Positions 1 to 64,000 of a stretch of 64,000 nucleotides of DNA are shown piece after piece. Below the pieces are notes generated by a model, which was not told the origin of the DNA, did no database searches, and saw only the letters and a list, made by a program, of their open reading frames with translations. This DNA comes from Gemmatimonadota bacterium. GTDB lineage: Bacteria; Gemmatimonadota; Gemmatimonadetes; Palauibacterales; Palauibacteraceae. Where the stretch lies: the NCBI GenBank assembly GCA_963666735.1, contig OY762926.1, forward strand, positions 3,584,001-3,648,000, in the 5' to 3' direction. Positions within the stretch are counted from its first letter, which is position 1. Every line of letters starts with the position of its first letter. A program made the position numbers and the translations under genes.

Positions 1-179
1 GACGCCCACTCAACCACGAAGCCGAGCGCCCGGGGTGGAAGGCGTCCCCTCAGCACGGAGAAATCCTCGATGCCGATCACGGCTTCTGCGCCGCTGTACT
101 CGGCATGGAAGTGGGCAGGACCGTGCTCCCGAAAATACATGCGAATGACGATGCCGTAGAACCGGCAGACTTCAGGCAT
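1..179 (-). CDS. DUF4160 family protein (putative toxin), 3' end outside window
   Basis: Manual translation MPEVCRFYGIVIRMYFREHGPAHFHAEYSGAEAVIGIEDFSVLRGRLPPRALGFVVEW matches the DUF4160 pattern; start overlaps the upstream stop (ATGCCTGA); absent from the ORF track. Confidence 0.85.
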   Translation of the reverse strand, partial: MPEVCRFYGIVIRMYFREHGPAHFHAEYSGAEAVIGIEDFSVLRGRLPPRALGFVVEWA

Positions 180-456
180 GCGAAACTGACTTGGCGAGTC
201 CCGGAAACACGTGCTGAGGAGACCTGCCGGTTAGATCGAGGTAGAGCGCGTCGGGACAGAGTTCGATCTCCGCCGACCAGGCGACCGCGCCGTGCGGCGC
301 CAGGTGGACGGTGCCGAAGAGATCCTGGTTATCCCATGCCCGAAAGACGCCCTTGCCCGCCAGGTCGGAAAGATCGATCTCTCCCGCGCAACCATCCGCA
401 AACCGGATCCAGATCCGGTACCCTTCGCGCGCCTTCACCTCAGCGACGCTGATCAT
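172..456 (-). CDS. DUF2442 family protein (putative antitoxin)
   Basis: EVKAREGYRIWIRFADG...GAVAWSAEIELCPDALY; GGAGG upstream of ATG at 456. Confidence 0.85.
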   Translation of the reverse strand: MISVAEVKAREGYRIWIRFADGCAGEIDLSDLAGKGVFRAWDNQDLFGTVHLAPHGAVAWSAEIELCPDALYLDLTGRSPQHVFPGLAKSVSHA

Positions 457-611
457 CGATCTCTCGTCCTCCATTCTGATGCTCCGTCCGTACCATGCCC
501 CGAACATACTAGAAACCGGGCGCATCCGGCGGAATCACCGCGTGAAACTGATGGCGCGGAAGTACCCCGACACGCTCGACCGGCTGGCGTCGCTATAGGC
601 ACGGTGCGGAA

Positions 612-1403
612 TCAGGTGCCCGGAGTGGCCTCGAGCGTCTCCAGCCAGCGATAGCCGTAGGCCGGAACATCGGGTGATCCGGTCATGCCTTCGGGGAACA
701 TGTCGAACCTCTCGACGCGCAGGCGATAGCTGGAGCCGTGCGCGGGCTGGAAGCCCACGACCTCGCCGCGGTAGGGGGCGCCGTTGACGACCTTGCAGTA
801 CCCGGGGTAGCCGTCGCCGCACTCGACCCGGTGGCGGTCGATGGTGATCTCCTCTTCCGTGCCCGCGGCCCTGGTCTTCGAGACGACTTCACTCAGCACG
901 TACCGGCCATCGGCATACCTGTTGGCCTCGAGGACGTAGTGGTGGCCCGCTTCGTATTCGAAGCTGGTGATCAGCTCGTCGTACGGCGCGCCGTCCACCA
1001 CCGGGCAGAAGTCGTCACTTCGGTGGCAGATGACCCGCGCCGGACCCACCGGCAGGGTGGCGGGCGTGGAGGGCGCCGGGGTCTTCTCCAGTTGCTCCAG
1101 CAAGCGGTAGGCATACCGGCCGGCATCCTGGGGCGGTTCCCCCCCGTCCCGGGGATCGTACTTGCCGATCCGCAGGCGATAGTCGTAGCCGGGCTCGTAT
1201 TCGAATCCCTCGATGCCGTCGTGGAACACCCCGCCGTTGACGACCATGCATGACCGCAGGCCCACGCCGTAGCACTTGGCCAGCGTGGGGCCGACGGTCA
1301 CCTCCAGCGTCTCGAGGTAGGCGGGCTCGCCCGGCCCCGTGGAACCGCCGCAGCCGGCAAAGACCAGGGCCGGCAGGACGAAAGCAAGCCTTCTGCTGCG
1401 AAT
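612..1403 (-). CDS. Lipoprotein with three DUF4377-like repeats
   Basis: Lipobox-like VFAGC; three units of C-x-C..V(N/D)G...F(E/Q)...G..Y.L; start uncertain (ATT at 1403 after AAGGAGG, or a TTG further upstream). Confidence 0.7.
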   Translation of the reverse strand: MRSRRLAFVLPALVFAGCGGSTGPGEPAYLETLEVTVGPTLAKCYGVGLRSCMVVNGGVFHDGIEGFEYEPGYDYRLRIGKYDPRDGGEPPQDAGRYAYRLLEQLEKTPAPSTPATLPVGPARVICHRSDDFCPVVDGAPYDELITSFEYEAGHHYVLEANRYADGRYVLSEVVSKTRAAGTEEEITIDRHRVECGDGYPGYCKVVNGAPYRGEVVGFQPAHGSSYRLRVERFDMFPEGMTGSPDVPAYGYRWLETLEATPGT

Positions 1404-1587
1404 CGGAGTCCTCCTTCGGTTCGGCTGTCGCCGCCACTCCGCAGCCGCGTCGCATCTCAACAGGCCTCTGACGGCTCGATTCGGGAATCTACCCGTCACA
1501 GGCTCCGGGGTTCTCACGCCGCAAACATCCGGCCAGCCCGATTCCGGGCCCGGCGTCGCAGCGGCCGCCGGTGTATCATGTCCCACC

Positions 1588-1998
1588 ATGGAAGGGCATG
1601 CGAAGGGACTCGGGCACGGGCGCGCGCCGGACCCGCCGGACGAGCGGGAGCAAGCGCGCCGGGGCGAACCGCGGATCGTCGACAAGCCCTGGGGACGCGA
1701 GGTGTGGTATGCCCACACCGATCGCTACGCGGGCAAGATCCTGGAAGTCGACGCCGGGCACATCCTCTCGCTGCAGAAGCACGTCGTGAAGCACGAGACG
1801 ATGCTGCTCCAGGCCGGGCGCGTGCGCTTCACGCTCAACGACGAAGTCTTCGAGTGGCTCCCGGGCGAGATCATCTCCATTCCGCCGGGGAACGTGCACC
1901 GCATGGAGGCGCTCGAGGACAGCGTCATCCTCGAGGTGAGCACGCCGGAACTGGACGACCTGGTGCGCCTCGAGGACCGCTACGGACGGGTCCGTTGA
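1588..1998 (+). CDS. Cupin domain protein (mannose-6-phosphate isomerase-like)
   Basis: VDKPWGRE...LSLQKHVVKHET...PPGNVHRMEA...EVSTPELDDLVRLEDRYGR. Confidence 0.85.
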   Translation: MEGHAKGLGHGRAPDPPDEREQARRGEPRIVDKPWGREVWYAHTDRYAGKILEVDAGHILSLQKHVVKHETMLLQAGRVRFTLNDEVFEWLPGEIISIPPGNVHRMEALEDSVILEVSTPELDDLVRLEDRYGRVR

Positions 1999-2053
1999 AC
2001 GGTCGCGCCGGCCCTGGACGTTCCCGCGGGAACGTCCGCCGTCTCAGCCGCCG

Positions 2054-2272
2054 CTAACCCAGCGCGTCGAGGATCTCCTCATGGGATGGGTGTCGGCCCG
2101 TGGCGGCCTTCGAGTAGATGAGCCTTCCATCCGCCACGACCTCGAACCGGCCGCCGCCGGACGGGATCATCTCGATTTCCGGATTGTCGAACCGTTCCCT
2201 GAGAGTTGCCGCCAGACTGGCGGCTTTCGGCTCGTAGTTTCAAGCGGTGCAGTATTCGATCGATATGTGCAT
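2054..2272 (-). CDS. SelW/SelT/SelH (Rdx family) selenoprotein, 72 aa, TGA at codon 11 read as Sec
   Basis: MHISIEYCTA(TGA)NYEPKAASLAATLRERFDNPEIEMIPSGGGRFEVVADGRLIYSKAATGRHPSHEEILDALG*; CxxU motif plus GxFEV and SK..GR.P Rdx motifs. Confidence 0.9.
2208..2224 (-). promoter_or_regulatory. Bacterial SECIS-like hairpin
   Basis: GCCGCCA-GTC-TGGCGGC 7-bp perfect stem beginning 15 nt downstream of the in-frame TGA (2242-2240). Confidence 0.75.
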
Positions 2273-2400
2273 GCTGTCCGTCCCCGTCTCGGTTCTTCCG
2301 ATGCTCCGCGCCGGCCCGCGCCGGCCGCGATTCGGTGCTCGATTCGGCACGCGGCACGTTCGCCGTTGACCCTGTGCGGCACAATGGGGTATCTACGGGC

Positions 2401-5400
2401 ATGAAACACAAGCCTGCGCAGCCGTCGGACCTCGGGCCGCTGATCCGCGAGGTCGAATCGCGCCTCCCGGACGCGCCCGGCGAAGCGGTCCGCAATCTCT
2501 CCCGCCGGATCTTCAGCCGCGGCTACACCCACATCGCGGATGGGCGTCCAATCCGCGCTCTGGCAGATGACGTCGCCGCGCTCTATCGCCTCGTCGCCGG
2601 CGCCGCCGACGGCGAAATCGCGATCCGGCTCGCCTGGGACGAGGACGATCCGTCTCGCGGCGTGCTTCAGACGGTGATGGAGGACCGGCCCTTCATCGTC
2701 GACACGCTGCGCGAGTATCTCCACTCCGCCGGAATCGATATTCCGCACCTTCTCCACCCGGTCGTCGTGGTCGACCGGGACGCCTCCGGCCGCGTGCTCG
2801 ACGTCCGCGACCACTCCGCCGACGGCACGCGCGTGTCGGTCGTCCACATCGTGCTCGACGACGCACACCACGCGGAGGTCCGCGAGACGCTGGAAGCCGA
2901 GGTGCGGCAGCGCCTCGAACTCGTCAGGGCCGTCACCGCGGACTTCTCCCCCATGATCGACCAGGTGGGGACGCTCGTCAGCGGACTCGAGGCCAAGCGG
3001 ATCGAGACGCCGTGGCGCAGCGCCGAATTCGAGGAGATCCAGGACCTCCTCCGGTGGCTCGTGGACCCCGGGTTCGTCTTCCTCGGCTATCGCGCCTACC
3101 ACATCGAGACGGACGACGCCGGCCGCGACTGGATTCGCGTCGACGAGGGAAGCGGGCTCGGGATCCTCCGGGACGACGGCAAATCGAAATACCACGAACC
3201 CCGGCCCCTGGACGAACTCCCCGCCTACCTCCGCGCCCGGGTGCTGGGCGGCCCTCTTCTCATCATCTCGAAGACCAACGCCCAGAGTCCGATTCGGCGC
3301 AACGTCCGCATGGACTACGTGGGCATCAAGCGTCTGCGCCCGGACGGGACGGTCTACGGCGAGCACCGGTTCCTCGGCCTGTTCACCGCGAAAGCGTTCT
3401 CGCAGGACGCCTCCTCCATCCCGATCCTGCGCCGCAAGCTGCGCGAGATCCTTCAGCTCGAAGCCGCGCCCCCGGGATCGCACGACTACAACGTCATCCT
3501 GGGGACGTTCAACTCGATGCCGAAGGAGGAACTGTTCCTCGCCTCGGTGGAGGAGATCCGCTCGGTTATCGACGCCGTAATGGCGACGGGAGGCGGCGAC
3601 GACGTGCGGGTCACGGCGCGTCCCGACCAGCTTGGCCGCGGGGTTCAACTCCTGGTCATTCTCCCCAAGACCCATTTCTCGGGGCAGGTGCGGAGGCGGC
3701 TGCAGGCGGCGCTGATCGAAGCTTACCGGGGGACGCTCCTCAACTATCACCTCGCGCTCGGCCAGGGCGACCAGGCGCGCCTCCACTTCTACCTGGCCCA
3801 CGACCCGGACGAGGTCGGGTCCGTCGACCTCGACGCCGTTCAAGCCGAGGTCCGCTCGATCGTCCGCACCTGGGAGGAGCGGCTCGAGGATGCGCTCGAT
3901 GCCGTCCACGGTCCCACGCGGGGCCACGAACTCGCAACGCATGTCGTGCGTTTCTCGACCGGCTACCAGGCGGCGATGGACATCGACACCGCGGTCGAGG
4001 ACGTGGCCTGTCTCGCGCGGCTGGCCGAGACGGGCGAGAGCCAGGTACTGCTCAAACGGTCCGCGGGAGAAGCGGACGAGCGGCACTATCAGCTGCGGCT
4101 GTACGCCCGGAAGGGTCACTACGTCCTCAGCGACGTGATCCCCACGCTCGAGAACCTGGGGCTCCGGGTGCTCGACTCGCTCCGCTTCACGATCCAGCTC
4201 AAGGACGAGACGCCCGGCGCCACGGAAGAGACGTTCGCGGCGCGCGTCCAGTCCTTCGAAGCCGAGGCGATGCGAGCCGGCGACATCGACATCGCGGCGG
4301 CGCAGGACAGGATCGGCGACATGCTGCGGGCCATCCGGGCGGGGCTCGCGGAAGATGACCGGCTGAACGAGCTCATCGTGACGGCCGGCCTGACATGGCA
4401 GGAGGTCTCGGTCCTCCGGGCCTACGCCGGCTACACGTTCCGCATCGGCGCCGTGGCCGCTCCCACGGGCGGCCAGTTTCCGCTCACGGCGTACCCCGGC
4501 ATCGCACGCTGCATCTTCCGGGCCTTCGAGGCGCGCTTCGATCCGGAGGCGCGGGAGGGGGCGGCCGACACGATGCGGCGTCTGAAGCGCGAGTTCACGC
4601 TCGCGCTGGCTTCGGTGCGCGGGATCGAGGACGACCGGACGCTGCGGCGGATGATGGAACTCGTCCACGCGACCGTGCGCACCAACCATTACCGGGACGA
4701 GTTGCGCCGGTCGCCTCTTCTCGCCCTCAAGATCTCGAGCCGCTCCGTCGACTTCATTCCGAAGCCGAAGCCGAAGCACGAGATCTATCTGCGCGGCCCT
4801 CGCACGGAGGCCGCCCACTTGCGCATGGACGACGTGGCGCGCGGCGGGATCCGGTGGAGCGACCGGTACGGTGATTTCCGGGTGGAAGTGCTCGGGCTCG
4901 TGAAGACGCAGAGGGTGAAGAACGCCGTCATCGTGCCCGGCGGCGCGAAGGGCGCCTTCATCGTGAAGGGCCTGCCGGAGGGTCGCGAGGCGCGGCTTGC
5001 GGCAGGGTTGGACAGCTACCGGGACTTCATTCGCGGGCTTCTGGAAGTCTCCGACGACGTCGTCGATGGCGAGGTGACGCAGCCCCGGGGGATGGTGATC
5101 CACGACGGACCCGATCCGTACCTCGTCGTCGCGGCGGACAAGGGGACGGCGAAGAACTCGGATACGGCCAATGAACTCGCGGCGGAAGCGGGCTTCTGGC
5201 TCGATGACGCCTTCGCTTCCGGCGGATCGCAGGGGTACGACCACAAGAAAGAGGGGATCACGGCCCGCGGTGCGTGGGAATGCGTGAAGCGCCACTTCCG
5301 GGAAGCGGACATCGACTACAAGAACGAGCCCTTCACGGCGGTCGGCATCGGGGATATGAGCGGCGACGTGTTCGGCAACGGGATGCTGCTCAGCAAGCAG

Positions 5401-7242
5401 ATCCAACTCGTCGCCGCCTTCGATCACCGCGACATCTTCCTCGATCCGAACCCGGACCCGAAGGCGTCGTGGGGGGAACGGAAACGGCTGTTCGACCTCC
5501 CGGCCTCGTCGTGGGCCGACTACGACACGGAGCTTCTGAGCGAGGGGGGTGGCGTCTACGACCGGACGGAGAAGCAGATTCCCCTCTCACCGCAGATCCG
5601 CGAGCGCCTCGCCATCGACCGCGAGGAGATGAACGGAAACGAGTTGATCCGCGCGATCCTGTCGGCACCGGTCGACCTCCTCTGGAACGGCGGCATCGGC
5701 ACGTACGTGAAGGCGAGTTCGGAACGCCACGCCGATGTGGGCGACCCGAGCGGCGATCCCACACGGGTCGATGCCACGGCCATTCGGGCGCGGGTCGTGG
5801 GGGAGGGCGGCAATCTCGGCTTCACGCAGCGCGCCCGGGTGGAGTACGCGCTTCGCGGAGGGAGCATCAACACCGATGCCGTGGACAACTCCGCCGGTGT
5901 CGACATGTCCGACCACGAGGTCAACCTCAAGATCCTGCTGGGCGCGCCACTGTCGCAGGGGCGGATCGACTACGAGGCGCGAAACGATCTGATGCGGGAG
6001 TGCACGGACGAGGTCGCGTGGAAGGTCCTCCGCAACACGTACAGCCAGAGCCTCGCGATCAGCCTCGACTACATCCGGGCGCGGCGCGCGCCCGCGGCAT
6101 TCCGCGAGGTGATCCAGCGCTTCGAGCGGGAAGGGATCCTGGATCCGGCCCTCGAATACCTGCCGGCCGGCGAGGATCTCATCGAACGGGAGAACACCGG
6201 GGCGCACCTCACGAGGCCGGAACTCGCGACGGTGATGGCCTACTCGAAGCTGCACCTCAAGCATGCGCTCACGGAATCCAGCGTGTCCCGCGATCCGGCC
6301 ATGATGGAACTCGTGGAGGACTACTTCCCATTCGGGGCGCTGAAGGAGGTCGAGACCTCGGACCTCGAGGAGCACCGGCTGCGCCCGAACATCTCGAGCA
6401 TGCTGCTGACGAACCGCTACGTGGACCGCATGGGCGCCACGAGCCATATCCGGCTCATGGAGGAGACCGGCCGCGCCGCCGCGACCGTCGCCCGCACCTG
6501 GTACGTGGCGTCAAGGATCGCGGACTCCGAGGACCTTTACGAGCGGCTGCGTGTCGCCGATGTCCGCATGCGGAGCGGGGCGCAGAACGAATGCTACCTT
6601 GCCATGGCCGACGCGCTGACGCGCGCGACGCGATGGCTCCTGCAGCGGACCGGCCCCACGCAGCCGATCAGCGAGGCGATCGAATGGCTGCACGGCCCCG
6701 TGCGGGCGGTCCGCGAGGCGCTGCCGGAACTGCTCACCGCGGAGCGGCTGGAACGTTTCGAGTCCACCTGCTCGCTGCACAAGATGGACGGACTCGACCC
6801 GGAGGGTGCGGCGCAACTCGCGACCTTCCGCTACGTGGACGAACTGCTGCCGATCGCCAGCCTCATCCGCGAAACGGGCGCCGGCACGCGCGACGTCGGC
6901 GCGGTGTACTTCGGTCTCGCCGAGGAAATCGACTTTCCGTGGCTGCGGAGCCGCGTCTATTCGCTGGCCTCGGACGACCCGTGGGACCAGAGAGCGGCGC
7001 GCATCCTCGTCACGCGACTCGAGCTGGCGCGTTCACGCATGGCGGCGCAGATCATCGCCCTCGCCGATGGGTCGACGACGGCAGACGCGGTGCGGTCCTT
7101 CCGGCGCCGGAACGCGGTGGGGTTGAGCCGAATCCGAAACGTGATCGCCGACGTCCGGAGCACCGGGGCGGAGCTCCCCGGGCTCGTCGTGGCCGTCGAT
7201 GCCGTCAACGATCCGGGGATCCTGGAACCCCCGGACCGCTGA
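2401..7242 (+). CDS. gdhB: NAD-specific glutamate dehydrogenase (large, GDH2 type)
   Basis: VARGGIRWSDR, QRVKNAVIVPGGAKG, YLVVAADKGTA, GIGDMSGDVFGNGML motifs; ~1610 aa. Confidence 0.95.
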   Translation: MKHKPAQPSDLGPLIREVESRLPDAPGEAVRNLSRRIFSRGYTHIADGRPIRALADDVAALYRLVAGAADGEIAIRLAWDEDDPSRGVLQTVMEDRPFIVDTLREYLHSAGIDIPHLLHPVVVVDRDASGRVLDVRDHSADGTRVSVVHIVLDDAHHAEVRETLEAEVRQRLELVRAVTADFSPMIDQVGTLVSGLEAKRIETPWRSAEFEEIQDLLRWLVDPGFVFLGYRAYHIETDDAGRDWIRVDEGSGLGILRDDGKSKYHEPRPLDELPAYLRARVLGGPLLIISKTNAQSPIRRNVRMDYVGIKRLRPDGTVYGEHRFLGLFTAKAFSQDASSIPILRRKLREILQLEAAPPGSHDYNVILGTFNSMPKEELFLASVEEIRSVIDAVMATGGGDDVRVTARPDQLGRGVQLLVILPKTHFSGQVRRRLQAALIEAYRGTLLNYHLALGQGDQARLHFYLAHDPDEVGSVDLDAVQAEVRSIVRTWEERLEDALDAVHGPTRGHELATHVVRFSTGYQAAMDIDTAVEDVACLARLAETGESQVLLKRSAGEADERHYQLRLYARKGHYVLSDVIPTLENLGLRVLDSLRFTIQLKDETPGATEETFAARVQSFEAEAMRAGDIDIAAAQDRIGDMLRAIRAGLAEDDRLNELIVTAGLTWQEVSVLRAYAGYTFRIGAVAAPTGGQFPLTAYPGIARCIFRAFEARFDPEAREGAADTMRRLKREFTLALASVRGIEDDRTLRRMMELVHATVRTNHYRDELRRSPLLALKISSRSVDFIPKPKPKHEIYLRGPRTEAAHLRMDDVARGGIRWSDRYGDFRVEVLGLVKTQRVKNAVIVPGGAKGAFIVKGLPEGREARLAAGLDSYRDFIRGLLEVSDDVVDGEVTQPRGMVIHDGPDPYLVVAADKGTAKNSDTANELAAEAGFWLDDAFASGGSQGYDHKKEGITARGAWECVKRHFREADIDYKNEPFTAVGIGDMSGDVFGNGMLLSKQIQLVAAFDHRDIFLDPNPDPKASWGERKRLFDLPASSWADYDTELLSEGGGVYDRTEKQIPLSPQIRERLAIDREEMNGNELIRAILSAPVDLLWNGGIGTYVKASSERHADVGDPSGDPTRVDATAIRARVVGEGGNLGFTQRARVEYALRGGSINTDAVDNSAGVDMSDHEVNLKILLGAPLSQGRIDYEARNDLMRECTDEVAWKVLRNTYSQSLAISLDYIRARRAPAAFREVIQRFEREGILDPALEYLPAGEDLIERENTGAHLTRPELATVMAYSKLHLKHALTESSVSRDPAMMELVEDYFPFGALKEVETSDLEEHRLRPNISSMLLTNRYVDRMGATSHIRLMEETGRAAATVARTWYVASRIADSEDLYERLRVADVRMRSGAQNECYLAMADALTRATRWLLQRTGPTQPISEAIEWLHGPVRAVREALPELLTAERLERFESTCSLHKMDGLDPEGAAQLATFRYVDELLPIASLIRETGAGTRDVGAVYFGLAEEIDFPWLRSRVYSLASDDPWDQRAARILVTRLELARSRMAAQIIALADGSTTADAVRSFRRRNAVGLSRIRNVIADVRSTGAELPGLVVAVDAVNDPGILEPPDR

Positions 7243-7273
7243 TCGGCTCAGGCTGCGGGAAGCCGGAAGCGGG

Positions 7274-8674
7274 CTAGTAGTTGACGTACTGTTCGAGTTC
7301 CCACTGGGAGACCGACGCCACGTAGTCGCTCCATTCCGCCTTCTTGCGGCTGATGAACTGCCCGGAGATGTGGTCTCCGAGCGCGTCCCTCATGACGTCG
7401 TTCGCCTCAAACTCCTCCACCGCCTCACCCAGGCTCGCCGGCAGCACCTCGAGCCCGATCCGCTCGCGCTCCTCGTCGGAAAGCTGCCACACGTTGGTGT
7501 CGAGCGGCGGACCGGGATCGATCCGGTTCTCGATGCCGTCGAGGCCGGCGGCGAGCTGGACGGCCAGCGCCAGATAGCCGTTGCACGACGGATCCGGCAT
7601 CCGGAACTCCGCCCTCGTCCCCAGGCCCCGCTGCTCCGGGATTCGGATCATCGGCGAGCGGTTCCGCTGCGACCACGCGATGGAAATCGGCGCCTCGTAC
7701 CCGGGCACGAGCCGCTTGTAGCTGTTCACGATCGGGTTGGTGACCGCGGCGATCGCCCGCGCGTGCTTCTTGAGCCCGCCGATGTAGTGGAGCATGACGT
7801 CGGACAGCTCGTAGTCCGCGTTCGCGTCGTGGAAGATGTTCTTCCCGCCCTTGAACAGCGACTGGTGCGTGTGCATGCCCGACCCGTTCGCGCCGAAGAT
7901 GGGCTTCGGCATGAACGTCGCGTGGAGTCCGTGCGCGCGCGCGACGTTGCGGACGACGAACTTGAAGGTCATGAGGTCGTCGGCCGTGCGCAGCGCCTCG
8001 CCGTACTTGTAGTCGATCTCGTGCTGGCCCTCGGCGACCTCGTGGTGCGCGGCCTCGATATCGAGCCCCATCGACTCCATGACGGTGACCATCTCGCGCC
8101 GCGCCCGCTCGGCGAGGTCCGACGGCGTGAGGTCGAAATACCCGCCCTCGTCGCCCGTGACGAAGTTGCAGCTCCCGTCCTCATTCGTCTTGAAGAGGAA
8201 GAACTCGGCCTCGACGGCGGCGTACATCGTGAAGCCCATCGACTCGGCCTTGGCGACGACGCGCTTGAGCGCCGCGCGCGGGCAACCCCCGAACGGCTTG
8301 TTGTAGGGGCGCCGCACGTCGCAGTACATCCGCGCCACGCGGGCGTCCGGATTCCCCCACGGGAAGATCCGGAACGTGTCCAGGTCCGGCCGGAGGAGCA
8401 TGTCGCTCTCCTCGATGCGGACGTAGCCCGCGATCGACGAGCCATCGAACATGACCTTGGCGTCGAATGCTTCCTCGAACTTGCTCGCCGGGACCTCGAC
8501 ATTCTTGGCGAAGCCGTTGATGTCGATGAAGATGAGACGAAGAAACCGGACGTTCAGCTCCTCGCAGAGCTTCAGGATCGCGTCTCGATCACCCGAGGCC
8601 ACGGTGCCCCCGTAGTCGTCGTATCGAACCTGCGAGGAGACTTCACTGGGTGCCGCGAAAACGGCGTCGGACAT
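7274..8674 (-). CDS. glnA: Glutamine synthetase type I
   Basis: FDGSSIAG, HHEVAEGQHE, ATFMPKP, NGSGMHTHQSL, SYKRLVPGYEAP; GGAGG before ATG 8674. Confidence 0.95.
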   Translation of the reverse strand: MSDAVFAAPSEVSSQVRYDDYGGTVASGDRDAILKLCEELNVRFLRLIFIDINGFAKNVEVPASKFEEAFDAKVMFDGSSIAGYVRIEESDMLLRPDLDTFRIFPWGNPDARVARMYCDVRRPYNKPFGGCPRAALKRVVAKAESMGFTMYAAVEAEFFLFKTNEDGSCNFVTGDEGGYFDLTPSDLAERARREMVTVMESMGLDIEAAHHEVAEGQHEIDYKYGEALRTADDLMTFKFVVRNVARAHGLHATFMPKPIFGANGSGMHTHQSLFKGGKNIFHDANADYELSDVMLHYIGGLKKHARAIAAVTNPIVNSYKRLVPGYEAPISIAWSQRNRSPMIRIPEQRGLGTRAEFRMPDPSCNGYLALAVQLAAGLDGIENRIDPGPPLDTNVWQLSDEERERIGLEVLPASLGEAVEEFEANDVMRDALGDHISGQFISRKKAEWSDYVASVSQWELEQYVNY

Positions 8675-8829
8675 GGTGCGACCTCCGGGTCTCTGGAGCT
8701 TGTCGAAAAGGAGGGTTCGTACGTTCGGTTCCGCTTGGGCGGTCGGGCACGACCCGCAATGTCGCGGGGCAGTATCGGCAGGAAGTCCGCACTCGTCAAC
8801 CTCCGTGTCCAGCCCGCTCGGCCGCCTCC

Positions 8830-9537
8830 TCACGGCCAGCTCCACCGCCGTACCGAGGCGGGTCGGCGCGCGCACGCCACGGCGCCGGCGAAACCCTCTC
8901 CCGGGAGGACGTCCGTCAGCCACCACGACCGTCCATCCAGTTCCCCCCGGATCGTGTCGACGCGGTCGAGCGGACGCGAAAGTCCCAGTCCGGCGGCCTT
9001 GAGGATCGATTCCTTCCGGGCCCAGATCCGGAAGAACTCCGGCCGGGCCGCCTCCGTCTCCCAGTCGGACCGGAGGCGCCGCTCTTCAGGGGAGAGGTGG
9101 TCGCGGGCGAGGCCCCCCGGATAGCTGAGCGGCCGGATGCGTTCGATGTCGACGCCGATCTCGCCGAGTTGGCCCACGGCGCACAGTGCGAGTCCGCCCG
9201 AGTGGCTGAGATTGAAGAAGAACGGGGGAGCGTCCCCGTCCCCCCCTCGTGCCGACACCAGCCGGGGCTTTCCATGCTCTCCGTACGCCAGCGCCAACTC
9301 CCCGGGCGGGACGCGCAGGTACTCGGAGAGGAGACATCGCAGCGCGATGCGGGCGCGGCGGAACCGGGCGCGCGCCTTCGCGCTGACGAGCCGCTCGGCG
9401 CGGGCCCGCTCGTCCGGACTCAGGAGTTCGCCGCCGCCGCTCTCGCGGCGGGCCGAGAGGTCGATCCTCCAGACGTGAAGGTCGGGCCCCGGCAGCCCCG
9501 GAGGACGGGCGCCCGCAGGCCAGTCCCCGCTGCTCAG
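8830..9537 (-). CDS. Sfp-type 4'-phosphopantetheinyl transferase
   Basis: GKP, FNLSHS, IGVDIE, WARKESILKAAGLGL; reading frame with HVWRIDL..LLSPDERARAERL continues upstream to a CTG overlapping the previous stop (start inferred). Confidence 0.85.
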   Translation of the reverse strand: MSSGDWPAGARPPGLPGPDLHVWRIDLSARRESGGGELLSPDERARAERLVSAKARARFRRARIALRCLLSEYLRVPPGELALAYGEHGKPRLVSARGGDGDAPPFFFNLSHSGGLALCAVGQLGEIGVDIERIRPLSYPGGLARDHLSPEERRLRSDWETEAARPEFFRIWARKESILKAAGLGLSRPLDRVDTIRGELDGRSWWLTDVLPGEGFAGAVACARRPASVRRWSWP

Positions 9538-10553
9538 AGGGCGGCGTACCAGTCGAGCGTGGGCCGAAGGCCCTCGAGGAGCGTCCAGCGGGGTTCGTAT
9601 CCGAGCCGTTCCCGAGCCTTCGAGATGTCCGCGTAGGAATGCCGTACGTCACCGGCCCGGAAGCGCTCGTACACAGGTTCCGCGCTTCCCACGTCCGGCC
9701 GCTTCTCCGCGAGCCCCGACCGGATGAGGCCGAACAGTTCGTTCAGCGTCGTCGCATCGCCCGCGGCGACGTTGTAGACGCCGCGGGCCGTCTCCGCCCC
9801 CGCCGTGGCGGCGAGCAGGTTCGCCTGCACCACGTTGTCGATGTAGCAGTAGTCCCGGGTCGTCTTGCCGTCCCCGTAGATCTGGCACGGCTCTCCCGCG
9901 AGCAGCCGCCGGGTCCAGCGCGGTATGACGGCGGCGTATGGTCCGTTGGGAGCCTGCCTCCTGCCGAACACGTTGAAGTAACGGAGTCCGATAATCTCGA
10001 GGTTGTAGCCGCGGCGGTACATCTCGGCGTACAACTCGTTTACGCGCTTCGTGGCCGCGTAGGGCGAGGCCGGGTTCCCGATGCGGGCTTCCGCCTTCGG
10101 GAGGTGGGGCGAATCCCCGTACACCGAACTCGAAGAGGCGTAGACGAGGCGGGAGACGCCGGCATCGCGGGCCGCGTCGAGCACGTTGATGAACCCCGCG
10201 ACGTTGCGGGCATACGTCTCCTGCGGCTCCTTCACGGATCGGGGCACCGAACCCAGCGCGGCCTGGTGCAGCACGATGTCGACCTCGCGGCACGCCTCGG
10301 CCACGGCATCGGCATCGACGATGTCCCGCTCCACGAAACGGCACCGATCCGCGGGGGCGCCCGAGGCCGCCACGGCTTCGTCGATGTTGCCGCGGTGTCC
10401 GGTCGAGAGGTCGTCGAGCGCCACGACCTCCTGTCCCAGCGCCAGGAGCCGCTCGATGAGGTGGGATCCGATGAAGCCGGCGCCCCCCGTGACGAGCCAT
10501 CGGCGAGGGGCCGCCGCGAGTGCTTCGCAGGCGAGAGCATAGGCGGTTTTCAC
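9534..10553 (-). CDS. UDP-GlcNAc(A) 4-epimerase, WbpP/TviC-like SDR
   Basis: TGGAGFIGS, HQAALGSVPRS, YAATK, LRYFNVFG. Confidence 0.9.
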   Translation of the reverse strand: MKTAYALACEALAAAPRRWLVTGGAGFIGSHLIERLLALGQEVVALDDLSTGHRGNIDEAVAASGAPADRCRFVERDIVDADAVAEACREVDIVLHQAALGSVPRSVKEPQETYARNVAGFINVLDAARDAGVSRLVYASSSSVYGDSPHLPKAEARIGNPASPYAATKRVNELYAEMYRRGYNLEIIGLRYFNVFGRRQAPNGPYAAVIPRWTRRLLAGEPCQIYGDGKTTRDYCYIDNVVQANLLAATAGAETARGVYNVAAGDATTLNELFGLIRSGLAEKRPDVGSAEPVYERFRAGDVRHSYADISKARERLGYEPRWTLLEGLRPTLDWYAAL

Positions 10554-10643
10554 GCGCTACATGTTATGCTTGCGGCGGCGGACGACGGAACCCCTCGCGC
10601 CCCGCGTACTTGAAACCTGCCCCCGGTCGGGCGGAGTATGAGG

Positions 10644-10681
10644 GGGGACCGGCGGAGGGGGACCGGCGATGGGGACCGGCG
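10644..10681. repeat. Three copies of GGGGACCGGCG in divergent intergenic region
   Basis: Copies at 10644, 10658 and 10671. Confidence 0.7.
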
Positions 10682-10729
10682 GAAAGAACGCCGGTCGGGT
10701 TCGGGCGACCGCGGAGTCGGAAAGGCGCC

Positions 10730-11107
10730 ATGGCCGAAGAAGGAATGAACGAGATTCTGAGGAAGAAGATCTGGAGGAAGCTCCAGGCTCTCCCCGAGGA
10801 CAAGCAGTACGAGGTCGTCGATTTCATCGACTATCTCGCTTCGAGGTACGCCTCGCGGCCGGCCGCCGGAGCGGATCCGTTCCAGCACTTCGCCGAATCC
10901 GTCCACCGGGGGTTGCGCAGGACGCGGGCCTCGACGACCGCGGTCAAGGGAACGATGAAGGTGCTCGGCGCGGCCGACCGCGTGATCGACTCGTTCCGCG
11001 AAGCCGGGCGCGGATTCCTCGCCGAACTCGAAGCGGGCAACCCGGAACCGGAGCCCACCGAGGATCGTCCTCCGCCCGAGACGCGCGAGATCGTGGTCGA
11101 CCCGTAG
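10730..11107 (+). CDS. Small hypothetical protein (DUF2281-like N-terminus)
   Basis: LQALPEDKQYEVVDFIDYL; host-like codon usage. Confidence 0.65.
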   Translation: MAEEGMNEILRKKIWRKLQALPEDKQYEVVDFIDYLASRYASRPAAGADPFQHFAESVHRGLRRTRASTTAVKGTMKVLGAADRVIDSFREAGRGFLAELEAGNPEPEPTEDRPPPETREIVVDP

Positions 11108-11193
11108 CATCGACGACGACGCACGCGATCGTCGCGGCGGTCGAACGGCGGTCCGCTCGTTGACGTCGCGCGGGCCGTCGCCTACGATGGCGC

Positions 11194-12660
11194 ATGGAAG
11201 CCCCCATGCCCCGCTCCAGCCGCGAAGCGCTCACCTTCGACGACGTTCTGCTCGCTCCCGGGCACGCGCTCGTCCATCCGGCGGATGTCGACGTCTCCAC
11301 CCGCCTGACCTCGCGCATCCGACTCCAGATTCCGCTGCTCTCCGCCGCCATGGACACGGTGACGGAGTACCGCATGGCCATCGCGCTCGCGCGCGAGGGC
11401 GGGATCGGCATCATCCACAGGAACATGTCGGTCGAAGCCCAGGCCCAGCAGGTCGACCGGGTGAAACGGTCCGAGAGCGGGATGATTCTGGACCCCATCA
11501 CGCTCGGCCCCGACGCCACGCTGGGCGAGGCCCGCCGGCGAATGAGGGAGTTTTCGATCAGCGGGGTCCCGATCGTGGACGAGGGCGGGGCGCTCGTCGG
11601 GATTCTGACCAACCGGGACCTGGTGTTCGAGACCGACCTCTCGCGGCCGGTGCGGGACGTGATGACGAGCGAGAAGCTCGTTACGGTGCCGACCGGGACT
11701 TCGCTAGAGGAGGCCGAGGAGATTCTCCGCCGTCACAAGATCGAGAAACTCCCCGTGGTGGGAGAGGACGGGCGGCTCGCCGGGCTCATCACGGTCAAGG
11801 ACATCTTCAAGCGCCGGCAGTTTCCCAACGCGACGAAGGATGGCCACGGACGGCTGCGGGTAGGGGCCGCCGTGGGGGCGAGCCGGACCGACCTCGAGCG
11901 GGCGCGGGAACTCGCCGCGGCCGGAGTGGACGTCATCGTCGTCGACAGCGCGCACGGACACTCCGAGGGCGTCCTCCAGGCCGTCGCCCGGGTCCGGGAG
12001 GCGCTCCCCGACCTCGACCTCATTGCCGGCAACGTCGCGACCCGCGAGGGGGCGGCGTCGCTCGTCGAGCGGGGCGTGGACGCGGTCAAGGTCGGTGTGG
12101 GGCCGGGATCCATCTGCACGACGCGCGTCGTCACGGGCGTCGGCGTGCCTCAGGTCACCGCGATCGAGGACAGCGTGGCGGGGGCGGAGGGCCGGGTGCC
12201 CGTGATCGGTGACGGCGGAATCAAGTATTCCGGCGATCTCGTGAAGGCGATCGCGGCGGGAGCGGAGACGTGCATGCTCGGCTCCATGTTCGCGGGCACC
12301 GACGAGAGCCCCGGCGAAGCCTTCCTCCTCGAGGGCCGGCGCTTCAAGGTGATCCGCGGCATGGGTTCGCTTGCGGCCATGCAGGCCGGCTCGGCGGACC
12401 GGTACTTCCAGGAGGGGTCGGCCGCCCGGAAACTGGTCCCCGAGGGGATCGAAGGCCGGGTGCCCTACAAGGGGCCGGTGTCGGACACCGTGTTCCAGAT
12501 GGTCGGCGGTCTTCGAAGCGGCATGGGGTACTGCGGCGTCGCCGCCGTCGACGAACTCCGCCGCGATGCCCGCTTCCTCCGCATCACTCCCGGCGGACTT
12601 CGCGAGTCCCATCCGCACGATGTCGTGATCACGCGCGAGGCCCCCAACTACCACGTCTAG
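11194..12660 (+). CDS. guaB: IMP dehydrogenase
   Basis: [11 protein letters not shown] pair, [14 protein letters not shown]. Confidence 0.97.
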
Positions 12661-12678
12661 CCGAGGATTAGCCGCCTG

Positions 12679-14439
12679 ATGACCCGTCGATTGTCAAGAA
12701 GATCGCCGAGAAGATCATCGAGAACGCCCTTCGGGGCGTGTCTTCATTGGGCCGGTCCGGTGCTCGCGGCGCTCGTTCTGCACGGCTGCGCGTTCACGCA
12801 GCGTCCACCCGATGCCGGCCCGGCGCCGGAGACCGTGAACGTCGAACCGGGGGCGCTCGATACCGGCGCGGCGGATCCATCCGAAGCGATCGCGGCGATG
12901 GGGGACGCTGCGGCGCCGGGCGACGCGCCGGTGCCGGGCGACGAGCTGATGCCGGGCGAGCCGGTCGTGCCGGATCCGGCGGACGAAACGGTCGCGGGGC
13001 CGACGGCGGCGGAGATCGATCGAGCGATCCGCGAGATGCTCGGCGGCGACCCGATGGGCCTCGTCCACAAAAGCGAGGATGCGCGCGTTTTCAGGCTCGA
13101 GATGAACGAGCGCGTCGCGTCGTGGGTCCACTACTTCCAGACCGCCATCGGCGAACGCTTCGCGACCTACCTCGGCCGCAAGATCCGCTACGAGGCCATG
13201 ATTCGCCGGAAGCTGCGCGAGGCGGGGCTGCCGCAGGACCTCATCTACCTTTCGCTCATCGAGAGCGGGATGAACCCCAACGCCTACAGCCGTGCGAGCG
13301 CCGTGGGCCTGTGGCAGTTCATCGCGGGCACGGGGCGCCAGTACGGCCTCGAAATATCCTACTGGATGGATGAACGGAGAGACCCGGAGAAGGCGACGGA
13401 CGCCGCGGTCCGTCACCTCAAGGATCTCTACGACGAGTTCGGTTCCTGGTACCTCGCGGCGGCGGGCTACAACGGAGGGCCGAACCGGGTCCGCCGCGGC
13501 CTTCGCACCGTGCCGGGCGCGACCTTCTGGGATCTCGCCGACCGCCGTCTGCTGCGCCGCGAGACGCGCGACTACGTGCCGAAGATCATCGCGGCGGCCA
13601 TGATCGGACACGATCCCGCGCGCTACGGGTTCCCGGATCCGGAGGGAGAGACGATCCCGGAGCATGTGACAGTCCGCGTGCCCGACGCGACGAGCTTCGA
13701 TGTCCTGGCCGAGGTCGCCGGGACCGACGAGGAGACGATCAACCTCCTCAACCCCGAGTTTCCGCGCGACGTGACCCCGCCGCACCGGGAGGTCGAGGTT
13801 CGGGTCCCGGTCGAGGGGGCCGCCCGGTTCGCGGCGCGGTATGCCGCCGTGCCGGCGGATGAGCGGGTGACGTGGACGTTCCACACGGTCCAGAGCGGTC
13901 ACACGCTGGGGTGGATCGGACAGCAGTACGGGGTGTCGGTGGCGGCGCTGCGCGCGGCGAACGGCAACCTGAACCCGCGTCGCCTGCAGATCGGCCAGCA
14001 ACTCGTGGTGCCCCGGTCGGCGCGAGCCTCCGGCGCCACGATCGCCAGGAGTTCGAACGCTAGCCCCCTCACCGCGCGGACGAATGCCGAGGGGACGACG
14101 GTCGTCACGGTGCAGCGCGGGCAGACGCTGGACGTGATCGCGCAGCGATACGGCGTGTCGGTGGCTGCGTTGCGGGCCGCGAACGGCAACGTAAACCCGC
14201 GTCGCCTGCAGATCGGCCAGGAGCTGCTGATTCCGGGCGCCGGCCGGCGGGCGCCCGGAACGGGGTCGGCCGGGTCCGCGAGCAACGGCGCTGGACCCGT
14301 GACGATCGTGGTCCGGCCGGGCGACTCGCTATGGCTGATCGCCCGCCGACACTCGGTATCGACGCGCGACCTCATCGAATGGAATCGCCTCTCCTCGACC
14401 CGGATCCATCCCGGCGACCGGCTCGAGATTCGGCGCTGA
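12679..14439 (+). CDS. mltD: Membrane-bound lytic transglycosylase D-like (SLT + 3 LysM)
   Basis: Lipobox LHGC, IESG, GLWQF, YNGG, ETRDYVPK; three LysM repeats. Confidence 0.9.
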   Translation: MTRRLSRRSPRRSSRTPFGACLHWAGPVLAALVLHGCAFTQRPPDAGPAPETVNVEPGALDTGAADPSEAIAAMGDAAAPGDAPVPGDELMPGEPVVPDPADETVAGPTAAEIDRAIREMLGGDPMGLVHKSEDARVFRLEMNERVASWVHYFQTAIGERFATYLGRKIRYEAMIRRKLREAGLPQDLIYLSLIESGMNPNAYSRASAVGLWQFIAGTGRQYGLEISYWMDERRDPEKATDAAVRHLKDLYDEFGSWYLAAAGYNGGPNRVRRGLRTVPGATFWDLADRRLLRRETRDYVPKIIAAAMIGHDPARYGFPDPEGETIPEHVTVRVPDATSFDVLAEVAGTDEETINLLNPEFPRDVTPPHREVEVRVPVEGAARFAARYAAVPADERVTWTFHTVQSGHTLGWIGQQYGVSVAALRAANGNLNPRRLQIGQQLVVPRSARASGATIARSSNASPLTARTNAEGTTVVTVQRGQTLDVIAQRYGVSVAALRAANGNVNPRRLQIGQELLIPGAGRRAPGTGSAGSASNGAGPVTIVVRPGDSLWLIARRHSVSTRDLIEWNRLSSTRIHPGDRLEIRR

Positions 14440-15795
14440 GGTGCCGCGCGGCGGGCCGGAAAGCGGATAGAGGGTCGCACCGCCCGCCTCCCGATGCTCT
14501 CCACGCTCCCCGGGCTGTCTCGTCAGGCCGTTACGCGTATCGACGATGATCCGTGCCTTCTCGAGCACGAGACCGTAGTCCACCTGCGGGTGATCCGTGA
14601 TGACGACCGTCGCGTGGCTCGATGCGAGCAGTTCCGCCGTCAGGGGCTGCGATTCGAGGTCTCCGCCCTCCGGCGCGAGCCTCGGCACGAACGGATCGTG
14701 GTATGAGACCTCGGCGCCCTGCCGGCGCAGGAGTTCGATGACGTCGAGCGCCGGACTCTCGCGGACATCGCCGACTCCCGGCTTGTAGGCGACGCCCAGC
14801 AGCAGGACGCGGCTGCCGTTGAGCGGCAGTCGATGCCGGTTGAGCGCCTGCGCGACGCGATCCACGACGTAGCGCGGCATCTCCGCGTTGACCTCGGCGG
14901 CGAGTTCGATGAAGCGGGTTCGGTACTGGAGCGTCCGCATCTTCCAGGCGAGGTATTGCGGGTCGATCGGGAGGCAGTGGCCGCCCAGGCCGGGGCCGGG
15001 CGTGAAACGCATGAAGCCGTAGGGCTTCGTCGCCGCGGCCTCGACGGCCTCGCCGATGTCGATCCCCAGACGATCCGCGATGACCGCCATCTCGTTCACG
15101 AGACCGATGTTCACGGCGCGGAAGGTGTTCTCGAGCAGCTTCGTGAGTTCCGCGACCTCGGGCGACGAAACGCTCACGACCTCGTCGATGACCCGTTCAT
15201 AGAGGCGGGCGGCGAGTTCGCGGCACGAGGCGGTGAGTCCGCCCACGACCTTCGCCGTGTTCGTGAACGTGTAGACGGGGTTGCCGGGGTCGACGCGCTC
15301 GGGGCTGAAGGCGAGGAAGAACTCCTTTCCCGCCGTGAGTCCGCCCTGTTCGAGTTCGGGCTGCAGAAGCTCCCGGGTCGTGCCCGGATAGGTGGTCGAC
15401 TCGAGGACGATGAGTTGGCCGGGCCGGAGGCCGTCTCGGATGTGTCCGAGGGCGTCGAGAATATGGGATACGTCGGGATCCCCGGTCTTCCCGAGCGGCG
15501 TGGGGACGCAGATGATGACGGCGTCCATCTCGCCGAGCCGGCCGAAGTCCGTGGTCGCGTCGAGGAGGCCGCTCTCGACGGCGGCGGCGACGGCCCGCGC
15601 CGGCACATCGCCGATGTGGGATTCGCCGCGCCTCACCCGGTGCACGACCCGATCGTCGATGTCGAACCCCAGCGTCCGGAAGCCGGCGCCCGAGAACGCC
15701 GTGACGACGGGAAGACCGACATAGCCGAGCCCGAGTACGCCCACCCGGGCCGTGCCCGACTCGATCTTCTTCCGGAGCGTTTCTCCGTGGTTCAC
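14329..15795 (-). CDS. UDP-GlcNAc/UDP-glucose 6-dehydrogenase family (WbpA-like)
   Basis: GLGYVGLP, ESTTYPGTT, FSPERVDPGN, PGPGLGGHCLPIDP. Confidence 0.9.
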   Translation of the reverse strand: MNHGETLRKKIESGTARVGVLGLGYVGLPVVTAFSGAGFRTLGFDIDDRVVHRVRRGESHIGDVPARAVAAAVESGLLDATTDFGRLGEMDAVIICVPTPLGKTGDPDVSHILDALGHIRDGLRPGQLIVLESTTYPGTTRELLQPELEQGGLTAGKEFFLAFSPERVDPGNPVYTFTNTAKVVGGLTASCRELAARLYERVIDEVVSVSSPEVAELTKLLENTFRAVNIGLVNEMAVIADRLGIDIGEAVEAAATKPYGFMRFTPGPGLGGHCLPIDPQYLAWKMRTLQYRTRFIELAAEVNAEMPRYVVDRVAQALNRHRLPLNGSRVLLLGVAYKPGVGDVRESPALDVIELLRRQGAEVSYHDPFVPRLAPEGGDLESQPLTAELLASSHATVVITDHPQVDYGLVLEKARIIVDTRNGLTRQPGERGEHREAGGATLYPLSGPPRGTSAPNLEPVAGMDPGRGEAIPFDEVARRYRVSAGDQP

Positions 15796-15832
15796 GGCGT
15801 CCCCCGAATCCCCTGTACTCCCCGTAGCGGCG

Positions 15833-16315
15833 TCACTTCGCGTCCGCCGTCCAGGCGCCCGATCGTCCCCCGCGCTTCTCGAGGAGTCGAATCGGTCCCA
15901 GCACCATGCCCCGGTCGATCGCCTTGCACATGTCGTACAGGGCGAGCAGGCCCGCCGCGACGCCGGCCATCGCCTCCATCTCGACGCCCGTGCGCCACTC
16001 CGCCGAGGCCCGCACGCTGAGCCGGTAGGCGGGCGGCGACTCCTCGGCCTCGAGGTCGACATCGACCGCGTCGAGGGGGATCGGATGGCAGAGCGGGATG
16101 AGCGCGGACGCCGCCTTGGCCCCCTGGATCGCCGCAAGGCGCGCCACGACGAGCGCCTCTCCCTTCTCGACCTCGCCCTCCCGGATGGCATCGAGCGTCG
16201 CGCGGCGCATTCGGATCCGGCCCTCGGCCACGGCCACGCGTCGCGTGAGAGGTTTCTCTCCCACGTCGACCATTCGCACCCGCCCGTCCGGGTCCAGATG
16301 TGTGAGTCCGTCCAC
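15833..16315 (-). CDS. moaC: Cyclic pyranopterin monophosphate synthase
   Basis: LTHLD..MVDV, LIPLCHP, TGVEMEA, YDMCKA. Confidence 0.95.
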   Translation of the reverse strand: MDGLTHLDPDGRVRMVDVGEKPLTRRVAVAEGRIRMRRATLDAIREGEVEKGEALVVARLAAIQGAKAASALIPLCHPIPLDAVDVDLEAEESPPAYRLSVRASAEWRTGVEMEAMAGVAAGLLALYDMCKAIDRGMVLGPIRLLEKRGGRSGAWTADAK

Positions 16316-16329
16316 GAAGCTGCCTCCCG

Positions 16330-17586
16330 TCACAGACTTCTCAGTACCCCCGCAAACTGCGGTGTTCCCGCCGTCCGGCCAGTGGAGCGACCGGCGAAGG
16401 CCGCGCTCATCTCCTCCAGCAGAAGGGCCGTCGTCGCCTGCGGATTCAGGTTGCGGCCCACCCCTTCCATGGCCGCATCGACGGCCCCGAGGGCTTCGAG
16501 CACCGCGCCTTCCGCCGGCCCGCCGCCCGCCCCGGGGGCGCCCGGGCTTCCCGCTCCGCCGGACCCCTTCCTGCGATCCTTCCTGCGATCCGGGTCGAGC
16601 GCCGCATCGGCCGCTCCCGCGGCGACGCAGAGCATGTCCCGAAGGCGGATGCGCAGCGCCTCGAGTGCCGGTTCCAACTCTCCCCGCGCGCCACGGGCGG
16701 AGAAGCGGGACGCGGCGCGATAGCGCGCCTGGGGCGTGCCGTCGAGGGCGGCGGCGAGCAGACCGTCCGCGGCCGCCCCGGATTCGCCGGCCCCGGACTC
16801 GCCGCCCTCGGAGTGGACGAGCGCGCGTGCTCGGTAGACGGCGCCGCCGGCCCGCCGTGCCACCCCCCGCGCCCGGTCGGCGTCGCGAACGCCGAGGTGT
16901 TCCGTTACGTAGGCCGCCACGCGTTCGGTCGGCAGCGGGGCGATGCGGAGCGGCACCGTGCGGGACCGGATCGTCGGCAGAAGGGCGTCCGGACGGCCGC
17001 TCGTGAGCACGATATACGCGAACGGCGGCGGTTCCTCCAGAAGCTTGAGAAAGGCGTTCGCCGCCTCGGGGCTGGCGCTCTGCGGCACCATCCGTTCCGC
17101 ATCCTCGATCACGAACACCGACTTGCGCGCCATCGACGGACGCCGGGACGCCTGGTCCCGGATGTTCTCCACGGCGGCCACATAGAGTCCCGTGACCGCG
17201 TCCGGGTCCAGGCGCGCATGGAGATCCTCCCGCAGGAGCGCGAGACGCTCGTGCCGCTGCGCCTCGATGGCCTCCCGCAGCTTGGCCCGCGAGGCGGCCC
17301 GCTTCGGGCGCGGCATCGGAAAATGGACGTGGATGTCCGGGTGCTCCAGCCGCGCCGCCATGCGGCAGTTGCGGCACGCTTCGCAGGGCACCTCCGCGGT
17401 CTCCACGGCCTCGCACTGGAGCGCGCGCGCGATCCACAGGGCAAGCGAGCGCTTGCCGACGCCCTCCGGGCCGTGGACGAGGAGCGACTGCGGCAGTCGC
17501 CGGCCCGCGACGGCGCCGGCCATGCGTCGCAGGACGTCTTCCTGTCCCCAGGGACGCTCGCCCGTCACCGGCGACCCCTCAGCCAC
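16330..17586 (-). CDS. holB: DNA polymerase III delta' subunit
   Basis: GPEGVGK, C..PCEACRNC zinc motif, HPD, ANAFLKLLEEPP, TIRSR. Confidence 0.88.
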   Translation of the reverse strand: MAEGSPVTGERPWGQEDVLRRMAGAVAGRRLPQSLLVHGPEGVGKRSLALWIARALQCEAVETAEVPCEACRNCRMAARLEHPDIHVHFPMPRPKRAASRAKLREAIEAQRHERLALLREDLHARLDPDAVTGLYVAAVENIRDQASRRPSMARKSVFVIEDAERMVPQSASPEAANAFLKLLEEPPPFAYIVLTSGRPDALLPTIRSRTVPLRIAPLPTERVAAYVTEHLGVRDADRARGVARRAGGAVYRARALVHSEGGESGAGESGAAADGLLAAALDGTPQARYRAASRFSARGARGELEPALEALRIRLRDMLCVAAGAADAALDPDRRKDRRKGSGGAGSPGAPGAGGGPAEGAVLEALGAVDAAMEGVGRNLNPQATTALLLEEMSAAFAGRSTGRTAGTPQFAGVLRSL

Positions 17587-18806
17587 CGGACCGGATCCAC
17601 CGCGCGGGGTCCCACCGCCCCCGGCTCGTAGATCTGGAACTCGATGTGCGGCCGGGTCGTGTCACCGCCCACGTGCCCGATCGCCTGTCCCTCGCCGACC
17701 GGCTGCCCCTCGCGGACCGTGACGTCCAGGAGCTTCTGATAGGACGAGTAGAAACCTCCTCCGTGGTCGAGGATCACCGTCTGTCCCGAGGCGCGGGCCG
17801 CCACGGAGGCGACGGTGCCGCGATCCACCGCGTTCACGGGCGTGCCGCGCGGCGCCGCGATCCCGATCCCCTCGCGCGGGATCGTCGTGCGTCCCTCCCG
17901 CTCAGGCCCGTAGCGCCAGAGGATCTCCCCCTCGACCGGCCAGGCGAGACTCCCGAGATCCCCCGTCGTCAAGGATGAGACCGACGCCGCGCCCGCCTCG
18001 CGTTCCGCCGAGCGGCGTCGTTCTTCGAGCCCCCCGATGAGCGCGCGCAGTTCGGCCTCTTCCCTCGCCAGCCGGGCCAGCGTCGACCGCGCATCGTCGC
18101 GGCGGCCGGCGAATTGCCGCAGCCGCGCCTGTCGCTGCCGCTCCAACCCCGCCAACTCGTCGTATTCCCGGAGGTTCTCCGCCCGCACGCGGGCGATTCG
18201 GTCGCTTTCCCGACTCAATCCGCCGCGCAGATCCGCGAGCGTGTCCTCGAGCTTCTTCACGTCATCGAGGAGTATGCGGTCGAAGACGGCGATGTCGCGC
18301 AGATACCGGTAGCGATTGAGCAGGTCCGAGAACGACCGCGCGGAGAGGAGCACCTCGACGGCGCGGAGGGGGCCGCGCTTGTAGATGTCGCGGAGCCGTC
18401 CCCGCAGCACGGCCTGGCGCGCCGTGAGGTCGTCGCGCGTGAGCAGCATCTGTCGCGTCATCGTCGTCAACCGCTCCGATAGCGCGCGCAGTTGAACGTC
18501 GAACTCCGCCAGGAGACTCGACGAGGCGGCGATCTGTCGTTCGATGTTCAGGAGTTCGGCCGAATCGCCGCTGACCCGGCCGGCGATCCCCTCGAGTTCC
18601 CGCCGCAGCCGCTGTCGTTCCTCGCGGATGAGATCGAGCCGCGCCTGGCTCTCGTCGAGGCGCCGCCGCACATCCGGCGACTCCTGCGCGGTCGCGGGCG
18701 CGGTCCACGCCGGGCTCGCCGCGGCGGCGACGGTCGCGGCCGCCACGAGCCGCGCCGTCCAGGCGCGACCTCGCGCGCCCCCGGTCGCGCGGTCAGGACG
18801 GGCCAT
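17565..18806 (-). CDS. envC: EnvC-like murein hydrolase activator (coiled coil + degenerate M23)
   Basis: Signal peptide, long coiled coil, WPVEG M23 domain lacking canonical Zn ligands; follows ftsEX. Confidence 0.8.
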   Translation of the reverse strand: MARPDRATGGARGRAWTARLVAAATVAAAASPAWTAPATAQESPDVRRRLDESQARLDLIREERQRLRRELEGIAGRVSGDSAELLNIERQIAASSSLLAEFDVQLRALSERLTTMTRQMLLTRDDLTARQAVLRGRLRDIYKRGPLRAVEVLLSARSFSDLLNRYRYLRDIAVFDRILLDDVKKLEDTLADLRGGLSRESDRIARVRAENLREYDELAGLERQRQARLRQFAGRRDDARSTLARLAREEAELRALIGGLEERRRSAEREAGAASVSSLTTGDLGSLAWPVEGEILWRYGPEREGRTTIPREGIGIAAPRGTPVNAVDRGTVASVAARASGQTVILDHGGGFYSSYQKLLDVTVREGQPVGEGQAIGHVGGDTTRPHIEFQIYEPGAVGPRAVDPVRWLRGRR

Positions 18807-19668
18807 ACGCCCGTCCCACCTCACGGTGCACGGAGAAGGCGGCGGCGAGCAGGCCGAGCGCGGCGGCGGTCGCGACGCCGGCCGCGGTCCAGAGGTGCGG
18901 GAGCCACGCGAGAGATTCGAGGGCCGCGAAACGCGCCGGGAAGACGACGTACGCGAGTCGCGTGACGCCGAGCGCGAGCAGTCCGCCCGCGAGCCCGGTG
19001 ACCGCGCCCTCGAGGAGGAAAGGCCGCTGGATGTAGCCTTCGCGCGCGCCCACGATCTGCATGATCTCGATCTCTTCGCCGCGCGCGAGGATGGCCATGC
19101 GCACCGTCGTGACGATGAGCAGCATCGCGACCAGCGCGAACCCGCCGCCCAGGGCGAGGGCGATTCCCGTCGCCGCGCTGCGCAGGGTGAAGAGCCGCTC
19201 CACCCACTCATCCCCGAACCGCGCCTCCTCGATGAACGGATACGCCGCGAGCAGGCCCGCGGTCTCCGACACCGCTTCCGGAGTTCGGAATCCCTCCCGG
19301 AGCCTGAGGTGAAACGAGGCGGGAAGCGGGTTCACCAGCAGTTCCCCGTAGACGTTCGAGAACTCGACGAGATCGCGCCGCGCCCGCTCCAGCGCCTCGT
19401 CCTTCGAGACGTAGCGCACCGACTCCACCGCCGGCAGCGCCTCCAACTCCCGCCGGGCGGCCCGCACCTGTTCCGAGCCGGCGTCATCGAGCAGGTAGCC
19501 GACGACCTCCACGCGGCGTTCCACGTCGCCGATCGCGCCGCCGATGTTGTGCGCAACGAGCCCGAAGAGGCCGAGGATCACGAGGCTGAGCCCGATCGCT
19601 CCGATCGAGAGGGCGCACAGCAGGGGGGTGCGCCGGAAGCCGGCGAGCGCTTCGCGCAGGGCTCTCAC
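18793..19668 (-). CDS. ftsX: Cell division permease FtsX
   Basis: YVSKDEAL, NPLPAS, EIEIMQIVGA, PFLLEG. Confidence 0.92.
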   Translation of the reverse strand: MRALREALAGFRRTPLLCALSIGAIGLSLVILGLFGLVAHNIGGAIGDVERRVEVVGYLLDDAGSEQVRAARRELEALPAVESVRYVSKDEALERARRDLVEFSNVYGELLVNPLPASFHLRLREGFRTPEAVSETAGLLAAYPFIEEARFGDEWVERLFTLRSAATGIALALGGGFALVAMLLIVTTVRMAILARGEEIEIMQIVGAREGYIQRPFLLEGAVTGLAGGLLALGVTRLAYVVFPARFAALESLAWLPHLWTAAGVATAAALGLLAAAFSVHREVGRAYGPS

Positions 19669-20333
19669 GCGGCGGAATCTCGGACGAGTCGCCCGTCCTC
19701 CAGTTCGATTCGACGGATCTCCGGATGCCGGCGCACGAAGTCCGCGTCGTGCGTGGCCATGAGCACGGCCGTCCCGAGGCGGTTCAGCATCCGGAACAGC
19801 TCGAACACCCCGCCCGCGGCGCCGGGATCGAGGTTGCCCGTCGGCTCGTCCGCTAGGAGGATCCGAGGTTCCGTGGCGAGGGCGCGCGCCACCGCCACGC
19901 GCTGCCGCTCCCCACCCGACAGCTCCGATGGTCTCGAGCGGGCGCGGGCGGCGAGACCGACCTGGCTCAGCAGCCGCTGGACGCGCCCCGCGATCTCGCG
20001 TCGCGGCGTCCCGATGACCTCGAGCGCGAAGGCCACGTTTTCCGCGGCGGTCAGCCGTTCCAGCAGCTTGAAGTCCTGAAACACGAACCCCACCCGCCGC
20101 CGCAGCGCGGGGATGTCCCGGCGGCGGACCCGCCCCGAGCGGTAGCGCGAGACCTGAACCTCGCCTTCGGTCGGCCGGGTCTGGAAATGGATCAGTTCGA
20201 GCACCGTCGACTTGCCCGCCCCCGACGGCCCGGTGAGGAAGGCGAACTCTCCCTTCCGGAGACGGAACGAAACTTCCCGCAGCGCGTCTCCGGAGCGCGG
20301 GTATGCCTTCGAGACCTTCCTGAGCGAGATCAT
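19665..20333 (-). CDS. ftsE: Cell division ATPase FtsE
   Basis: GPSGAGKST, VFQDFKLL, LSGGERQR, LLADEPTGNLD. Confidence 0.93.
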   Translation of the reverse strand: MISLRKVSKAYPRSGDALREVSFRLRKGEFAFLTGPSGAGKSTVLELIHFQTRPTEGEVQVSRYRSGRVRRRDIPALRRRVGFVFQDFKLLERLTAAENVAFALEVIGTPRREIAGRVQRLLSQVGLAARARSRPSELSGGERQRVAVARALATEPRILLADEPTGNLDPGAAGGVFELFRMLNRLGTAVLMATHDADFVRRHPEIRRIELEDGRLVRDSAA

Positions 20334-21286
20334 CTCGCGACGGCCCGCGCCGTGCAGAACCGGGCACAGAGGTCGATCGCGGCGCGCATGGCCCCCGGGT
20401 CCGCGATCCCGCGCCCCGCGATATCCATGGCCGTGCCGTGATCCGGAGAGGTGCGCGGGAAGGGAAGCCCGGCCGTCACGTTCACGCCTTCGTTCATCGC
20501 GATCGTCTTCAGCACCGCGAGACCCACGTCGTGGTAGGGCGTCACGATGAGGTCCGCTTCCCCCGACAGCGCCTTCAGGAAGACGGTGTCCCCGGGGAAG
20601 ATCCCGAGGATGTCCACCTCGGCGTCGGAAGCGAGCCGGGCGAGCGCCGGCGCGAACACCTCGATCTCTTCGTCGCCGAAGAGCCCGCCCTCGCCCGCGT
20701 GCGGATTGAGCCCCGCAAAGGCGAGGCGGGGCCGTTCGATCCCCCACCAGACGCGCAGGGCTTCGATCGCGATCCGGGATCTGCGCGCGAAGAGATCCGC
20801 GTCGAGCACGGAGGGTACGTCGCGCAGGGGGAGATGCGCGGTGAGGAGCGCCAGGCGCAGGGATCCGCCGAGCGGCGTGCGCTCCGCGGCCATCATCATC
20901 GTGACCTCGTGCGCTCCGGCCAGTTCCTGCAGGAACTCCGTATGCCCCGGGTGCGGGTACCCCGCGGCCCGCAGGGCGGCCTTGCTGATCGGCGCCGTGA
21001 CGATGCCGTCGATCTCTCCCGTCCGCGCCATCGCGACGGCCCGTTCGATGGCGCGCCCCGACAGCATGCCCGCGAGCCTCTCGCCGCCCGCGGGGTCCCA
21101 GTCTCCCACCGTCTCCCGCGGCACCCCTTCCAGGCGGTCCTCCATCTCGCCGAGCGACCGCGGCCCCACGAGGACCGCTTCGAACCCGTCCGCCCCCGAG
21201 GTCGAGGAGAGCGCCGCCGCGGTCACCTCCGGGCCGATCCCGCGCGGATCGCCCAGCGTGATCCCGAGGCGCGGCATGTGGGTCAT
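20330..21286 (-). CDS. pdxA: 4-hydroxythreonine-4-phosphate dehydrogenase
   Basis: GDPRGIGPE, GHTEFL, NPHAGE, RTSPDHGTA. Confidence 0.95.
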   Translation of the reverse strand: MTHMPRLGITLGDPRGIGPEVTAAALSSTSGADGFEAVLVGPRSLGEMEDRLEGVPRETVGDWDPAGGERLAGMLSGRAIERAVAMARTGEIDGIVTAPISKAALRAAGYPHPGHTEFLQELAGAHEVTMMMAAERTPLGGSLRLALLTAHLPLRDVPSVLDADLFARRSRIAIEALRVWWGIERPRLAFAGLNPHAGEGGLFGDEEIEVFAPALARLASDAEVDILGIFPGDTVFLKALSGEADLIVTPYHDVGLAVLKTIAMNEGVNVTAGLPFPRTSPDHGTAMDIAGRGIADPGAMRAAIDLCARFCTARAVAR

Positions 21287-22692
21287 CCTCCTCGGAATCT
21301 CACATCGATGTACGTGTTGGCACGCACCTCTTCGAGGATGATGTCGATCTGCTTGCGCGTACGGAGGCTCTGCCGGATCTGATCCCGCACGTCGCCGATC
21401 TCGACCGGGCCCTCGGGACGAAACGTCAGGATGTGGACGAGTCCGAACTCGGTGGGACCGCCGCGCTGCATCGGCAGCGGCCCGTACACCATCCCGGCCG
21501 TCGGGGCGGTGAGCCCGGATTCGGCGCCCCCGCCCGTGAACTGGCTGACCAGACTCCCGAGCGGGACATCGTCGAAGCGGATCGCCTCATCGGCCACCTG
21601 TCCACGGAACACGGCCAGGAGTCGTTCGGGGTCGGCCCCCGCCCGCAGGCTGTCCGCGATCTGAATCGCGAGCGTCCGGGCTTCCTCGATGTCTTCGTCC
21701 TTGATTTCGGGGCGCAGGAGGAGGTGGCGCAGAAAACGCTCCGCCCCCCGCTGGCGCTCGACCTTGATGAAGTGGAGTCCGAACTGCGTCTGCACCGGAC
21801 CCACCGTCTGGCCGGGGCGGGCCCCCCAGGCGGCGTCGCCGAACGGTCTCACGAGCAGTTCGCGGTTCATCCAGCCCAACTCGCCGCCCTGCTCTCTGGT
21901 CCCTTCATCGTCGGAATGGCGGCGGGCGAGGACCGAGAACTCCTCCTCGTTCGCGAAGTCGTTCTGGACGCGAATCGTGCGGGCCAGGACGCTGTCCCGC
22001 GCCGCACCGCTTGGCAACGGTGTGACCACGAGCCGGTTGAACGAGACGAGCGCCGGCCGAGGCGGCTGGTTCTGCACGAACTCGTCAAAGGCCGCTTCGA
22101 CCTCCTCCTCGCTGACGATGACGGGCGGCAGGTCGGTGCGTTGCTCGAGTTCGAACCGGTAGGCCTGGCGCATTCCCTCCGCCTGGGCCTGCGAACGGAG
22201 CATCTGGCGGAACTGGAGCATGTTCATGCCCGTCTCTTCCACCGCCAGCATCATCTCATCATCCGAGGAGAACCGGGATCGCCTCTCCGCAAAGATGTCG
22301 TCCGCCATCTGGGTTACGCGATCCTCGGGCACCGTGATTCCCGCGTTCTTCGCCTGCTGGAGATAGATGAGGTCGTCGATCATCGCCTCGAGCACGTCGT
22401 CGGCGAATGCCTTCCATCGATCCGAACCCTCGGGCGGGATCCGGGCGCCGGCACCCTGCAGCTGGTAGAGCGTGATCTGCAGGTCGGAGAACAGGATCGC
22501 CGTGTCGCCGACCACGGCCACGACCCGGTCCAGCGTTTCCACGCCGGCGGGGAACTCCGTCGCGACGACGGTGTCGGGCACCGCGGGTTCGTTCTCCTGA
22601 AGCGCGGAGAGCGGCGCGCTGAGGGCGAGCGCCGCCGCGAGCAGGCAGGCGCCGGCCCGGAAGGCCTTCATTCCAGGATTGATATCGATCAC
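21283..22692 (-). CDS. surA: SurA-like peptidyl-prolyl isomerase
   Basis: DRVVAVV N-domain, GGELGW, TQFGLHFIK rotamase; surA-pdxA synteny. Confidence 0.85.
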   Translation of the reverse strand: MIDINPGMKAFRAGACLLAAALALSAPLSALQENEPAVPDTVVATEFPAGVETLDRVVAVVGDTAILFSDLQITLYQLQGAGARIPPEGSDRWKAFADDVLEAMIDDLIYLQQAKNAGITVPEDRVTQMADDIFAERRSRFSSDDEMMLAVEETGMNMLQFRQMLRSQAQAEGMRQAYRFELEQRTDLPPVIVSEEEVEAAFDEFVQNQPPRPALVSFNRLVVTPLPSGAARDSVLARTIRVQNDFANEEEFSVLARRHSDDEGTREQGGELGWMNRELLVRPFGDAAWGARPGQTVGPVQTQFGLHFIKVERQRGAERFLRHLLLRPEIKDEDIEEARTLAIQIADSLRAGADPERLLAVFRGQVADEAIRFDDVPLGSLVSQFTGGGAESGLTAPTAGMVYGPLPMQRGGPTEFGLVHILTFRPEGPVEIGDVRDQIRQSLRTRKQIDIILEEVRANTYIDVRFRGG

Positions 22693-22693
22693 G

Positions 22694-25600
22694 CTAGACT
22701 CCTCCCGCGGTCACCGGAACTCTCACTTCCTTCGCCTCCGTGCGCCCCGGCGCCGCCAGGATTCCCAGGGCTTCCACCAGCATCGGCAGGAGGGGCTCGG
22801 TTCCCGCCCGTCGCAGGACCAACGATAACGGTTCCAGCCGCCGTACTTCAACGTGCAGCTGGCGGTCCGCGAGCGCGTTCGTAAGCAGCCTGAGCTGAGG
22901 CGAGGCCGTGGCTTCGAACGAGATGCGGGCGTCGTCGTCGGAGGCCCGGATCCAGTCCGCGCCGATCATCGCCCCGAGAATCCGGAGTTCCGCCGCCGCG
23001 AGCAGACGCGCCGCGGGGGGCGGAAGGCGGCCGAAGCGATCCTCGAGTTCCGCACGAAACGCCCTCACCTCCTCCCATTTCGTGAGACGCGAGAGCCAGC
23101 GATAGAGATGCATCTTCACCGGAGACCCGGCGACGTACGCATCGGGGAGGAACGATTCTCCGTCCACGGAGACGCGGGCGCGTGGCGCGGGGTCCGACGA
23201 CTCCCCCCTCAATCGCCGCAGGGTGCTCTCGACGAGCCGCTGCCAGGTCTCGATCCCGACCGCGGTGGCGAAGCCGCTCTGCTCCCCGCCCAGGAGGTTC
23301 CCCGCCCCCCGCAGCTCGAGATCCTTGAGCGCGACCTGGTACCCCGAGCCCAGTTCGGTGTGGTGCTCGAGCACGCGCAGCCGCTCCGCCGCATCCGGGG
23401 CGACATCGGAGGGGACGACGAGGTAGCAGTAGGCCCGGCGGTGAGAGCGGCCGACCCGCCCCCGCAGCTGGTAGAGCTGGGCGAGGCCGAAGTTGTGGGC
23501 GCGGTGGACGATCATCGTGTTCGCGGACGGGACGTCGAGTCCGTTCTCGATGATGGACGTGCAGATGAGCAGATCGATCTCGCCGTCGACGAACAGGTGC
23601 ATGACGTCCTCGAGTTCGCGCTCCGGCATCTGGCCGTGCGCGATCGCGGCCCGCGCCTCGGGCATCAGCCTCTCGACCCGGCTCGCGACGGCGTGGATCG
23701 TCTCCACGCGGTCGTGGACGAAGAACACTTGGCCGCCGCGGTCGAACTCGCGCCGCAGAGCCTCCTCCAGGATCCCGTCATCCCAGGGCAGCACGTGCGT
23801 GATGATCGGCATGCGGTTACGCGGCGGCGTGCGGATCGTGGAGAGGTCGCGCAGCCCGCCGAGCGCCAGGTGGAGGGTCCGGGGGATGGGCGTCGCCGTG
23901 AGGGTGAGGACATCCACCGTCTCGCGGTACTCCTTCAGCCGCTCCTTCTGGCGAACGCCGAAACGCTGCTCCTCGTCGACGATGAGGAGGCCCAGGTCGC
24001 GGAATTCGACGTCGCGCGAGAGGAGCCGGTGCGTGCCGATGACGATGTCGATGGTCCCGGCTGCGAGCCCCGCGACGACCTCGCGCTGCTCGCGGGGGGT
24101 GCGGAAGCGCGACAGCCCTTCCACGTGCACGGGGAAGCCCGCGAGGCGCTCGCGGAAGGTGGTGAGGTGCTGGTCCGCGAGAATCGTGGTCGGGGCGAGC
24201 ACGGCGACCTGCGCGCCGTCCTGTACGGCCTTGAACGCCGCGCGGATCGCGACCTCCGTCTTCCCGAAGCCGACGTCCCCGCACACGAGGCGATCCATCG
24301 GGACCGGCGCCTCGAGATCCCGGCGGACGGCGGCCCAGGCGCTGAGCTGATCCGGCGTCTCATCGTAGAGGAAGGCGGATTCCATCTCGCGCTGCCAGGC
24401 GGTCTCGGCCGGGAAAGCGCGGCCGGGCGACATCTTGCGCCGCGCGTAGAGTTGGAGGAGTTCGACCGCGGTAGCCTCGATCGCCGCGACGGTCCGGTTC
24501 CGGAGTTGCTTCCACTTCCGCCGGCCGAGCTTGTGGACCGCGGGCGGCCGGGCGTCGGAGCCGGCGGCGCTCCACCGTTCGATGAGGTCCAGCCGATAGT
24601 GCGGAAGTCTGAGGATTTCGCCGTCGGCGTAACGGATCTCCATCGTCTCGATCGTCTCGCCGCGCACCTCGACCCGCTCCAGGCCCATGTAGCGGCCGAT
24701 CCCGTGCTCCATGTGAACCACGTAGTCGCCGGGTTCGATGGCCGCGATGGATTCGATGGTGGCGGCGCCGCGCAGCCGCAGGCGGTGGCGGCGATACCGG
24801 CGCCGGAAGACCTCGTGATCCGTGAGGACGAGCAGGGTGCCGGGGACCCCGACCCTGAACCCGCCGCTGAGCGATCCGATGGCGAGGGCGACATCGCGGG
24901 CGAGCGCGGCGCCCCCGCGTTCGGTGAGGATCTCCTCCATCCGCTCGACCTGCCCGTCGTTGTCGCAGAAGACGATGAGTCGTTCGCCGCGGGCCCGCGC
25001 CGTTCCGATCTCCGCCACGAGCCGTTTCATGTCGCGGTCTATGGAGGGTGGAGGCTCGACCGGCAGCCGAATCGCGACCGGCGAACCCTGCTCCGAACTC
25101 TGCTCCGAACCCTGGTCCGGGGCCGTGAATTCGAGGAGGCGGAACGCCGCGAGCCGCCGTTCCGCCTCGGCCGGCGGGAGGACGAGAGACTCGGCCGGCA
25201 CTGCGGCGGCCCCGACGCGCTTCCTCGCGTCCCGGACCTCATCCCACAGGCGTTCGCGCCCCCGGACGCCCCCCTCCGGATCGAGGACCAGAGCGAGCGC
25301 CGCCGGAGGCAGCGTCTCGAGCAGGGCGCGCCGTTCAACGTCGCCCGCCGTTTCGGAGCCCCGAAGCGAGATCGGCAGGACATCCACGCTCGGCAGGGTT
25401 TCGGTCGAACGCTGGGTGAGCGCGTCGAAGCGGCGCACCGACTCCACTTCGTCGCCCCAGAGTTCGATCCGCAGCGGCGCCGGATGTCCGAACGGGAACA
25501 GATCCACGATCCCGCCGCGGATCGCGTAGTCCCCGACTTCACGCACCGTGTGGGTGCGGTCGAATCCCATCTGTTCCAGGCGTTGGCCGAGCTCGGCCAG

Positions 25601-26017
25601 GGGGTGCGCGGTCCCGCGCCGGATCGTGAGAGCGAGGCTCGTGCCGGGGCCGACCGGGATCGGCGCGCGTTCGGCGAGCGCGCGGGCCGTCGTCGCGAGG
25701 ATGCGGCATTGACCGCCCAGCAGCGCCCCGATGGCGTCCACGCGCTGGGCCTCGATCTCGATGTGAGGGTCCGCATCCTCGTACGGGAGGGCCTCGCGCT
25801 GCGGGTAGCAGCGGGCGCCGGCGGCGCCGAGCGTGCGGAGATCCTCGTGCAGAGCCTCGGCCCGCTCGGGCGTGTCGGCGACGAGGACGATGGGCGCGCC
25901 GACCGCCAGGTCGTCGAGCGCGAGCGCAAGGGCGGCGGATCCCGCCCCCGGGAGCGGGTGGACGGACGCACGGGCGCCACGTCGCGAGAGCGCCTCGGGG
26001 ATTCCGGCGGCTCGCAC
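22694..26017 (-). CDS. mfd: Transcription-repair coupling factor
   Basis: VVHMEHGIG, GDVGFGKTEVA, DEEQRFG, QLRGRVGRS, TRCF C-terminus. Confidence 0.97.
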   Translation of the reverse strand: MRAAGIPEALSRRGARASVHPLPGAGSAALALALDDLAVGAPIVLVADTPERAEALHEDLRTLGAAGARCYPQREALPYEDADPHIEIEAQRVDAIGALLGGQCRILATTARALAERAPIPVGPGTSLALTIRRGTAHPLAELGQRLEQMGFDRTHTVREVGDYAIRGGIVDLFPFGHPAPLRIELWGDEVESVRRFDALTQRSTETLPSVDVLPISLRGSETAGDVERRALLETLPPAALALVLDPEGGVRGRERLWDEVRDARKRVGAAAVPAESLVLPPAEAERRLAAFRLLEFTAPDQGSEQSSEQGSPVAIRLPVEPPPSIDRDMKRLVAEIGTARARGERLIVFCDNDGQVERMEEILTERGGAALARDVALAIGSLSGGFRVGVPGTLLVLTDHEVFRRRYRRHRLRLRGAATIESIAAIEPGDYVVHMEHGIGRYMGLERVEVRGETIETMEIRYADGEILRLPHYRLDLIERWSAAGSDARPPAVHKLGRRKWKQLRNRTVAAIEATAVELLQLYARRKMSPGRAFPAETAWQREMESAFLYDETPDQLSAWAAVRRDLEAPVPMDRLVCGDVGFGKTEVAIRAAFKAVQDGAQVAVLAPTTILADQHLTTFRERLAGFPVHVEGLSRFRTPREQREVVAGLAAGTIDIVIGTHRLLSRDVEFRDLGLLIVDEEQRFGVRQKERLKEYRETVDVLTLTATPIPRTLHLALGGLRDLSTIRTPPRNRMPIITHVLPWDDGILEEALRREFDRGGQVFFVHDRVETIHAVASRVERLMPEARAAIAHGQMPERELEDVMHLFVDGEIDLLICTSIIENGLDVPSANTMIVHRAHNFGLAQLYQLRGRVGRSHRRAYCYLVVPSDVAPDAAERLRVLEHHTELGSGYQVALKDLELRGAGNLLGGEQSGFATAVGIETWQRLVESTLRRLRGESSDPAPRARVSVDGESFLPDAYVAGSPVKMHLYRWLSRLTKWEEVRAFRAELEDRFGRLPPPAARLLAAAELRILGAMIGADWIRASDDDARISFEATASPQLRLLTNALADRQLHVEVRRLEPLSLVLRRAGTEPLLPMLVEALGILAAPGRTEAKEVRVPVTAGGV

Positions 26018-26040
26018 GGTCTGGAGGAACGACGTTCGGA

Positions 26041-28047
26041 TCAGTTCGACGCGCCCGATGTGACCTCGCTCCCTTCACCGTCCGCGCGCGGGTGGCGCGA
26101 CCGGCCCGGCGTCGCCAGGTACAACTCGATTCCGATCAGCGCGAGCGCGAGCGCGATCAGCCAGGGGGCCATGTCCCGGCCCCGCCGCGCGCGGAAGATA
26201 CCATCCTGCCAGGCACCCGCGTCGGGGCCCGCCGTGAATACCGGCCGGCCGGCGAACAGTTCCTCCAGTTCGCGCCGCGCCATCGGCGTGGGATCGGTCT
26301 CCTCCGCCGGCACGTTCGCCGCGAAGTGCGTTTCCGCGGCCGCCCCGTCGCTGCCCGTGCCCCGAACCGCATACACCCCCGCCCTGAGCGGCGTGAACCG
26401 CGCTCCGCCCTCTACGCCCCGGATCGTCCCGTCGGGGGATTCGACCTCGCTCGCCCACTCCGGGAGGGTCAGCGGCCGCCCCGCCCCGAAATCGGCGAAG
26501 GGCCAGGTGGCGAGGTGGGACCAGTGCACGAGGAGCGCTTCGAGGAAGGGGACCATGGCCGGATGCGCGGGGATGTCGCTGGCGCCGGCGGTGAGCGGCG
26601 AGGCGAGGATCAGCGCCAGCCGATCGTCCGACTCCGTGCGGATGAGCCACGGTTCTCCGTCTTCCGTGCGGAGCAGGGCCGTGTCCGCGGCCGACCCGCC
26701 GCCCGTCGCGCGCAGGAGGTAGCGCTGCCGGACCCGAACCCCCGAGAGCGAGAACGCGGCCTCCGGCTCCGTGAGTCCGAGGTCGCCCGATCCGGCATCC
26801 ACGCGTGCCTGCCAGGCGACCCCTGAGGAAGCGAGTCCCTGATTGAAAGCCGCGAGATCGACCGGGTCCGCGGGTGGAACGAAAATGACGGTCCCCGCTC
26901 CCTCCCACGGCGCGCCGACGCTCACATCCCCGTCCACGACCGCTACGGCCCCGTTTCCTCCCGCTCCGAGCCGCCCTCCGTCGCGGAGCGTCTCGATGCC
27001 GAGCCCGGCGAAGCTGGTCGCGTCGCCGTGGAAGCGGACCGTGGGCGGAGGCACGACCCGGATCGCGAAGTAGCGCAGGTCGTCGGCCCGCGCGCCGCCG
27101 GGGTCCACCTCCAGCCGCCCCTCGTGCAGCCCCGGTGCGAGTTCGGGGAGGCCGAGGATGGCGCTCGCTCCCCACGGAGCCCGGGCCGCGCCGGCGAGTC
27201 GCCCGTCGAGTTCCAGGCGGATGTCGGCCTCCGCCGCGGCCGGGTTTGACAGGTCCGGCGGGTCCGACGGATCCGGCGAGTCGCCCGGCCCCGTGCGCGC
27301 GCTCCGCACGATGACGCCGTGCCCCGTCCCCGACGGCGCGGTCGTGCCCCCGGTGAGTTCGACATCGACGAGCGCGCCGTTCGGCTCGGCCGGCGGCGGC
27401 GGCGCGTACGCCACGAGAGGGGCGGCGTCGCCTGCCGCCGTCGGGGCGGTCCGGAGCGCAGACGCCTGGAGGTCCGACAGCAACTGGATTTCGCGCCGTC
27501 GTTCGCCCTCGGCCGGGAGCGCCCCGGCCGCCCGGGCCACGACGGCGGCCAGATCGGCCGCACCGTCCGTCGGCCGGAGCTGCCCGAGAGCCGGCGCGGC
27601 GCGCCCCGCGGAGACGCCGGCCGCGAGCGGTTCTCCCACAGTGGGGAAGAGCCACACGCGGTCTTCCGGGCGGGCCGCGGCGAGCGCCGAGCGGGCCAGT
27701 TCCACGAGCGACTCGAACAGGAGGCGGTCTTCGTCCAGCCGCCCGACGCTGGCCGAGTTGTCCACGATGAGCGCGAGGTCCGTCGGCTCGTGGTCGTGGG
27801 CGCCGCCCCGTCCGATGAGCGGACCCGCCGCGGCGAGCGCGAGTGCGATCAGGAGGCCGATCCGCACGGCGAGCAGCAGCAGGTCCGAGGCCGCGAGCGA
27901 CCTCGAGCGCGCGTCTTCCGCGCGGCTCAGGTAGCGGAGCGCCGGAAAGGACACGCGCCGGTCCGTCTGGCGCCGCCGCAGGTGGAGGATGAGCGGCACG
28001 ACGGCGCTCAGCCCGAGCGCGACCGCCCACAGGTAGAGGAAGCTCAA
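26041..28047 (-). CDS. BatA N-terminal/vWA domain membrane protein
   Basis: PLILHL..FPALRYL BatA motif, DNSAS MIDAS-like motif, C-terminal TM; follows DUF58. Confidence 0.8.
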   Translation of the reverse strand: MSFLYLWAVALGLSAVVPLILHLRRRQTDRRVSFPALRYLSRAEDARSRSLAASDLLLLAVRIGLLIALALAAAGPLIGRGGAHDHEPTDLALIVDNSASVGRLDEDRLLFESLVELARSALAAARPEDRVWLFPTVGEPLAAGVSAGRAAPALGQLRPTDGAADLAAVVARAAGALPAEGERRREIQLLSDLQASALRTAPTAAGDAAPLVAYAPPPPAEPNGALVDVELTGGTTAPSGTGHGVIVRSARTGPGDSPDPSDPPDLSNPAAAEADIRLELDGRLAGAARAPWGASAILGLPELAPGLHEGRLEVDPGGARADDLRYFAIRVVPPPTVRFHGDATSFAGLGIETLRDGGRLGAGGNGAVAVVDGDVSVGAPWEGAGTVIFVPPADPVDLAAFNQGLASSGVAWQARVDAGSGDLGLTEPEAAFSLSGVRVRQRYLLRATGGGSAADTALLRTEDGEPWLIRTESDDRLALILASPLTAGASDIPAHPAMVPFLEALLVHWSHLATWPFADFGAGRPLTLPEWASEVESPDGTIRGVEGGARFTPLRAGVYAVRGTGSDGAAAETHFAANVPAEETDPTPMARRELEELFAGRPVFTAGPDAGAWQDGIFRARRGRDMAPWLIALALALIGIELYLATPGRSRHPRADGEGSEVTSGASN

Positions 28048-28053
28048 GCCGCT

Positions 28054-28083
28054 TCGGCTCCCGTCATCTCGGCTCCCGTCATC
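28054..28083. repeat. Perfect 15-bp tandem duplication TCGGCTCCCGTCATC x2
   Basis: Read directly at the DUF58/BatA junction. Confidence 0.85.
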
Positions 28084-29020
28084 CGCCGGCGCGCCTGCGC
28101 ATGAACTGCCGCAGCGCGAGTCCGAGGGGGGTGTCCGTCGTGAGGAGCGCATAGTCGGCTCCCCAGCGCAGCGCCTCCTTGCGCCAGCCGTCGATCGCGG
28201 CCTCGACCGCCTCCCGGTACTGCCTGCGGAGCGCCGCGGAGTTGGCGCCCAGTTCCTCGCCCGTCTCGGGGTCGAAGAAGATCGCCTCCCCCTCCGCGGG
28301 AAGTTCCCGCTCGCCGGGGTCCATGATGTGGAACAGGATCACTTCATGGCCGCGGTGCCGGAGATAGCGCAGGGACATCCGCGTCGTCTCCGGGTCCACC
28401 AGCAGGTCCGAAATGAGCACGACGAGACCCCGCCGCTGCAGCCGGCCGGCGATCTCCTTGAGCGCGGAACCCGCGTCGGTGCGGCCATCGGCGGAGAGGC
28501 GCGTGAGTTCGCCCAGCAGCCGGCGCCAGTGGCGGCGCGTGGTGCGCGGCGCGATGTGCGCCCGCAGCGCCTCGTCGAAGGCGATGAGTCCCGTCGCGTC
28601 CCCCTGCTGTACGAGGAGCAGCGAGAGCGAGGCCGCGAGCAGCCGCGCGTAGGCGAGCTTGGTCGGAAAGCGCTCCCCGTCCGACACCCACCCCATCGAC
28701 CGGCTCACGTCGACGAGAAGGTAGGCCCGCAGGTTCGTCTCCTCCTCGTACTGCTTGATGAAGAGGCGGTCCGTCCGCGCGTAGGCCTTCCAGTCCAGGT
28801 AGCGGAGGTCGTCGCCGTGGTTGTAGGGCCGATCCTCGGCGAACTCGGCGGAAAAGCCGCGCTTCGGCGAGTCGTGGAGCCCGATGAGAAACCCTTCGAC
28901 GATATGGCGCGCCACGAGCTCGAGGTGCGAAAGGCCCACGATCTCGCGCGGACTCGCGAGGTCGAGGCGCTGTCGGGAAGCTTCGAGAGCGGGGGTGAGA
29001 GTTGCGGTGCCTTCGGTCAT
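28079..29020 (-). CDS. DUF58 domain protein (MoxR-associated)
   Basis: EFAEDRPY..GDDLRYLDWKAYARTD, DVSRSM, ISDL. Confidence 0.92.
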   Translation of the reverse strand: MTEGTATLTPALEASRQRLDLASPREIVGLSHLELVARHIVEGFLIGLHDSPKRGFSAEFAEDRPYNHGDDLRYLDWKAYARTDRLFIKQYEEETNLRAYLLVDVSRSMGWVSDGERFPTKLAYARLLAASLSLLLVQQGDATGLIAFDEALRAHIAPRTTRRHWRRLLGELTRLSADGRTDAGSALKEIAGRLQRRGLVVLISDLLVDPETTRMSLRYLRHRGHEVILFHIMDPGERELPAEGEAIFFDPETGEELGANSAALRRQYREAVEAAIDGWRKEALRWGADYALLTTDTPLGLALRQFMRRRAGG

Positions 29021-29105
29021 CGGAAAAGACTAGCAGCCCGTGGCGGAGCCCCGCCACACGTCGCGGACTCGCCTTCGGTCGAACGTCTCTCCGGGAAGGA
29101 AGCGC

Positions 29106-30629
29106 ATGAAAAGGAAGCTGCCGGGAATCAGGCCGACCCTGCCGGGCGCGAGGCCCGCCGCGATGTGGCTTCCGGTGCGGGTCCCGCTGTGGGTCCCGCT
29201 GCTGGCACTCGCGGCCTCCCCCGCGGGCATCTCCGCGCAGGCCGGGACCGGGGCCGGAGCGGCGACCATCACCGCGGACGACCTGCGTTTTCGCATCGGC
29301 GCCCTGGCGCACGATTCGATGCGCGGCCGGGCGACGCCGAGCCCGGAACTGGACAAGGCGGCGCGGCACATCGCCCGCCGTTTCGAGGAGTTCGGCCTCC
29401 AGCCGGCGGACGGGGACAGCTATCTGCAGGAGTATCCGCTGACCGCTTCCCGAGCCGGCTCCCCCGGGCGGCAGTTGCTCGAGATCGACGGTCCGGGCGG
29501 CGGGACGATCGACATGTCCGACTACCTCTCCGTTCCCGGCGGCCGCGGCCAGGCCGCAGGTCCGCTCGCGGTCGTGACGCCCGGCGGCGCGGACCCCCCC
29601 TCGGGCGCTGTCGCGATCATGCGGGTGCCGTCCGATGACATGCGGCGGGGCCTCGAATCCGTCCGCGGCATCCTCGATGGCGGTGCCGTCGCCGTTCTGC
29701 TCGCGCTCGATGTTGCGGACGACTACTTCGACGGCATCCGGCGCTTCTACGCGCGGGAGCGGCTTTCCGTCGGCATGCCGGAGGAACTCGGCGCCCCGGT
29801 CGCCCTCGTCCGGATGCACGCGCTCCCCGAGGCGCTGCGTGCGGCCCTCGCTTCCGGAGCGGGCACGAACGTTTGGGAGGCGACGGTGCGCACGCACTCC
29901 GAATTCCGCGAGGAGAGGGCCTACAACACGATCGGCTGGATCGAGGGTTCGGATCCCGGCCTGCGCGGCGAGTTCGTCGTCTTCACCGCCCACATGGATC
30001 ACGTGGGCGTGGGGCGGCCCGTCGACGGCGACTCCATCTACAACGGCGCCGATGACGACGCCTCGGGAACCGCGGCGATCATCGAACTTGCGCAGGCGTT
30101 CGCGTCGCTGGAAACGCCGCCTCGCCGTTCCCTCGTGTTCATGACCGTGAGCGGGGAGGAGCGCGGCCTTCTCGGCTCCGCGTGGTATGCGGAGAACCCG
30201 CTGTTTCCCCTCGGGGCGACGGTCGCCAACCTGAACATCGACATGATCGGACGGAACTGGCGCGACACCGTCGTGGCGATCGGCGCCGACGAATCGACGC
30301 TCGGCGCGACGCTTCGGCAGACGCTGCGGGATCACCCGGAACTCGGGCTCGAGACGATCGACGACCCGTGGCCGGAGGAGAATTTCTACTTCCGCTCGGA
30401 CCACTACAACTTTGCGAGGAAGGGCGTACCCATTCTCTTCTTCTTTACGGGCACGCACGAGGACTACCACGGTCCCAACGACGAACCGGACCGGATTCTG
30501 TACGACAAGACGGCGCGCATCGCGCGTCTCATCTTTCATCTCGGGCAGCGCATCGCCGACGCCGAAGAACGGCCCGAGTGGGATCCGGCCGCATACCGGC
30601 GGGTTGTAGAGGGCGGCGGTGGGTCGTAG
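29106..30629 (+). CDS. M28 family aminopeptidase, exported
   Basis: AHMDH, NGADDDASG, GEERGLLGS, RSDHYNF, YH; start uncertain (29040/29106). Confidence 0.88.
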   Translation: MKRKLPGIRPTLPGARPAAMWLPVRVPLWVPLLALAASPAGISAQAGTGAGAATITADDLRFRIGALAHDSMRGRATPSPELDKAARHIARRFEEFGLQPADGDSYLQEYPLTASRAGSPGRQLLEIDGPGGGTIDMSDYLSVPGGRGQAAGPLAVVTPGGADPPSGAVAIMRVPSDDMRRGLESVRGILDGGAVAVLLALDVADDYFDGIRRFYARERLSVGMPEELGAPVALVRMHALPEALRAALASGAGTNVWEATVRTHSEFREERAYNTIGWIEGSDPGLRGEFVVFTAHMDHVGVGRPVDGDSIYNGADDDASGTAAIIELAQAFASLETPPRRSLVFMTVSGEERGLLGSAWYAENPLFPLGATVANLNIDMIGRNWRDTVVAIGADESTLGATLRQTLRDHPELGLETIDDPWPEENFYFRSDHYNFARKGVPILFFFTGTHEDYHGPNDEPDRILYDKTARIARLIFHLGQRIADAEERPEWDPAAYRRVVEGGGGS

Positions 30630-30716
30630 ACGGCCGCGGCCGTCGGGTTGCGCCGAGCTATCGAGCTTCGCCGAGCCAGCGGATTTTGCCAGGGCGCCAG
30701 CAGGAGAGTGAGTGAC

Positions 30717-31271
30717 ATGTCGGAGTCGGAGCAGGATCAACAGCCGTACGTGATCGTGGAACGCCGGGCGTCCGGGGTCGTCGCATTCGTCTGCGGCGCT
30801 CTGGTGGGCGCGGGCGTCGCGCTGCTTCTGGCGCCGAAGTCCGGACGCGAGACGCAGGCTGACCTGCGGGAGGGGGCCCGCCGGTTCAAGGAGGGGACGG
30901 GGGAGCGACTCACGGACCTCCGGGACACGCTCGGCGACCGCTACGACCGCACGCGCGATCAGGTGGGAACGCGGGTGGGGGCCTTCCGCCGGAACGTCGC
31001 CGACCGCCAGAAGAAGGCCGGGGAGGCGCTAAAGGCGGGGAAGGACGCGGCCCGGCAGGCTCGCTCCGACCTCGAAGCGCGTGTCTCCGAGTCCAAGGAG
31101 GCCTACCGCGCGGCGCTGGCGGAGGGCGCGGCGCCGGAGGAAGGCCTCGAGGAAGCCCCGGAAGATGGGCCCGGGGATGAGGCGGCAGACGGAACCGGAG
31201 ACAAGGCGGGGGAGGCGCCGGGGGCCGATGAGAGCGTCGGCGACGCCGACGGCGAGGCGTCCCGGGAGTGA
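30717..31271 (+). CDS. YtxH domain protein
   Basis: GALVGAGVALLLAPKSGRETQ. Confidence 0.88.
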   Translation: MSESEQDQQPYVIVERRASGVVAFVCGALVGAGVALLLAPKSGRETQADLREGARRFKEGTGERLTDLRDTLGDRYDRTRDQVGTRVGAFRRNVADRQKKAGEALKAGKDAARQARSDLEARVSESKEAYRAALAEGAAPEEGLEEAPEDGPGDEAADGTGDKAGEAPGADESVGDADGEASRE

Positions 31272-31274
31272 GCC

Positions 31275-31748
31275 GTGGGCGATCTCGATGGGGTCCGGGT
31301 CATCGCCCGCAACAGGAAGGCGCGCCACGACTACGAGGTGCTCGAACAGTTCGAGGCGGGGATCGTGCTGCGGGGCGCGGAGGTGAAATCGCTCCGGGAC
31401 GGGAAGGCGAGTTTCACCGACTCGTACGGGCGGATCGACGCCGGGGAGGCGTGGCTCCATAATCTCCACATTCCTCCGTACGACAAGGCGACGATCGACG
31501 CCCCCGACCCGGTGCGTCCGCGAAAGCTCCTGCTCAGGCGGCGGGAGATCGATCGCCTGCGCTCGAAGACGCGGGAGGGCGGGCTGACGCTCGTGCCGCT
31601 GGATCTCCATTTTCGGCGGGGCTTCGCCAAGGTCACGCTGGGGTTGGCGCGGGGGAAGAAGCACCGGGATCGGCGGGAGGACCTGAAGAGGAAGACGATG
31701 CGGCGGGAGGTCGAGCGGGCGACGAGAGAGGCCGCGCGTGGGGGTTGA
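31275..31748 (+). CDS. smpB: SsrA-binding protein
   Basis: NRKARHDY, EAGIVL.GAEVKSLR, RKLLL, ARGKK.DRRE. Confidence 0.97.
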   Translation: MGDLDGVRVIARNRKARHDYEVLEQFEAGIVLRGAEVKSLRDGKASFTDSYGRIDAGEAWLHNLHIPPYDKATIDAPDPVRPRKLLLRRREIDRLRSKTREGGLTLVPLDLHFRRGFAKVTLGLARGKKHRDRREDLKRKTMRREVERATREAARGG

Positions 31749-33036
31749 CCGGGGAGCCCGCGGCGAACGCGGACCGGTCGGCGCGGGCGGGCGGCTGGTG
31801 GTTGCCGCCGCCGCCGTCGCCATCGTCGTCGCGCAGGCCGTGCTTTCGGGGATCCTGGCGAGACTCGAGGCGCAGACGCCCCCCGAGACGGTACAGGCGG
31901 AGGTGTCGGGCCGTACCGTGAGTCTCGCCGTCGCGCGGCACCGGGCCTACCCCGCGGTGGAGGCGGCGGATCTGGCGCTCGCACTGGAGAGCGTCCTCGA
32001 TGACGTCACGCGCAACGGCGTCTTTCTTCGGGCCCGCCTCCGCGGGGAAGAGGTCGCGTTCGAGGCGGAATCGCCCTTCTTCCGACACGGGGAACGCACC
32101 GTGCAGCTTGCGAATCCGCCATACGAGGAAGGCGGCGCCTTCTGGCTTCCGGCCGAGTTCGTCACGCGGTGGGTGTCGGAGGGATCGCCACAGGTCGCTG
32201 CCGTGTCCCCGGGGTCCGAGCCGTCGGAGCCGTCCGCGTCATCTCCTGTGTCCCCGGCGTCCCCTGTGTCCCCTGTGTCCCCGCCGGCCGACGACCCGTT
32301 GCCGGCCCGCGTCGACCCGGCCGCGCCGTGGCGCGTGATCATCGATCCGGGGCACGGAGGCCGCGACCCGGGCACGCTGGGCGGCACCAGCCAGGAGAAG
32401 GACATCGTGCTCGCGATCGCGAGACGACTGTACGAGGAGCTTGAGGGGCGGGAGATGGTCGAGCCCTACCTGACCCGGGACAGGGATGTCTACGTGGACC
32501 TCGACCTGCGCTCCCAGTTCGCGGTGGACCGGGCCGGGGACCTCTTCGTCTCGATCCACGCCAACGCCGCGGCGGACGAACGAGCGCGCGGGTTCGAGAC
32601 CATCTTCCTCGGGCAGGCCCGCTCGGAGGAGGCGCGCGAGATTGCGCTGCGGGAGAACCGGGGCCCCGACGTGGACGACGCGGCGGGTTCGCCGTCCGAC
32701 GTCCGGTTCATCCTCGCGGGACTGGACCGGACCGAGAATCTTGCCGAGTCGCGGCTCTTCGCCGGGTTCGTGCAGAACTCGATCCGAAGCGCCCGTCGCG
32801 GCGGGTCGCCCGACCGCGGCGTCATCCAGGGCCCGTGGTGGGTGCTGCTCGGAGCGCTCGTGCGCATGCCGTCGGTGATCGTCGAAGTCGGATTTCTCTC
32901 CAACGCGGAAGAGGAGCGCTACCTGAACGGCGCGGAGGGACAGGGAGCCATCGCTGGGGCGATCGCGGACGCGATCGTGGCGTACCGCGAGGACTTGCTG
33001 CGCCGGTACGCTCCCGCGCCGGAGCCGGGGTGCTGA
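31738..33036 (+). CDS. N-acetylmuramoyl-L-alanine amidase (Amidase_3)
   Basis: IDPGHGG.DPG, EKD, FVSIHAN, VEVGFLSN; start uncertain. Confidence 0.9.
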   Translation: MGVDRGARGERGPVGAGGRLVVAAAAVAIVVAQAVLSGILARLEAQTPPETVQAEVSGRTVSLAVARHRAYPAVEAADLALALESVLDDVTRNGVFLRARLRGEEVAFEAESPFFRHGERTVQLANPPYEEGGAFWLPAEFVTRWVSEGSPQVAAVSPGSEPSEPSASSPVSPASPVSPVSPPADDPLPARVDPAAPWRVIIDPGHGGRDPGTLGGTSQEKDIVLAIARRLYEELEGREMVEPYLTRDRDVYVDLDLRSQFAVDRAGDLFVSIHANAAADERARGFETIFLGQARSEEAREIALRENRGPDVDDAAGSPSDVRFILAGLDRTENLAESRLFAGFVQNSIRSARRGGSPDRGVIQGPWWVLLGALVRMPSVIVEVGFLSNAEEERYLNGAEGQGAIAGAIADAIVAYREDLLRRYAPAPEPGC

Positions 33037-33848
33037 GCGCCGGCGCCGGCGGCGGTGTCGCCGTGGAGCGCGCGGTGCCGGTGAGCCGGCGGGCGACGTT
33101 GCTCTCCACGCGTCTCGTGGCCCGCGATACCTGGTGGCAGGAGTTCGACTGCCCGGACATCGCGGCTGCCGCGCGGCCCGGGCAGTTCGTCATGCTCGGC
33201 GTCGGGCTCGGCGCGCCGGGGGCCTGGCTCCTCCCGCGTCCGTTCAGCGTCGGCTGGACGGGCTCCGGCGGCGAAGTCGGCATCCTGCTGCGCGCCTACG
33301 GGCAGGGCACCCGGGCGCTGGCGAAACTGGAGGCCGGGCAGACCGCCCTCCTGCTCGGCCCGCTCGGCCGACCCTTCGACACGGAGGGCGCGGAAGTCGA
33401 GTGCATCGCCGGCGGCGTCGGGCTCGCTCCGTTCATCTTCCTCGCGGCGCGCGAGGCCGCCGCGGGACGGCGGGTGCGGCTCATCTACGGAGAGCGGGAC
33501 GCCGGAGCCGTCTTCGACCCCGGGCTCATCGCCCGCCTCACCGAGCACGACCCGGAGTTGTTCACGGAAGACGGAAGCGCCGGCCGGAAGGGGCTCGTGA
33601 CCGCCGGCCTCGACCCGGCGTCGAACGCGCTTCTCCTCGGCTGCGGTCCCACGCCGCTCCTCCGGGCGCTCGAGGCCTTCGCGCGGGAACATGGCCGCGG
33701 GCTCCAGGTCTCGGTGGAGGAACACATGGGCTGCGGGATCGGCACCTGCCAGGGGTGCGTGGTGCGCGGGGCGGACGGTCGCTGGGTGAAGTCGTGCATC
33801 GAGGGCTCCGTCTTCCCCGCGGAGGAACTCGACTGGGGGGCGATCTGA
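33030..33848 (+). CDS. pyrK: Dihydroorotate dehydrogenase electron transfer subunit
   Basis: PGQFVML, RPFS, GGVGLAP, MGCGIGTCQGC 2Fe-2S motif. Confidence 0.92.
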   Translation: MLSAGAGGGVAVERAVPVSRRATLLSTRLVARDTWWQEFDCPDIAAAARPGQFVMLGVGLGAPGAWLLPRPFSVGWTGSGGEVGILLRAYGQGTRALAKLEAGQTALLLGPLGRPFDTEGAEVECIAGGVGLAPFIFLAAREAAAGRRVRLIYGERDAGAVFDPGLIARLTEHDPELFTEDGSAGRKGLVTAGLDPASNALLLGCGPTPLLRALEAFAREHGRGLQVSVEEHMGCGIGTCQGCVVRGADGRWVKSCIEGSVFPAEELDWGAI

Positions 33849-34810
33849 CCTCGGCTGCGGCGTCCCCGGGCCTCGTCCAGCGCGTGTTCGGGGCGGAGTT
33901 TCCGAGTCCCGTGCTCCTGGCCTCGGGCACGTGCGGCTACGGACAGGAATACGCGGATCTCATTCCCCTCGACGAGATCGGTGGGCTGGTCACGAAGGCG
34001 GTGAGCCTCGAGCCGCGCCCCGGGAACCCGCCGCACCGCGTCGCGGAGACGCCCGGCGGGATGATCAACGCGATCGGGCTCGAGAACCCCGGCCTGCGCG
34101 GCTTCATCGCGGAGAAACTCCCCTGGCTGCGCGAGCACCTCCGCCGCGCGCAGGTGTTCGTGAACGTCGTCGGGCACTCGGCGGAGGACTTCGCCGCCGT
34201 CGTAAGCGGACTCGACGGAGAGGATGGCTTCCTCGGGTACGAGATCAACGTCTCCTGCCCCAACGTGAAGGGCGGCACGATGTTCGGCACCGACGAACGG
34301 GCGCTGGCCGACCTTGTGGCGCGGCTCCGCGGCTGCACGGAGCGGCCGCTCGTGATCAAGCTCACGCCCAACGTTCCCGACGTGGGCGACTTCGCCCGCA
34401 TCTGCGAGGAAGCGGGGGCCGACGGCCTGAGCGCGATCAACACCTTCCCCGGGATGGTCGTCGACGTCGCGCGCCGCGAACCGCTGATCGGCAGCCGGTC
34501 CGGCGGCGTGAGCGGCCCCGCCATCCTCCCCATGGGCGTCTACGCGACGTGGCGGGCGCGGCAGACGTGCGAGCTTCCGATCATGGGGATCGGGGGGATC
34601 CGCAACGCAGAGGACGCGTTGCAGTACGTCCTCGCCGGCGCCTGCCTCGTCCAGATCGGGACGGCCTCGTTCGTCGATCCGGGCGCGGCCGTGGCGGTCC
34701 ACGAGGGGATCTCGGACCACCTGAGGGCGAACGGGGTCGCGCGCATCGAGGATCTCGTGGGCGTGCTCCGGGCCCGGCCCGGCACGGGCCCCGCGATTCC
34801 GGCCGGCTGA
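33845..34810 (+). CDS. pyrD: Dihydroorotate dehydrogenase B catalytic subunit
   Basis: ASGTCG, NAIGLENPG, EINVSCPN, KLTPN, GGVSGPAI; start uncertain (CTG 33845 or GTG ~33885). Confidence 0.93.
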   Translation: MTSAAASPGLVQRVFGAEFPSPVLLASGTCGYGQEYADLIPLDEIGGLVTKAVSLEPRPGNPPHRVAETPGGMINAIGLENPGLRGFIAEKLPWLREHLRRAQVFVNVVGHSAEDFAAVVSGLDGEDGFLGYEINVSCPNVKGGTMFGTDERALADLVARLRGCTERPLVIKLTPNVPDVGDFARICEEAGADGLSAINTFPGMVVDVARREPLIGSRSGGVSGPAILPMGVYATWRARQTCELPIMGIGGIRNAEDALQYVLAGACLVQIGTASFVDPGAAVAVHEGISDHLRANGVARIEDLVGVLRARPGTGPAIPAG

Positions 34811-36306
34811 TGGCTCCCGGAAAGGCGATTCCCGGCCAGGCGCTGGTCGACCTCGCGTCGGCGCTCTTCGTCGAGTGGCACGGCGAACCGCCGCAGGACA
34901 TCCGTCCCGTCGCCGCGGATGGCTCCACCCGCAGCTACTGGCGTCTCACCGCCCGGGACGGGGCGTCCGCCGTGGGCGCCCACGGGCCCGACCCCATGGA
35001 GAACCGGGCCTTTCTCTCCTACTCCCGCACGTTGCGCGAACTCGGACTGCCCGTGCCCGAGGTGTACGGAGCGGACGAGAAGTCCGGCGTGTGGCTCCTC
35101 GAGGATCTCGGCGACACGACCCTCTTCGATGCGATCAAGGAGGCCCGCGAGCCGGGATCGGACGCCCTCCCCGACGCCGTCCTCCCCCTCTACCGGCAGG
35201 TGCTCGAGGTCCTGCCGCGCTTCCAGGTCGAGGGAGGGAAGCGGATCGACTTCCGCCGCGCCTATCCCCGGGCCGCGTTCGACCGGCAGTCCATCCTGTG
35301 GGATCTCAACTACTTCAAGTACCACTTCCTGAAGCTCGCGCACATCCCGTTCAACGAAGCGCACCTCGAGCGCGACTTCTCGCGGCTCGCGCGGCATCTG
35401 CTCGCCGGCGACCGGTCCCGGTTCCTGTACCGCGACCTCCAGTCCCGCAACGTGATGGTGCGGCAGGGGCCGGAGGGTCCGGAACCCTGGTTCATCGACT
35501 ATCAGGGCGGACGGCGCGGGGCGCTGCAGTACGACGTGGCGTCGCTCCTCTACGACTCGAAGGCGAATCTCGGGCACCGGCAACGGGAGGCGCTGCTCGA
35601 TCACTACATCGGCGTCATCGAATCGCACGGGGTCGCGCGGCGCGAGGAGTTCCTCGAACTCTGGCCCGGGTACGTCCTCGTGCGGCTGCTGCAGGCGCTC
35701 GGGGCCTACGGTTACCGGGGGTTCTTCGAGCGGAAGCCGCGTTTCCTGCAGAGCGTGCCCTACGCGGCGGAGAACCTGCGGGGGTTGCTCGAGGGAGGTC
35801 TGCCCGCGGACGTCCCCGAACTCGAGGGGGCGCTGCGCGCGATCGTCGACCGCTGGGGCCGCGAGGCGGAGCCGTCGGCGGTCGAGGGAGGACTGGAGGT
35901 GACGGTCTCCAGCTTCCGGTATCCCGGCGGATATCCGGAGGACACGTCCGGTCACGGCGGAGGGTACGTGTTCGACTGCCGCGGGCTCACGAATCCGGGC
36001 CGGCAGGAGGCGTACCGCAACCTCACGGGTCTCGACGAGGAGACGATCGCCTTCATCGCGGCCCGGCCGGAGGCGCAGGAGTTCTGGGAACGGGTGCGGG
36101 GGATCGTGGACGCGCACATCGCGAACTACCTGGAGCGCGGGTTCCACAGCCTTGGCGTGCATTTCGGGTGTACGGGGGGGCAGCACCGCTCGGTGTACAT
36201 GGCGGAGCGGCTGCGCCAGCACCTGACCGTGCGCTTCCCGGACGTGCGCGTGGAGGTCACGCACCGGGAATCGGCGGACTGGCCCCGCCGTCCCGCGCGG
36301 GTCTGA
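34810..36306 (+). CDS. AmgK-like anomeric sugar kinase (APH fold) fused to RapZ C-terminal-like domain
   Basis: GSTRSYWR, EDLGD, RDLQSRN, IDYQ; C-terminal FDCRGLTNPG and FGCTGGQHRSV. Confidence 0.85.
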   Translation: MAPGKAIPGQALVDLASALFVEWHGEPPQDIRPVAADGSTRSYWRLTARDGASAVGAHGPDPMENRAFLSYSRTLRELGLPVPEVYGADEKSGVWLLEDLGDTTLFDAIKEAREPGSDALPDAVLPLYRQVLEVLPRFQVEGGKRIDFRRAYPRAAFDRQSILWDLNYFKYHFLKLAHIPFNEAHLERDFSRLARHLLAGDRSRFLYRDLQSRNVMVRQGPEGPEPWFIDYQGGRRGALQYDVASLLYDSKANLGHRQREALLDHYIGVIESHGVARREEFLELWPGYVLVRLLQALGAYGYRGFFERKPRFLQSVPYAAENLRGLLEGGLPADVPELEGALRAIVDRWGREAEPSAVEGGLEVTVSSFRYPGGYPEDTSGHGGGYVFDCRGLTNPGRQEAYRNLTGLDEETIAFIAARPEAQEFWERVRGIVDAHIANYLERGFHSLGVHFGCTGGQHRSVYMAERLRQHLTVRFPDVRVEVTHRESADWPRRPARV

Positions 36307-36328
36307 GCCGGCGGGCGGGGGCGGACGC

Positions 36329-37138
36329 GTGGAGGCGATGATCTTCGCGGCGGGCCGGGGACGCCGCCTGCGGCCGCTCACCGACGCGACGCCCAAGGCG
36401 CTCGTCGACTTCGGCGGCGTCCCCCTCCTGGAGCGCGTCGCCGGGAGCCTCGTCGCGGCCGGGGCCCACCGCCTGATCGTGAACGCCCACTATCTCGCCG
36501 GACAGGTGGCGGCGTGGGCCGAGGCGTCGTCGCTGGACGTTCCCGTGTTCGTGTCGCGGGAGGACGAGGAGTCGCCGGCTCCCCTCGACACGAGCGGCGG
36601 GCTCTTCCACGCGCGGCCGCTGTTCGAGGCGCGGGAACCCTTCCTGCTCCACAACTGCGACGTCGTGACCGAGGTCGACTTGGCGGCGCTGTATCGTGCG
36701 CACCTGGAGGGGGAGGCGCGGGACGGGCGGCTGGCCACGCTCGCGATCGCGGAGCGGGAGACGTCGCGCCCTCTCCTGGCGGACGGCCGGGGCGTGTACG
36801 GGCGCGCGAACCGGACGGAGGGGTGGGAAGTCATCGCGCGCGAGCCGTCGAGCGCACACGAAGCCCGGGAGGTCGGATTCTGCGGCATTCACGTGTTCTC
36901 ACCGCGCGTATTCGAACGCCACGCGGAAGGAGGCGTCTTCTCGATCATGGATTCGTACATGGACTGGATCGGGGACGGGGAGCACGTCGGCGTGTTCGAC
37001 GCGACGGGCGCGGCGTGGTACGACATCGGGACGCCGGAGCGGCTGCACGACGCGCGGCGCGCCTTTGGCGTGGCCACTGGCGCCGCGACAGCGCCTTCGG
37101 CAGCGGCCACGCCGAAGGTGGGGAGCGCGGACGCATGA
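36329..37138 (+). CDS. MurU-like nucleotidyltransferase
   Basis: AMIFAAGRGRRLRPLTDATPKAL, WYDIGTPERL; adjacent to AmgK-like gene. Confidence 0.85.
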   Translation: MEAMIFAAGRGRRLRPLTDATPKALVDFGGVPLLERVAGSLVAAGAHRLIVNAHYLAGQVAAWAEASSLDVPVFVSREDEESPAPLDTSGGLFHARPLFEAREPFLLHNCDVVTEVDLAALYRAHLEGEARDGRLATLAIAERETSRPLLADGRGVYGRANRTEGWEVIAREPSSAHEAREVGFCGIHVFSPRVFERHAEGGVFSIMDSYMDWIGDGEHVGVFDATGAAWYDIGTPERLHDARRAFGVATGAATAPSAAATPKVGSADA

Positions 37139-38142
37139 GGGCGATCCGCATCCGGGAGCCCGGCGGCCCCGAAGTCCTGGAACTCGTCGAGCGGGACGAC
37201 CCGGTCGACGCGGCGGGGGAGGTGCGGGTGCGCGTGCGGTGTGCGGGGATCAACCGGGCCGATCTCCTGCAGCGGATGGGCCGCTATCCGGCGCCCGCGG
37301 ACGCCCCCCCGGACATTCCGGGACTCGAGTTTGCCGGTGAGATCGAGACGGTCGGGGCCGGCGTCGCCGGCTGGTCGGCGGGCGACCGCGCGATGGGCAT
37401 TCTCGGGGGCGGCGGATACGCGGAGCGGGTAACGGTGCCGGCCGGGCAGCTCCTGCCCGTCCCGCCGACGCTGAGCTGGACCGAGGCGGGAGCGATCCCG
37501 GAGGTCTTCCTCACCGCGGCGGACGCCCTAGTCGAGCGCGGCCGCCTGCGCCCCGGCGAGTGCGTGCTCGTGCACACGGCCGGCGGCGGCGTCGGAACGG
37601 CCGCCCTGCAGCTTGCCCAGGCGGCCGGGGCGGGCGCGATCATCGCCACGGCGTCGGCGGACAAGCTTCGCCGCCTGCGTGAAGCCGGACTGCCGCACGA
37701 CCTCGCCGTCGACCGCCGGGCCGGCTCCTTCGCCGACGCCATCGCGCAGCACACCGCCCGGGCCGGCGCCGACGTCATCCTCGACACCGTCGGCGCCCCG
37801 TACTGGGAGGCGAACATGGCCAGCCTCGCCACGCTGGGCCGCCTCGTCATCGTCGGCGTCATGGGCGGCATGAAGGTCGAGGCCGATCTCCGCTATCTCA
37901 TGGGCAAGCGCGCGACCGTCGTCGGCACCGTCCTCCGCGCCCGCGCGAAGGCGGAGAAGGCATACCTCACGGAGATGTTCGCGACCCGCTTCCTCCCCGG
38001 ATTCAGCGAGCCGGAGGGCGACCCCTCCCACCTGCGCCCGGTCATCGACCGCGTGTTTCCCCTGGCCGAAGCCGCCGAGGCGCACCGCTACGTCGAGTCC
38101 AACCGCTCCTTCGGCAAGGTCCTCCTCGACCTCGATGCCTGA
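37135..38142 (+). CDS. NAD(P)H:quinone oxidoreductase, PIG3 family
   Basis: GINRADLLQR.G.YP, PGLEFAG, GGGVGTA, GTVLRAR. Confidence 0.9.
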   Translation: MRAIRIREPGGPEVLELVERDDPVDAAGEVRVRVRCAGINRADLLQRMGRYPAPADAPPDIPGLEFAGEIETVGAGVAGWSAGDRAMGILGGGGYAERVTVPAGQLLPVPPTLSWTEAGAIPEVFLTAADALVERGRLRPGECVLVHTAGGGVGTAALQLAQAAGAGAIIATASADKLRRLREAGLPHDLAVDRRAGSFADAIAQHTARAGADVILDTVGAPYWEANMASLATLGRLVIVGVMGGMKVEADLRYLMGKRATVVGTVLRARAKAEKAYLTEMFATRFLPGFSEPEGDPSHLRPVIDRVFPLAEAAEAHRYVESNRSFGKVLLDLDA

Positions 38143-38355
38143 CGCGGGGCTTACACTAAAGGCTGTGCCGGTTCTCCTGCGTCAGTCCGACGATTCGCTC
38201 AACCGATCCACGCCGCGATTCGCGACCGGGCCGCGTAAGCCCTGACACACCCGCCTCGGCACCCGCCAGACTACCCAGACGGCGATGATGTTGCGTTGAG
38301 GTGCTGCGGTATCGCTACGTGTCGTGACATGCACAACTCCACCAATGGGAGCGCC

Positions 38356-39066
38356 ATGATCGCCTATTGCCTCGCGGACGTGTTCAACCTCGAACTCTGG
38401 CCTCGCCACCGCCTGCCGGTGCAGCTCGCGGTTGAAGATGGCCTTCGCGACCTCGTCGGTCAGGTGAACTCCGCAGTGCCATCGGCCACCGAGGTCACGA
38501 TCCGCCTCTACGGCGGGTGGCATCGAGAGACGCTCAAAGCACCGGTCGACATCCGGCACATGATGGAGCGAGCCATCGAAAACAACCCCAAGAGATACCG
38601 GGCACAGAGAATTCGGGTTCAGCTTGCCGACCATCCCATCTGGGATCCGGGCACACCCCTCCTGCGTTCGCTTCGCGACTCGCCGCTGATGCGCGTACAC
38701 GCCCAGGTGACCCCATCGAAGCAGTGCTTCTCTCCGGCCACTTGCACGTCCGAAGCGCTTCGCAGCTGGTGTACGGGAACCTGTCCCGAGTCACGTTGTC
38801 CCGTGACGCTACGGCAGATTGCCCACCGCACTCGCCAGAAGATGGTGGATACGTTGCTCACGGCCGACGCGATGGCGATAATTAAAGACCGCCTTGCCCA
38901 CGCCGTCGTTCTTGCGAGCGACGATAGCGACATGATCCCGGCGCTGCTCGCGCTGTCGGCCTCCGACATCCAGCTCACTCATCTTCGCCGCCACGTCGCT
39001 GGTGGTTCCGTGGGCATGTATGATTCCGTATTCGACGAAACCGGTACGCACATCAGGAACTGGTAA
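38356..39066 (+). CDS. NYN/LabA-like PIN-fold nuclease with Cys-rich insert
   Basis: N-terminal LADVFN, RLYGGW, QKMVDTLL.AD, LASDDSDMIP; insert CFSPATC..WCTGTCPESRC. Confidence 0.75.
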   Translation: MIAYCLADVFNLELWPRHRLPVQLAVEDGLRDLVGQVNSAVPSATEVTIRLYGGWHRETLKAPVDIRHMMERAIENNPKRYRAQRIRVQLADHPIWDPGTPLLRSLRDSPLMRVHAQVTPSKQCFSPATCTSEALRSWCTGTCPESRCPVTLRQIAHRTRQKMVDTLLTADAMAIIKDRLAHAVVLASDDSDMIPALLALSASDIQLTHLRRHVAGGSVGMYDSVFDETGTHIRNW

Positions 39067-39069
39067 TCC

Positions 39070-41334
39070 ATGGACCGATTTGCGGAAATCAAGCGCGACA
39101 TCGCTCTCTTCGCCGACCCCGGTTCGGAAGTGATGGTCGAGGGCGAGCTCCTGCTATGGCAAAAGGATGGCATCGAACAGGGTGCCAGGCTGACGCAGCG
39201 CCCCGGCGATTTCCCGGACGTTAAGGTCGAGGGAGGGCAGGCGATGCCGTATAGGACCTTCCTCGCCAGCTCTCATCTAGCCGACCTCGGCAGCTTGGCC
39301 GAGTTCATGCTCAAAACCATTCCGCGATTGGACCACTACGTCGAAACGCGCGCCGGCGCGACCGGCGAGGACTCCCCAACCGCATCGTCCGCCGAACGCC
39401 AAAACGCGGACAAGCTCATAGCATCACTCGCCCGGAACCTGCCGTACGGCTCGACTCGCGTGATCCTTGTGCAAGGCGCGGCGGGGTCCGGCAAGACGAT
39501 GGTCCTGAAGAACATGACCTTGGCTCAGGCCGGGAGATACCACACCCGATCTGCGGACTCGCTCTTCTTTTACATTGACGCGCAGGGGCGCGCGCTGTCA
39601 CGTCTTGACGATGCGATGGCTCGCGATCTTCAAGACCTTCGGTCGCGCTTCTCGTACAGCGCCGTTCCTGTTCTTGTCCGACGTGGGCTCCTGGTACCGG
39701 TCATCGATGGCTTTGACGAACTGTTGGGGAGCGGCGGTTACGACGAGGCGTTCTCTTCGCTGGCCGCTTTCATCGCGCGGCTGGAGGGAAACGGTGCCGT
39801 GATTGCCTCGGCTCGCTCTACTTTTTTTGACTACAACGCCTTCCGCCAGAACGCGGAGAGATACGCACACGATGGCAAGCTCAACTACGAGGTTGCGTCG
39901 GTAGACATCGAACCCTGGACGGATGCCGACGCGGACGAACTCGTGGCAAAAGCCGGTGATCCGGATCTCCTGACGGACTTCCGGCGCTTCCGGGGCACGC
40001 TGGATGAATCAAACCGGGCCCTGCTCAGAAAACCGTTCTACGTGTCGCGGATCGCGGCTCTCTTGACGGACGGCCGCCAGCTCGATTCGCATGAGGCGAT
40101 GCTCGACACGCTAGTCAACGCCTTCCTCGAGCGAGAGCGCGAGAAAGCCCAAGGTAGAGATGGCAATCCACTGCTCGACGTGAACGGCCATCGCCGGCTC
40201 TTGGTCATGCTCGCGGAGGAAATGTGGTGGCTGGAGGCGCGCCGACTCGACTTGGAGACGGTTCGGACGGTAGCGGAACTAGTGATGGATGAACTGGGCG
40301 TACCAGTCGATTCGGCGTGGCAGATCATCGAACGGATGCCATTCTATGGGTTGCTTCGCACGAGTGGCACGGGTGTCGGGAACCTGCGGTTCGAACATGA
40401 GATGTTCTATGGATACTTCCTAGCCGATGCCCTCAAGCGATGCATAGAGGGAGAGCGCGGAGAGCTTCGGCGGTTCTTGGCGCGCTCGGTGATCGACGAG
40501 TCCGTGGTGGATCAAGTCATTGCCCTGTATGACGGAGACGTGGATGCCTGCACGGACGCGGCGGTCAAGATATGTGGTGTCCTGCGGCGAGGGTTGGGCG
40601 ACAGCGTGGCTCGGCAAAATGGCGGTCGCTTCGTAGCACGGGCGATCAAGATCGGCGGGCGGCTGCGGAACGGGGTCAAGCTGAAGCATCTCTATTTCGA
40701 CCAGGATGATTTCGGTCAAGCGGTTCTGACGGAGCCGCAGTTTCAGAACTGCTACTTCGACCGCACAGACTTCACAGGCCTCAAGATGGTAAGACCGGGA
40801 TTCAGGGAGTGCACGATTCAGATGCCCAAACTGAGTCTGAATGGCACGCGGCTGGCAGAGGCGGATCCGGAGCTAGCCGACATGATGACGGGTGTCGAGA
40901 TCATCTCAAATGGCCATCGGGCCGGAGAACCGCCCACAAGGATTTACGCGCCTGAGCAGGTAAGGGAGGTCTTGATTCGATTGGGGATGAGGGGTGAGGA
41001 GAGCGGCGAGACGGGACCCAAGTACAATGACCGGCAGCGAGACCGCATACGATTGGTTGAGCGATTCCTCCTGAAAATGGAGCGCCGCTTCTACGTAGCA
41101 GCGGAGGATTTCGGTCGCCTCGGCTTGGCCGGTAGTCCTGAGTGGGACACCGTGTACGGCCTGCTCAAAGAATGTGGAATGACGAGAGAGGAGCGGCGGC
41201 CGATGTCCGGCCCGAGCAAGCCGCTGGTCCGCCTAAGCTACCCCGCAACCGTCATCCGGAGCGGCGAGAATACGGAAGACGGCCGGCATCCAGAAGTCCA
41301 GCGCTTCTGGCAGGAATTGTTGAACGCGAGATGA
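39070..41334 (+). CDS. NACHT/STAND NTPase with pentapeptide-like repeats
   Basis: Walker A GAAGSGKT, Walker B VIDGFDEL, ASAR sensor, FEHEMFYGYFLA wHTH motif, then FDQDDF/FQNCYFDRTDF/FRECTI repeats. Confidence 0.8.
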   Translation: MDRFAEIKRDIALFADPGSEVMVEGELLLWQKDGIEQGARLTQRPGDFPDVKVEGGQAMPYRTFLASSHLADLGSLAEFMLKTIPRLDHYVETRAGATGEDSPTASSAERQNADKLIASLARNLPYGSTRVILVQGAAGSGKTMVLKNMTLAQAGRYHTRSADSLFFYIDAQGRALSRLDDAMARDLQDLRSRFSYSAVPVLVRRGLLVPVIDGFDELLGSGGYDEAFSSLAAFIARLEGNGAVIASARSTFFDYNAFRQNAERYAHDGKLNYEVASVDIEPWTDADADELVAKAGDPDLLTDFRRFRGTLDESNRALLRKPFYVSRIAALLTDGRQLDSHEAMLDTLVNAFLEREREKAQGRDGNPLLDVNGHRRLLVMLAEEMWWLEARRLDLETVRTVAELVMDELGVPVDSAWQIIERMPFYGLLRTSGTGVGNLRFEHEMFYGYFLADALKRCIEGERGELRRFLARSVIDESVVDQVIALYDGDVDACTDAAVKICGVLRRGLGDSVARQNGGRFVARAIKIGGRLRNGVKLKHLYFDQDDFGQAVLTEPQFQNCYFDRTDFTGLKMVRPGFRECTIQMPKLSLNGTRLAEADPELADMMTGVEIISNGHRAGEPPTRIYAPEQVREVLIRLGMRGEESGETGPKYNDRQRDRIRLVERFLLKMERRFYVAAEDFGRLGLAGSPEWDTVYGLLKECGMTREERRPMSGPSKPLVRLSYPATVIRSGENTEDGRHPEVQRFWQELLNAR

Positions 41335-41352
41335 TTCCCCGGCGTCACGAGG

Positions 41353-41519
41353 CTACAAGCCGAAGTGGATCTCGCCGCGGCCGAGCGATTCGACGCCGAC
41401 CTCCCGTAGACCGCGCTGGATACGCTCTGCGAGCCAATGTGCGCGGTGATACCTGAGAGTCTTGCAGTCTCCATCGGTCAGGTAAACCGTGTTGAGTTGC
41501 TGCGTGATGCAGTGCAGTT
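41353..41519 (-). pseudogene. Detached 3' fragment of the IS-interrupted nuclease gene
   Basis: After removing the IS and one TSD the frame continues QLHCITQQLNTVYLTDGDCKTLRYHRAHWLAERIQRGLREVGVESLGRGEIHFGL*. Confidence 0.8.
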
Positions 41520-41524
41520 GTGAC

Positions 41525-43262
41525 CCCGGATCCTGCGATCATGGGCACGAGGCTGGTCCGGGAGGGCGGCCCGCATCCGGGCCGCGGAGGCCGTGACGAT
41601 AGCGAGAGCATAGTGTTGGACTATGGAAAAGCACCATCCGGGGCCCTACGTTCAGAGGGACTGGACAAGAGTTCACCCCGGAACGGAGGACACCCGAATG
41701 GTGCGTGGAAACGACTATACCGGATCGCGCACGCACGTGCAAGGATCGCCGGCGGCGCCGGGGGTCCGCGGGGGCGGCGGACGGATCACCGACGCGGGCG
41801 GCCTGGTCGTGGTCCGGAGGCTGTGGGACGCGCTGGGGCTGGGCCGTTGGATCGACGACCGGACCGGGAACGTCCCCGGCCGCTACCGGCCGTCGCTGAT
41901 GGTCGAGTTGTGGGTGGCGCTGCTCCTGTACGGCGGCGGGGTGATGGACGACCTGCCGCTTCTCGAGCGGCGGGGGGTACGCCGCATCTTCGGCTGGAGG
42001 CGGGTGCCGCACCCGGCCACGTTCGGGCGCTGGCTGCGGCGCTCGGCCGCGGTGATGTCCCCCCTGCTCGACGAGCTTCTGTGGCGGATGGTGCGGCGGC
42101 GCTGGGAGATGGCCGGCGGGGCGCCCCGGTCGGCGACGGTCGTCATGGACTCGACCGTCGTGGTGCGCTACGGGCTGAGACAGGCCGGGGCGGAGAAGGG
42201 CTACAATCCGAAGAAGCCGGGCCGTCCCTCGCACCATCCGCTGCTGGCCTACGTCTTGGAGACGGGCGACTGCCTCGGGGTGCGCTGGCGGCCGGGCAAC
42301 GCGCACACGGCCGGGGGAGCCGAGGCGTGGCTGGCCGGGCTGGTGGCCCGCCTGAGGGAGGCGGGGGTGCGGGACATCACCGTGCGGCTGGACAAGGGGT
42401 TCTTCTCCAAGCGCATCGCGGCGAGCATGGAGGAGCTCGGCGTCTCCTATCTGCTCAAGGTGCCGCGGTACGGCTGGCTCGACGGCTTCCGGGGCGCCTG
42501 GGAGACGGCCACCGCCGACGGGGCCGGGGACCGGGAGCTGAGGACCGCCTCCGGCGAGCTGTGGGGGACGCGGCTTCTCTCGGTCGAGAGGCGGAGACGG
42601 ACCGGCCCCGCGGAGGGGGAGCTCGATCTCGAGGCGTGGGAGACCGCGATGAGCGCCGACGTTCTGACCAACATCCGGGGCATCGGCCCCATCGAGGCGT
42701 GGCGCGCCTACAACGCGGGCGCGGTCGTCGAGCAGCGGATCGAGGAGTTGGGCCAGCTTTCGGCCGGGCGCACCGCGGTGGACGATCTGGGCGGAAACGC
42801 CCTCCTGTGGGGCCTCGCCGCGCTCGCCTACCAGCTCCTCCACATCCTGCGCGCGAACTGCCTCGGCCGTCGGTGGCGGGTCGTACAGCCGCGCGGCATC
42901 CGGCTGCGCCTGCTGCGCGCCCCGGCCAGGATCACCTCCCACGCCCGCCGAACCTCGCTCGGGTTCGCGCGCGGCGAACCGGCCCTCGGCCTCCCGCGGC
43001 GGGCGCTCCGCACCATCGAGAACGGCCTCCCGCCGCCCGCGCCCGCCTGACCGACCCCGGACCCGGCCTTGCGAAGGCGCCGCGCGGCGGCGCCCCGTTC
43101 CCGTGTCTCCGCGCGCCGCCCGGGGTCCCTCCCGAACCCCGCCGGCCCCCCACCGAGGCCCGGTCCGGCCCCGAAAACGCCACCACCCGCGCCAAGTCGC
43201 CACAGCCGCAGATCATAACCGCGCCTCCGGCCGTCCGACTATGCGCCAACGCAGGATCCGGG
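41525..43262 (+). mobile_element. IS1380-family insertion sequence
   Basis: Perfect 13-bp IRs CCCGGATCCTGCG (41525-41537) and CGCAGGATCCGGG (43250-43262); 5-bp direct repeat GTGAC at 41520-41524 and 43263-43267. Confidence 0.9.
41698..43050 (+). CDS. IS1380-family DDE transposase
   Basis: ITDAGGL, MDST, GYNPKKPGRPSHHPL, RPGNAH, VRLDKGF, YNAGAVVEQRIEE; GGAGG before ATG 41698. Confidence 0.88.
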   Translation: MVRGNDYTGSRTHVQGSPAAPGVRGGGGRITDAGGLVVVRRLWDALGLGRWIDDRTGNVPGRYRPSLMVELWVALLLYGGGVMDDLPLLERRGVRRIFGWRRVPHPATFGRWLRRSAAVMSPLLDELLWRMVRRRWEMAGGAPRSATVVMDSTVVVRYGLRQAGAEKGYNPKKPGRPSHHPLLAYVLETGDCLGVRWRPGNAHTAGGAEAWLAGLVARLREAGVRDITVRLDKGFFSKRIAASMEELGVSYLLKVPRYGWLDGFRGAWETATADGAGDRELRTASGELWGTRLLSVERRRRTGPAEGELDLEAWETAMSADVLTNIRGIGPIEAWRAYNAGAVVEQRIEELGQLSAGRTAVDDLGGNALLWGLAALAYQLLHILRANCLGRRWRVVQPRGIRLRLLRAPARITSHARRTSLGFARGEPALGLPRRALRTIENGLPPPAPA

Positions 43263-44076
43263 GTGACAAATCACTGAGGTTCCACCAGCTGATTCGTATG
43301 AAGCTGATAGCCGCGAAGATGTGACGCCGTCCCTCTCGTATCCCCTCTGAGGAGTCATCAAAAATCTGTTGGTGGATGCGCTCTGCGAGAGAGACGTGTT
43401 CCTCCCGCAGGACATTGAGGACAGGCGACCCGTGCTCAAAGCGCACCGGCCAGTCCGGCGAAAGACAATCTGTCAGGTCTACAACTAGGGCACCACCGTG
43501 GAAGCGCTTACGTACGACACCGTCGTCCCGTTTGAGCAACAGCTGCTTCGCTGCCTTCGAGACCATGTTGCGGACGTGGCCAAGACTCTCGGGTCGCTTC
43601 ACTTCCACGGAATATTGCTTCGTGCTCTCCGTGATTATGACATCTGGACTCTTCCCGTCCTTCTTGAGCTCTACGCGGCCGGGTGCCGTTCCGCTCGCGG
43701 CAATCATGGCGATGGCCCAAAGTTCGCTCTGCGCCCGATAAGCCGCGTGCGGGGTCAGCCCAAGGCGGCCGCCGATTGCATCTCGGAAGGCTGTGATGAT
43801 CGGGCGCGGCTTGCAGGGGCCAAGCATGTTGCCGATTACCCAGAAATTCTGCGCGTCGCGAACCGCATGGGCGATCCGTACCAGATCTACACGCGAGCCC
43901 GAAAAAGCGCCGGACGGCCTAACGGATCGTAGTACGCGGACGGTCTCCGCCACGCGGCTGCTCCCGGATACGGGGATCCCCGCCCAGCGCTTGATCTTGC
44001 CTATCGTGTCCTCCAGACGGTCGGCAAGGAGCGGCATGGCATCCGGGGTAAGGTGTCTGTTACTCGTCGGGGTCAT
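43263..44076 (-). pseudogene. Putative PD-(D/E)xK nuclease, 5' part, interrupted by IS
   Basis: SELW...SPDVII..YSVEVKRP motif; the C-terminus in the ORF track is IS-derived read-through. Confidence 0.65.
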
Positions 44077-44124
44077 TAGAGGCAGCTTGCATCTCGTTGG
44101 AGACGTGGCGGTGCCAGGGCGGAC

Positions 44125-47100
44125 TTAGGCGGACTTGAGGTCGTCGGAGACTTCGGCCAGCGCCGTGTCGATGCCGGCCCGTTCCTCGTCCGAGATGTCG
44201 CCGGTGAGTCTGACGGAGACCTCGAAGCCGAGTTCGGCGGAGCCGGCGGCGGCGAGGAGGTTCGGGGCCCTGTCGGCCAGTTCCTGTAGCTGTCCCACAT
44301 CGAGCTTGGCGGCGGCGGGCGGCGGGGGGGGTGTTAGAGGGCTGTCCTGGCGGACCCGTATCTTGAGTTGTGTGGCTTGATCGTACTCGCAGTCGGGGTT
44401 GGCGCTTCCGTCCGCGAGCACGAGCCAATGTGCGTTGATCGCGGCGCGGATTCCCTCGCGCACGAGCCCCCACGGAAGATTCGTCGAGTGTTCCTGCGAG
44501 AGCGCTTGGGCGAGGGTCAGGCCGGTCGTGGCGTCGTCGCGCCAGGCGGCGGCCTGGATGGCTTCGGATCGAAGATCTTGCGGCGTCAACGGGTCCGGTG
44601 GCGGGCGGAGTGTCGCCTTGTCGTTCAGCGCTCCTGCGGGCACTGGCTCCTTCCAGGAGGTAGCGGGGGGATTCGTAAGCCAGACGGTGCCCGACTCCAC
44701 CGCCTGCCCCACAGTTTCCAGCACCGTGTCGGCGGGGCACGCCGGAATCGTGACCATATCGTCGTAGTGGTCGCGGGGGATCTTCGCGACATGCCCGCCC
44801 GCGAAGTAGTTCAGGAGCGTCGCGACCGGCAGGACCGAGCCGGTTTCGCCGCTGTCGTCGTCCGTCCACAGGCTGGGCAGCGTCCCGGGAGCGAGCAGCG
44901 GTTCCGGCAGCCGGGTGAGTTCCGCCTTCTCCGGCAGGACGATCTCCAGCGCCTCGTCACTCGCCGCCTCGGCCTCCACCGGTTCGCGCCACCGCGTGCG
45001 GAAGCTGCCGTCGGGCCGTCTCAGCCGGGCGACGAACAGGCCCTCGCGGACCCCGGCCATTACCGTATCGGTGACGAGCTTTGGCCTCAATACCTTCGGG
45101 AGCCTTGGATGCCGGGCGAAGGCCCCGGCCAACTGGCTCGCGAAACGCGCGTCGTCTCCCTCCTGCCAGAGGTCGTACGGTCCGCCGGGAAGGAGGGCCT
45201 CGGCGTTCACCGGCGTGTCGGTGAGGCGCGTCTTGTCGTGTCCCTTGATCTCCTCAAAAAGCGGCTGTCCGCTGGCGGGGAGCTTGAAGGCGTGAACGCT
45301 GTTCTCCGCGTCCACCGTCACGACGATCCCGTAGGCCTGTCGAATGACGCTCGGCAACTCCGCCTGGGTGTTGGTCTTCTTGCGCCGGAGGCGTTGCGAC
45401 CGCACCGGATCCACCGTTTGGGTCGCGAGCTGCGATTCCACGTCCTCCCAGCCGAGCAGCGCCCGCACTCGGGTGCGCGCCGCATCCAGGCCCTCGCGCG
45501 AAGGCACGGCGATGACCACCGCGTTGCGGTTCACGCGGGGGCGGTTCGGCCCCGTGGTCTCGTCGAGAAACCGCTTCGCGATTCTGCTCGGTTTGCCCGA
45601 CTCCGACGCCGCGTCGGGGCCGAGGATCACGTACCGGAAGCTGCCGTCGTCGGCGACATCTCCGGGCGACTTCGGCAGCACGTGCACGCCTGCCCCGGCG
45701 GCTGCCGCGCCACTCGTAAGGGGCTTCGTCTTGCGGATGAAATCTCCCAGCCGTGTCTCCACCATGTCTGCGGTGACTCGGTCCTTGCAGGCCTGGTCGT
45801 GCATCTGTTTCAGGTTGGGCGCGTTGCCCAGACGCCACGACTTGGGGAGGCCCCGCTCCGCGCCGTAACCGGCCGCGTCGTCCCCGATGTCGGCGTCGTC
45901 GAGGAACCAGGAGGTTTCGCGCCAGCGGAGCAGCCCCTTCTCCAGTTCGATTCTGTCCGGCCCTGAGCCGCCCACGAGCCGGAGCAGCTCAGGCGTTTGC
46001 GCCTTCTGGCCCACCGGCTGCGAGCAGAGAAAGACGGCTGCGACGGCCTGCTCCGCCTCGCGCGCCGGCTGGAGCGCCGCGCACTCACGCTGCACATCCC
46101 GCGCCTTGTCCAGTTCGGCCTCGAGCAGGGGAACCCATTCCGTCTTCTTGCCCTGCACGTCGTCCGTCGAGGCGACGCCCGCGAGTTCCCGCACGGCCTC
46201 GGAGACGTTGGCGGAATCGGGCTCGGCGAGGAGGACGGCGGGACCGACGAGCGGACTCCGGTCCCATGACTCCGCGTCCCGGAGCGCGGTGGCGAGCGTG
46301 CGCAGGATGCCCCGCGTGCGCTGGAAGCTCGCGATCTGCGTCCAGCGACTGTACAGCGCATCCGTCATGTCCGGGTGGAACGGGAAGCTGTGCAGGAACC
46401 GCTCTTCGGCCTCCTTCTTTCCGCGCCGTGTCGTTTCGTCGAGCTTGGCGATGCCCTTCACGATCCCGATCACATGCGGCTTGTATCCCTGCGGATCGCG
46501 GATGCTCTCGGGCTCGAAGAAGCGGCGGCGCAGGACTTCCGCCACATCCTCTCTCTGCACCGGCTGCACGCCCTCCTCGCGCTGCCGGCGAAAGATGTCC
46601 GCGATATCGCGCAGGATCCTTCTGCCCAGGGTATCGGTCGTTCGCGCCGGGTCCGTGGCGAGGATGGACGCGACGATCGCTGCCCGGTCGATCTTCGCCA
46701 CGGCCTGCGTGAGGTACTGGAAGAAGTTCCGCAGGTGCGCCACCCACTCCTCGGCCACGCCCGCCTTGGCATGGGCGTACATCATGACCTCGTCCAGAAG
46801 GATGAGCGTGGCCGTCCCGTCCCGTTGCTGTCGCTCGATCAGCTTGACGAGGAGGGGCTCCGCAGGCGGCGTGTCGCGCTCCTCGTCTTCGTTGTTCGCG
46901 TGCAGCAGGCGGAGACCGTCCGCCCCGGCAAGTTGGAAGGCGAGCACGCTCCAAGGATGCTTGAGCGCGCGCCGCTCTCCGTCGGGGGCGCGCACACCCT
47001 CGATGCCCTTTTCCACATCGATCTTGTCGAAGCAGAGCGCGGCCATCGCGGCGCGGGGAAGGTGGGAGTCCGCGTGCTCGCGGAACTCCCGAACCGCGGC

Positions 47101-47430
47101 GATGTCCGGCAGCCCGCCGGGATCGTGGAACAGGTGATGGAGGGTGATGAGGGTATGCGTCTTGCCGCCGCCGTACGTCATCTCAAGCTGGCGGACGGCC
47201 TTGCTGTTCTGCCCCGCCAGTCGCCCCGCGACGTCCCGCACAAGCTCCCGCAGTGCGTGCGTGGGGTAGGTCAGTGCGAAGAACTTCTCTGGATCCTCGT
47301 AGATGGGCCGCTTCCCCGCCTCCGTGACCACCTCGTGCAGGTCGGCGGCGAACTCGGCGAGCGAGAGCTCCCCGGAACGTAGTTCCGGCTTGAGACGAAC
47401 GATCTCGTGCCAAGGCGCGGGGGTGGGCAT
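44125..47430 (-). CDS. DUF499 family AAA+ ATPase (HmaC-like)
   Basis: EFAADL, FFALTYPT, YGGGKTHTL, LILLDE, FPFHP, FQRTRGILR. Confidence 0.88.
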   Translation of the reverse strand: MPTPAPWHEIVRLKPELRSGELSLAEFAADLHEVVTEAGKRPIYEDPEKFFALTYPTHALRELVRDVAGRLAGQNSKAVRQLEMTYGGGKTHTLITLHHLFHDPGGLPDIAAVREFREHADSHLPRAAMAALCFDKIDVEKGIEGVRAPDGERRALKHPWSVLAFQLAGADGLRLLHANNEDEERDTPPAEPLLVKLIERQQRDGTATLILLDEVMMYAHAKAGVAEEWVAHLRNFFQYLTQAVAKIDRAAIVASILATDPARTTDTLGRRILRDIADIFRRQREEGVQPVQREDVAEVLRRRFFEPESIRDPQGYKPHVIGIVKGIAKLDETTRRGKKEAEERFLHSFPFHPDMTDALYSRWTQIASFQRTRGILRTLATALRDAESWDRSPLVGPAVLLAEPDSANVSEAVRELAGVASTDDVQGKKTEWVPLLEAELDKARDVQRECAALQPAREAEQAVAAVFLCSQPVGQKAQTPELLRLVGGSGPDRIELEKGLLRWRETSWFLDDADIGDDAAGYGAERGLPKSWRLGNAPNLKQMHDQACKDRVTADMVETRLGDFIRKTKPLTSGAAAAGAGVHVLPKSPGDVADDGSFRYVILGPDAASESGKPSRIAKRFLDETTGPNRPRVNRNAVVIAVPSREGLDAARTRVRALLGWEDVESQLATQTVDPVRSQRLRRKKTNTQAELPSVIRQAYGIVVTVDAENSVHAFKLPASGQPLFEEIKGHDKTRLTDTPVNAEALLPGGPYDLWQEGDDARFASQLAGAFARHPRLPKVLRPKLVTDTVMAGVREGLFVARLRRPDGSFRTRWREPVEAEAASDEALEIVLPEKAELTRLPEPLLAPGTLPSLWTDDDSGETGSVLPVATLLNYFAGGHVAKIPRDHYDDMVTIPACPADTVLETVGQAVESGTVWLTNPPATSWKEPVPAGALNDKATLRPPPDPLTPQDLRSEAIQAAAWRDDATTGLTLAQALSQEHSTNLPWGLVREGIRAAINAHWLVLADGSANPDCEYDQATQLKIRVRQDSPLTPPPPPAAAKLDVGQLQELADRAPNLLAAAGSAELGFEVSVRLTGDISDEERAGIDTALAEVSDDLKSA

Positions 47431-47435
47431 GGTGA

Positions 47436-47909
47436 CTATCCGTTGGGACACAGGTCGGTTCGGTTGAGCAGGTCCCGTCGCCGCTTCACCGCCTTCCCGC
47501 TCTCACAGGTCGGATAGATGCGTCCGCGGGGGCCCGCGATCAGAGCTGGGTTCTTGAAATCGGCGCGTAGATCCCCATCGCGGGAGTAGAGGAGCCGGGC
47601 ACGGCTCACCCGCGCCAGCGCTATGATATGCTCGTCCTTCGACCTGCAAAGCCGTTTTGCGCGTACGGCCGACGTTTCCTGTTCGACCGTTTCGTCAGGG
47701 AATCGTCTCACCCGGCCGCCAAGGATCCCTTCCTTAACCCAAGCGCGGAACTTGCCGTTCTCGGAGAGTTCCTCCAGTAGCTTGCCACCGACGACGAGAC
47801 GGGCGCGCGGCGTTTCGAGCCAGTCAAAAAACTGTTCTCCCGGTGGAGCGCGGTCCGGAGTAAACACTTCCCCCAGAACGTTGACGTCGATGATTGCGCA
47901 CATGTTCAA
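47436..47909 (-). CDS. PIN-domain protein
   Basis: IIDVNV, DEHIIALA, LLYSRDGDL acidic PIN motifs; overlaps the upstream ATPase stop. Confidence 0.7.
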   Translation of the reverse strand: MNMCAIIDVNVLGEVFTPDRAPPGEQFFDWLETPRARLVVGGKLLEELSENGKFRAWVKEGILGGRVRRFPDETVEQETSAVRAKRLCRSKDEHIIALARVSRARLLYSRDGDLRADFKNPALIAGPRGRIYPTCESGKAVKRRRDLLNRTDLCPNG

Positions 47910-49321
47910 AGCCCTAGGGATCTGCGAGTCTCGATTCTAAAAAACTCGCGGTAGCCGTCCGGTATCGCGCCATCTTGCGCCACCAAGTTGCCGTTGGCGT
48001 CCCACGCCAGCGAGTGGATCGTCACCGAGAGGTTCCGGCGTTTGAAGTACAGGATCGACACGTCTTCAGGTCTCAGCTTGCTCCGACCATCGCGCACGTC
48101 CATCCGAATGCGATCCATGAGGTGGTCGCTGTGCGTCTCGACGAGGAGTTGGCGTCCTCGAGCGGCCACATCGCAGAACAAGCTGCCGAGTGCGGCTTGT
48201 GCGCTAGGGTGAAGATGGACCTCTGGCTGTTGTAACAAGAACATCTCCGGTCCCTGCGGGCGAAGAAGTTCGGTAACGATGGGGAGCACCTGGCTTACTC
48301 CGTAACCGACGTCGATTATGTTCCGGCGGGGTCCCTTGGCGCGTGTGCCAAACTTCCTGATTTGAATCTGAAAGGGTCCGCCGACCTGCCCACCGAGTGT
48401 CTTGATGGCGATCTCATCGAAAAGGCCTGCCTCCTGCCCGAACGTTTCAAGCGACGACTTGAGGGATTCCCATGTGCGGTCGTTCCGGCGTGCAGCGCTC
48501 GACAGAAACATGGGGATGTGCTCGCCCTCCGCATCTTCAAGCGGATGCGACGGATCGTACGTTCTACGTGGGTGTGAGCGAACAGGCGCGCTCGAAAACG
48601 GTCGTGCGGAGCGCCCCTCGATCGGCGGCTCAAGGCCGAAGAGTTCCTCAATATCCTCCTTGGTCGGTGAGACTCTAGTACCGCTTGACGCGTCGGGTTG
48701 CGCGGATTCCGATACGGTCCTGCCGAGGAAATATCGAACCAAGAATCCGAGAGGAGGTAGCCTGCGTTGCTGGATGTCCGAGAGTGCAGGCGCCAGACCC
48801 CACGATCCGCCTCTGAGGTCTGGACGCTTGAGTTCCCACTTCCCATTACGTGTTGAGAACCGAAGCGAGACGTCCACGCCGTCGCCGGGGATGCAGGCCT
48901 CCACCCACGCGCTCTTGCTTTCGATGCGCCGTACGCTCGGGACGGGAGCGGCACCGTCGCGGCGGAACGTGGCGCGAAACCGGAATGCATGGTTCCGCGC
49001 GGTTGGGATCGGCCTATCTTCATGTTGCCGCGCTCCCCCTTGGTCTTCCCAGGAAAGCTCTGCTCCGAACTCCACCGCACGGCCGCCTCTGCCACCGCGG
49101 TGATGCGCGATCTCATCGAAACTACCGAGATCATACGGCGGCTCTTTGAAGTCGGGAAACCGGTCGTGGAACGCAACGTCCCAGAGGACCTGTAGGAGCG
49201 CGAGGAACGACGTTTTGCCCGTGCTGTTTTCTCCTACTAGGAGCGTGAGCGGTGCAAGACGGGCCGTCTGCTTCCGCCGGAAACACCGGAAATCGGACAA
49301 GCTGAGTTCGTTAATGTGCAT
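47906..49321 (-). CDS. ABC/SMC-like ATPase (AAA_15/AAA_21 type)
   Basis: DFRCF, GENSTGKTS, GYGVSQVLP signature, QQPEVHLHP, ETHSDH. Confidence 0.85.
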   Translation of the reverse strand: MHINELSLSDFRCFRRKQTARLAPLTLLVGENSTGKTSFLALLQVLWDVAFHDRFPDFKEPPYDLGSFDEIAHHRGGRGGRAVEFGAELSWEDQGGARQHEDRPIPTARNHAFRFRATFRRDGAAPVPSVRRIESKSAWVEACIPGDGVDVSLRFSTRNGKWELKRPDLRGGSWGLAPALSDIQQRRLPPLGFLVRYFLGRTVSESAQPDASSGTRVSPTKEDIEELFGLEPPIEGRSARPFSSAPVRSHPRRTYDPSHPLEDAEGEHIPMFLSSAARRNDRTWESLKSSLETFGQEAGLFDEIAIKTLGGQVGGPFQIQIRKFGTRAKGPRRNIIDVGYGVSQVLPIVTELLRPQGPEMFLLQQPEVHLHPSAQAALGSLFCDVAARGRQLLVETHSDHLMDRIRMDVRDGRSKLRPEDVSILYFKRRNLSVTIHSLAWDANGNLVAQDGAIPDGYREFFRIETRRSLGL

Positions 49322-49456
49322 CGTACCGACCAGACTCCTTGGGTCGTCGTGGACGCAAGGTTACGCCCACGGCAGGGGTGGCGGAAGGCTGGCCACCTCG
49401 CCGTGCATGAACGGACGCATATGGTTCGGGACCGAGGGCGGGTCGGCACGCGTCAC

Positions 49457-52400
49457 TCAGAACAGGGATCCCTGTTCTCGTGCCGTTGAAGTCTCCGTAG
49501 GGCCCCCGCCGCGCAGGTGGTTCTGCACCGATTCCAGCAGGGCCCGCTCCTCGGGGCCTCCCTCTGCTAGTTCGATAATGGCCTGCACAACGCTGGCAAA
49601 CAGTTCGTGCTTCCACAGCCCGCGGTCGCTGAGGTAGCTGTTGACGCGGGCTTGCTCCCCAGTTTTCCAGAGTTGCATGACCTTGTGCACACAGTCGATG
49701 AGCGCCGGGGGCGCGCCATCCGGCGTCGGGTGACCCAGCCGGGAGCCGCGCCGTTGGTTCCACCCCTTGAGGCGGACCTCGCTGCCCGATGTCTGCGGTG
49801 CCTCCTCGCCTTCCTCGTCGGACGCAGGAGCCGAGGCCCTCCCACCGCGGACGAGTAGGTTGTGCCTGCTCGCCAGATCGGCATCGGACAGATTGCACGA
49901 GAGCGCGTACAGGATGCACGCGCCGGCGGGGGCTACCTCCAGACCGAAATCGTTCCGGTGCAGCAGGTAGTAGGTCGTGACGTCGTCCAGCTCCGTCGCC
50001 GAACCGTTCCGCTGGGAAAGCAGCTGGCCTACGACGAAACCGACCACCATGCGTCGAACGTGTCGCAGGAAGTCCGCCACGGTCAGAACGTCACCCGGTC
50101 GGTCGGCTCGCTTGACGACGGGATGTCGGCTGAACGCCTCCAAAGCCGGCCCCGTGGCCGACCATACGAAGTCGGGTCCGCGAATCCCCGCATCCCAGAA
50201 GTCGCGCAGCCGCTGAGTGATCTTCTCCCGCATTTCGGTCAGGACCGGGCCCTCCCAGCCTTGCGTGGCGGTCATCGGCCGCTTGCGGCACACAAGCCAA
50301 ATCGATGACGCAAGCGCGGCGGAGGACAGCGCGCGCTGCCGAGTCTGCATTTCGGTCTGGATCGGCCACGAACCCGTCACCACGAACCCTGCCCGGATCA
50401 ACGCCGACACAAGCGTTTCCCACGCATCGGGGCTCTTGTTCGCAAACACGATGACCAGCCGGCCATCGTCGCCAAGAGCCTCGTGGAAGCCACGGAATGC
50501 CCGCGCCATCCCGTCTTCGTAGTTGTTCTTGGAAGCTTCCCGATCTCCCTCGAACCGGCTCGCGTCGTCGATAAGCTCGCCGTCGGAAGCGCCGGACTCC
50601 CACTTTGGACCCAAGGGGTCCGCGAAGGCCGCATCCGTCGCGGATGAGAAACCGTGCAGCACACGACGAAGCCAGACTTGAAAGAAGTCCGTCAAGTCCG
50701 AATACGGGATCGCATCATAGTACGGCGGGTCGGTGCAGATGACGTCGAGCCCGTTCGGCTGGGCGGCGATTGCGCTCCGGGTCTCAACTTCCACGGAGGG
50801 TGCATGCGACCCGGCGGGCAGGGCATGATCGGTCCAGCGTGCGACCCAATCAAGCATGCCCTTGAACCCGCCGGTTGTGGCCGACAGCGGATTCACTTCG
50901 CAATAATCCCACACCATCGGGAGCGCGAACCGTGCGAATGTTTGGCGGAGCTTTTCGCCACTATTGTGCCACGAGCAGATCGCGCTGCTGTAGTCGGTCA
51001 GCTTGCTGAACGCGCACGCCAGATATGCCGTAAACGCCTCCCGCCACTCGACCGGGTAGCCATCCATCTCGGTCGCAACGGCGCGGATCTCGCGCCCGAA
51101 CGTTCCCAGGGCAAGCAGCTGGCGGCGCGTGAACAGTTTGTCCCAAGAGTCGAAGCCATAGCGCGCCACCCGCATGCCGAGGGCCTCCTCGTGCGCAGTC
51201 GGTTCGTTGGGCATGCCGAAAGGGAAGTCCGAGTACAGCGCCTCAAGCTCGCTCTTGCCAATACTCGCGGCTTCGATGTCTTGCTCGGTCGGATGTCGGT
51301 ACTCCTTACCGGTCTGTCCATCCACCACCACGGCCGTCATCCGGGCGCCAAGCCGTCCCGACCGGCCTTGAGCGCGCAACTCGGCCATCCTGGTCACGGC
51401 CGCGCAGTTCGGGCACTCGACCCCGCTCGCGCTCATGGTGCCCGCGCCGAGCACCTGGTCGTGCTGCCGCTGCTGAGCGACCGATCCCGATCCCTTCGGC
51501 ACGTCCGTCGCCACGGCGAACTCGACCCCGCGTCCATCGGCTCGCTTCGTCAGCGTCAAGAGAACCCGCTTCACTGGGGCCGTCTTCTTGCACAGCCAGC
51601 GCGTCTTGAGGAGCGGGATCTCGGCTCGGCAGCCGCCGCACTCGGTCGTGCGCGCCCACAGATAGGCTACGACCGGCTTGGCCACCCAGCGCGGGTTAGC
51701 TTCGTCTTTCAAGTAGGCCTCGTCAAAACCGGCGTTCAGCGCATCGACCGATACACGCCCGTCCGAAGCCGGATCGAGTAGACGGGGCTCTCGCCGCTTG
51801 TATGGCTTGGGTTCCGCCCGCGACGCCCGTGCTCGGCCCCTGCGACGCACGGGCTCGAACTCGGCATAGGCCGGATATCGTGTGGCCAACTGCCGCCTGA
51901 CGCCTTCAAGTACGCGCAGGCTCCACGCCCGGACGTGCCAGGCAAAGTCGGCCTTGGCGTTGGCGTCGTCTCGAAGCAGCGAGGAGGAAAGCTGTACGTC
52001 GCCGCCATCGCGGTGTCCCAGCTCGGCGAGTGCGTTTCGGATCTGGACCTTCGTGCGCGCGCCGCGGGATTTGACGAGCGCGGTGGCGAAGTGCCGGTCG
52101 CGCAGCGCAAACTCGGGCAGCGCCCTCTCCTCCCGTCCCACAAGTTTCGGGTAGTGAAGCGTACAGCGAAGGATGAACCACGCGACCGGATTCAGGTCGG
52201 AAGCGAACGTCTTGCACCCCAGCCGCATCGCCTCCAGCGGAATCGCGCCCCCACCCGCGAAGGGATCCAGCACCCTCGGCGCTCGCCCACCGAACGCCTC
52301 TCGTATCTCCTCCCGCAGACGGTCCAACTCGGGGTCGGTTTCCCGCCCCCAGTGCAGCACCCCACCCGCCGTCTCCTTGAGCTTGGGATCCTCTGCGCCG

Positions 52401-52639
52401 CCTTTGAGCTTCTTGGGCACCAGCCGTCCTGCGATACGCCGCCCCAGTTCGCGCCGACCCTCGTCTTCACCGGGATCGGGCAACAGCGTGGCCAGCAGCA
52501 TCGCCCGGCTCGCCGCCAGCGGCCTCCGCGCCGGCCAGATGTGAAGCGTGGAGATGTGACCGTGCCGCACATTCTTCTCGTGCACCGAATCCAGCGAAAT
52601 CTGCCGTAGCGGCAGCGTCGTCTCGGCTAGGCGTCTCAT
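49457..52639 (-). CDS. DUF1156 adenine-specific DNA methyltransferase (HmaB-like)
   Basis: LHIWPARRPL, DPFAGGGAIP, zinc ribbon, TDPPYYD. Confidence 0.9.
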   Translation of the reverse strand: MRRLAETTLPLRQISLDSVHEKNVRHGHISTLHIWPARRPLAASRAMLLATLLPDPGEDEGRRELGRRIAGRLVPKKLKGGAEDPKLKETAGGVLHWGRETDPELDRLREEIREAFGGRAPRVLDPFAGGGAIPLEAMRLGCKTFASDLNPVAWFILRCTLHYPKLVGREERALPEFALRDRHFATALVKSRGARTKVQIRNALAELGHRDGGDVQLSSSLLRDDANAKADFAWHVRAWSLRVLEGVRRQLATRYPAYAEFEPVRRRGRARASRAEPKPYKRREPRLLDPASDGRVSVDALNAGFDEAYLKDEANPRWVAKPVVAYLWARTTECGGCRAEIPLLKTRWLCKKTAPVKRVLLTLTKRADGRGVEFAVATDVPKGSGSVAQQRQHDQVLGAGTMSASGVECPNCAAVTRMAELRAQGRSGRLGARMTAVVVDGQTGKEYRHPTEQDIEAASIGKSELEALYSDFPFGMPNEPTAHEEALGMRVARYGFDSWDKLFTRRQLLALGTFGREIRAVATEMDGYPVEWREAFTAYLACAFSKLTDYSSAICSWHNSGEKLRQTFARFALPMVWDYCEVNPLSATTGGFKGMLDWVARWTDHALPAGSHAPSVEVETRSAIAAQPNGLDVICTDPPYYDAIPYSDLTDFFQVWLRRVLHGFSSATDAAFADPLGPKWESGASDGELIDDASRFEGDREASKNNYEDGMARAFRGFHEALGDDGRLVIVFANKSPDAWETLVSALIRAGFVVTGSWPIQTEMQTRQRALSSAALASSIWLVCRKRPMTATQGWEGPVLTEMREKITQRLRDFWDAGIRGPDFVWSATGPALEAFSRHPVVKRADRPGDVLTVADFLRHVRRMVVGFVVGQLLSQRNGSATELDDVTTYYLLHRNDFGLEVAPAGACILYALSCNLSDADLASRHNLLVRGGRASAPASDEEGEEAPQTSGSEVRLKGWNQRRGSRLGHPTPDGAPPALIDCVHKVMQLWKTGEQARVNSYLSDRGLWKHELFASVVQAIIELAEGGPEERALLESVQNHLRGGGPTETSTAREQGSLF

Positions 52640-53799
52640 CACGAGGCCTTTTGGTAGGTTGATTCGGCGTCGCTGGTCCAGCCTCGAACGGTATCCGCCG
52701 CCTCCTGCGGAGCGGCGACGATGTCTATCTCCTCTACAACTTTTTCTCCGTGACCGTACCCGCTCGCCACCCCTCGCCGCTCCACCCGCGTCCGCCGGCT
52801 CAGGATGCGCTTCGTTGGCCACGCCTCACGGATCGCTTGCTCGCACGTTTCGGCCGTACGCTCCTTCGCTCCGCAGCGGACCAGAACGACTCCGTCCTCT
52901 CGCAGATGCCTCTTGGCCCTTTGGAACACCGTTGTCATGAGCGAACGGTATTCCCGCAGGTTCGTGTGTTTCTGCGTGCGCCGCCAATTCTTCCGCAGCG
53001 GTTCGCCCAGAATCCAAAGACGTATCCAATGGTCGTTCCAATAATCCGTCACGTCATGGTACGGAGGCGAGGTGATCAACAGCTTCGCGCGACATGGCCC
53101 GAGCTGCGCGAGTTTGCGGCGTGCATCACCGAGGAACGGTTTGGACGGCGCCATCGCGGGGAGGCCGAAAGCGTATCTTCGTGCAATTCGATCCGTCAGG
53201 AACGCGACCGGGTCGGTCGCGGGCGGCGTCATTAGCCCTCGCGCGGTCCACCAGCGCACGGCATAGGACGCCGAGTGCGCGACGGTCGGCGAGAAACGGT
53301 TCGACAGCCCCTTCGGATAACTGTCCTGCATGTGCAGGGCCACGAACGCCATCAGCGTCCGGTCCACGCGGGAGCTTCGCCAGTCGAGCTCACGCCGGGC
53401 GGCCTTGAGGAATCCTCGGACGTCAGGTGCCCAAGCCATGGTCTCAAAACGGCTTCGGGATCGGCGGTCGACCGGGCGGACAGCTCTTCCGATCGCCCGG
53501 ACACGCGCCAATACGCGCTTGGGCTGCTGAGCCGGCAACAACTTCGCCGCCGTGAAGAGCCACGCCACCGGCTGAATATCCACCGCGACTGCGGGCCTGC
53601 CGAGGGCCGCCGCCACGAAGGGGGCGTTCCCGCGGCCCGAAAACGGGTCCAGAACCATGTCTCCTGGCGCGGTGAAGGTCGTGACCGCCCGGGTCACGAA
53701 GGGTGCCGGGAACATCGCATAGTATCTGCCCAAGCCGTACCAACGGTGCTCCGCCGTGTTCGCAGGCCATGGAAGGCGGGAGATGCCGTAGGTCTTCAT
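52639..53799 (-). CDS. Amino-DNA methyltransferase (SPPY, likely N4-cytosine)
   Basis: YYAMFP, DPFSGRG motif I precedes ITSPPY motif IV. Confidence 0.8.
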   Translation of the reverse strand: MKTYGISRLPWPANTAEHRWYGLGRYYAMFPAPFVTRAVTTFTAPGDMVLDPFSGRGNAPFVAAALGRPAVAVDIQPVAWLFTAAKLLPAQQPKRVLARVRAIGRAVRPVDRRSRSRFETMAWAPDVRGFLKAARRELDWRSSRVDRTLMAFVALHMQDSYPKGLSNRFSPTVAHSASYAVRWWTARGLMTPPATDPVAFLTDRIARRYAFGLPAMAPSKPFLGDARRKLAQLGPCRAKLLITSPPYHDVTDYWNDHWIRLWILGEPLRKNWRRTQKHTNLREYRSLMTTVFQRAKRHLREDGVVLVRCGAKERTAETCEQAIREAWPTKRILSRRTRVERRGVASGYGHGEKVVEEIDIVAAPQEAADTVRGWTSDAESTYQKAS

Positions 53800-55094
53800 G
53801 ATATGCCGGCAAGGCTCTCGATGATGGCCGCGCCGGCCGCGAACGGAATCGCCGCCTTGGCGTGCGCGCGCCGAAGCGGGAGGAATTCGTGGCGGCCCAC
53901 GCCCAGCCGCGCGGCCGTGGCAATCGCTTCATCGCAAACCCTGGGTCTCGCCGCGTTGGTCAGCGGTCGGTCCGCCTCGGGTTGTGCCAGATTGAGTAGA
54001 AGCCTCTGTCCCTCGCTCGTCTTTACGACCAGCGGGCGACCGAAATACGTGATCTCACCCCAGGGTTGATCCGTGTCTCGAGCGATGATGTTCTCCCGGA
54101 TGTAGTCGTCGTCGGGAAGCCACGCGGTTCCCAAGGGAATGCGAGAGTCCGGCGCCGGAGCCTCGTCAAGCTCGGAGAAGTGCTGAACGAAGGCTCCCGT
54201 CTTGATGGCGGACATGACCAGGAGCCTCCCCGGCGACAGTCGCTCATCGATCCGCCGCAGTTCTCGAAGTACCCCCGGCTGGAGTGCCGCGATCGTGCTG
54301 AAAGCCGCCAGCGGCCCGTCGAGGACAAACGCGATCCGACGCAGCGCCCGTCGCCCGTTCTCGATCTTCACCAGTTCCCGCAGCAGGTTCATCAACGTCA
54401 GGATCTCAAGTGCTTCGCGAACTCGGCCGTGAGCGTCACCGCACGGCTGCTCATCGCTGAAGATTTCATGCGCTCGGAGCGCGTCCGACAACAACACGCT
54501 GGCACCGCATTCTTCGCAGTTGGATTCCATCGCCCCCTCGGGCGGAGTCAGGGGGCGTGAATGGCACCGCCGGTTGGGACACCGAATCGGTCGGGGATCT
54601 TCGAGCAGAGCATGAAGCGTGGCGGCCAGATTCTCTCCGCCGTAGTGCCCCTCTTCCAACGTCGTTTGCACTTCCTGTCGAAACCAATCCCGAGACGATT
54701 CTCCGTCCACCGACCTCGCGTTGCGTCCGGGGAGGGCCAACTGCAGCGTGCTGGCTTGCTCTGTTTCCCGGAGCTGCACGGGATCCGTTGCACCACTCGC
54801 AGGCAGTCGAGGCAAGGACTCCAAGCGCTCGACATCAATCCGGACAACCGCGATCGAAATCAGCCCGGCTTCGGTGCACGGAAGCCGCGCCGGAATCCGG
54901 TGGTAGATGCTCGAGCCGTCGAGAGCGACGACGATTGGGCGCGGCTCTCCATCCCGAAATGACGCGAACGGCGGTAGTGGCTTTGGCGGGACGTTCACAC
55001 CGCGCTGGAGCCGAGCGCCGAACGCGTCGATGATGCGCCGTCGTTCGAGGTCCTCCAACGCCGAGAATCCGGCGCGCTCATTCGGGTAGGGCAT
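53796..55094 (-). CDS. NurA-like nuclease with zinc ribbon
   Basis: VALDGS and VLDGPL acidic motifs, CPNRRC..CEEC, C-terminal RAHAKA; follows HerA. Confidence 0.78.
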   Translation of the reverse strand: MPYPNERAGFSALEDLERRRIIDAFGARLQRGVNVPPKPLPPFASFRDGEPRPIVVALDGSSIYHRIPARLPCTEAGLISIAVVRIDVERLESLPRLPASGATDPVQLRETEQASTLQLALPGRNARSVDGESSRDWFRQEVQTTLEEGHYGGENLAATLHALLEDPRPIRCPNRRCHSRPLTPPEGAMESNCEECGASVLLSDALRAHEIFSDEQPCGDAHGRVREALEILTLMNLLRELVKIENGRRALRRIAFVLDGPLAAFSTIAALQPGVLRELRRIDERLSPGRLLVMSAIKTGAFVQHFSELDEAPAPDSRIPLGTAWLPDDDYIRENIIARDTDQPWGEITYFGRPLVVKTSEGQRLLLNLAQPEADRPLTNAARPRVCDEAIATAARLGVGRHEFLPLRRAHAKAAIPFAAGAAIIESLAGIS

Positions 55095-55099
55095 TCGCG

Positions 55100-57232
55100 C
55101 TACTCCGCCTCGGTTGTGTCGGGTGGATCCGGCAAGCGAAACCGATCAAGCTGGACCGGCACCGTGTATCCGGCAGAGAGCGTTCGCAGCCTGATGAAGC
55201 CGGGTTGGGAGACTTGCCGAATCTGCGGCACGAAATCGGCAAAATCCTGATAGCCCTCGACGACCCTGGCTTCACCGTCGGAATTGAGATGGGAGATGAA
55301 CCAGTTGTCGGTCTCGCTCAGAATCTCGGGCAGCACGGAACTCGGCGCCTGCGTGGCCAAGACCATCCCGAGGTTCATCTTTCCTCCCTCCTTGGCGGCC
55401 CGCGCCCACACCGTGGAAAGCACGTCCTTGCCGCCGGTACGCGGTAGCAGGTTGTGCGCCTCCTCGACGTACACGAGGACGTGACCCTCCCACGGCTCGG
55501 CGTTCGCGTGCGATGTGAACATCGCCTGCTGCTCCCTGAACACCTTCCACATGATCCGCTCCGCCGCCCGCCGGTTGAGTTCGGGGCTTCCGATCGACTG
55601 ATCGAAGATCACGAGTTTCCCGGCCTTGAGGTCCTTCACGATGTCCTCCGCGAAATCCGAGCCCGCTTCCACCGAATGCTGATCTCGCAGGCGTTGCAGC
55701 TTTCGAACTCCGTTCGGTGTGCGGAAGATGCTCAGAACGGACTTGAGCCGCGCATCCGCCCAGTCCTCTCCGCTCCCGCTCGGACGCTGTCGGTACTGCC
55801 GCTCAAAGGCTTCGTAGGCATCGTCGCCTCGATTGATGAAGGAATCGAGCGATTGGAATGCGCTGGCGAGACTGGACCATGAGGCGCTATCCCTCGCAAG
55901 TGTGTCGGCGGCTTGCTCGAACCTGCCCCCTGCGGAGCGAAGCGCGGCGCAAAAATCTCGACTGAACAGTCGCCTAAGATCTGCGGTCGGCCTGGGAGTG
56001 CTAAACCCGGCGGCCGCCAGCGCGACGCGGTGCACCAGCACGGAGCGATGATAGCGGACGGCGGGGCCGCGGTCGGCGTAGTTCGGCGGGACGGACAGGT
56101 CGGCGTCGCGGTAATTCCGCACATACTGCGCATCCTCAGACCCCAACTCCTCCTCGATGATGGTTCTGCCGACGAGGAGCTGCTCCAGCGCTGTCTCTGT
56201 TGCCTCCCGGTTGGGCGGGTCGTTGGGCGGAATTGGGTTGCCGAAGAAGTTGACCTTCGTGATGCGGCGCTCGGTGTCGGTTTCGGGAACGTACATGCCG
56301 TACGTCTCGATCTCGCCGCTCCGCTCGCGACCGAGAAGGTCGTGGATGCGGTGCAGTCCCCGTCCGTCCTGCGGATTGTCTTGCGCGTACTCGCCGTTCG
56401 GATCGAAAACGAGCTGGCCAACACGGAGCTTTTCGTGCTTTCCGCGCAGCATGTAAACGGCCTGCGCAGTGATCTTCATGGCGTTCGACTTCCCCGACCG
56501 GGACATCCCGAGGAACACCGTACGACGCTTGAGGAGGTCGGTCGGGTCGATCCGCACCAGCACTTGAGCCGATCGCTCGGCGGCCGAGTCGAGAGCGGAG
56601 GAAAAGCGTGTAAGGGCTATGCGTATCCGACGGTCCGAGTGGAGCGACGAATCAAGCTCCGAGAAGTCGAGGTTGTTGCTTCGATGCGAGAGGTTGACGA
56701 TGCGCTCCAGCAGCTCTCCCTCGGGCTTCCAAGCATACGCGCCATGAGCGGAATAGTAGTTGGAGATGTCCTCCGCGAACTGCAGTTCTTCGGCTGCGCG
56801 AATCGTGAGCGTACCGAGAACCCGAGCTTCGATACCTCCGAGCGCTATCTCATCGGCGATCCATTTTGTGAGGCTCTCCGTCCAAAGCTCACGCCCGATC
56901 GAGTCGCGGGCGGCGGTCAACCGAGCCTCCTGAGTCGTCGGGTGGTTGGCGAGCCGCTTCGCTCCAACGACCCGCATCAAGACCATCGCGGCATCATCTT
57001 TCGCGGAAGTCTTGCCCGCGATCAGGAACATCCCGCGCGCGAGGCCTCCGGCACGCTCCTTGTGGTAGTCGTGGACAGCCAAGGTCGCCGTGTTGTAGTC
57101 CAACAACAGCACCTGACCGACGGCTGCGCCGGGCGTGAGGTCTTGGAGCAGTCGGATGTCCCCGTGTTCGGCGGCGAGCTCCCCGACCACATCCTCCCCC
57201 GGCGCCGGTCCGCCTGATTCGTTATCGGGCAT
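55100..57232 (-). CDS. HerA/FtsK-family ATPase (DUF87)
   Basis: GMSRSGKSN, FDPNGEY, VYVEEAHNLLP, AKEGGK, LATQAPS. Confidence 0.88.
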   Translation of the reverse strand: MPDNESGGPAPGEDVVGELAAEHGDIRLLQDLTPGAAVGQVLLLDYNTATLAVHDYHKERAGGLARGMFLIAGKTSAKDDAAMVLMRVVGAKRLANHPTTQEARLTAARDSIGRELWTESLTKWIADEIALGGIEARVLGTLTIRAAEELQFAEDISNYYSAHGAYAWKPEGELLERIVNLSHRSNNLDFSELDSSLHSDRRIRIALTRFSSALDSAAERSAQVLVRIDPTDLLKRRTVFLGMSRSGKSNAMKITAQAVYMLRGKHEKLRVGQLVFDPNGEYAQDNPQDGRGLHRIHDLLGRERSGEIETYGMYVPETDTERRITKVNFFGNPIPPNDPPNREATETALEQLLVGRTIIEEELGSEDAQYVRNYRDADLSVPPNYADRGPAVRYHRSVLVHRVALAAAGFSTPRPTADLRRLFSRDFCAALRSAGGRFEQAADTLARDSASWSSLASAFQSLDSFINRGDDAYEAFERQYRQRPSGSGEDWADARLKSVLSIFRTPNGVRKLQRLRDQHSVEAGSDFAEDIVKDLKAGKLVIFDQSIGSPELNRRAAERIMWKVFREQQAMFTSHANAEPWEGHVLVYVEEAHNLLPRTGGKDVLSTVWARAAKEGGKMNLGMVLATQAPSSVLPEILSETDNWFISHLNSDGEARVVEGYQDFADFVPQIRQVSQPGFIRLRTLSAGYTVPVQLDRFRLPDPPDTTEAE

Positions 57233-57346
57233 AAAAGCTTGTCCTCCCCGTCGTTGCTGGTGTTGTTGATATGCTCCCGGAAGGTGCCCCGCCCAAGCTT
57301 CCGAGCCGTTGGAGACTAATCGAGTTTCCGGGAACGCGTTCTTCAG

Positions 57347-58447
57347 TCACGCGGCGTGCGCCTCGATGTGTGAGCGGATCGTATCGCCGATGGCGGTCGC
57401 CAAGCCAACCGGAACGGCGTTGCCGACGTGGCGTCCGACGCGGGCGAACCGAACGGGGTCGCCGGGGGCGGTGAACTGGTAGCTCCGGGGGAAGCTCTGG
57501 AGCAGCGCCGCCTCACGAAGGGAGATCGCGCGGTCCTGAACGGGATGGCCGAAGCGCCCCCGCCCAAACGAGAAACACCCCGTCGTCAGGGTCGGAGCGG
57601 GTTTGTCCCACTCCATCCGGCCGTACACGTTCTTGTAGCTCGCGCCGCCGCGCCGACGATGGCACGGAGAAACGAGATCCGGGTCATCCCATTCGGACCA
57701 CGGCCTCCCGGGCTTGGCCGCGCGGATGCGCCGGAGGTTCAGCAGCGAAAGTCGAGACGCGCAGTGTAGTTGATCGTGGGGACACACCTCACCCGCGTCG
57801 AGCGCGGGCAGGTGACCTATGGCGTGCCGAACCGTGCGGCGTGGACCGGGGGACGGAGCGGGAACGGCGATGGGGCCGAGCCTCGAGGCCAGCACGACAA
57901 GTCGGCTGCGGTCCTGCGGTACGCCGTAGTCCGCAGCGTTGACGACCTTGTCAGCCGCTTGGTAGCCCGCCCGCCCGAGCCGCTCAAGGAAGCGGTCGAA
58001 TACCCTTCGCCCTTGGAACGACTTGAGTCGGGGGACGTTCTCCATCGAAACGATCTCGGGCTCGAGCGCTACGACCCGATCCATGAAGAGATCCACGAGC
58101 GACCACTTGTCGCGGGGCTGACCAGAGCCCGCGCTGTAGGGAGAAAACGGCGTACAAGGCGCGCAGCCCACGAGGATGCGCCGGCAGCCCTTGGGGAACA
58201 TCGCACCTATCTCTGCGACCGACACTTCCTCCAGCCGTCGGCCCACGAAGGCCGCATCGTTGTTCGCCTCGAACGCGTACCGGCACTTCTCGTCGGCGTC
58301 GACGCCCGCCACGACGTTGAACCCCGAGCGACGGAGCCCGTGGCTCAGTCCTCCGATCCCGCAAAAGAGATCGATCACCGCCCAGCCGGGGATACCTTCG
58401 ACGGTGGCACCTACCTCATCCGCCTCCGGCCGCTCCCGATCCGGCAT
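57347..58447 (-). CDS. DNA (cytosine-5) methyltransferase
   Basis: DLFCGIGG, GCAPCTPFS, MENVP, YGVPQDRSR, REAALLQSFP, GNAVP. Confidence 0.93.
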   Translation of the reverse strand: MPDRERPEADEVGATVEGIPGWAVIDLFCGIGGLSHGLRRSGFNVVAGVDADEKCRYAFEANNDAAFVGRRLEEVSVAEIGAMFPKGCRRILVGCAPCTPFSPYSAGSGQPRDKWSLVDLFMDRVVALEPEIVSMENVPRLKSFQGRRVFDRFLERLGRAGYQAADKVVNAADYGVPQDRSRLVVLASRLGPIAVPAPSPGPRRTVRHAIGHLPALDAGEVCPHDQLHCASRLSLLNLRRIRAAKPGRPWSEWDDPDLVSPCHRRRGGASYKNVYGRMEWDKPAPTLTTGCFSFGRGRFGHPVQDRAISLREAALLQSFPRSYQFTAPGDPVRFARVGRHVGNAVPVGLATAIGDTIRSHIEAHAA

Positions 58448-58695
58448 CAATCGGTCCGCTTTACGGGCGTGTCCGCGAGGTTCATGCTCGTGATCCTGTC
58501 TCCCACTCACTGCCATAGCTGGTCGATGTCCGCACAGACCTCCGCCAGTCGCCAACGCCAATCGTCGAAAAATGAAGCATCGTATCTTGCCCTATCATCT
58601 TCCGTCATGTGTTGTTCTCCATCCACGGTAGCGACTTTCCAGTGCCGAGAGATCCGGGCGACCCCCGTGTTGGTTACGTCCGTCCAATTCTCAAA

Positions 58696-58905
58696 CTAGG
58701 CCGGCGGGTGTGATCGCCGGACGGCGGCGGCGCGCTCCGGGGCGTGGTCACGGGCTCGGATCCGCACAGCCAAGACGTTCTCATCGGACGGCTCGCCATC
58801 CGGGATCCTTCCAGGGTTTGCCTCCACGGTGCTCCTCCAGGGAGTTGCGTGTGAGAGCGCCGCTTTTCCCGCACCGTTCGGGCCCACGATGATGATGATT
58901 CTCAT
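58696..58905 (-). pseudogene. Truncated P-loop ATPase/zeta-toxin-like remnant
   Basis: ATGA-coupled to helicase stop; MRIIIIVGPNGAGK followed by unrelated-looking sequence, 69 aa only. Confidence 0.5.
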
Positions 58906-61900
58906 GCGGAGACCTCTGCCGCTCTCATCACTTCGCCGACGGCAATGCTCCAGCGGCTCGTGATCGTTGCGACCAGGCGGTTGAAGGGGTCTTGGATGCA
59001 TACAAGCTGCGGGTTGGGTGTCGCGCAGTCGTAGACCACGTACAGCCAGAACTCGTCGCCGAGGTGGCAGGCCGCCCTCCACTCGTTGTCCTCCATGCGG
59101 ATCTCGGCTCGGCCGGCGCGGCCCTTGACCTCGATGTGCCGCTTGCTGCCGTCGGGCCGGGTCGCGAGCAGGTCGAAGCCGGGGTAGTCGCCGAGGCCCG
59201 CCGTCCGCGCCCCGCTCGGTCGCGAGACATCCACCACCGTCGCCCCTTGTGCGCGCTCCCACTCTGAGGCGATGCGCATGGCCGTCTCCTCCACGTGCGC
59301 GTCAAAAGCCTCGACCTCCTCGCCGCCGCGGGGCGGGAGGGTGATCGCCAGCGCGCGGAAGCGAGGCTCCGCGGGAACGATGCGCCGCGCCGCCGCCTCC
59401 AGTTCCTCGACGGCGGCCAAGCGCTCCAGACGGAGGTTGGCCTGGTCCCGCTTCACTGCCTCCAGCTCTTCCGGGTCTGCGTCGGGGTCGCGCGACAGCG
59501 CCGAGCGACGACTGGCGGCCTCCGCCGCTCGCAGGTTGAGGTTCAGGGTGATCCGTGCCCGGCGTTCGGGAATCGCATCCCGAACCAACTCCCGTCGAGC
59601 CTCGGCCACGCGCTGCGCCTCCTCATGCAGATGCACGTTGGTTGCCGCGCGCAGCGTGACGGCCTTGTTCGCGAGGGGGACCGTGCCGGGGGGCACATGC
59701 CGGGCCTCTTGGAGAAACGAGAGGTATTCAAGGGGCAACGGCGCGATCCGACCGTCCTCCCCTTGTCGGAGACAGACAAGGCGCTTCTCGAGCGTGCGGT
59801 CCGCGGGGGCGCTGGGGGCGGTCTCGTCCTCCGCCTCCTCCAGCACAGCCAATTCGCCCAGGTGGACAAGGTAGGGTTCCTCGGCCCGCGGATCGATGAA
59901 GATCGCGCCCCGCTGGGCGTCTCTCTCGCACGTCGCAAGGACGCGAGCACACAGGGCGTCGAACACGGGTTCGCCGGGGTGGAGCCAGATGCAGGGCTCG
60001 TCGCCCTCCGGACGCCTCACGCGCAGCCGATCTCTGGCCTCGGGCGGATAGGCTTCCAGCGCGGGAAGCAGCGGATCCAATGCGCTCCCGCGGGCCGGAA
60101 CGAATGCAAACACATCGTTCAGGTCTCCGTGAAGGTTGAGTCCCAGCAGCGGCGCCGACAGTTCCACGAACCGCAACACCCATGCGGGAAGCAGATGCAG
60201 GTAGCGCTCGCTCTCGATCTCGCCGCGCAGGGTGTCCAGGCGGCGGGCCACATCGCCGCCTGGACCGTAGTGGCGCGCGTCGTGCTCTCCGATCTCGCGT
60301 ACCGCATCGCTTCCGAGTTGGGACATTCGATCGCGCGCTCGCCGCTCGCCCTGGTCGGTCAGGGTGTCCTGCATGTATTCGAGCAGCGACCGGTTCTCGA
60401 ACAGCCGCCCGATCACGTCGAACACCTTGTCCGATTGCAGCTCACGGCGGATCGCGTCCAGTCTCTCCAGCAGCACCTTGAGGACACGTCCCTCTCGCGT
60501 GTCGGTGGACACGAGGTTGAAGATGCGGACGTCGTGCTCCTGTCCGTAGCGGTGAATGCGACCCATGCGCTGTTCGAGCCGGGCAGGGTTCCACGGGACG
60601 TCGTAGTTCACCATCAGCCGGCAGAACTGGAGGTTGATACCCTCCCCGGCGGCGTCGGTCGCGACCAGGAAGCGAGCACCGGAGGGATCGCGAAAGCGCT
60701 CCACGGCCTCCTCGCGTTCGGGCCAAGCCATGCCGCCGTGGATCGTGGCCACCCGCCCCGCGTGCCCCAGCGCCTCCAGCCGCCTGACGAGGTAATCGGC
60801 GGTGTCGCGGTGCTCGCTGAACACGAGCCACTTCTTCTCCGTGTGCTCGGGGCTCTCCAGCAGCTCGCGGAGCCGCTCGAACTTCGACTCCCGGCCCGAG
60901 TCTATGAGATGGTGCGCGCGGTCCCTGAGATCGCGCAGCGTCTCGATTTCCTCCCGCAACTCCTCGACCGTGACCGCGACGACCGCCCCGAGCACCGCAT
61001 CCTCGTAGTCCTCGTTGCCTTCTCGCCGCCGGTCGTCGTTCTGATCGTCGGCCGAGTCGAATTCCTCGAAGAAATCCGCCCGGAATTTCCCGTCGAGGCG
61101 CGTCTGGCGGCGGCCGAGAGCGGCCGCGTCGATGCGCCCGGCTTCAAGATCGGCGACCAACGCCTCGACCTTCCGGATACGGCGCTCCAGCGACGTGAAC
61201 AGCGCCCACGTCGAACTGGCCAGCCGTCGCTGGAACACGCCCATGGCGAGCTTGACCGCCTGCCGGTTCTCCATCGCCCGGCCGTACGAGCGGCGGAGAT
61301 ACTCCGTGGTGCGGTCGTACAGCGCCCGCTCGCCGTCCGGTCCCTCCGTGAGGTCGTAACCGAACGTGTCGCAGCGGCGGTCGCGGAAGATTGGCTGGCC
61401 GTCGAAACCCAGCATCTCCTCCTTGGTGCGGCGAATGAAGTGGCGCGAGCGATCGTCGGGCGGGAAGCGCCGCCACGCCTCCTCCGTTCCGAACACCCGG
61501 TGATCCAGCAGCCGCCACAGGTGATGGTACGGAGAATCCTTGCCCATGTGGGGCGTGGCCGTCAGGAGCAGGAGATGATGCGCCGACCACTTGAGGGACG
61601 ACCAGTCGGGCTCCGTCGAGCCGCCTCGGTGTCCGTTCCCCCGCGGGGTGCGCACCCGGCCCGGCGTACCGGACGAACACCCCGCCAGCGCCTCGGCAAG
61701 CTTGTAGCGTTGGGTCTTGCGGGTTCTCGCGCCTTCGCTCGTGGCGCTCAGCTTGTGCGCCTCGTCAAAGACCACGAGGTCGTAGGGTGCCGTCCCCGGA
61801 TCGGCCAACCTCGAAAAGGCTGTGTTACCGCGCAGCGTGTCCAGCGAAACGATGACCCGGTCGCTCCCGGAGCCGGCGAACGGATTACCCGCCCGCGCAT

Positions 61901-62582
61901 CTGGGCCCGACACGATGCGGAAGTCGAGCCGGAACAGGGTCCGGAGTTCCCGCTCCCAGTTGCCCACGAGCCCGGCCGGCGGGACGACGAGCACCCGCCG
62001 GATCCGCCCTCGCATGAGCATCTCGCGAACGTAGAGCCCGGTCATGATCGTCTTGCCCGCGCCCGCGTCGTCCGCGAGCAGGAAGCGGAGCGGCTCCCGC
62101 GTGAGCATGTGCTCGTAGACCGCGATCCGCTGGTGGGGCAGGGGATGGATCCGCGAGATTTCGCTCGCGAACGCCGGATTGAACTGATAGCCGTGCGTCA
62201 GCCGGAGGCCTTCCACAAAGAGGGAGAGCCGGTCCGGGTCACCGTTGAAGTCGAGGAACGGAAGGTCGCGAGCGCCTTGAGCTCCGCCCTGAAGCGTGTC
62301 CGCTCCGTCAAGGTGTCGCGGGCGCTGCCGAGCCGTGTCCAGGGCGTGTTCCTCCTCCAGTTCGCCAAGCCGCCGCAACGCCAGCTTTCGGGGACTAGAC
62401 TGGCCCGTCTCCCACCGATGGACCGTGATGACCGAAACGCCGAGCCGCTCAGCAAAGCTCTCTTGGGTTAGCTTCAACCCGCGGCGAAGGCGACGAACGC
62501 GGGCCGGGATGCCTCCGTCGGCCTGGGCGGAAATCGCCGGGCTTACTGGGTTCGAAGGCGGCGAGTCGAGATGTGATGGCAT
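58902..62582 (-). CDS. XRE-HTH / SNF2 helicase / DUF3883 nuclease fusion (HmaA-like)
   Basis: LTQESFAERLGVSVITVHRWETG, LLADDAGAGKT, DEAH, TATPH, GEGINLQ, QRMGRIHR, GFDL..IEVKG. Confidence 0.9.
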   Translation of the reverse strand: MPSHLDSPPSNPVSPAISAQADGGIPARVRRLRRGLKLTQESFAERLGVSVITVHRWETGQSSPRKLALRRLGELEEEHALDTARQRPRHLDGADTLQGGAQGARDLPFLDFNGDPDRLSLFVEGLRLTHGYQFNPAFASEISRIHPLPHQRIAVYEHMLTREPLRFLLADDAGAGKTIMTGLYVREMLMRGRIRRVLVVPPAGLVGNWERELRTLFRLDFRIVSGPDARAGNPFAGSGSDRVIVSLDTLRGNTAFSRLADPGTAPYDLVVFDEAHKLSATSEGARTRKTQRYKLAEALAGCSSGTPGRVRTPRGNGHRGGSTEPDWSSLKWSAHHLLLLTATPHMGKDSPYHHLWRLLDHRVFGTEEAWRRFPPDDRSRHFIRRTKEEMLGFDGQPIFRDRRCDTFGYDLTEGPDGERALYDRTTEYLRRSYGRAMENRQAVKLAMGVFQRRLASSTWALFTSLERRIRKVEALVADLEAGRIDAAALGRRQTRLDGKFRADFFEEFDSADDQNDDRRREGNEDYEDAVLGAVVAVTVEELREEIETLRDLRDRAHHLIDSGRESKFERLRELLESPEHTEKKWLVFSEHRDTADYLVRRLEALGHAGRVATIHGGMAWPEREEAVERFRDPSGARFLVATDAAGEGINLQFCRLMVNYDVPWNPARLEQRMGRIHRYGQEHDVRIFNLVSTDTREGRVLKVLLERLDAIRRELQSDKVFDVIGRLFENRSLLEYMQDTLTDQGERRARDRMSQLGSDAVREIGEHDARHYGPGGDVARRLDTLRGEIESERYLHLLPAWVLRFVELSAPLLGLNLHGDLNDVFAFVPARGSALDPLLPALEAYPPEARDRLRVRRPEGDEPCIWLHPGEPVFDALCARVLATCERDAQRGAIFIDPRAEEPYLVHLGELAVLEEAEDETAPSAPADRTLEKRLVCLRQGEDGRIAPLPLEYLSFLQEARHVPPGTVPLANKAVTLRAATNVHLHEEAQRVAEARRELVRDAIPERRARITLNLNLRAAEAASRRSALSRDPDADPEELEAVKRDQANLRLERLAAVEELEAAARRIVPAEPRFRALAITLPPRGGEEVEAFDAHVEETAMRIASEWERAQGATVVDVSRPSGARTAGLGDYPGFDLLATRPDGSKRHIEVKGRAGRAEIRMEDNEWRAACHLGDEFWLYVVYDCATPNPQLVCIQDPFNRLVATITSRWSIAVGEVMRAAEVSA

Positions 62583-62640
62583 CGCGTAAGCTCGCCCCTT
62601 TCCGACACTGAGTCAAGCGGGCATGCACGAGTCGCCGGAC

Positions 62641-62660
62641 AATCTATCATTTGATATATT
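62641..62660. promoter_or_regulatory. AT-rich imperfect palindrome, candidate operator
   Basis: AAT-C-TATCA-TT-TGATA-T-ATT, 58 bp upstream of the HTH-helicase start. Confidence 0.5.
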
Positions 62661-62753
62661 GCGAACGCCACCACACGATGGCGTTGTCGCCAAGCGGTTG
62701 GCGGCGATACCGCGACCCGGTATGATCGCTCCACACAGGATCGAGGGGAATCA

Positions 62754-62997
62754 ATGCGCACGGTCGAAATCCACGATGCAAAGAGGCACCTCTCCCGTCT
62801 CGTTCAGGAGGCGGCGGACGGCGATCCGTTCGTGATCACGCGGGACGGAAAACCGATGGTCAAGGTGGTGCCGGTCGAGATTCCGGAGCCCGCGGGAGCC
62901 CGCTGGATTGGTTCAGGCCGGCGAGATCACCGTCCCGCCGGACTTCGACCGGATGGGGTCGGGAGAAATCGAGTCCCTGTTCGACGCCGATCCGTAA
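62754..62997 (+). pseudogene. Phd/YefM antitoxin, frameshifted near 62912
   Basis: MRTVEIHDAKRHLSRLV...ITRDGKP; the typical tail AGEITVPPDFDRMGSGEIESLF* lies in another frame. Confidence 0.75.
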
Positions 62998-63015
62998 ACA
63001 TCGGCGCGGCCCACC

Positions 63016-63321
63016 TCAGCCGCCGCTCAGGGCGGGGAGGACGACGACTTCGGCGCCGTCCGCCACGGGCGTATCCAGGCCGCTCAGGAAACGGATGTTC
63101 TCGCCATCCACGAAGACGTTCACGTGCGGCCGCAGGTGGCCCCGCTCCGTGATCAGACGGTCGCGCACGCCGGGGTGGGCGGCCCCGAGTCCGGCCAGGA
63201 TGTCCCGGACGGCGGCGGGCGCGCCGGGGATGTCGACCACCGCCCGCCCGCCGGCCAACTCCGTCAGCGCGGCCGGCAGCGTCACGCGCGCCACGCCGCC
63301 GGCCGGCGTCCCGGCGGGCAT
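63016..63321 (-). CDS. MoaD/ThiS ubiquitin-like protein
   Basis: VNVFVDGENIRFLSGLDT, C-terminal PALSGG. Confidence 0.9.
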   Translation of the reverse strand: MPAGTPAGGVARVTLPAALTELAGGRAVVDIPGAPAAVRDILAGLGAAHPGVRDRLITERGHLRPHVNVFVDGENIRFLSGLDTPVADGAEVVVLPALSGG

Positions 63322-64000
63322 CAGGCCTCCCGGGGGGCGCACGCCTTTACGCACACCACCGGCGGGAGACCCTCGCACACCAGCCGCCAGGTCGTCCCCG
63401 CGTCGCGAGAGGCGTACACCTTGCCGCTGCGGGTGCCGAAGAACACCTGTGCGGGGGCGAGCGTCGCCAGCGCGTCGCGCAGCACGGTTTCGTACGCGTT
63501 CCGCTGCGGCAGTCCTTCGGTGAGCGCCTCCCAGCTCGCGCCGCCGTCCCGGGTTCGGTAGACGCGCAGCTTCGCCTCCGGCGTACACCGGAAGCCGTCC
63601 GATTCGAGCGGGACGATGTAGACCGTGTCGGCATCGCCCGGGTGGATCGCCATCGCGAAGCCGAAGTCGGACGGCACCCCGTTGGCGATGTCCGTCCACG
63701 AATCGCCCCAGTCGTCGCTGCGGTACAATCCCCAGTGGTTCTGCAGAAAGAGCCGGGCCGGGTTCGACGGATGGTGCACGATCTTGTGCACGCACTGCCC
63801 GAATTCCGGGTGCTTGTCGGGGAGAAACTCCGCCCGCACCCCTTCGTTGCGCGCGGTCCACGTCGCGCCGCCGTCGTCGCTGCGGTACGCCCCCGCCGCC
63901 GAGATGGCGATCGTCGCGCGCCCCTCCGGCTCGCCGTCGGTGATGATCGTGTGCAGGCACAGCCCGCCGGCGCCCGGCTGCCACCGCTCCCGGTGCGGAT
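63321..64000 (-). CDS. BNR/Asp-box beta-propeller protein, 5' end outside window
   Basis: RSDDGGATW, RSDDWGDSW, RTRDGGASW, SRDAGTTW repeats; GQCVHK, QNHWG. Confidence 0.85.
   Translation of the reverse strand, partial: PHRERWQPGAGGLCLHTIITDGEPEGRATIAISAAGAYRSDDGGATWTARNEGVRAEFLPDKHPEFGQCVHKIVHHPSNPARLFLQNHWGLYRSDDWGDSWTDIANGVPSDFGFAMAIHPGDADTVYIVPLESDGFRCTPEAKLRVYRTRDGGASWEALTEGLPQRNAYETVLRDALATLAPAQVFFGTRSGKVYASRDAGTTWRLVCEGLPPVVCVKACAPREA

What the first reader, a model, noticed from the sequence alone, without database searches (positions are those of the whole stretch)
38356..41334. Two-gene NYN nuclease + NACHT/pentapeptide NTPase module, a candidate split NLR-like anti-phage system
Seen: a NYN/PIN-fold gene with a Cys-rich insert lies 3 bp upstream of a STAND NTPase. 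The ~130-aa N-terminus of the NTPase shows no recognisable enzyme motif, and its C-terminus has pentapeptide-like repeats. The pair sits at the left edge of the island. Known: Avs/bNACHT proteins usually carry the effector fused N-terminally. Inference: here the effector RNase is supplied in trans and activated by the NACHT sensor, and the pentapeptide solenoid (a DNA mimic in Qnr/MfpA) may bind phage DNA-binding proteins.
Basis: partly seen in the sequence, partly recalled or inferred. Interest (0 to 1): 0.78.

Follow-up and report, generated by a model that had tools for sequence, protein, structure and literature searches.

The report
NLR-like sensor with docked NYN nuclease
Two neighbouring bacterial genes, a relative of animal NLR immune sensors and a separate predicted RNA-cutting enzyme that is modelled to dock onto it, travel together in defence islands and are probably an unnamed, untested anti-phage system.

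Summary
The pair is real. A 236-aa NYN nuclease gene (four catalytic Asp invariant in 38 of 38 relatives) lies 3 bp before a 754-aa NACHT protein that folds like closed NLRC4/NOD2. It sits at the edge of a 24.6-kb Hma defence island; in one congener the same slot holds an Abi_C gene. Coupling is tight: all 15 NYN hits in 702 sampled genomes have the NACHT gene directly downstream, and 44 of 70 NACHT loci have NYN upstream. Most NYN-less NACHTs form one clade, four of them with a fused HEPN-like domain. A complex model (0.63 against 0.00 for controls) docks NYN on the winged-helix domain, not the N-terminus, and those residues change in the NYN-less clade (one event). The DNA-mimic idea is unsupported: only about 13 pentapeptides, near-neutral, followed by a further domain. 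No defined PADLOC/NCBIfam family or paper found, but key supplementary tables were unreadable, and NLR-like sensors with separate effectors are known. This scan reported this kind of pair twice before on other DNA. Verdict: new variant of bacterial NACHT defence, function untested.

The parts
38356..39066 (+). NYN (PIN-like) predicted metal-dependent RNase, 236 aa (P0001); catalytic-type D8, D165, D190, D192
   Evidence: Pfam PF01936 E 2e-5; fold closest to MARF1 NYN, Z 12.4; four Asp 38 of 38
38725..38799 (+). Four-Cys insert (C124, C130, C143, C148), probable zinc site (inferred); optional in the family
   Evidence: Cys at these columns in 21-23 of 38 partner NYNs, gap in 15-17
39070..41334 (+). 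NACHT STAND NTPase, 754 aa (P0002)
   Evidence: Pfam PF05729 E 6e-8; AF2 pLDDT 88; Foldseek top NLRC4 4kxf E 5e-15
39070..39363 (+). N-terminal alpha/beta domain (aa 1-98), family-specific, no catalytic motif recognised
   Evidence: No consistent Pfam, PDB-sequence or Atlas match; 353 representatives at 50% identity, nearly always at the start of the protein among the 150 listed
39442..39915 (+). Nucleotide-binding domain with intact Walker A (39475-39498) and DGFDE Walker B (39706-39720)
   Evidence: G139, G141, K142, D213-E217 invariant in 63 of 63
40156..40449 (+). Winged-helix domain of the NACHT module; predicted NYN docking surface (aa 384-404) and invariant H443
40669..40869 (+). Short pentapeptide beta-solenoid (about 13 repeats), candidate sensor
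   Evidence: (6uv7 Z 9.7, rmsd 2.1, 89 aligned)
41014..41331 (+). Conserved C-terminal domain with helix-helix-helix-hairpin pattern, winged-helix-like (assignment weak)
   Evidence: DSSP pattern; alignment A5; only weak PadR/Cdc6_C hits
38150..62740 (.). Accessory defence island carrying the pair, an IS, HmaC/HmaB/HmaA, PIN + ABC ATPase, HerA-NurA-like genes and methylases (context, not part of the module)

Best explanation
A two-gene, NLR-like abortive defence module. Shown by sequence and models: an intact NACHT switch protein and an intact NYN nuclease, inherited as a unit. Modelled: NYN docks on the resting (closed) NACHT, mainly on the winged-helix domain, with edge contacts on the nucleotide-binding domain and HD2. 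Inferred from how NLRs work: a phage protein, or a phage-perturbed host protein, is sensed by the solenoid/C-terminal region; nucleotide exchange swings the NBD away from WHD-HD2 and lets the protein oligomerise; this remodels the composite docking site and switches on NYN, which cuts cellular RNA and halts infection. Whether NYN is freed from restraint or clustered into an active form is open; I put it near even, slightly favouring release.
For: Coupling: 7 of 301 class genomes have the full-length NYN and the same 7 have the NACHT, adjacent; 8 of 8 NYN hits in 401 genomes of a second phylum have it downstream; 44 of 70 NACHT loci have NYN upstream; gap -11 to +50 nt in 37 of 39. Binding: score 0.63, best of 3 controls 0.00, runs agree in at least 72% of contacts, partner pLDDT at least 79; the mark was reached by 116 of 157 solved and 2 of 215 mismatched pairs. 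The modelled pair NACHT E384 / NYN R85 is conserved (36 of 37; 33 of 38) and E384 falls to 6 of 17 in NYN-less proteins; S/T397 is 35 of 37 against 0 of 17. Effector exchange: 4 NYN-less members carry a fused N-terminal domain with an invariant RxxxxH motif; a distant sister family has a RelA/SpoT gene downstream in 19 of 21 loci. Context: Hma island; Abi_C gene in the same slot in G120; defence genes near 11 of 18 scanned loci; patchy presence.
Against: No phenotype, expression or enzyme data. Fourteen rows of the NYN-less clade have neither NYN nor a fused domain, so the NACHT can persist alone. The interface-conservation signal is one evolutionary event, the background was not limited to surface residues, and a control clade that keeps NYN also scored p 0.002-0.005; a distant partnered subclade keeps only E384. 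Seven of 18 scanned loci showed no clear defence neighbour and no background rate was measured. The NYN protein HEC-09, embedded in Hma, gave no defence when tested (bioRxiv 10.1101/2024.01.29.577857, passages). NYN catalytic Asp are not in the modelled interface.
Confidence: 0.55

Rival explanations
1. The NACHT protein is a self-sufficient bNACHT01-like defence protein (effector hidden in its N- or C-terminal domain, or a recruited host factor), and NYN is an accessory booster or a brake bound to the closed state.
For: A supported clade (SH-aLRT 98, 18 rows) lacks NYN, 14 of them with no fused domain; L002 keeps an intact NACHT beside a NYN remnant; clade-14 bNACHTs defend without a discernible effector (PMC12169576, passage).
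Against: NYN catalytic residues are invariant, which a pure brake would not need; the N-terminal domain has one invariant residue, a Phe, in 45 rows; RNase-type domains appear both fused and in trans.
Confidence: 0.2
2. A toxin-antitoxin-like addiction or stress module: NYN is constitutively toxic, the NACHT neutralises it by binding, and the role is island maintenance or dormancy, not phage sensing.
For: Asymmetric loss: NYN without NACHT in 0 of 15 genome hits, NACHT without NYN repeatedly; overlapping or near-abutting genes; modelled direct binding.
Against: Three metagenome loci (L015, L053, L056) show NYN beside a NACHT split by a stop or frameshift, though these may be assembly errors; a 754-aa NTPase with invariant Walker motifs is costly for a mere antitoxin; the active site is not covered in the model.
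Confidence: 0.15
3. A non-defence regulator: the NACHT with a C-terminal winged-helix-like domain controls transcription or RNA turnover with its NYN partner, and merely accumulates in insertion hotspots.
For: Basic winged-helix-like C-terminal domain (mean net charge +3); defence and non-defence STAND clades are interspersed (PMC13581612, section 5); some copies lie among housekeeping genes.
Against: Very patchy presence (7 of 301; 8 of 401), exchange with Abi_C, and nesting in Hma, DISARM and RM loci; winged-helix assignment is weak.
Confidence: 0.1

Closest known systems
Bacterial NACHT / NLR-related anti-phage proteins (bNACHT; Kibby et al., bioRxiv 10.1101/2022.07.19.500537; sections 6 and 12 and passages read)
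   Same: NACHT module with D[GAS]hDE signature, WHD histidine, C-terminal pentapeptide repeats plus a small C-terminal domain (their 'hybrid' type); RNase effectors including HEPN are listed.
   Different: Their effectors are fused and the tested genes were only rarely in operons; NYN does not occur in the main text. Here the nuclease is a separate, tightly coupled gene. Their Table S1 and the Cell version could not be read, so the NACHT protein itself may be catalogued there.
CARD-NLR-like multi-gene systems (Lysobacter gasdermin and Pedobacter operons, bioRxiv 10.1101/2023.05.28.542683, passages; LypABC, PMC13236601, abstract only)
   Same: NLR-like ATPase with a non-enzymatic N-terminal domain and effectors on separate, exchangeable genes.
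   Different: They signal through CARD-bearing proteases; here there are two genes, no protease, and the nuclease is modelled to bind the NTPase directly.
Avs (antiviral STAND) families (PMC13581612; abstract, section 5, passages, 7 source-data files searched)
   Same: STAND sensor that oligomerises to activate an effector.
   Different: Mostly TPR-like sensors; NYN and pentapeptide are absent from the main text; no Avs profile hit. Its clade tables were too large to read.
Hma-embedded HEC-03 (ABC ATPase + PIN) and HEC-09 (NYN) (bioRxiv 10.1101/2024.01.29.577857, passages)
   Same: ATPase sensor paired with a separate PIN-fold RNase; found at Hma loci.
   Different: HEC-03 uses an ABC ATPase; HEC-09 is a single NYN gene with no defence seen; P0001 does not hit either profile (one distant partner NYN hits HEC-09 at E 0.007).

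Membership tests
NACHT clade of STAND NTPases | Walker A plus D[GAS]hDE Walker B signature | tested here: met
   GAAGSGKT and DGFDE; DGFDE invariant in 63 of 63; signature
NACHT clade of STAND NTPases | NBD-HD1-WHD-HD2 fold with conserved WHD histidine | tested here: met
   Top fold matches NLRC4, NOD2, NLRP3; H443 invariant; equivalence to NLRC4 H443 is inferred
bNACHT anti-phage proteins | C-terminal repeat sensor region | tested here: met
   Pentapeptide solenoid 534-600; sensing role not tested
bNACHT anti-phage proteins | Fused N-terminal enzymatic effector | tested here: inconclusive
   No family match for aa 1-98, but the domain was not folded and searched alone
bNACHT anti-phage proteins | NTP-dependent protection against phage | not testable with these tools
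   needs plaque assays
NYN/PIN-like RNases | NYN fold with conserved acidic tetrad | tested here: met
   PF01936 above cut-off; MARF1 NYN Z 12.4; D8, D165, D190, D192 38 of 38
NYN/PIN-like RNases | Metal-dependent RNA cleavage | not testable with these tools
   needs an in vitro assay
Avs1-21 | Match to an Avs profile, TPR-like sensor | tested here: inconclusive
   No Avs hit in PADLOC 2023 or NCBIfam 2026; model shows a beta-solenoid; newer Avs profiles not available here
CARD-NLR systems | CARD-bearing protease gene in the operon | tested here: not met
   No third conserved gene among ORFs of 91 loci clustered by BLASTP; pair flanked by variable genes
Hma system | Constant component of hmaABC loci | tested here: not met
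   G120 has Hma genes at the same site with Abi_C in place of the pair; many copies of the pair lie by DISARM, RM or PARIS instead
Qnr/MfpA DNA-mimic pentapeptide proteins | Long, acidic solenoid with free ends (features recalled, not from a call) | tested here: not met
   About 13 repeats, net charge -1 (family mean -1.1, range -7 to +4), embedded between domains; sequence likeness to MfpA is repeat-level only

The most novel reading that the evidence does not exclude
A bacterial NLR that carries its effector non-covalently on the winged-helix domain of the resting state, so that the NLR opening movement itself releases or licenses a nuclease with no N-terminal effector, adaptor or protease; the same NACHT lineage swaps between a docked NYN, a fused HEPN-like domain and no effector, with the docking surface changing accordingly.
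Probability: 0.3. Interest if true: 0.8.

Novelty: new variant of a known kind. Interest (0 to 1): 0.58.

Why it matters
NLRs across life are thought to signal through their N-terminal (rarely C-terminal) domains. A two-protein bacterial system in which the effector binds the switch module itself would be a minimal, testable case of another way to couple NLR opening to cell death, and would give a NYN nuclease a defence role where the tested HEC-09 showed none. The model names residues (E384, D394, T397; R85) that make the test direct.

Tried and rejected
No PADLOC or NCBIfam family for either protein beyond weak P-loop or repeat hits. Foldseek/PDB found nothing at E<=0.001 for NYN; the wider aligner did. 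No PDB sequence match for the NYN profile. Longer, fused NYN forms: none among 8000 candidates, weak evidence. The in-frame NYN-NACHT fusion in L011 looks, by eye against L007, like a recent small deletion or assembly error, so it is not used. No relatives found in plasmids or viral contigs. No tRNA, no island-end repeats, no + strand promoter match. No RNA holder listed. N-terminal domain: Atlas best 0.80, a lead only. Fused RxxxxH domain: no Pfam match, unnamed Atlas clusters, so 'HEPN-like' is my label from a recalled motif. Viral structure search gave one NLR-like protein and generic AAA hits. Matching contig lengths between the two homologue lists (33 of 85) is a rough proxy and not counted as evidence. 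The tree is the quick version; the careful search did not finish. Literature searches; none of the listings or passages seen describes a NYN + NACHT pair; two searches returned mostly unrelated papers.

Full report
Observation. Two + strand ORFs, 38356-39066 (236 aa, P0001) and 39070-41334 (754 aa, P0002), lie 3 bp apart. P0001 hits Pfam NYN (E 2e-5) and P0002 Pfam NACHT (E 6e-8), both above cut-off. Neither has a PADLOC or NCBIfam family. A public contig covers 37800-41647 without a difference, though it may be the source sample.

The nuclease. The AF2 model (pLDDT 91) is closest to MARF1 NYN (Z 12.4, rmsd 3.0, 140 aligned) and VPA0982 (Z 11.0). In 38 aligned partner NYNs D8, K162, D165, D190 and D192 are invariant; the four-Cys insert is present in 21-23 and missing in 15-17. 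So it is an intact predicted RNase and the insert is optional.

The NTPase. The model (pLDDT 88, pTM 0.85) matches autoinhibited NLRC4 best (E 5e-15, TM 0.41, against 0.26 for the active inflammasome chain), with NOD2 and NLRP3. Layout: N-terminal alpha/beta domain (1-98), NBD, HD1, WHD, HD2, a pentapeptide solenoid of about 13 repeats (534-600), and a C-terminal domain of about 105 aa with a winged-helix-like pattern that I could not confirm. Walker A and B residues and H443 are invariant in 63 of 63. The N-terminal domain has no family match; its profile finds 353 representatives, and among the 150 listed it nearly always starts the protein. The solenoid is short, near-neutral (mean -1.1) and enclosed, so a Qnr/MfpA-type DNA mimic is not supported (Qnr/MfpA features recalled).

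Coupling. From the NACHT side, 44 of 70 family loci (L001-L070) have NYN immediately upstream; the estimated gap is -11 to +50 nt in 37 of 39. Some of these loci are near-duplicates. Of the 26 without: 18 form one clade (SH-aLRT 98, quick tree) and L063 resembles a member of it; L023 and L057 have no upstream DNA; L005, L050, L051 and L059 lack the N-terminal part; L002 has an intact NACHT beside a NYN remnant. From the NYN side, 7 of 301 class genomes (own included) have a full-length match, the same 7 have the NACHT, adjacent, and none of 23 partial NYN hits does. In 401 genomes of a second phylum 8 of 8 NYN hits have the NACHT downstream. These sets overlap in part with L001-L011 and are not additive. 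Named relatives are Gemmatimonadota (L001, Ca. Palauibacter, 69%) and Acidobacteriota. No third conserved gene was found.

Effector exchange. Four members of the NYN-less clade (L064-L066, L068) carry about 250 extra N-terminal residues with an invariant RxxxxH motif, which I read as HEPN-like; Pfam does not confirm it. The other 14 have no visible effector. A distant family (L071-L091; hhalign probability 96%; NA-iREase2 + NACHT in the two scanned) has a RelA/SpoT gene downstream in 19 of 21 loci.

Complex. The model supports binding and does not show it: score 0.63, best of 3 controls 0.00, runs agree in at least 72% of contacts, partner pLDDT at least 79; the mark was reached by 116 of 157 solved and 2 of 215 mismatched pairs, counts that hold only roughly with my alignments. 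I saw no solved NACHT-NYN complex in the fold searches. NYN 78-87 and 96-101 touch NACHT 384-404 (WHD), with edges at 184-185, 222-233 (NBD) and 468, 506-511 (HD2). The N-terminal domain and the NYN catalytic Asp are not named in the interface. Comparing 37 partnered with 17 NYN-less proteins (near-duplicates and truncated rows left out): E384 36 against 6, Q/L388 35 against 0, D/E394 33 against 3, S/T397 35 against 0; NYN R85, modelled against E384, is 33 of 38. The 22 interface positions differ more than random positions (0 of 20000 draws). Against this: it is one evolutionary event; the background includes buried residues; of three control clades that keep NYN, the Cys-less one also scored p 0.002-0.005 and two did not; and a distant partnered subclade keeps E384 but not 388, 394 or 397.

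Context. The pair opens an island of about 24.6 kb (38150-62740). In 15 of 19 congeners the upstream oxidoreductase gene runs into DNA matching 62.7-66 kb; one has the pair, one (G120) has another island version, two have unidentified DNA. The island holds HmaC, HmaB, a SNF2 helicase in the HmaA position, PIN + ABC ATPase, HerA-NurA-like genes and methylases. In G120 the slot holds an Abi_C gene ahead of HmaC. Scanning 73 of 126 picked neighbour ORFs from 18 loci gave clear defence hits at 11 (DISARM, RM, GmrSD, PARIS, AbiJ); 7 had none, and no background rate was measured.

Mechanism. Shown: intact catalytic motifs, joint inheritance, defensive context. Modelled: NYN docked on the closed NACHT. 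Inferred from NLR biology: sensing triggers nucleotide exchange, the NBD swings away from WHD-HD2, the composite site is remodelled, and NYN cuts RNA to abort infection (0.55). For release from restraint: NYN was never seen alone (0 of 15) while NACHT often is, and the site bridges parts that move. For clustering: the active site is uncovered, a fused HEPN-like variant would need dimerisation, and three metagenome loci show NYN beside a split NACHT. Rivals: self-sufficient NACHT with accessory NYN (0.2), addiction module (0.15), non-defence regulator (0.1).

Known systems. P0002 is a NACHT-clade member by signature and fold, and fits the 'hybrid' pentapeptide type of Kibby et al. (bioRxiv 10.1101/2022.07.19.500537; sections 6 and 12 and passages), whose main text has no NYN. 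NLR-like proteins with separate effectors exist, through proteases (bioRxiv 10.1101/2023.05.28.542683, passages; PMC13236601, abstract). ATPase + PIN pairs exist (HEC-03) and the NYN protein HEC-09 gave no defence (bioRxiv 10.1101/2024.01.29.577857, passages). The 2026 STAND survey has no NYN or pentapeptide in its main text or 7 readable source files (PMC13581612); its clade tables and Kibby's Table S1 could not be read and may list this family. Passages of PMC8195603, PMC10853773, PMC12169576, bioRxiv 10.1101/270033 and 10.64898/2026.09.04.749371 showed no such pair. This scan noted a NYN + NACHT pair on other DNA twice (e1-6772710, e1-4863911); these are unchecked notes, not support, and a sequence look-up did not link them to this family.

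Verdict. Real, conserved, unnamed in what I could search, untested: a new variant of bacterial NACHT defence. Interest 0.58.

Noticed in passing
L071-L091 (e.g. L077:5638-8706): Distant NACHT family (NA-iREase2 + NACHT, weak pentapeptide hit) with a RelA/SpoT-domain gene directly downstream in 19 of 21 loci; no strong PADLOC hit. A second candidate NLR with an effector in trans.
   Followed up: partly
L064:4870-5640, L065:1375-2085, L066:530-1237, L068:1740-2480: Unnamed domain of about 250 aa with invariant RxxxxHG fused ahead of the same NACHT family; Atlas finds unnamed clusters at 0.93-0.94.
   Followed up: partly
window 47436-49321 (-): ABC ATPase + PIN pair embedded between hmaB and hmaC; PADLOC NsnB, PDC-M55A and HEC-03B hits, HEC-03-like layout. 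Not matched in G120 or G263.
   Followed up: partly
window 52639-58561 (-): Dcm-type methylase, HerA, NurA-like and N6/N4 methylase genes between the SNF2 helicase and hmaB.
   Followed up: no
window 41520-43234: IS with a DDE_Tnp_1_4 transposase and inverted ends, right after the pair; two more full copies at 96-99% in the genome.
   Followed up: partly
window 43213-44076 (-): 287-aa ORF downstream of hmaC with no Pfam, PADLOC or NCBIfam hit; a match is present in G263.
   Followed up: no
L154:361-2002 (G120): Abi_C gene and a convergent 211-aa unknown gene fill the slot that holds the pair here.
   Followed up: partly
L011:5654-9256: NYN and NACHT in one reading frame, apparently through a small recent deletion; the same genome has a second, separate pair.
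   Followed up: partly
L042 and L048 upstream of the NACHT: JAB + ThiF fusion gene ahead of NYN-less NACHTs in two related loci.
   Followed up: no
window 62754-62996 (+): Phd/YefM antitoxin gene at the right island edge, with no obvious toxin gene after it.
   Followed up: no

Follow-up and report, generated by a model that had tools for sequence, protein, structure and literature searches.

HerA–NurA pairs in described systems

TdpABC, for which An et al. 2025 is reportedly the source, is said to join a HerA–NurA pair to a phosphorothioate writer. Passages of two papers (PMC12914056, PMC13223576) list it as a phosphorothioate-based restriction-modification (RM) system with tdpC as the sole writer. 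A related gene set is found in the Thermus element ICEth1, whose operon Tth111II-nurA-tdtA-TTC1880 encodes, according to passages of PMC5365140, a NurA of 377 aa, the HerA-family protein TdtA of 568 aa and a PF01555 N4/N6 methylase of 410 aa, with nurA and tdtA being required for DNA donation. A passage of PMC7767461 states that transfer is little affected when the methylase is lost. HerA and NurA also form the repair-type pair of archaea, Deinococcus and the Chloroflexota housekeeping loci. Parts of PMC12977600 and PMC9960219 describe the known pairs as loading at DNA ends with no sequence preference; the former reports that the T. kodakarensis pair degrades both strands from any end and raises the question of HerA–NurA as an antiviral shredder. 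In the SIR2-HerA (Nezha) and DUF4297-HerA anti-phage systems, a HerA motor is combined with an effector in defence islands. Moreover, defence genes can lie within other defence operons: embedded genes, many of them defences, occur in 62.7% of the Hma systems (Payne et al. bioRxiv 2024.01.29.577857; PMC12839542).

Four genes embedded in an Hma operon

The window is a 64,000-nucleotide stretch of a Gemmatimonadota genome and contains an operon of Hma, a type-1 BREX-related (DUF499) system, on the minus strand. The SNF2 helicase HmaA (58902..62582; PADLOC E 3.8e-169), the DUF1156 adenine methyltransferase HmaB (49457..52639; E 5.6e-112) and the DUF499 AAA+ ATPase HmaC (44125..47451; E 1.8e-70) are present in order, and HmaA has an N-terminal HTH and a C-terminal NOV_C nuclease-like domain by Pfam. 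Like many other Hma systems, this operon harbors embedded genes. Between hmaA and hmaB, which are the best PADLOC matches at the flanks, four minus-strand ORFs are located as the first-pass annotation had described. They encode an m5C methyltransferase (MTase) of 366 aa (57347..58447; PF00145, E 1e-48), a HerA-family dsDNA translocase of 710 aa (55100..57232; PF01935), a NurA-family RNase H-fold nuclease of 432 aa (53796..55094; PF09376, 21.9 bits against a cut-off of 21) and an alpha-class amino DNA MTase of 386 aa (52639..53799; PF01555). The m5C gene is separated from herA by 114 bp. The remaining junctions are tight, with 5 bp between herA and nurA, a 4-bp overlap between nurA and the alpha-MTase gene, and a 1-bp overlap (TGATG) between the latter and hmaB. 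A scan for promoters and terminators found no sigma-70-like and four terminator-like sites, as many of each as chance would give. In two runs of the same study, single contigs cover positions 52223-60000 with 0 differences, which rules out an assembly artefact.

The SNF2 and DUF1156 genes had been regarded as normally neighbours, which is true of one of five close Hma loci (L203); the other four have inserts between hmaA and hmaB. None of the described embedded cassettes HEC-01 to -09 is a HerA–NurA–MTase set, and the terms HerA and NurA are absent from the main text of Payne et al. (bioRxiv 2024.01.29.577857). The three-gene cassette lies inside Hma in none of 42 other loci.

The m5C gene is part of another system

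The annotation had joined all four genes into one cassette with two MTases of different chemistry. This unit is rejected, because the m5C gene is found at none of the 42 GTDB loci related to the HerA–NurA–MTase cassette and is partnered otherwise in relatives. Orthologues 76-77% identical occupy the same Hma slot in three same-genus relatives (G139, G111 and G142), where they are followed by a HATPase_c_3/REase_II protein of 659-664 aa, a GHKL-type restriction enzyme. A GHKL ATPase gene follows in all six relatives' loci viewed among nine matches. No match to this enzyme is detected in the source genome (94% complete, one contig), and the three-gene cassette occupies its position in the Hma locus. 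The m5C gene is thus a resident of the Hma locus and part of a separate m5C-MTase and GHKL-REase system, with the REase missing here. The cassette may have replaced the REase of this older system inside the operon, leaving the m5C gene without a partner.

HerA–NurA is linked to a DNA methyltransferase

The proposed linkage of HerA–NurA with a DNA MTase is borne out across phyla. An alpha-MTase gene directly follows nurA at 40 of 42 GTDB loci (41 genomes), the remaining two stopping at a contig edge, and at 67 of 80 metagenome loci, with 13 stopping at an edge; the latter count is biased to one subclade because the loci are the best 80 of 556 matches. At 95 of 102 loci scored, the MTase gene begins no more than 30 bp from the end of nurA or overlaps it. 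In an unbiased sample of 15 new genomes, for which the NurA profile was the sole query, a DNA MTase adjoins the pair in 14 (six alpha, five Dam-like and three PvuII-like beta). In addition, 10 of 11 viral or prophage contigs carry a Dam-like MTase, the other being truncated. By comparison, a DNA-MTase motif is present at none of 20 other (housekeeping) Chloroflexota NurA loci, and Pfam finds no DNA MTase family among 76 neighbours from 18 of them, five of which have Mre11- or Rad50-like neighbours. Pairwise distances of HerA, NurA and MTase covary (Pearson 0.90-0.94 for 97 complete trios), reflecting a shared history rather than independent tests.

The partner varies at some loci. No MTase adjoins HerA–NurA in four clade members that look intact and have complete flanks: three are on cyanobacterial plasmids, and the fourth, L153, nests among alpha-partnered HerAs. 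At L136, L144, L147 and L154 the MTase lies on the strand opposite to HerA–NurA; the beta MTase of L147 may not serve HerA–NurA, since it has its own PvuII-type REase. Distant relatives of the alpha-MTase occur without HerA–NurA in all three such plasmid regions viewed.

The cassette is mobile and patchily distributed. Within its own order, one genome of 145 has it, and new finds in three phyla number 0, 7 and 8 of 400. It is present in many mesophilic phyla, in prophages and on a haloarchaeal plasmid. In a temperate Vibrio phage it adjoins the integrase gene, and it moves at 70-80% identity between phyla that share a habitat. Broken copies are found at 12 of 154 loci. Its flanks vary almost from locus to locus, and none of its neighbours is a conserved REase, integrase or membrane gene. 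The genes scanned around the 42 loci include no Mre11/Rad50 families, and one of 15 unbiased loci (L149) has convergent SbcCD-like genes downstream. The flanking genes include type I, III and IIG/ISP RM, GmrSD, ApeA, Schlafen and TA genes. The defence-hotspot setting that had been proposed therefore holds in part: the cassette is often found among defence genes, but roughly half of the GTDB loci (42 in all), as judged by inspection, sit among housekeeping genes with no defence neighbour. HerA–NurA–alpha-MTase is a mobile unit of three genes, not four.

HerA and NurA resemble TdpA and TdpB

HerA contains an N-terminal barrel region, Walker A GMSRSGKS and Walker B YVEEAH, and reads KEGGK in place of the canonical KEGRK. 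In the canonical trans Arg-Lys pair (T. kodakarensis R466/K467), the Arg is replaced by A, S or G and the Lys is kept in all 142 full-length clade HerAs, and all 142 possess the clade-specific Walker A Arg. For a pattern scan the HerA alignment served, because no stretch of the broad NurA alignment is sufficiently conserved. In a tree of HerAs from outside the archaea and Deinococcus, the 53 clade members group together (SH-aLRT 100), to the exclusion of 16 HerAs of repair, SIR2 and other types. This position, together with the patchy distribution and the MTase linkage missing in controls, agrees with the first-pass view that the pair is not repair-type, and a repair-type identity is rejected. 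The partner MTase type follows subclades. With partner groups named after the first tree was inspected, the AU test rejects a single clade of alpha-partnered HerAs (p 0.00013) and does not reject one of Dam-partnered HerAs (p 0.15); the former result indicates that partners were exchanged.

The NurA motifs ALDGS, LDGPL and RAHAKAAIP are intact. An insert at about residues 172-196 has four Cys in the pattern CPxxxC..CxxC, confirming the extra element noted earlier, which is predicted to be a zinc ribbon. The strict pattern is found in 51 of 134 NurAs because the Cys spacing varies. A looser count gives 4-5 Cys in 99, one in 27 and another number in five, with no anchor motif in three; the Cys insert is thus common but not universal.

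Among solved structures, TdpA and TdpB come closest to the two proteins by sequence profile and fold. The HerA profile matches TdpA best in the PDB (E 3.7e-29), the other eight HerAs scoring 1.7e-15 or weaker. TdpB is the best and only NurA match of the NurA profile, and the AlphaFold model of NurA has 8WFD_G of TdpAB as its top Foldseek match, narrowly ahead of S. solfataricus NurA; the similarity is weak (E 8.9e-5; TM 0.40). TdpB begins with MPYxxE, as does the NurA family here. Both systems contain an adjacent HerA-family ATPase, a NurA-fold nuclease and one DNA-modification writer. However, TdpA reads GKTGFGKS and KEGRK, keeping the canonical Arg, whereas the clade HerAs lack the trans Arg and have an Arg in Walker A. 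The proteins here are also longer, with HerAs of about 660-740 aa against 586 for TdpA, and NurAs of 430-490 aa against 375 for TdpB, including the Cys insert. Compared by class rather than by sequence, the TdpC writer makes phosphorothioate, whereas the sole conserved third gene here encodes a base MTase. Sensing a major-groove methyl group differs from sensing a backbone sulfur, a counterpoint to the Tdp analogy.

The MTase has the alpha motif order, with DPFSGRG (FxGxG) as motif I before the target-recognition insert and SPPY as motif IV, (S/N/D)PPY, after it. DP.GRG and TSPPY are invariant in the family, and the top fold matches of its structure model are E. coli Dam. It is predicted to be an N4-cytosine (or N6-adenine) writer. 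Palindrome depletion in the genome gives no usable clue to its target site.

Relation to named systems

The first-pass annotation gave no named system of this architecture, and a PADLOC 2.0 run supports it: no named system (HEC, PDC, Nezha, Gao HerA or MADS) has all components matched. The HerA matches are partial, with the best PADLOC/NCBIfam scores at about 52 bits, far under the NCBIfam cut-offs of 800-850, and NurA matches no PADLOC model in the window or in four diverse homologues. The cassette resembles SIR2-HerA and DUF4297-HerA in its HerA motor and effector, the effector here being NurA, with a writer in addition. It shares folds, NurA motifs I-III and Walker motifs with the repair-type pairs, and differs from them by its separate clade, patchy and mobile occurrence, MTase linkage and lack of conserved Mre11/Rad50 linkage.

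According to the ICEth1 passages, NurA, a HerA-family ATPase and a PF01555 methylase are encoded there, as here, in one operon, co-transcribed on a mobile element. The order there is nurA-herA-MTase behind a type IIG REase, whereas it is herA-nurA-MTase here; the co-transcribed REase and the integrative element contrast with the absence of a conserved REase or integrase neighbour. Compared by family and description rather than by sequence, the ICEth1 proteins are shorter, with sizes close to TdpB (375) and TdpA (586), and their tested function is DNA donation. Plasmid searches found no Thermus homologues.

Since TdpABC and the ICEth1 operon exist, the closest precedents and both overlooked in the first-pass annotation, the suggestion that a HerA–NurA restriction arm is new does not stand in its general form. 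The version with a methylation writer appears undescribed within the searched literature, which contains no description of HerA–NurA–MTase as a defence system; An 2025, Iyer 2004, Rzechorzek 2014 and the HEC/PDC tables, outside its scope, may mention one.

A candidate methylation-gated restriction module and its alternatives

We favor the reading that the cassette is a TdpAB-like, RM-like defence module gated by base methylation, with a probability of roughly 0.6; the defence role and the self-marking are both putative. Self DNA would be marked at a short site by the alpha-MTase. Double-stranded DNA lacking this mark would be engaged by a HerA hexamer, presumably at its ends, and passed to a NurA dimer for shredding, in a 6:2 ring modelled on solved HerA–NurA structures, giving putative anti-phage activity. 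The methyl mark would halt either HerA or NurA. Neither protein has an evident base-reading domain, and the mark is most likely read by the NurA Cys insert or by the helical insert of HerA, on the side where DNA enters.

Alternatively, HerA–NurA could be a methylation-blind defence nuclease that recognizes non-self by free DNA ends, which a circular chromosome does not have, with the MTase as a co-travelling helper, for example in shielding the element or in signalling by methylated nucleotides. End loading without sequence preference (in the passages of PMC12977600 and PMC9960219), the MTase-less copies with intact motifs and the filling of one slot by three unrelated MTase classes, some on the opposite strand, are in line with this, and a plasmid relative of the alpha-MTase adjoins an anti-phage dGTPase. 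However, a dispensable helper is unlikely to be kept beside nurA in 107 of 107 GTDB and metagenome (best 80 of 556) loci with downstream DNA, and would not be swapped each time for another DNA MTase; we consider this alternative unlikely. Chances are slimmer still for a DNA-donation (transjugation) device that pumps host DNA to competent cells and so spreads itself, despite the similar gene content of ICEth1, where nurA and tdtA are needed (passages of PMC5365140), and the transfer between phyla of one habitat. Its gene order differs, the REase, integrase and membrane genes are not conserved, the cassette is embedded in Hma and sits in accessory position in prophages, and the minor effect of the ICEth1 methylase (passage of PMC7767461) contrasts with the near-obligate MTase here.

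An accessory end-resection pair beside an unrelated MTase would account for the repair-pair folds and for the SbcCD-like genes at L149, but is very improbable given the separate clade, the patchy distribution, the broken copies and an MTase linkage that the 20 controls lack. Finally, both MTases could mark self for one HerA–NurA arm, the four genes being co-directional and intact and the pairing possibly having arisen in this lineage; in view of the m5C gene's absence from the 42 related loci and its GHKL partner in relatives, this is hardly credible.

Implications

If the methylation-gated reading is true, the Tdp logic would reach beyond the backbone sulfur of thermophiles and take in ordinary base methylation in many phyla. 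There is about an even chance that such cassettes represent a widespread unnamed RM class, in which a processive HerA–NurA ring is gated by base methylation, the writer is exchanged among three MTase classes (phosphorothioate in the Tdp branch) and a Walker A Arg replaces the lost trans arginine finger. The clade-wide exchange of arginines at the ATPase site lends itself well to structural study. With three genes in 4.6 kb, the cassette is clonable and directly testable, and the natural variation in the writer (alpha, Dam-like, beta or none) already provides the material for swap experiments. It makes testable both antiviral shredding by HerA–NurA and the way in which a ring translocase without a known base-reading domain would discriminate marked from unmarked DNA. 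In this organism, the locus would also record the swap of one restriction arm for another within the Hma operon.

Gene arrangement within the Hma operon

The locus contains four minus-strand ORFs encoding an m5C DNA methyltransferase (MTase; 57347-58447), HerA (55100-57232), NurA (53796-55094) and an amino-MTase (52639-53799), with ORF coordinates and family matches in agreement with the first-pass annotation. The m5C gene and herA are separated by 114 bp and herA and nurA by 5 bp, while nurA overlaps the amino-MTase gene by 4 bp, and the stop of the latter shares one base with the hmaB start. The flanking SNF2 (hmaA) and DUF1156 (hmaB) genes, also correctly recognized at first pass, belong together with a DUF499 gene (hmaC) to the Hma system identified by PADLOC. 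The region 52223-60000 is covered with 0 differences by contigs from runs X2 and X4 of one study, and one run containing the locus is a sponge metagenome. Named close homologues come from MAGs of Gemmatimonadota, Acidobacteriota and Chloroflexota.

The Hma operon carries a second insert between hmaB and hmaC (47436-49321, minus strand), composed of an ABC/AAA_15 ATPase and a PIN protein; its best PADLOC matches are NsnB, PDC-M55A and HEC-03B, and the same-genus relative G139 has a counterpart with 68-70% identity. The N-terminus of HmaA contains an XRE-type HTH (62370-62582, minus strand), which may regulate the entire operon. Downstream of Hma (38296-44076) are located a NYN protein (38296-39066), a NACHT-pentapeptide protein (39070-41334), an IS1380 transposase (41623-43050) and a 287-aa ORF lacking annotation (43213-44076), and GC is reduced at 38-41 kb. 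Elsewhere in the source genome, sequence partly matching the C-terminus of HmaA and the N-terminus of HmaB (C1:2850515-2852195) suggests a second Hma-like locus, and seven further m5C MTase-like matches are present. Among 6-bp palindromes, AAGCTT shows the strongest depletion in this genome (0.35 of expected), as does CTAG among 4-mers (0.29), with no link to the cassette shown.

The unit comprises three genes

The unit consists of herA, nurA and the alpha-class MTase gene. A NurA-based scan of GTDB yielded 42 loci in 41 genomes, with the alpha-class MTase directly after nurA in 40 (the remaining two stop at the contig edge) and herA upstream of nurA in 39 (one merely a remnant). Neither the m5C gene nor the Hma genes were matched in any of these 42 loci, and no other neighbouring gene family is shared by more than a handful of them. 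In a HerA-based metagenome scan, 67 of the best 80 of 556 confirmed relatives have the HerA-NurA-MTase arrangement, and 13 are cut by the contig end. The MTase-HerA-NurA linkage is conserved, as the first-pass annotation had envisaged. Across 97 complete trios, the pairwise distances within each of the three protein families correlate with those in the others (0.90-0.94), indicating that they travel together, from which binding does not follow. In four Dehalococcoidia loci, the cassette has close by a protein of ~1100 aa that matches no Pfam family (L024:2889-6218, L029:3829-7194, L034:12565-15936 and L039:16241-19543).

The m5C gene has a separate history. Three same-genus relatives (G139, G111 and G142) have an m5C gene of 76-77% identity between hmaA and hmaB, where it is directly followed by a gene for a 659-664-aa GHKL ATPase; the single one tested matches the PADLOC type II REase model (E 2.6e-92). 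Among the m5C homologue loci viewed (6 of 9 matches), three more distant ones also pair with a GHKL ATPase, truncated in one. This REase-like protein has no match anywhere in the source genome, whose DNA similarity to the m5C-carrying relatives ends near 52620-52640 and restarts near 57340. The relatives' variable slot additionally contains PDC-S20- and PDC-S32-like genes. The simplest reading of these sequences is that the three-gene cassette displaced the REase in a variable Hma slot. Given this pairing and the absence of the m5C gene from the GTDB loci, the originally proposed single four-gene cassette is not borne out, and a working system including the m5C MTase is the least probable of the readings.

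The MTase is near-obligate yet exchangeable

Fifteen genomes (Chloroflexota 7, Acidobacteriota 8) were picked without regard to neighbours, and 14 have an adjacent DNA MTase: six alpha-SPPY, five Dam-like (PF02086) and three beta-class SPPF (PF01555), L153 being the sole exception. At the control Chloroflexota NurA loci, a DNA-MTase motif occurs in 0 of 20, and no DNA-MTase family was found among 76 neighbours from 18 of them, a scan that took in a smaller set of neighbours, at a more stringent E-value, than that of the 42 GTDB loci. One of the three beta MTases has a PvuII-type REase of its own: in L147:2728-8316 this RM system (HTH-fused REase and beta MTase) directly adjoins a clade HerA-NurA pair. 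Ten of 11 viral or prophage contigs carry a Dam-like gene (in one of these 2.1 kb off on the opposite strand; one contig is truncated), and in a temperate Vibrio phage the HerA-NurA module follows the integrase. The pair is present in 5 of 72,556 plasmids: a Deferribacter plasmid has the order MTase-HerA-NurA with an IS interrupting herA, a Halorarius plasmid has HerA-NurA-MTase, both with alpha MTases, and in three cyanobacterial plasmids (L045, L047 and L048) the order is HTH-HerA-NurA and an MTase is missing. Cyanobacterial chromosomes often encode methylases for GATC and GGCC, which might substitute for a plasmid-borne enzyme. The genes after nurA in these three plasmids are variable, including one for an AbiTii-domain protein in L045.

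Partner MTase type tracks HerA subclades (5 changes versus 11.0 when shuffled; 23-row tree), and the AU test rejects a single clade for the HerAs with alpha partners (p 0.00013). The alpha-MTase model (pLDDT 85) has E. coli Dam as best fold match, in agreement with the alpha-class order. The SPPY motif, by established knowledge a hint of N4-cytosine methylation, suggests that the enzyme may be an N4-cytosine writer. Some distant alpha-MTase relatives stand alone, with no HerA-NurA in 3 of 3 such plasmid regions viewed. One such gene lies right after an annotated anti-phage dGTPase on a Bradyrhizobium plasmid (NZ_CP147716.1; L051:6619-9098), with a DUF262 gene nearby and no HerA-NurA.

A mobile HerA clade with an altered ATPase site

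The NurA profile matches 1 of 145 genomes of the source's own order and, of 400 genomes sampled, 0 new genomes in Pseudomonadota, 7 in Chloroflexota and 8 in Acidobacteriota; in contrast, Pfam NurA is present in 44 of 61 Chloroflexota. In a quick-search HerA tree of 69 rows (alpha-partnered rows subsampled, truncated or split loci left out, and without archaeal, Deinococcus or Tdp sequences), all 53 sequences of the clade cluster together on a long branch (SH-aLRT 100), separate from eight housekeeping, five SIR2-linked and three other HerAs. By our reading, at about 20 of the 42 GTDB loci a gene of RM, defence or toxin-antitoxin type lies at most three genes away, the others being solo insertions. 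Judged from these sequence relationships, the cassette is mobile and not repair-type. A further Chloroflexota NurA type (490-498 aa) is followed by HerA and an unannotated gene of ~358 aa (L197:2410-6695 and L198:2328-6664), and the HerAs of this type form a clade of their own.

At the position of T. kodakarensis R466, as counted by us from the alignment, each of the 142 full-length HerAs of the clade carries A, S or G, and Walker A position 4 is arginine in every one. The reverse arrangement is found in TdpA and in outgroup rows with readable motifs. In T. kodakarensis, R466 and K467 contact the ATP of the neighbouring subunit and are required for hydrolysis (PMC12977600). We infer a compensating exchange, in which the Walker A arginine would make up for the lost R466 equivalent; alternatively, the loss may weaken the motor.

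Related systems and possible function

The HerA profile matches TdpA first in the PDB (E 3.7e-29; runner-up 1.7e-15), and TdpB is the only NurA match of the NurA profile (E 8.9e-5). In a Foldseek search with the NurA AlphaFold model (pLDDT 78), TdpB of 8WFD ranks first, with other NurAs close behind. Unmarked phage DNA is reportedly degraded by TdpAB (An et al. 2025). According to PMC12914056 and PMC13223576, tdpABC is an RM system based on phosphorothioate, and tdpC is its only writer. The cassette lies outside TdpABC because its writer and its HerA ATPase site differ. No PADLOC 2.0 model covers NurA of the window or of the homologues tested, in line with the earlier impression that no named system fits. 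A literature search that did not extend to An et al. 2025, Iyer et al. 2004 or bioRxiv supplements, any of which may make the cassette less novel, yielded no paper presenting HerA-NurA-MTase as a defence system.

We favour methyl-gated restriction, at a probability of about 0.6. The MTase would mark the cell's own DNA, and HerA would load onto unmarked dsDNA, probably at ends, and drive it into NurA. A self-marking role predicts repeated swaps of one DNA MTase for another, as seen. The stand-alone distant alpha MTases and a HerA-NurA pair without known base reader count against this reading, as do four clade copies without MTase. The latter speak for methyl-blind degradation from DNA ends by HerA-NurA, which we regard as unlikely but the strongest of the alternatives. 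DNA donation, a rather improbable role, has a precedent in ICEth1 of T. thermophilus HB27, with a REase-nurA-tdtA-methylase operon needed for donation (PMC5365140; PMC7767461); ICEth1 is the second precedent for the cassette after TdpABC. Function in DNA repair is very doubtful, given the separation from housekeeping HerAs and the scarcity in the source's own order. For methyl-gated restriction, the location within Hma gives more weight to defence because 7 of 9 Hma-embedded candidates tested gave phage protection (Payne et al.), and the cassette is predicted to work in the manner of TdpABC.
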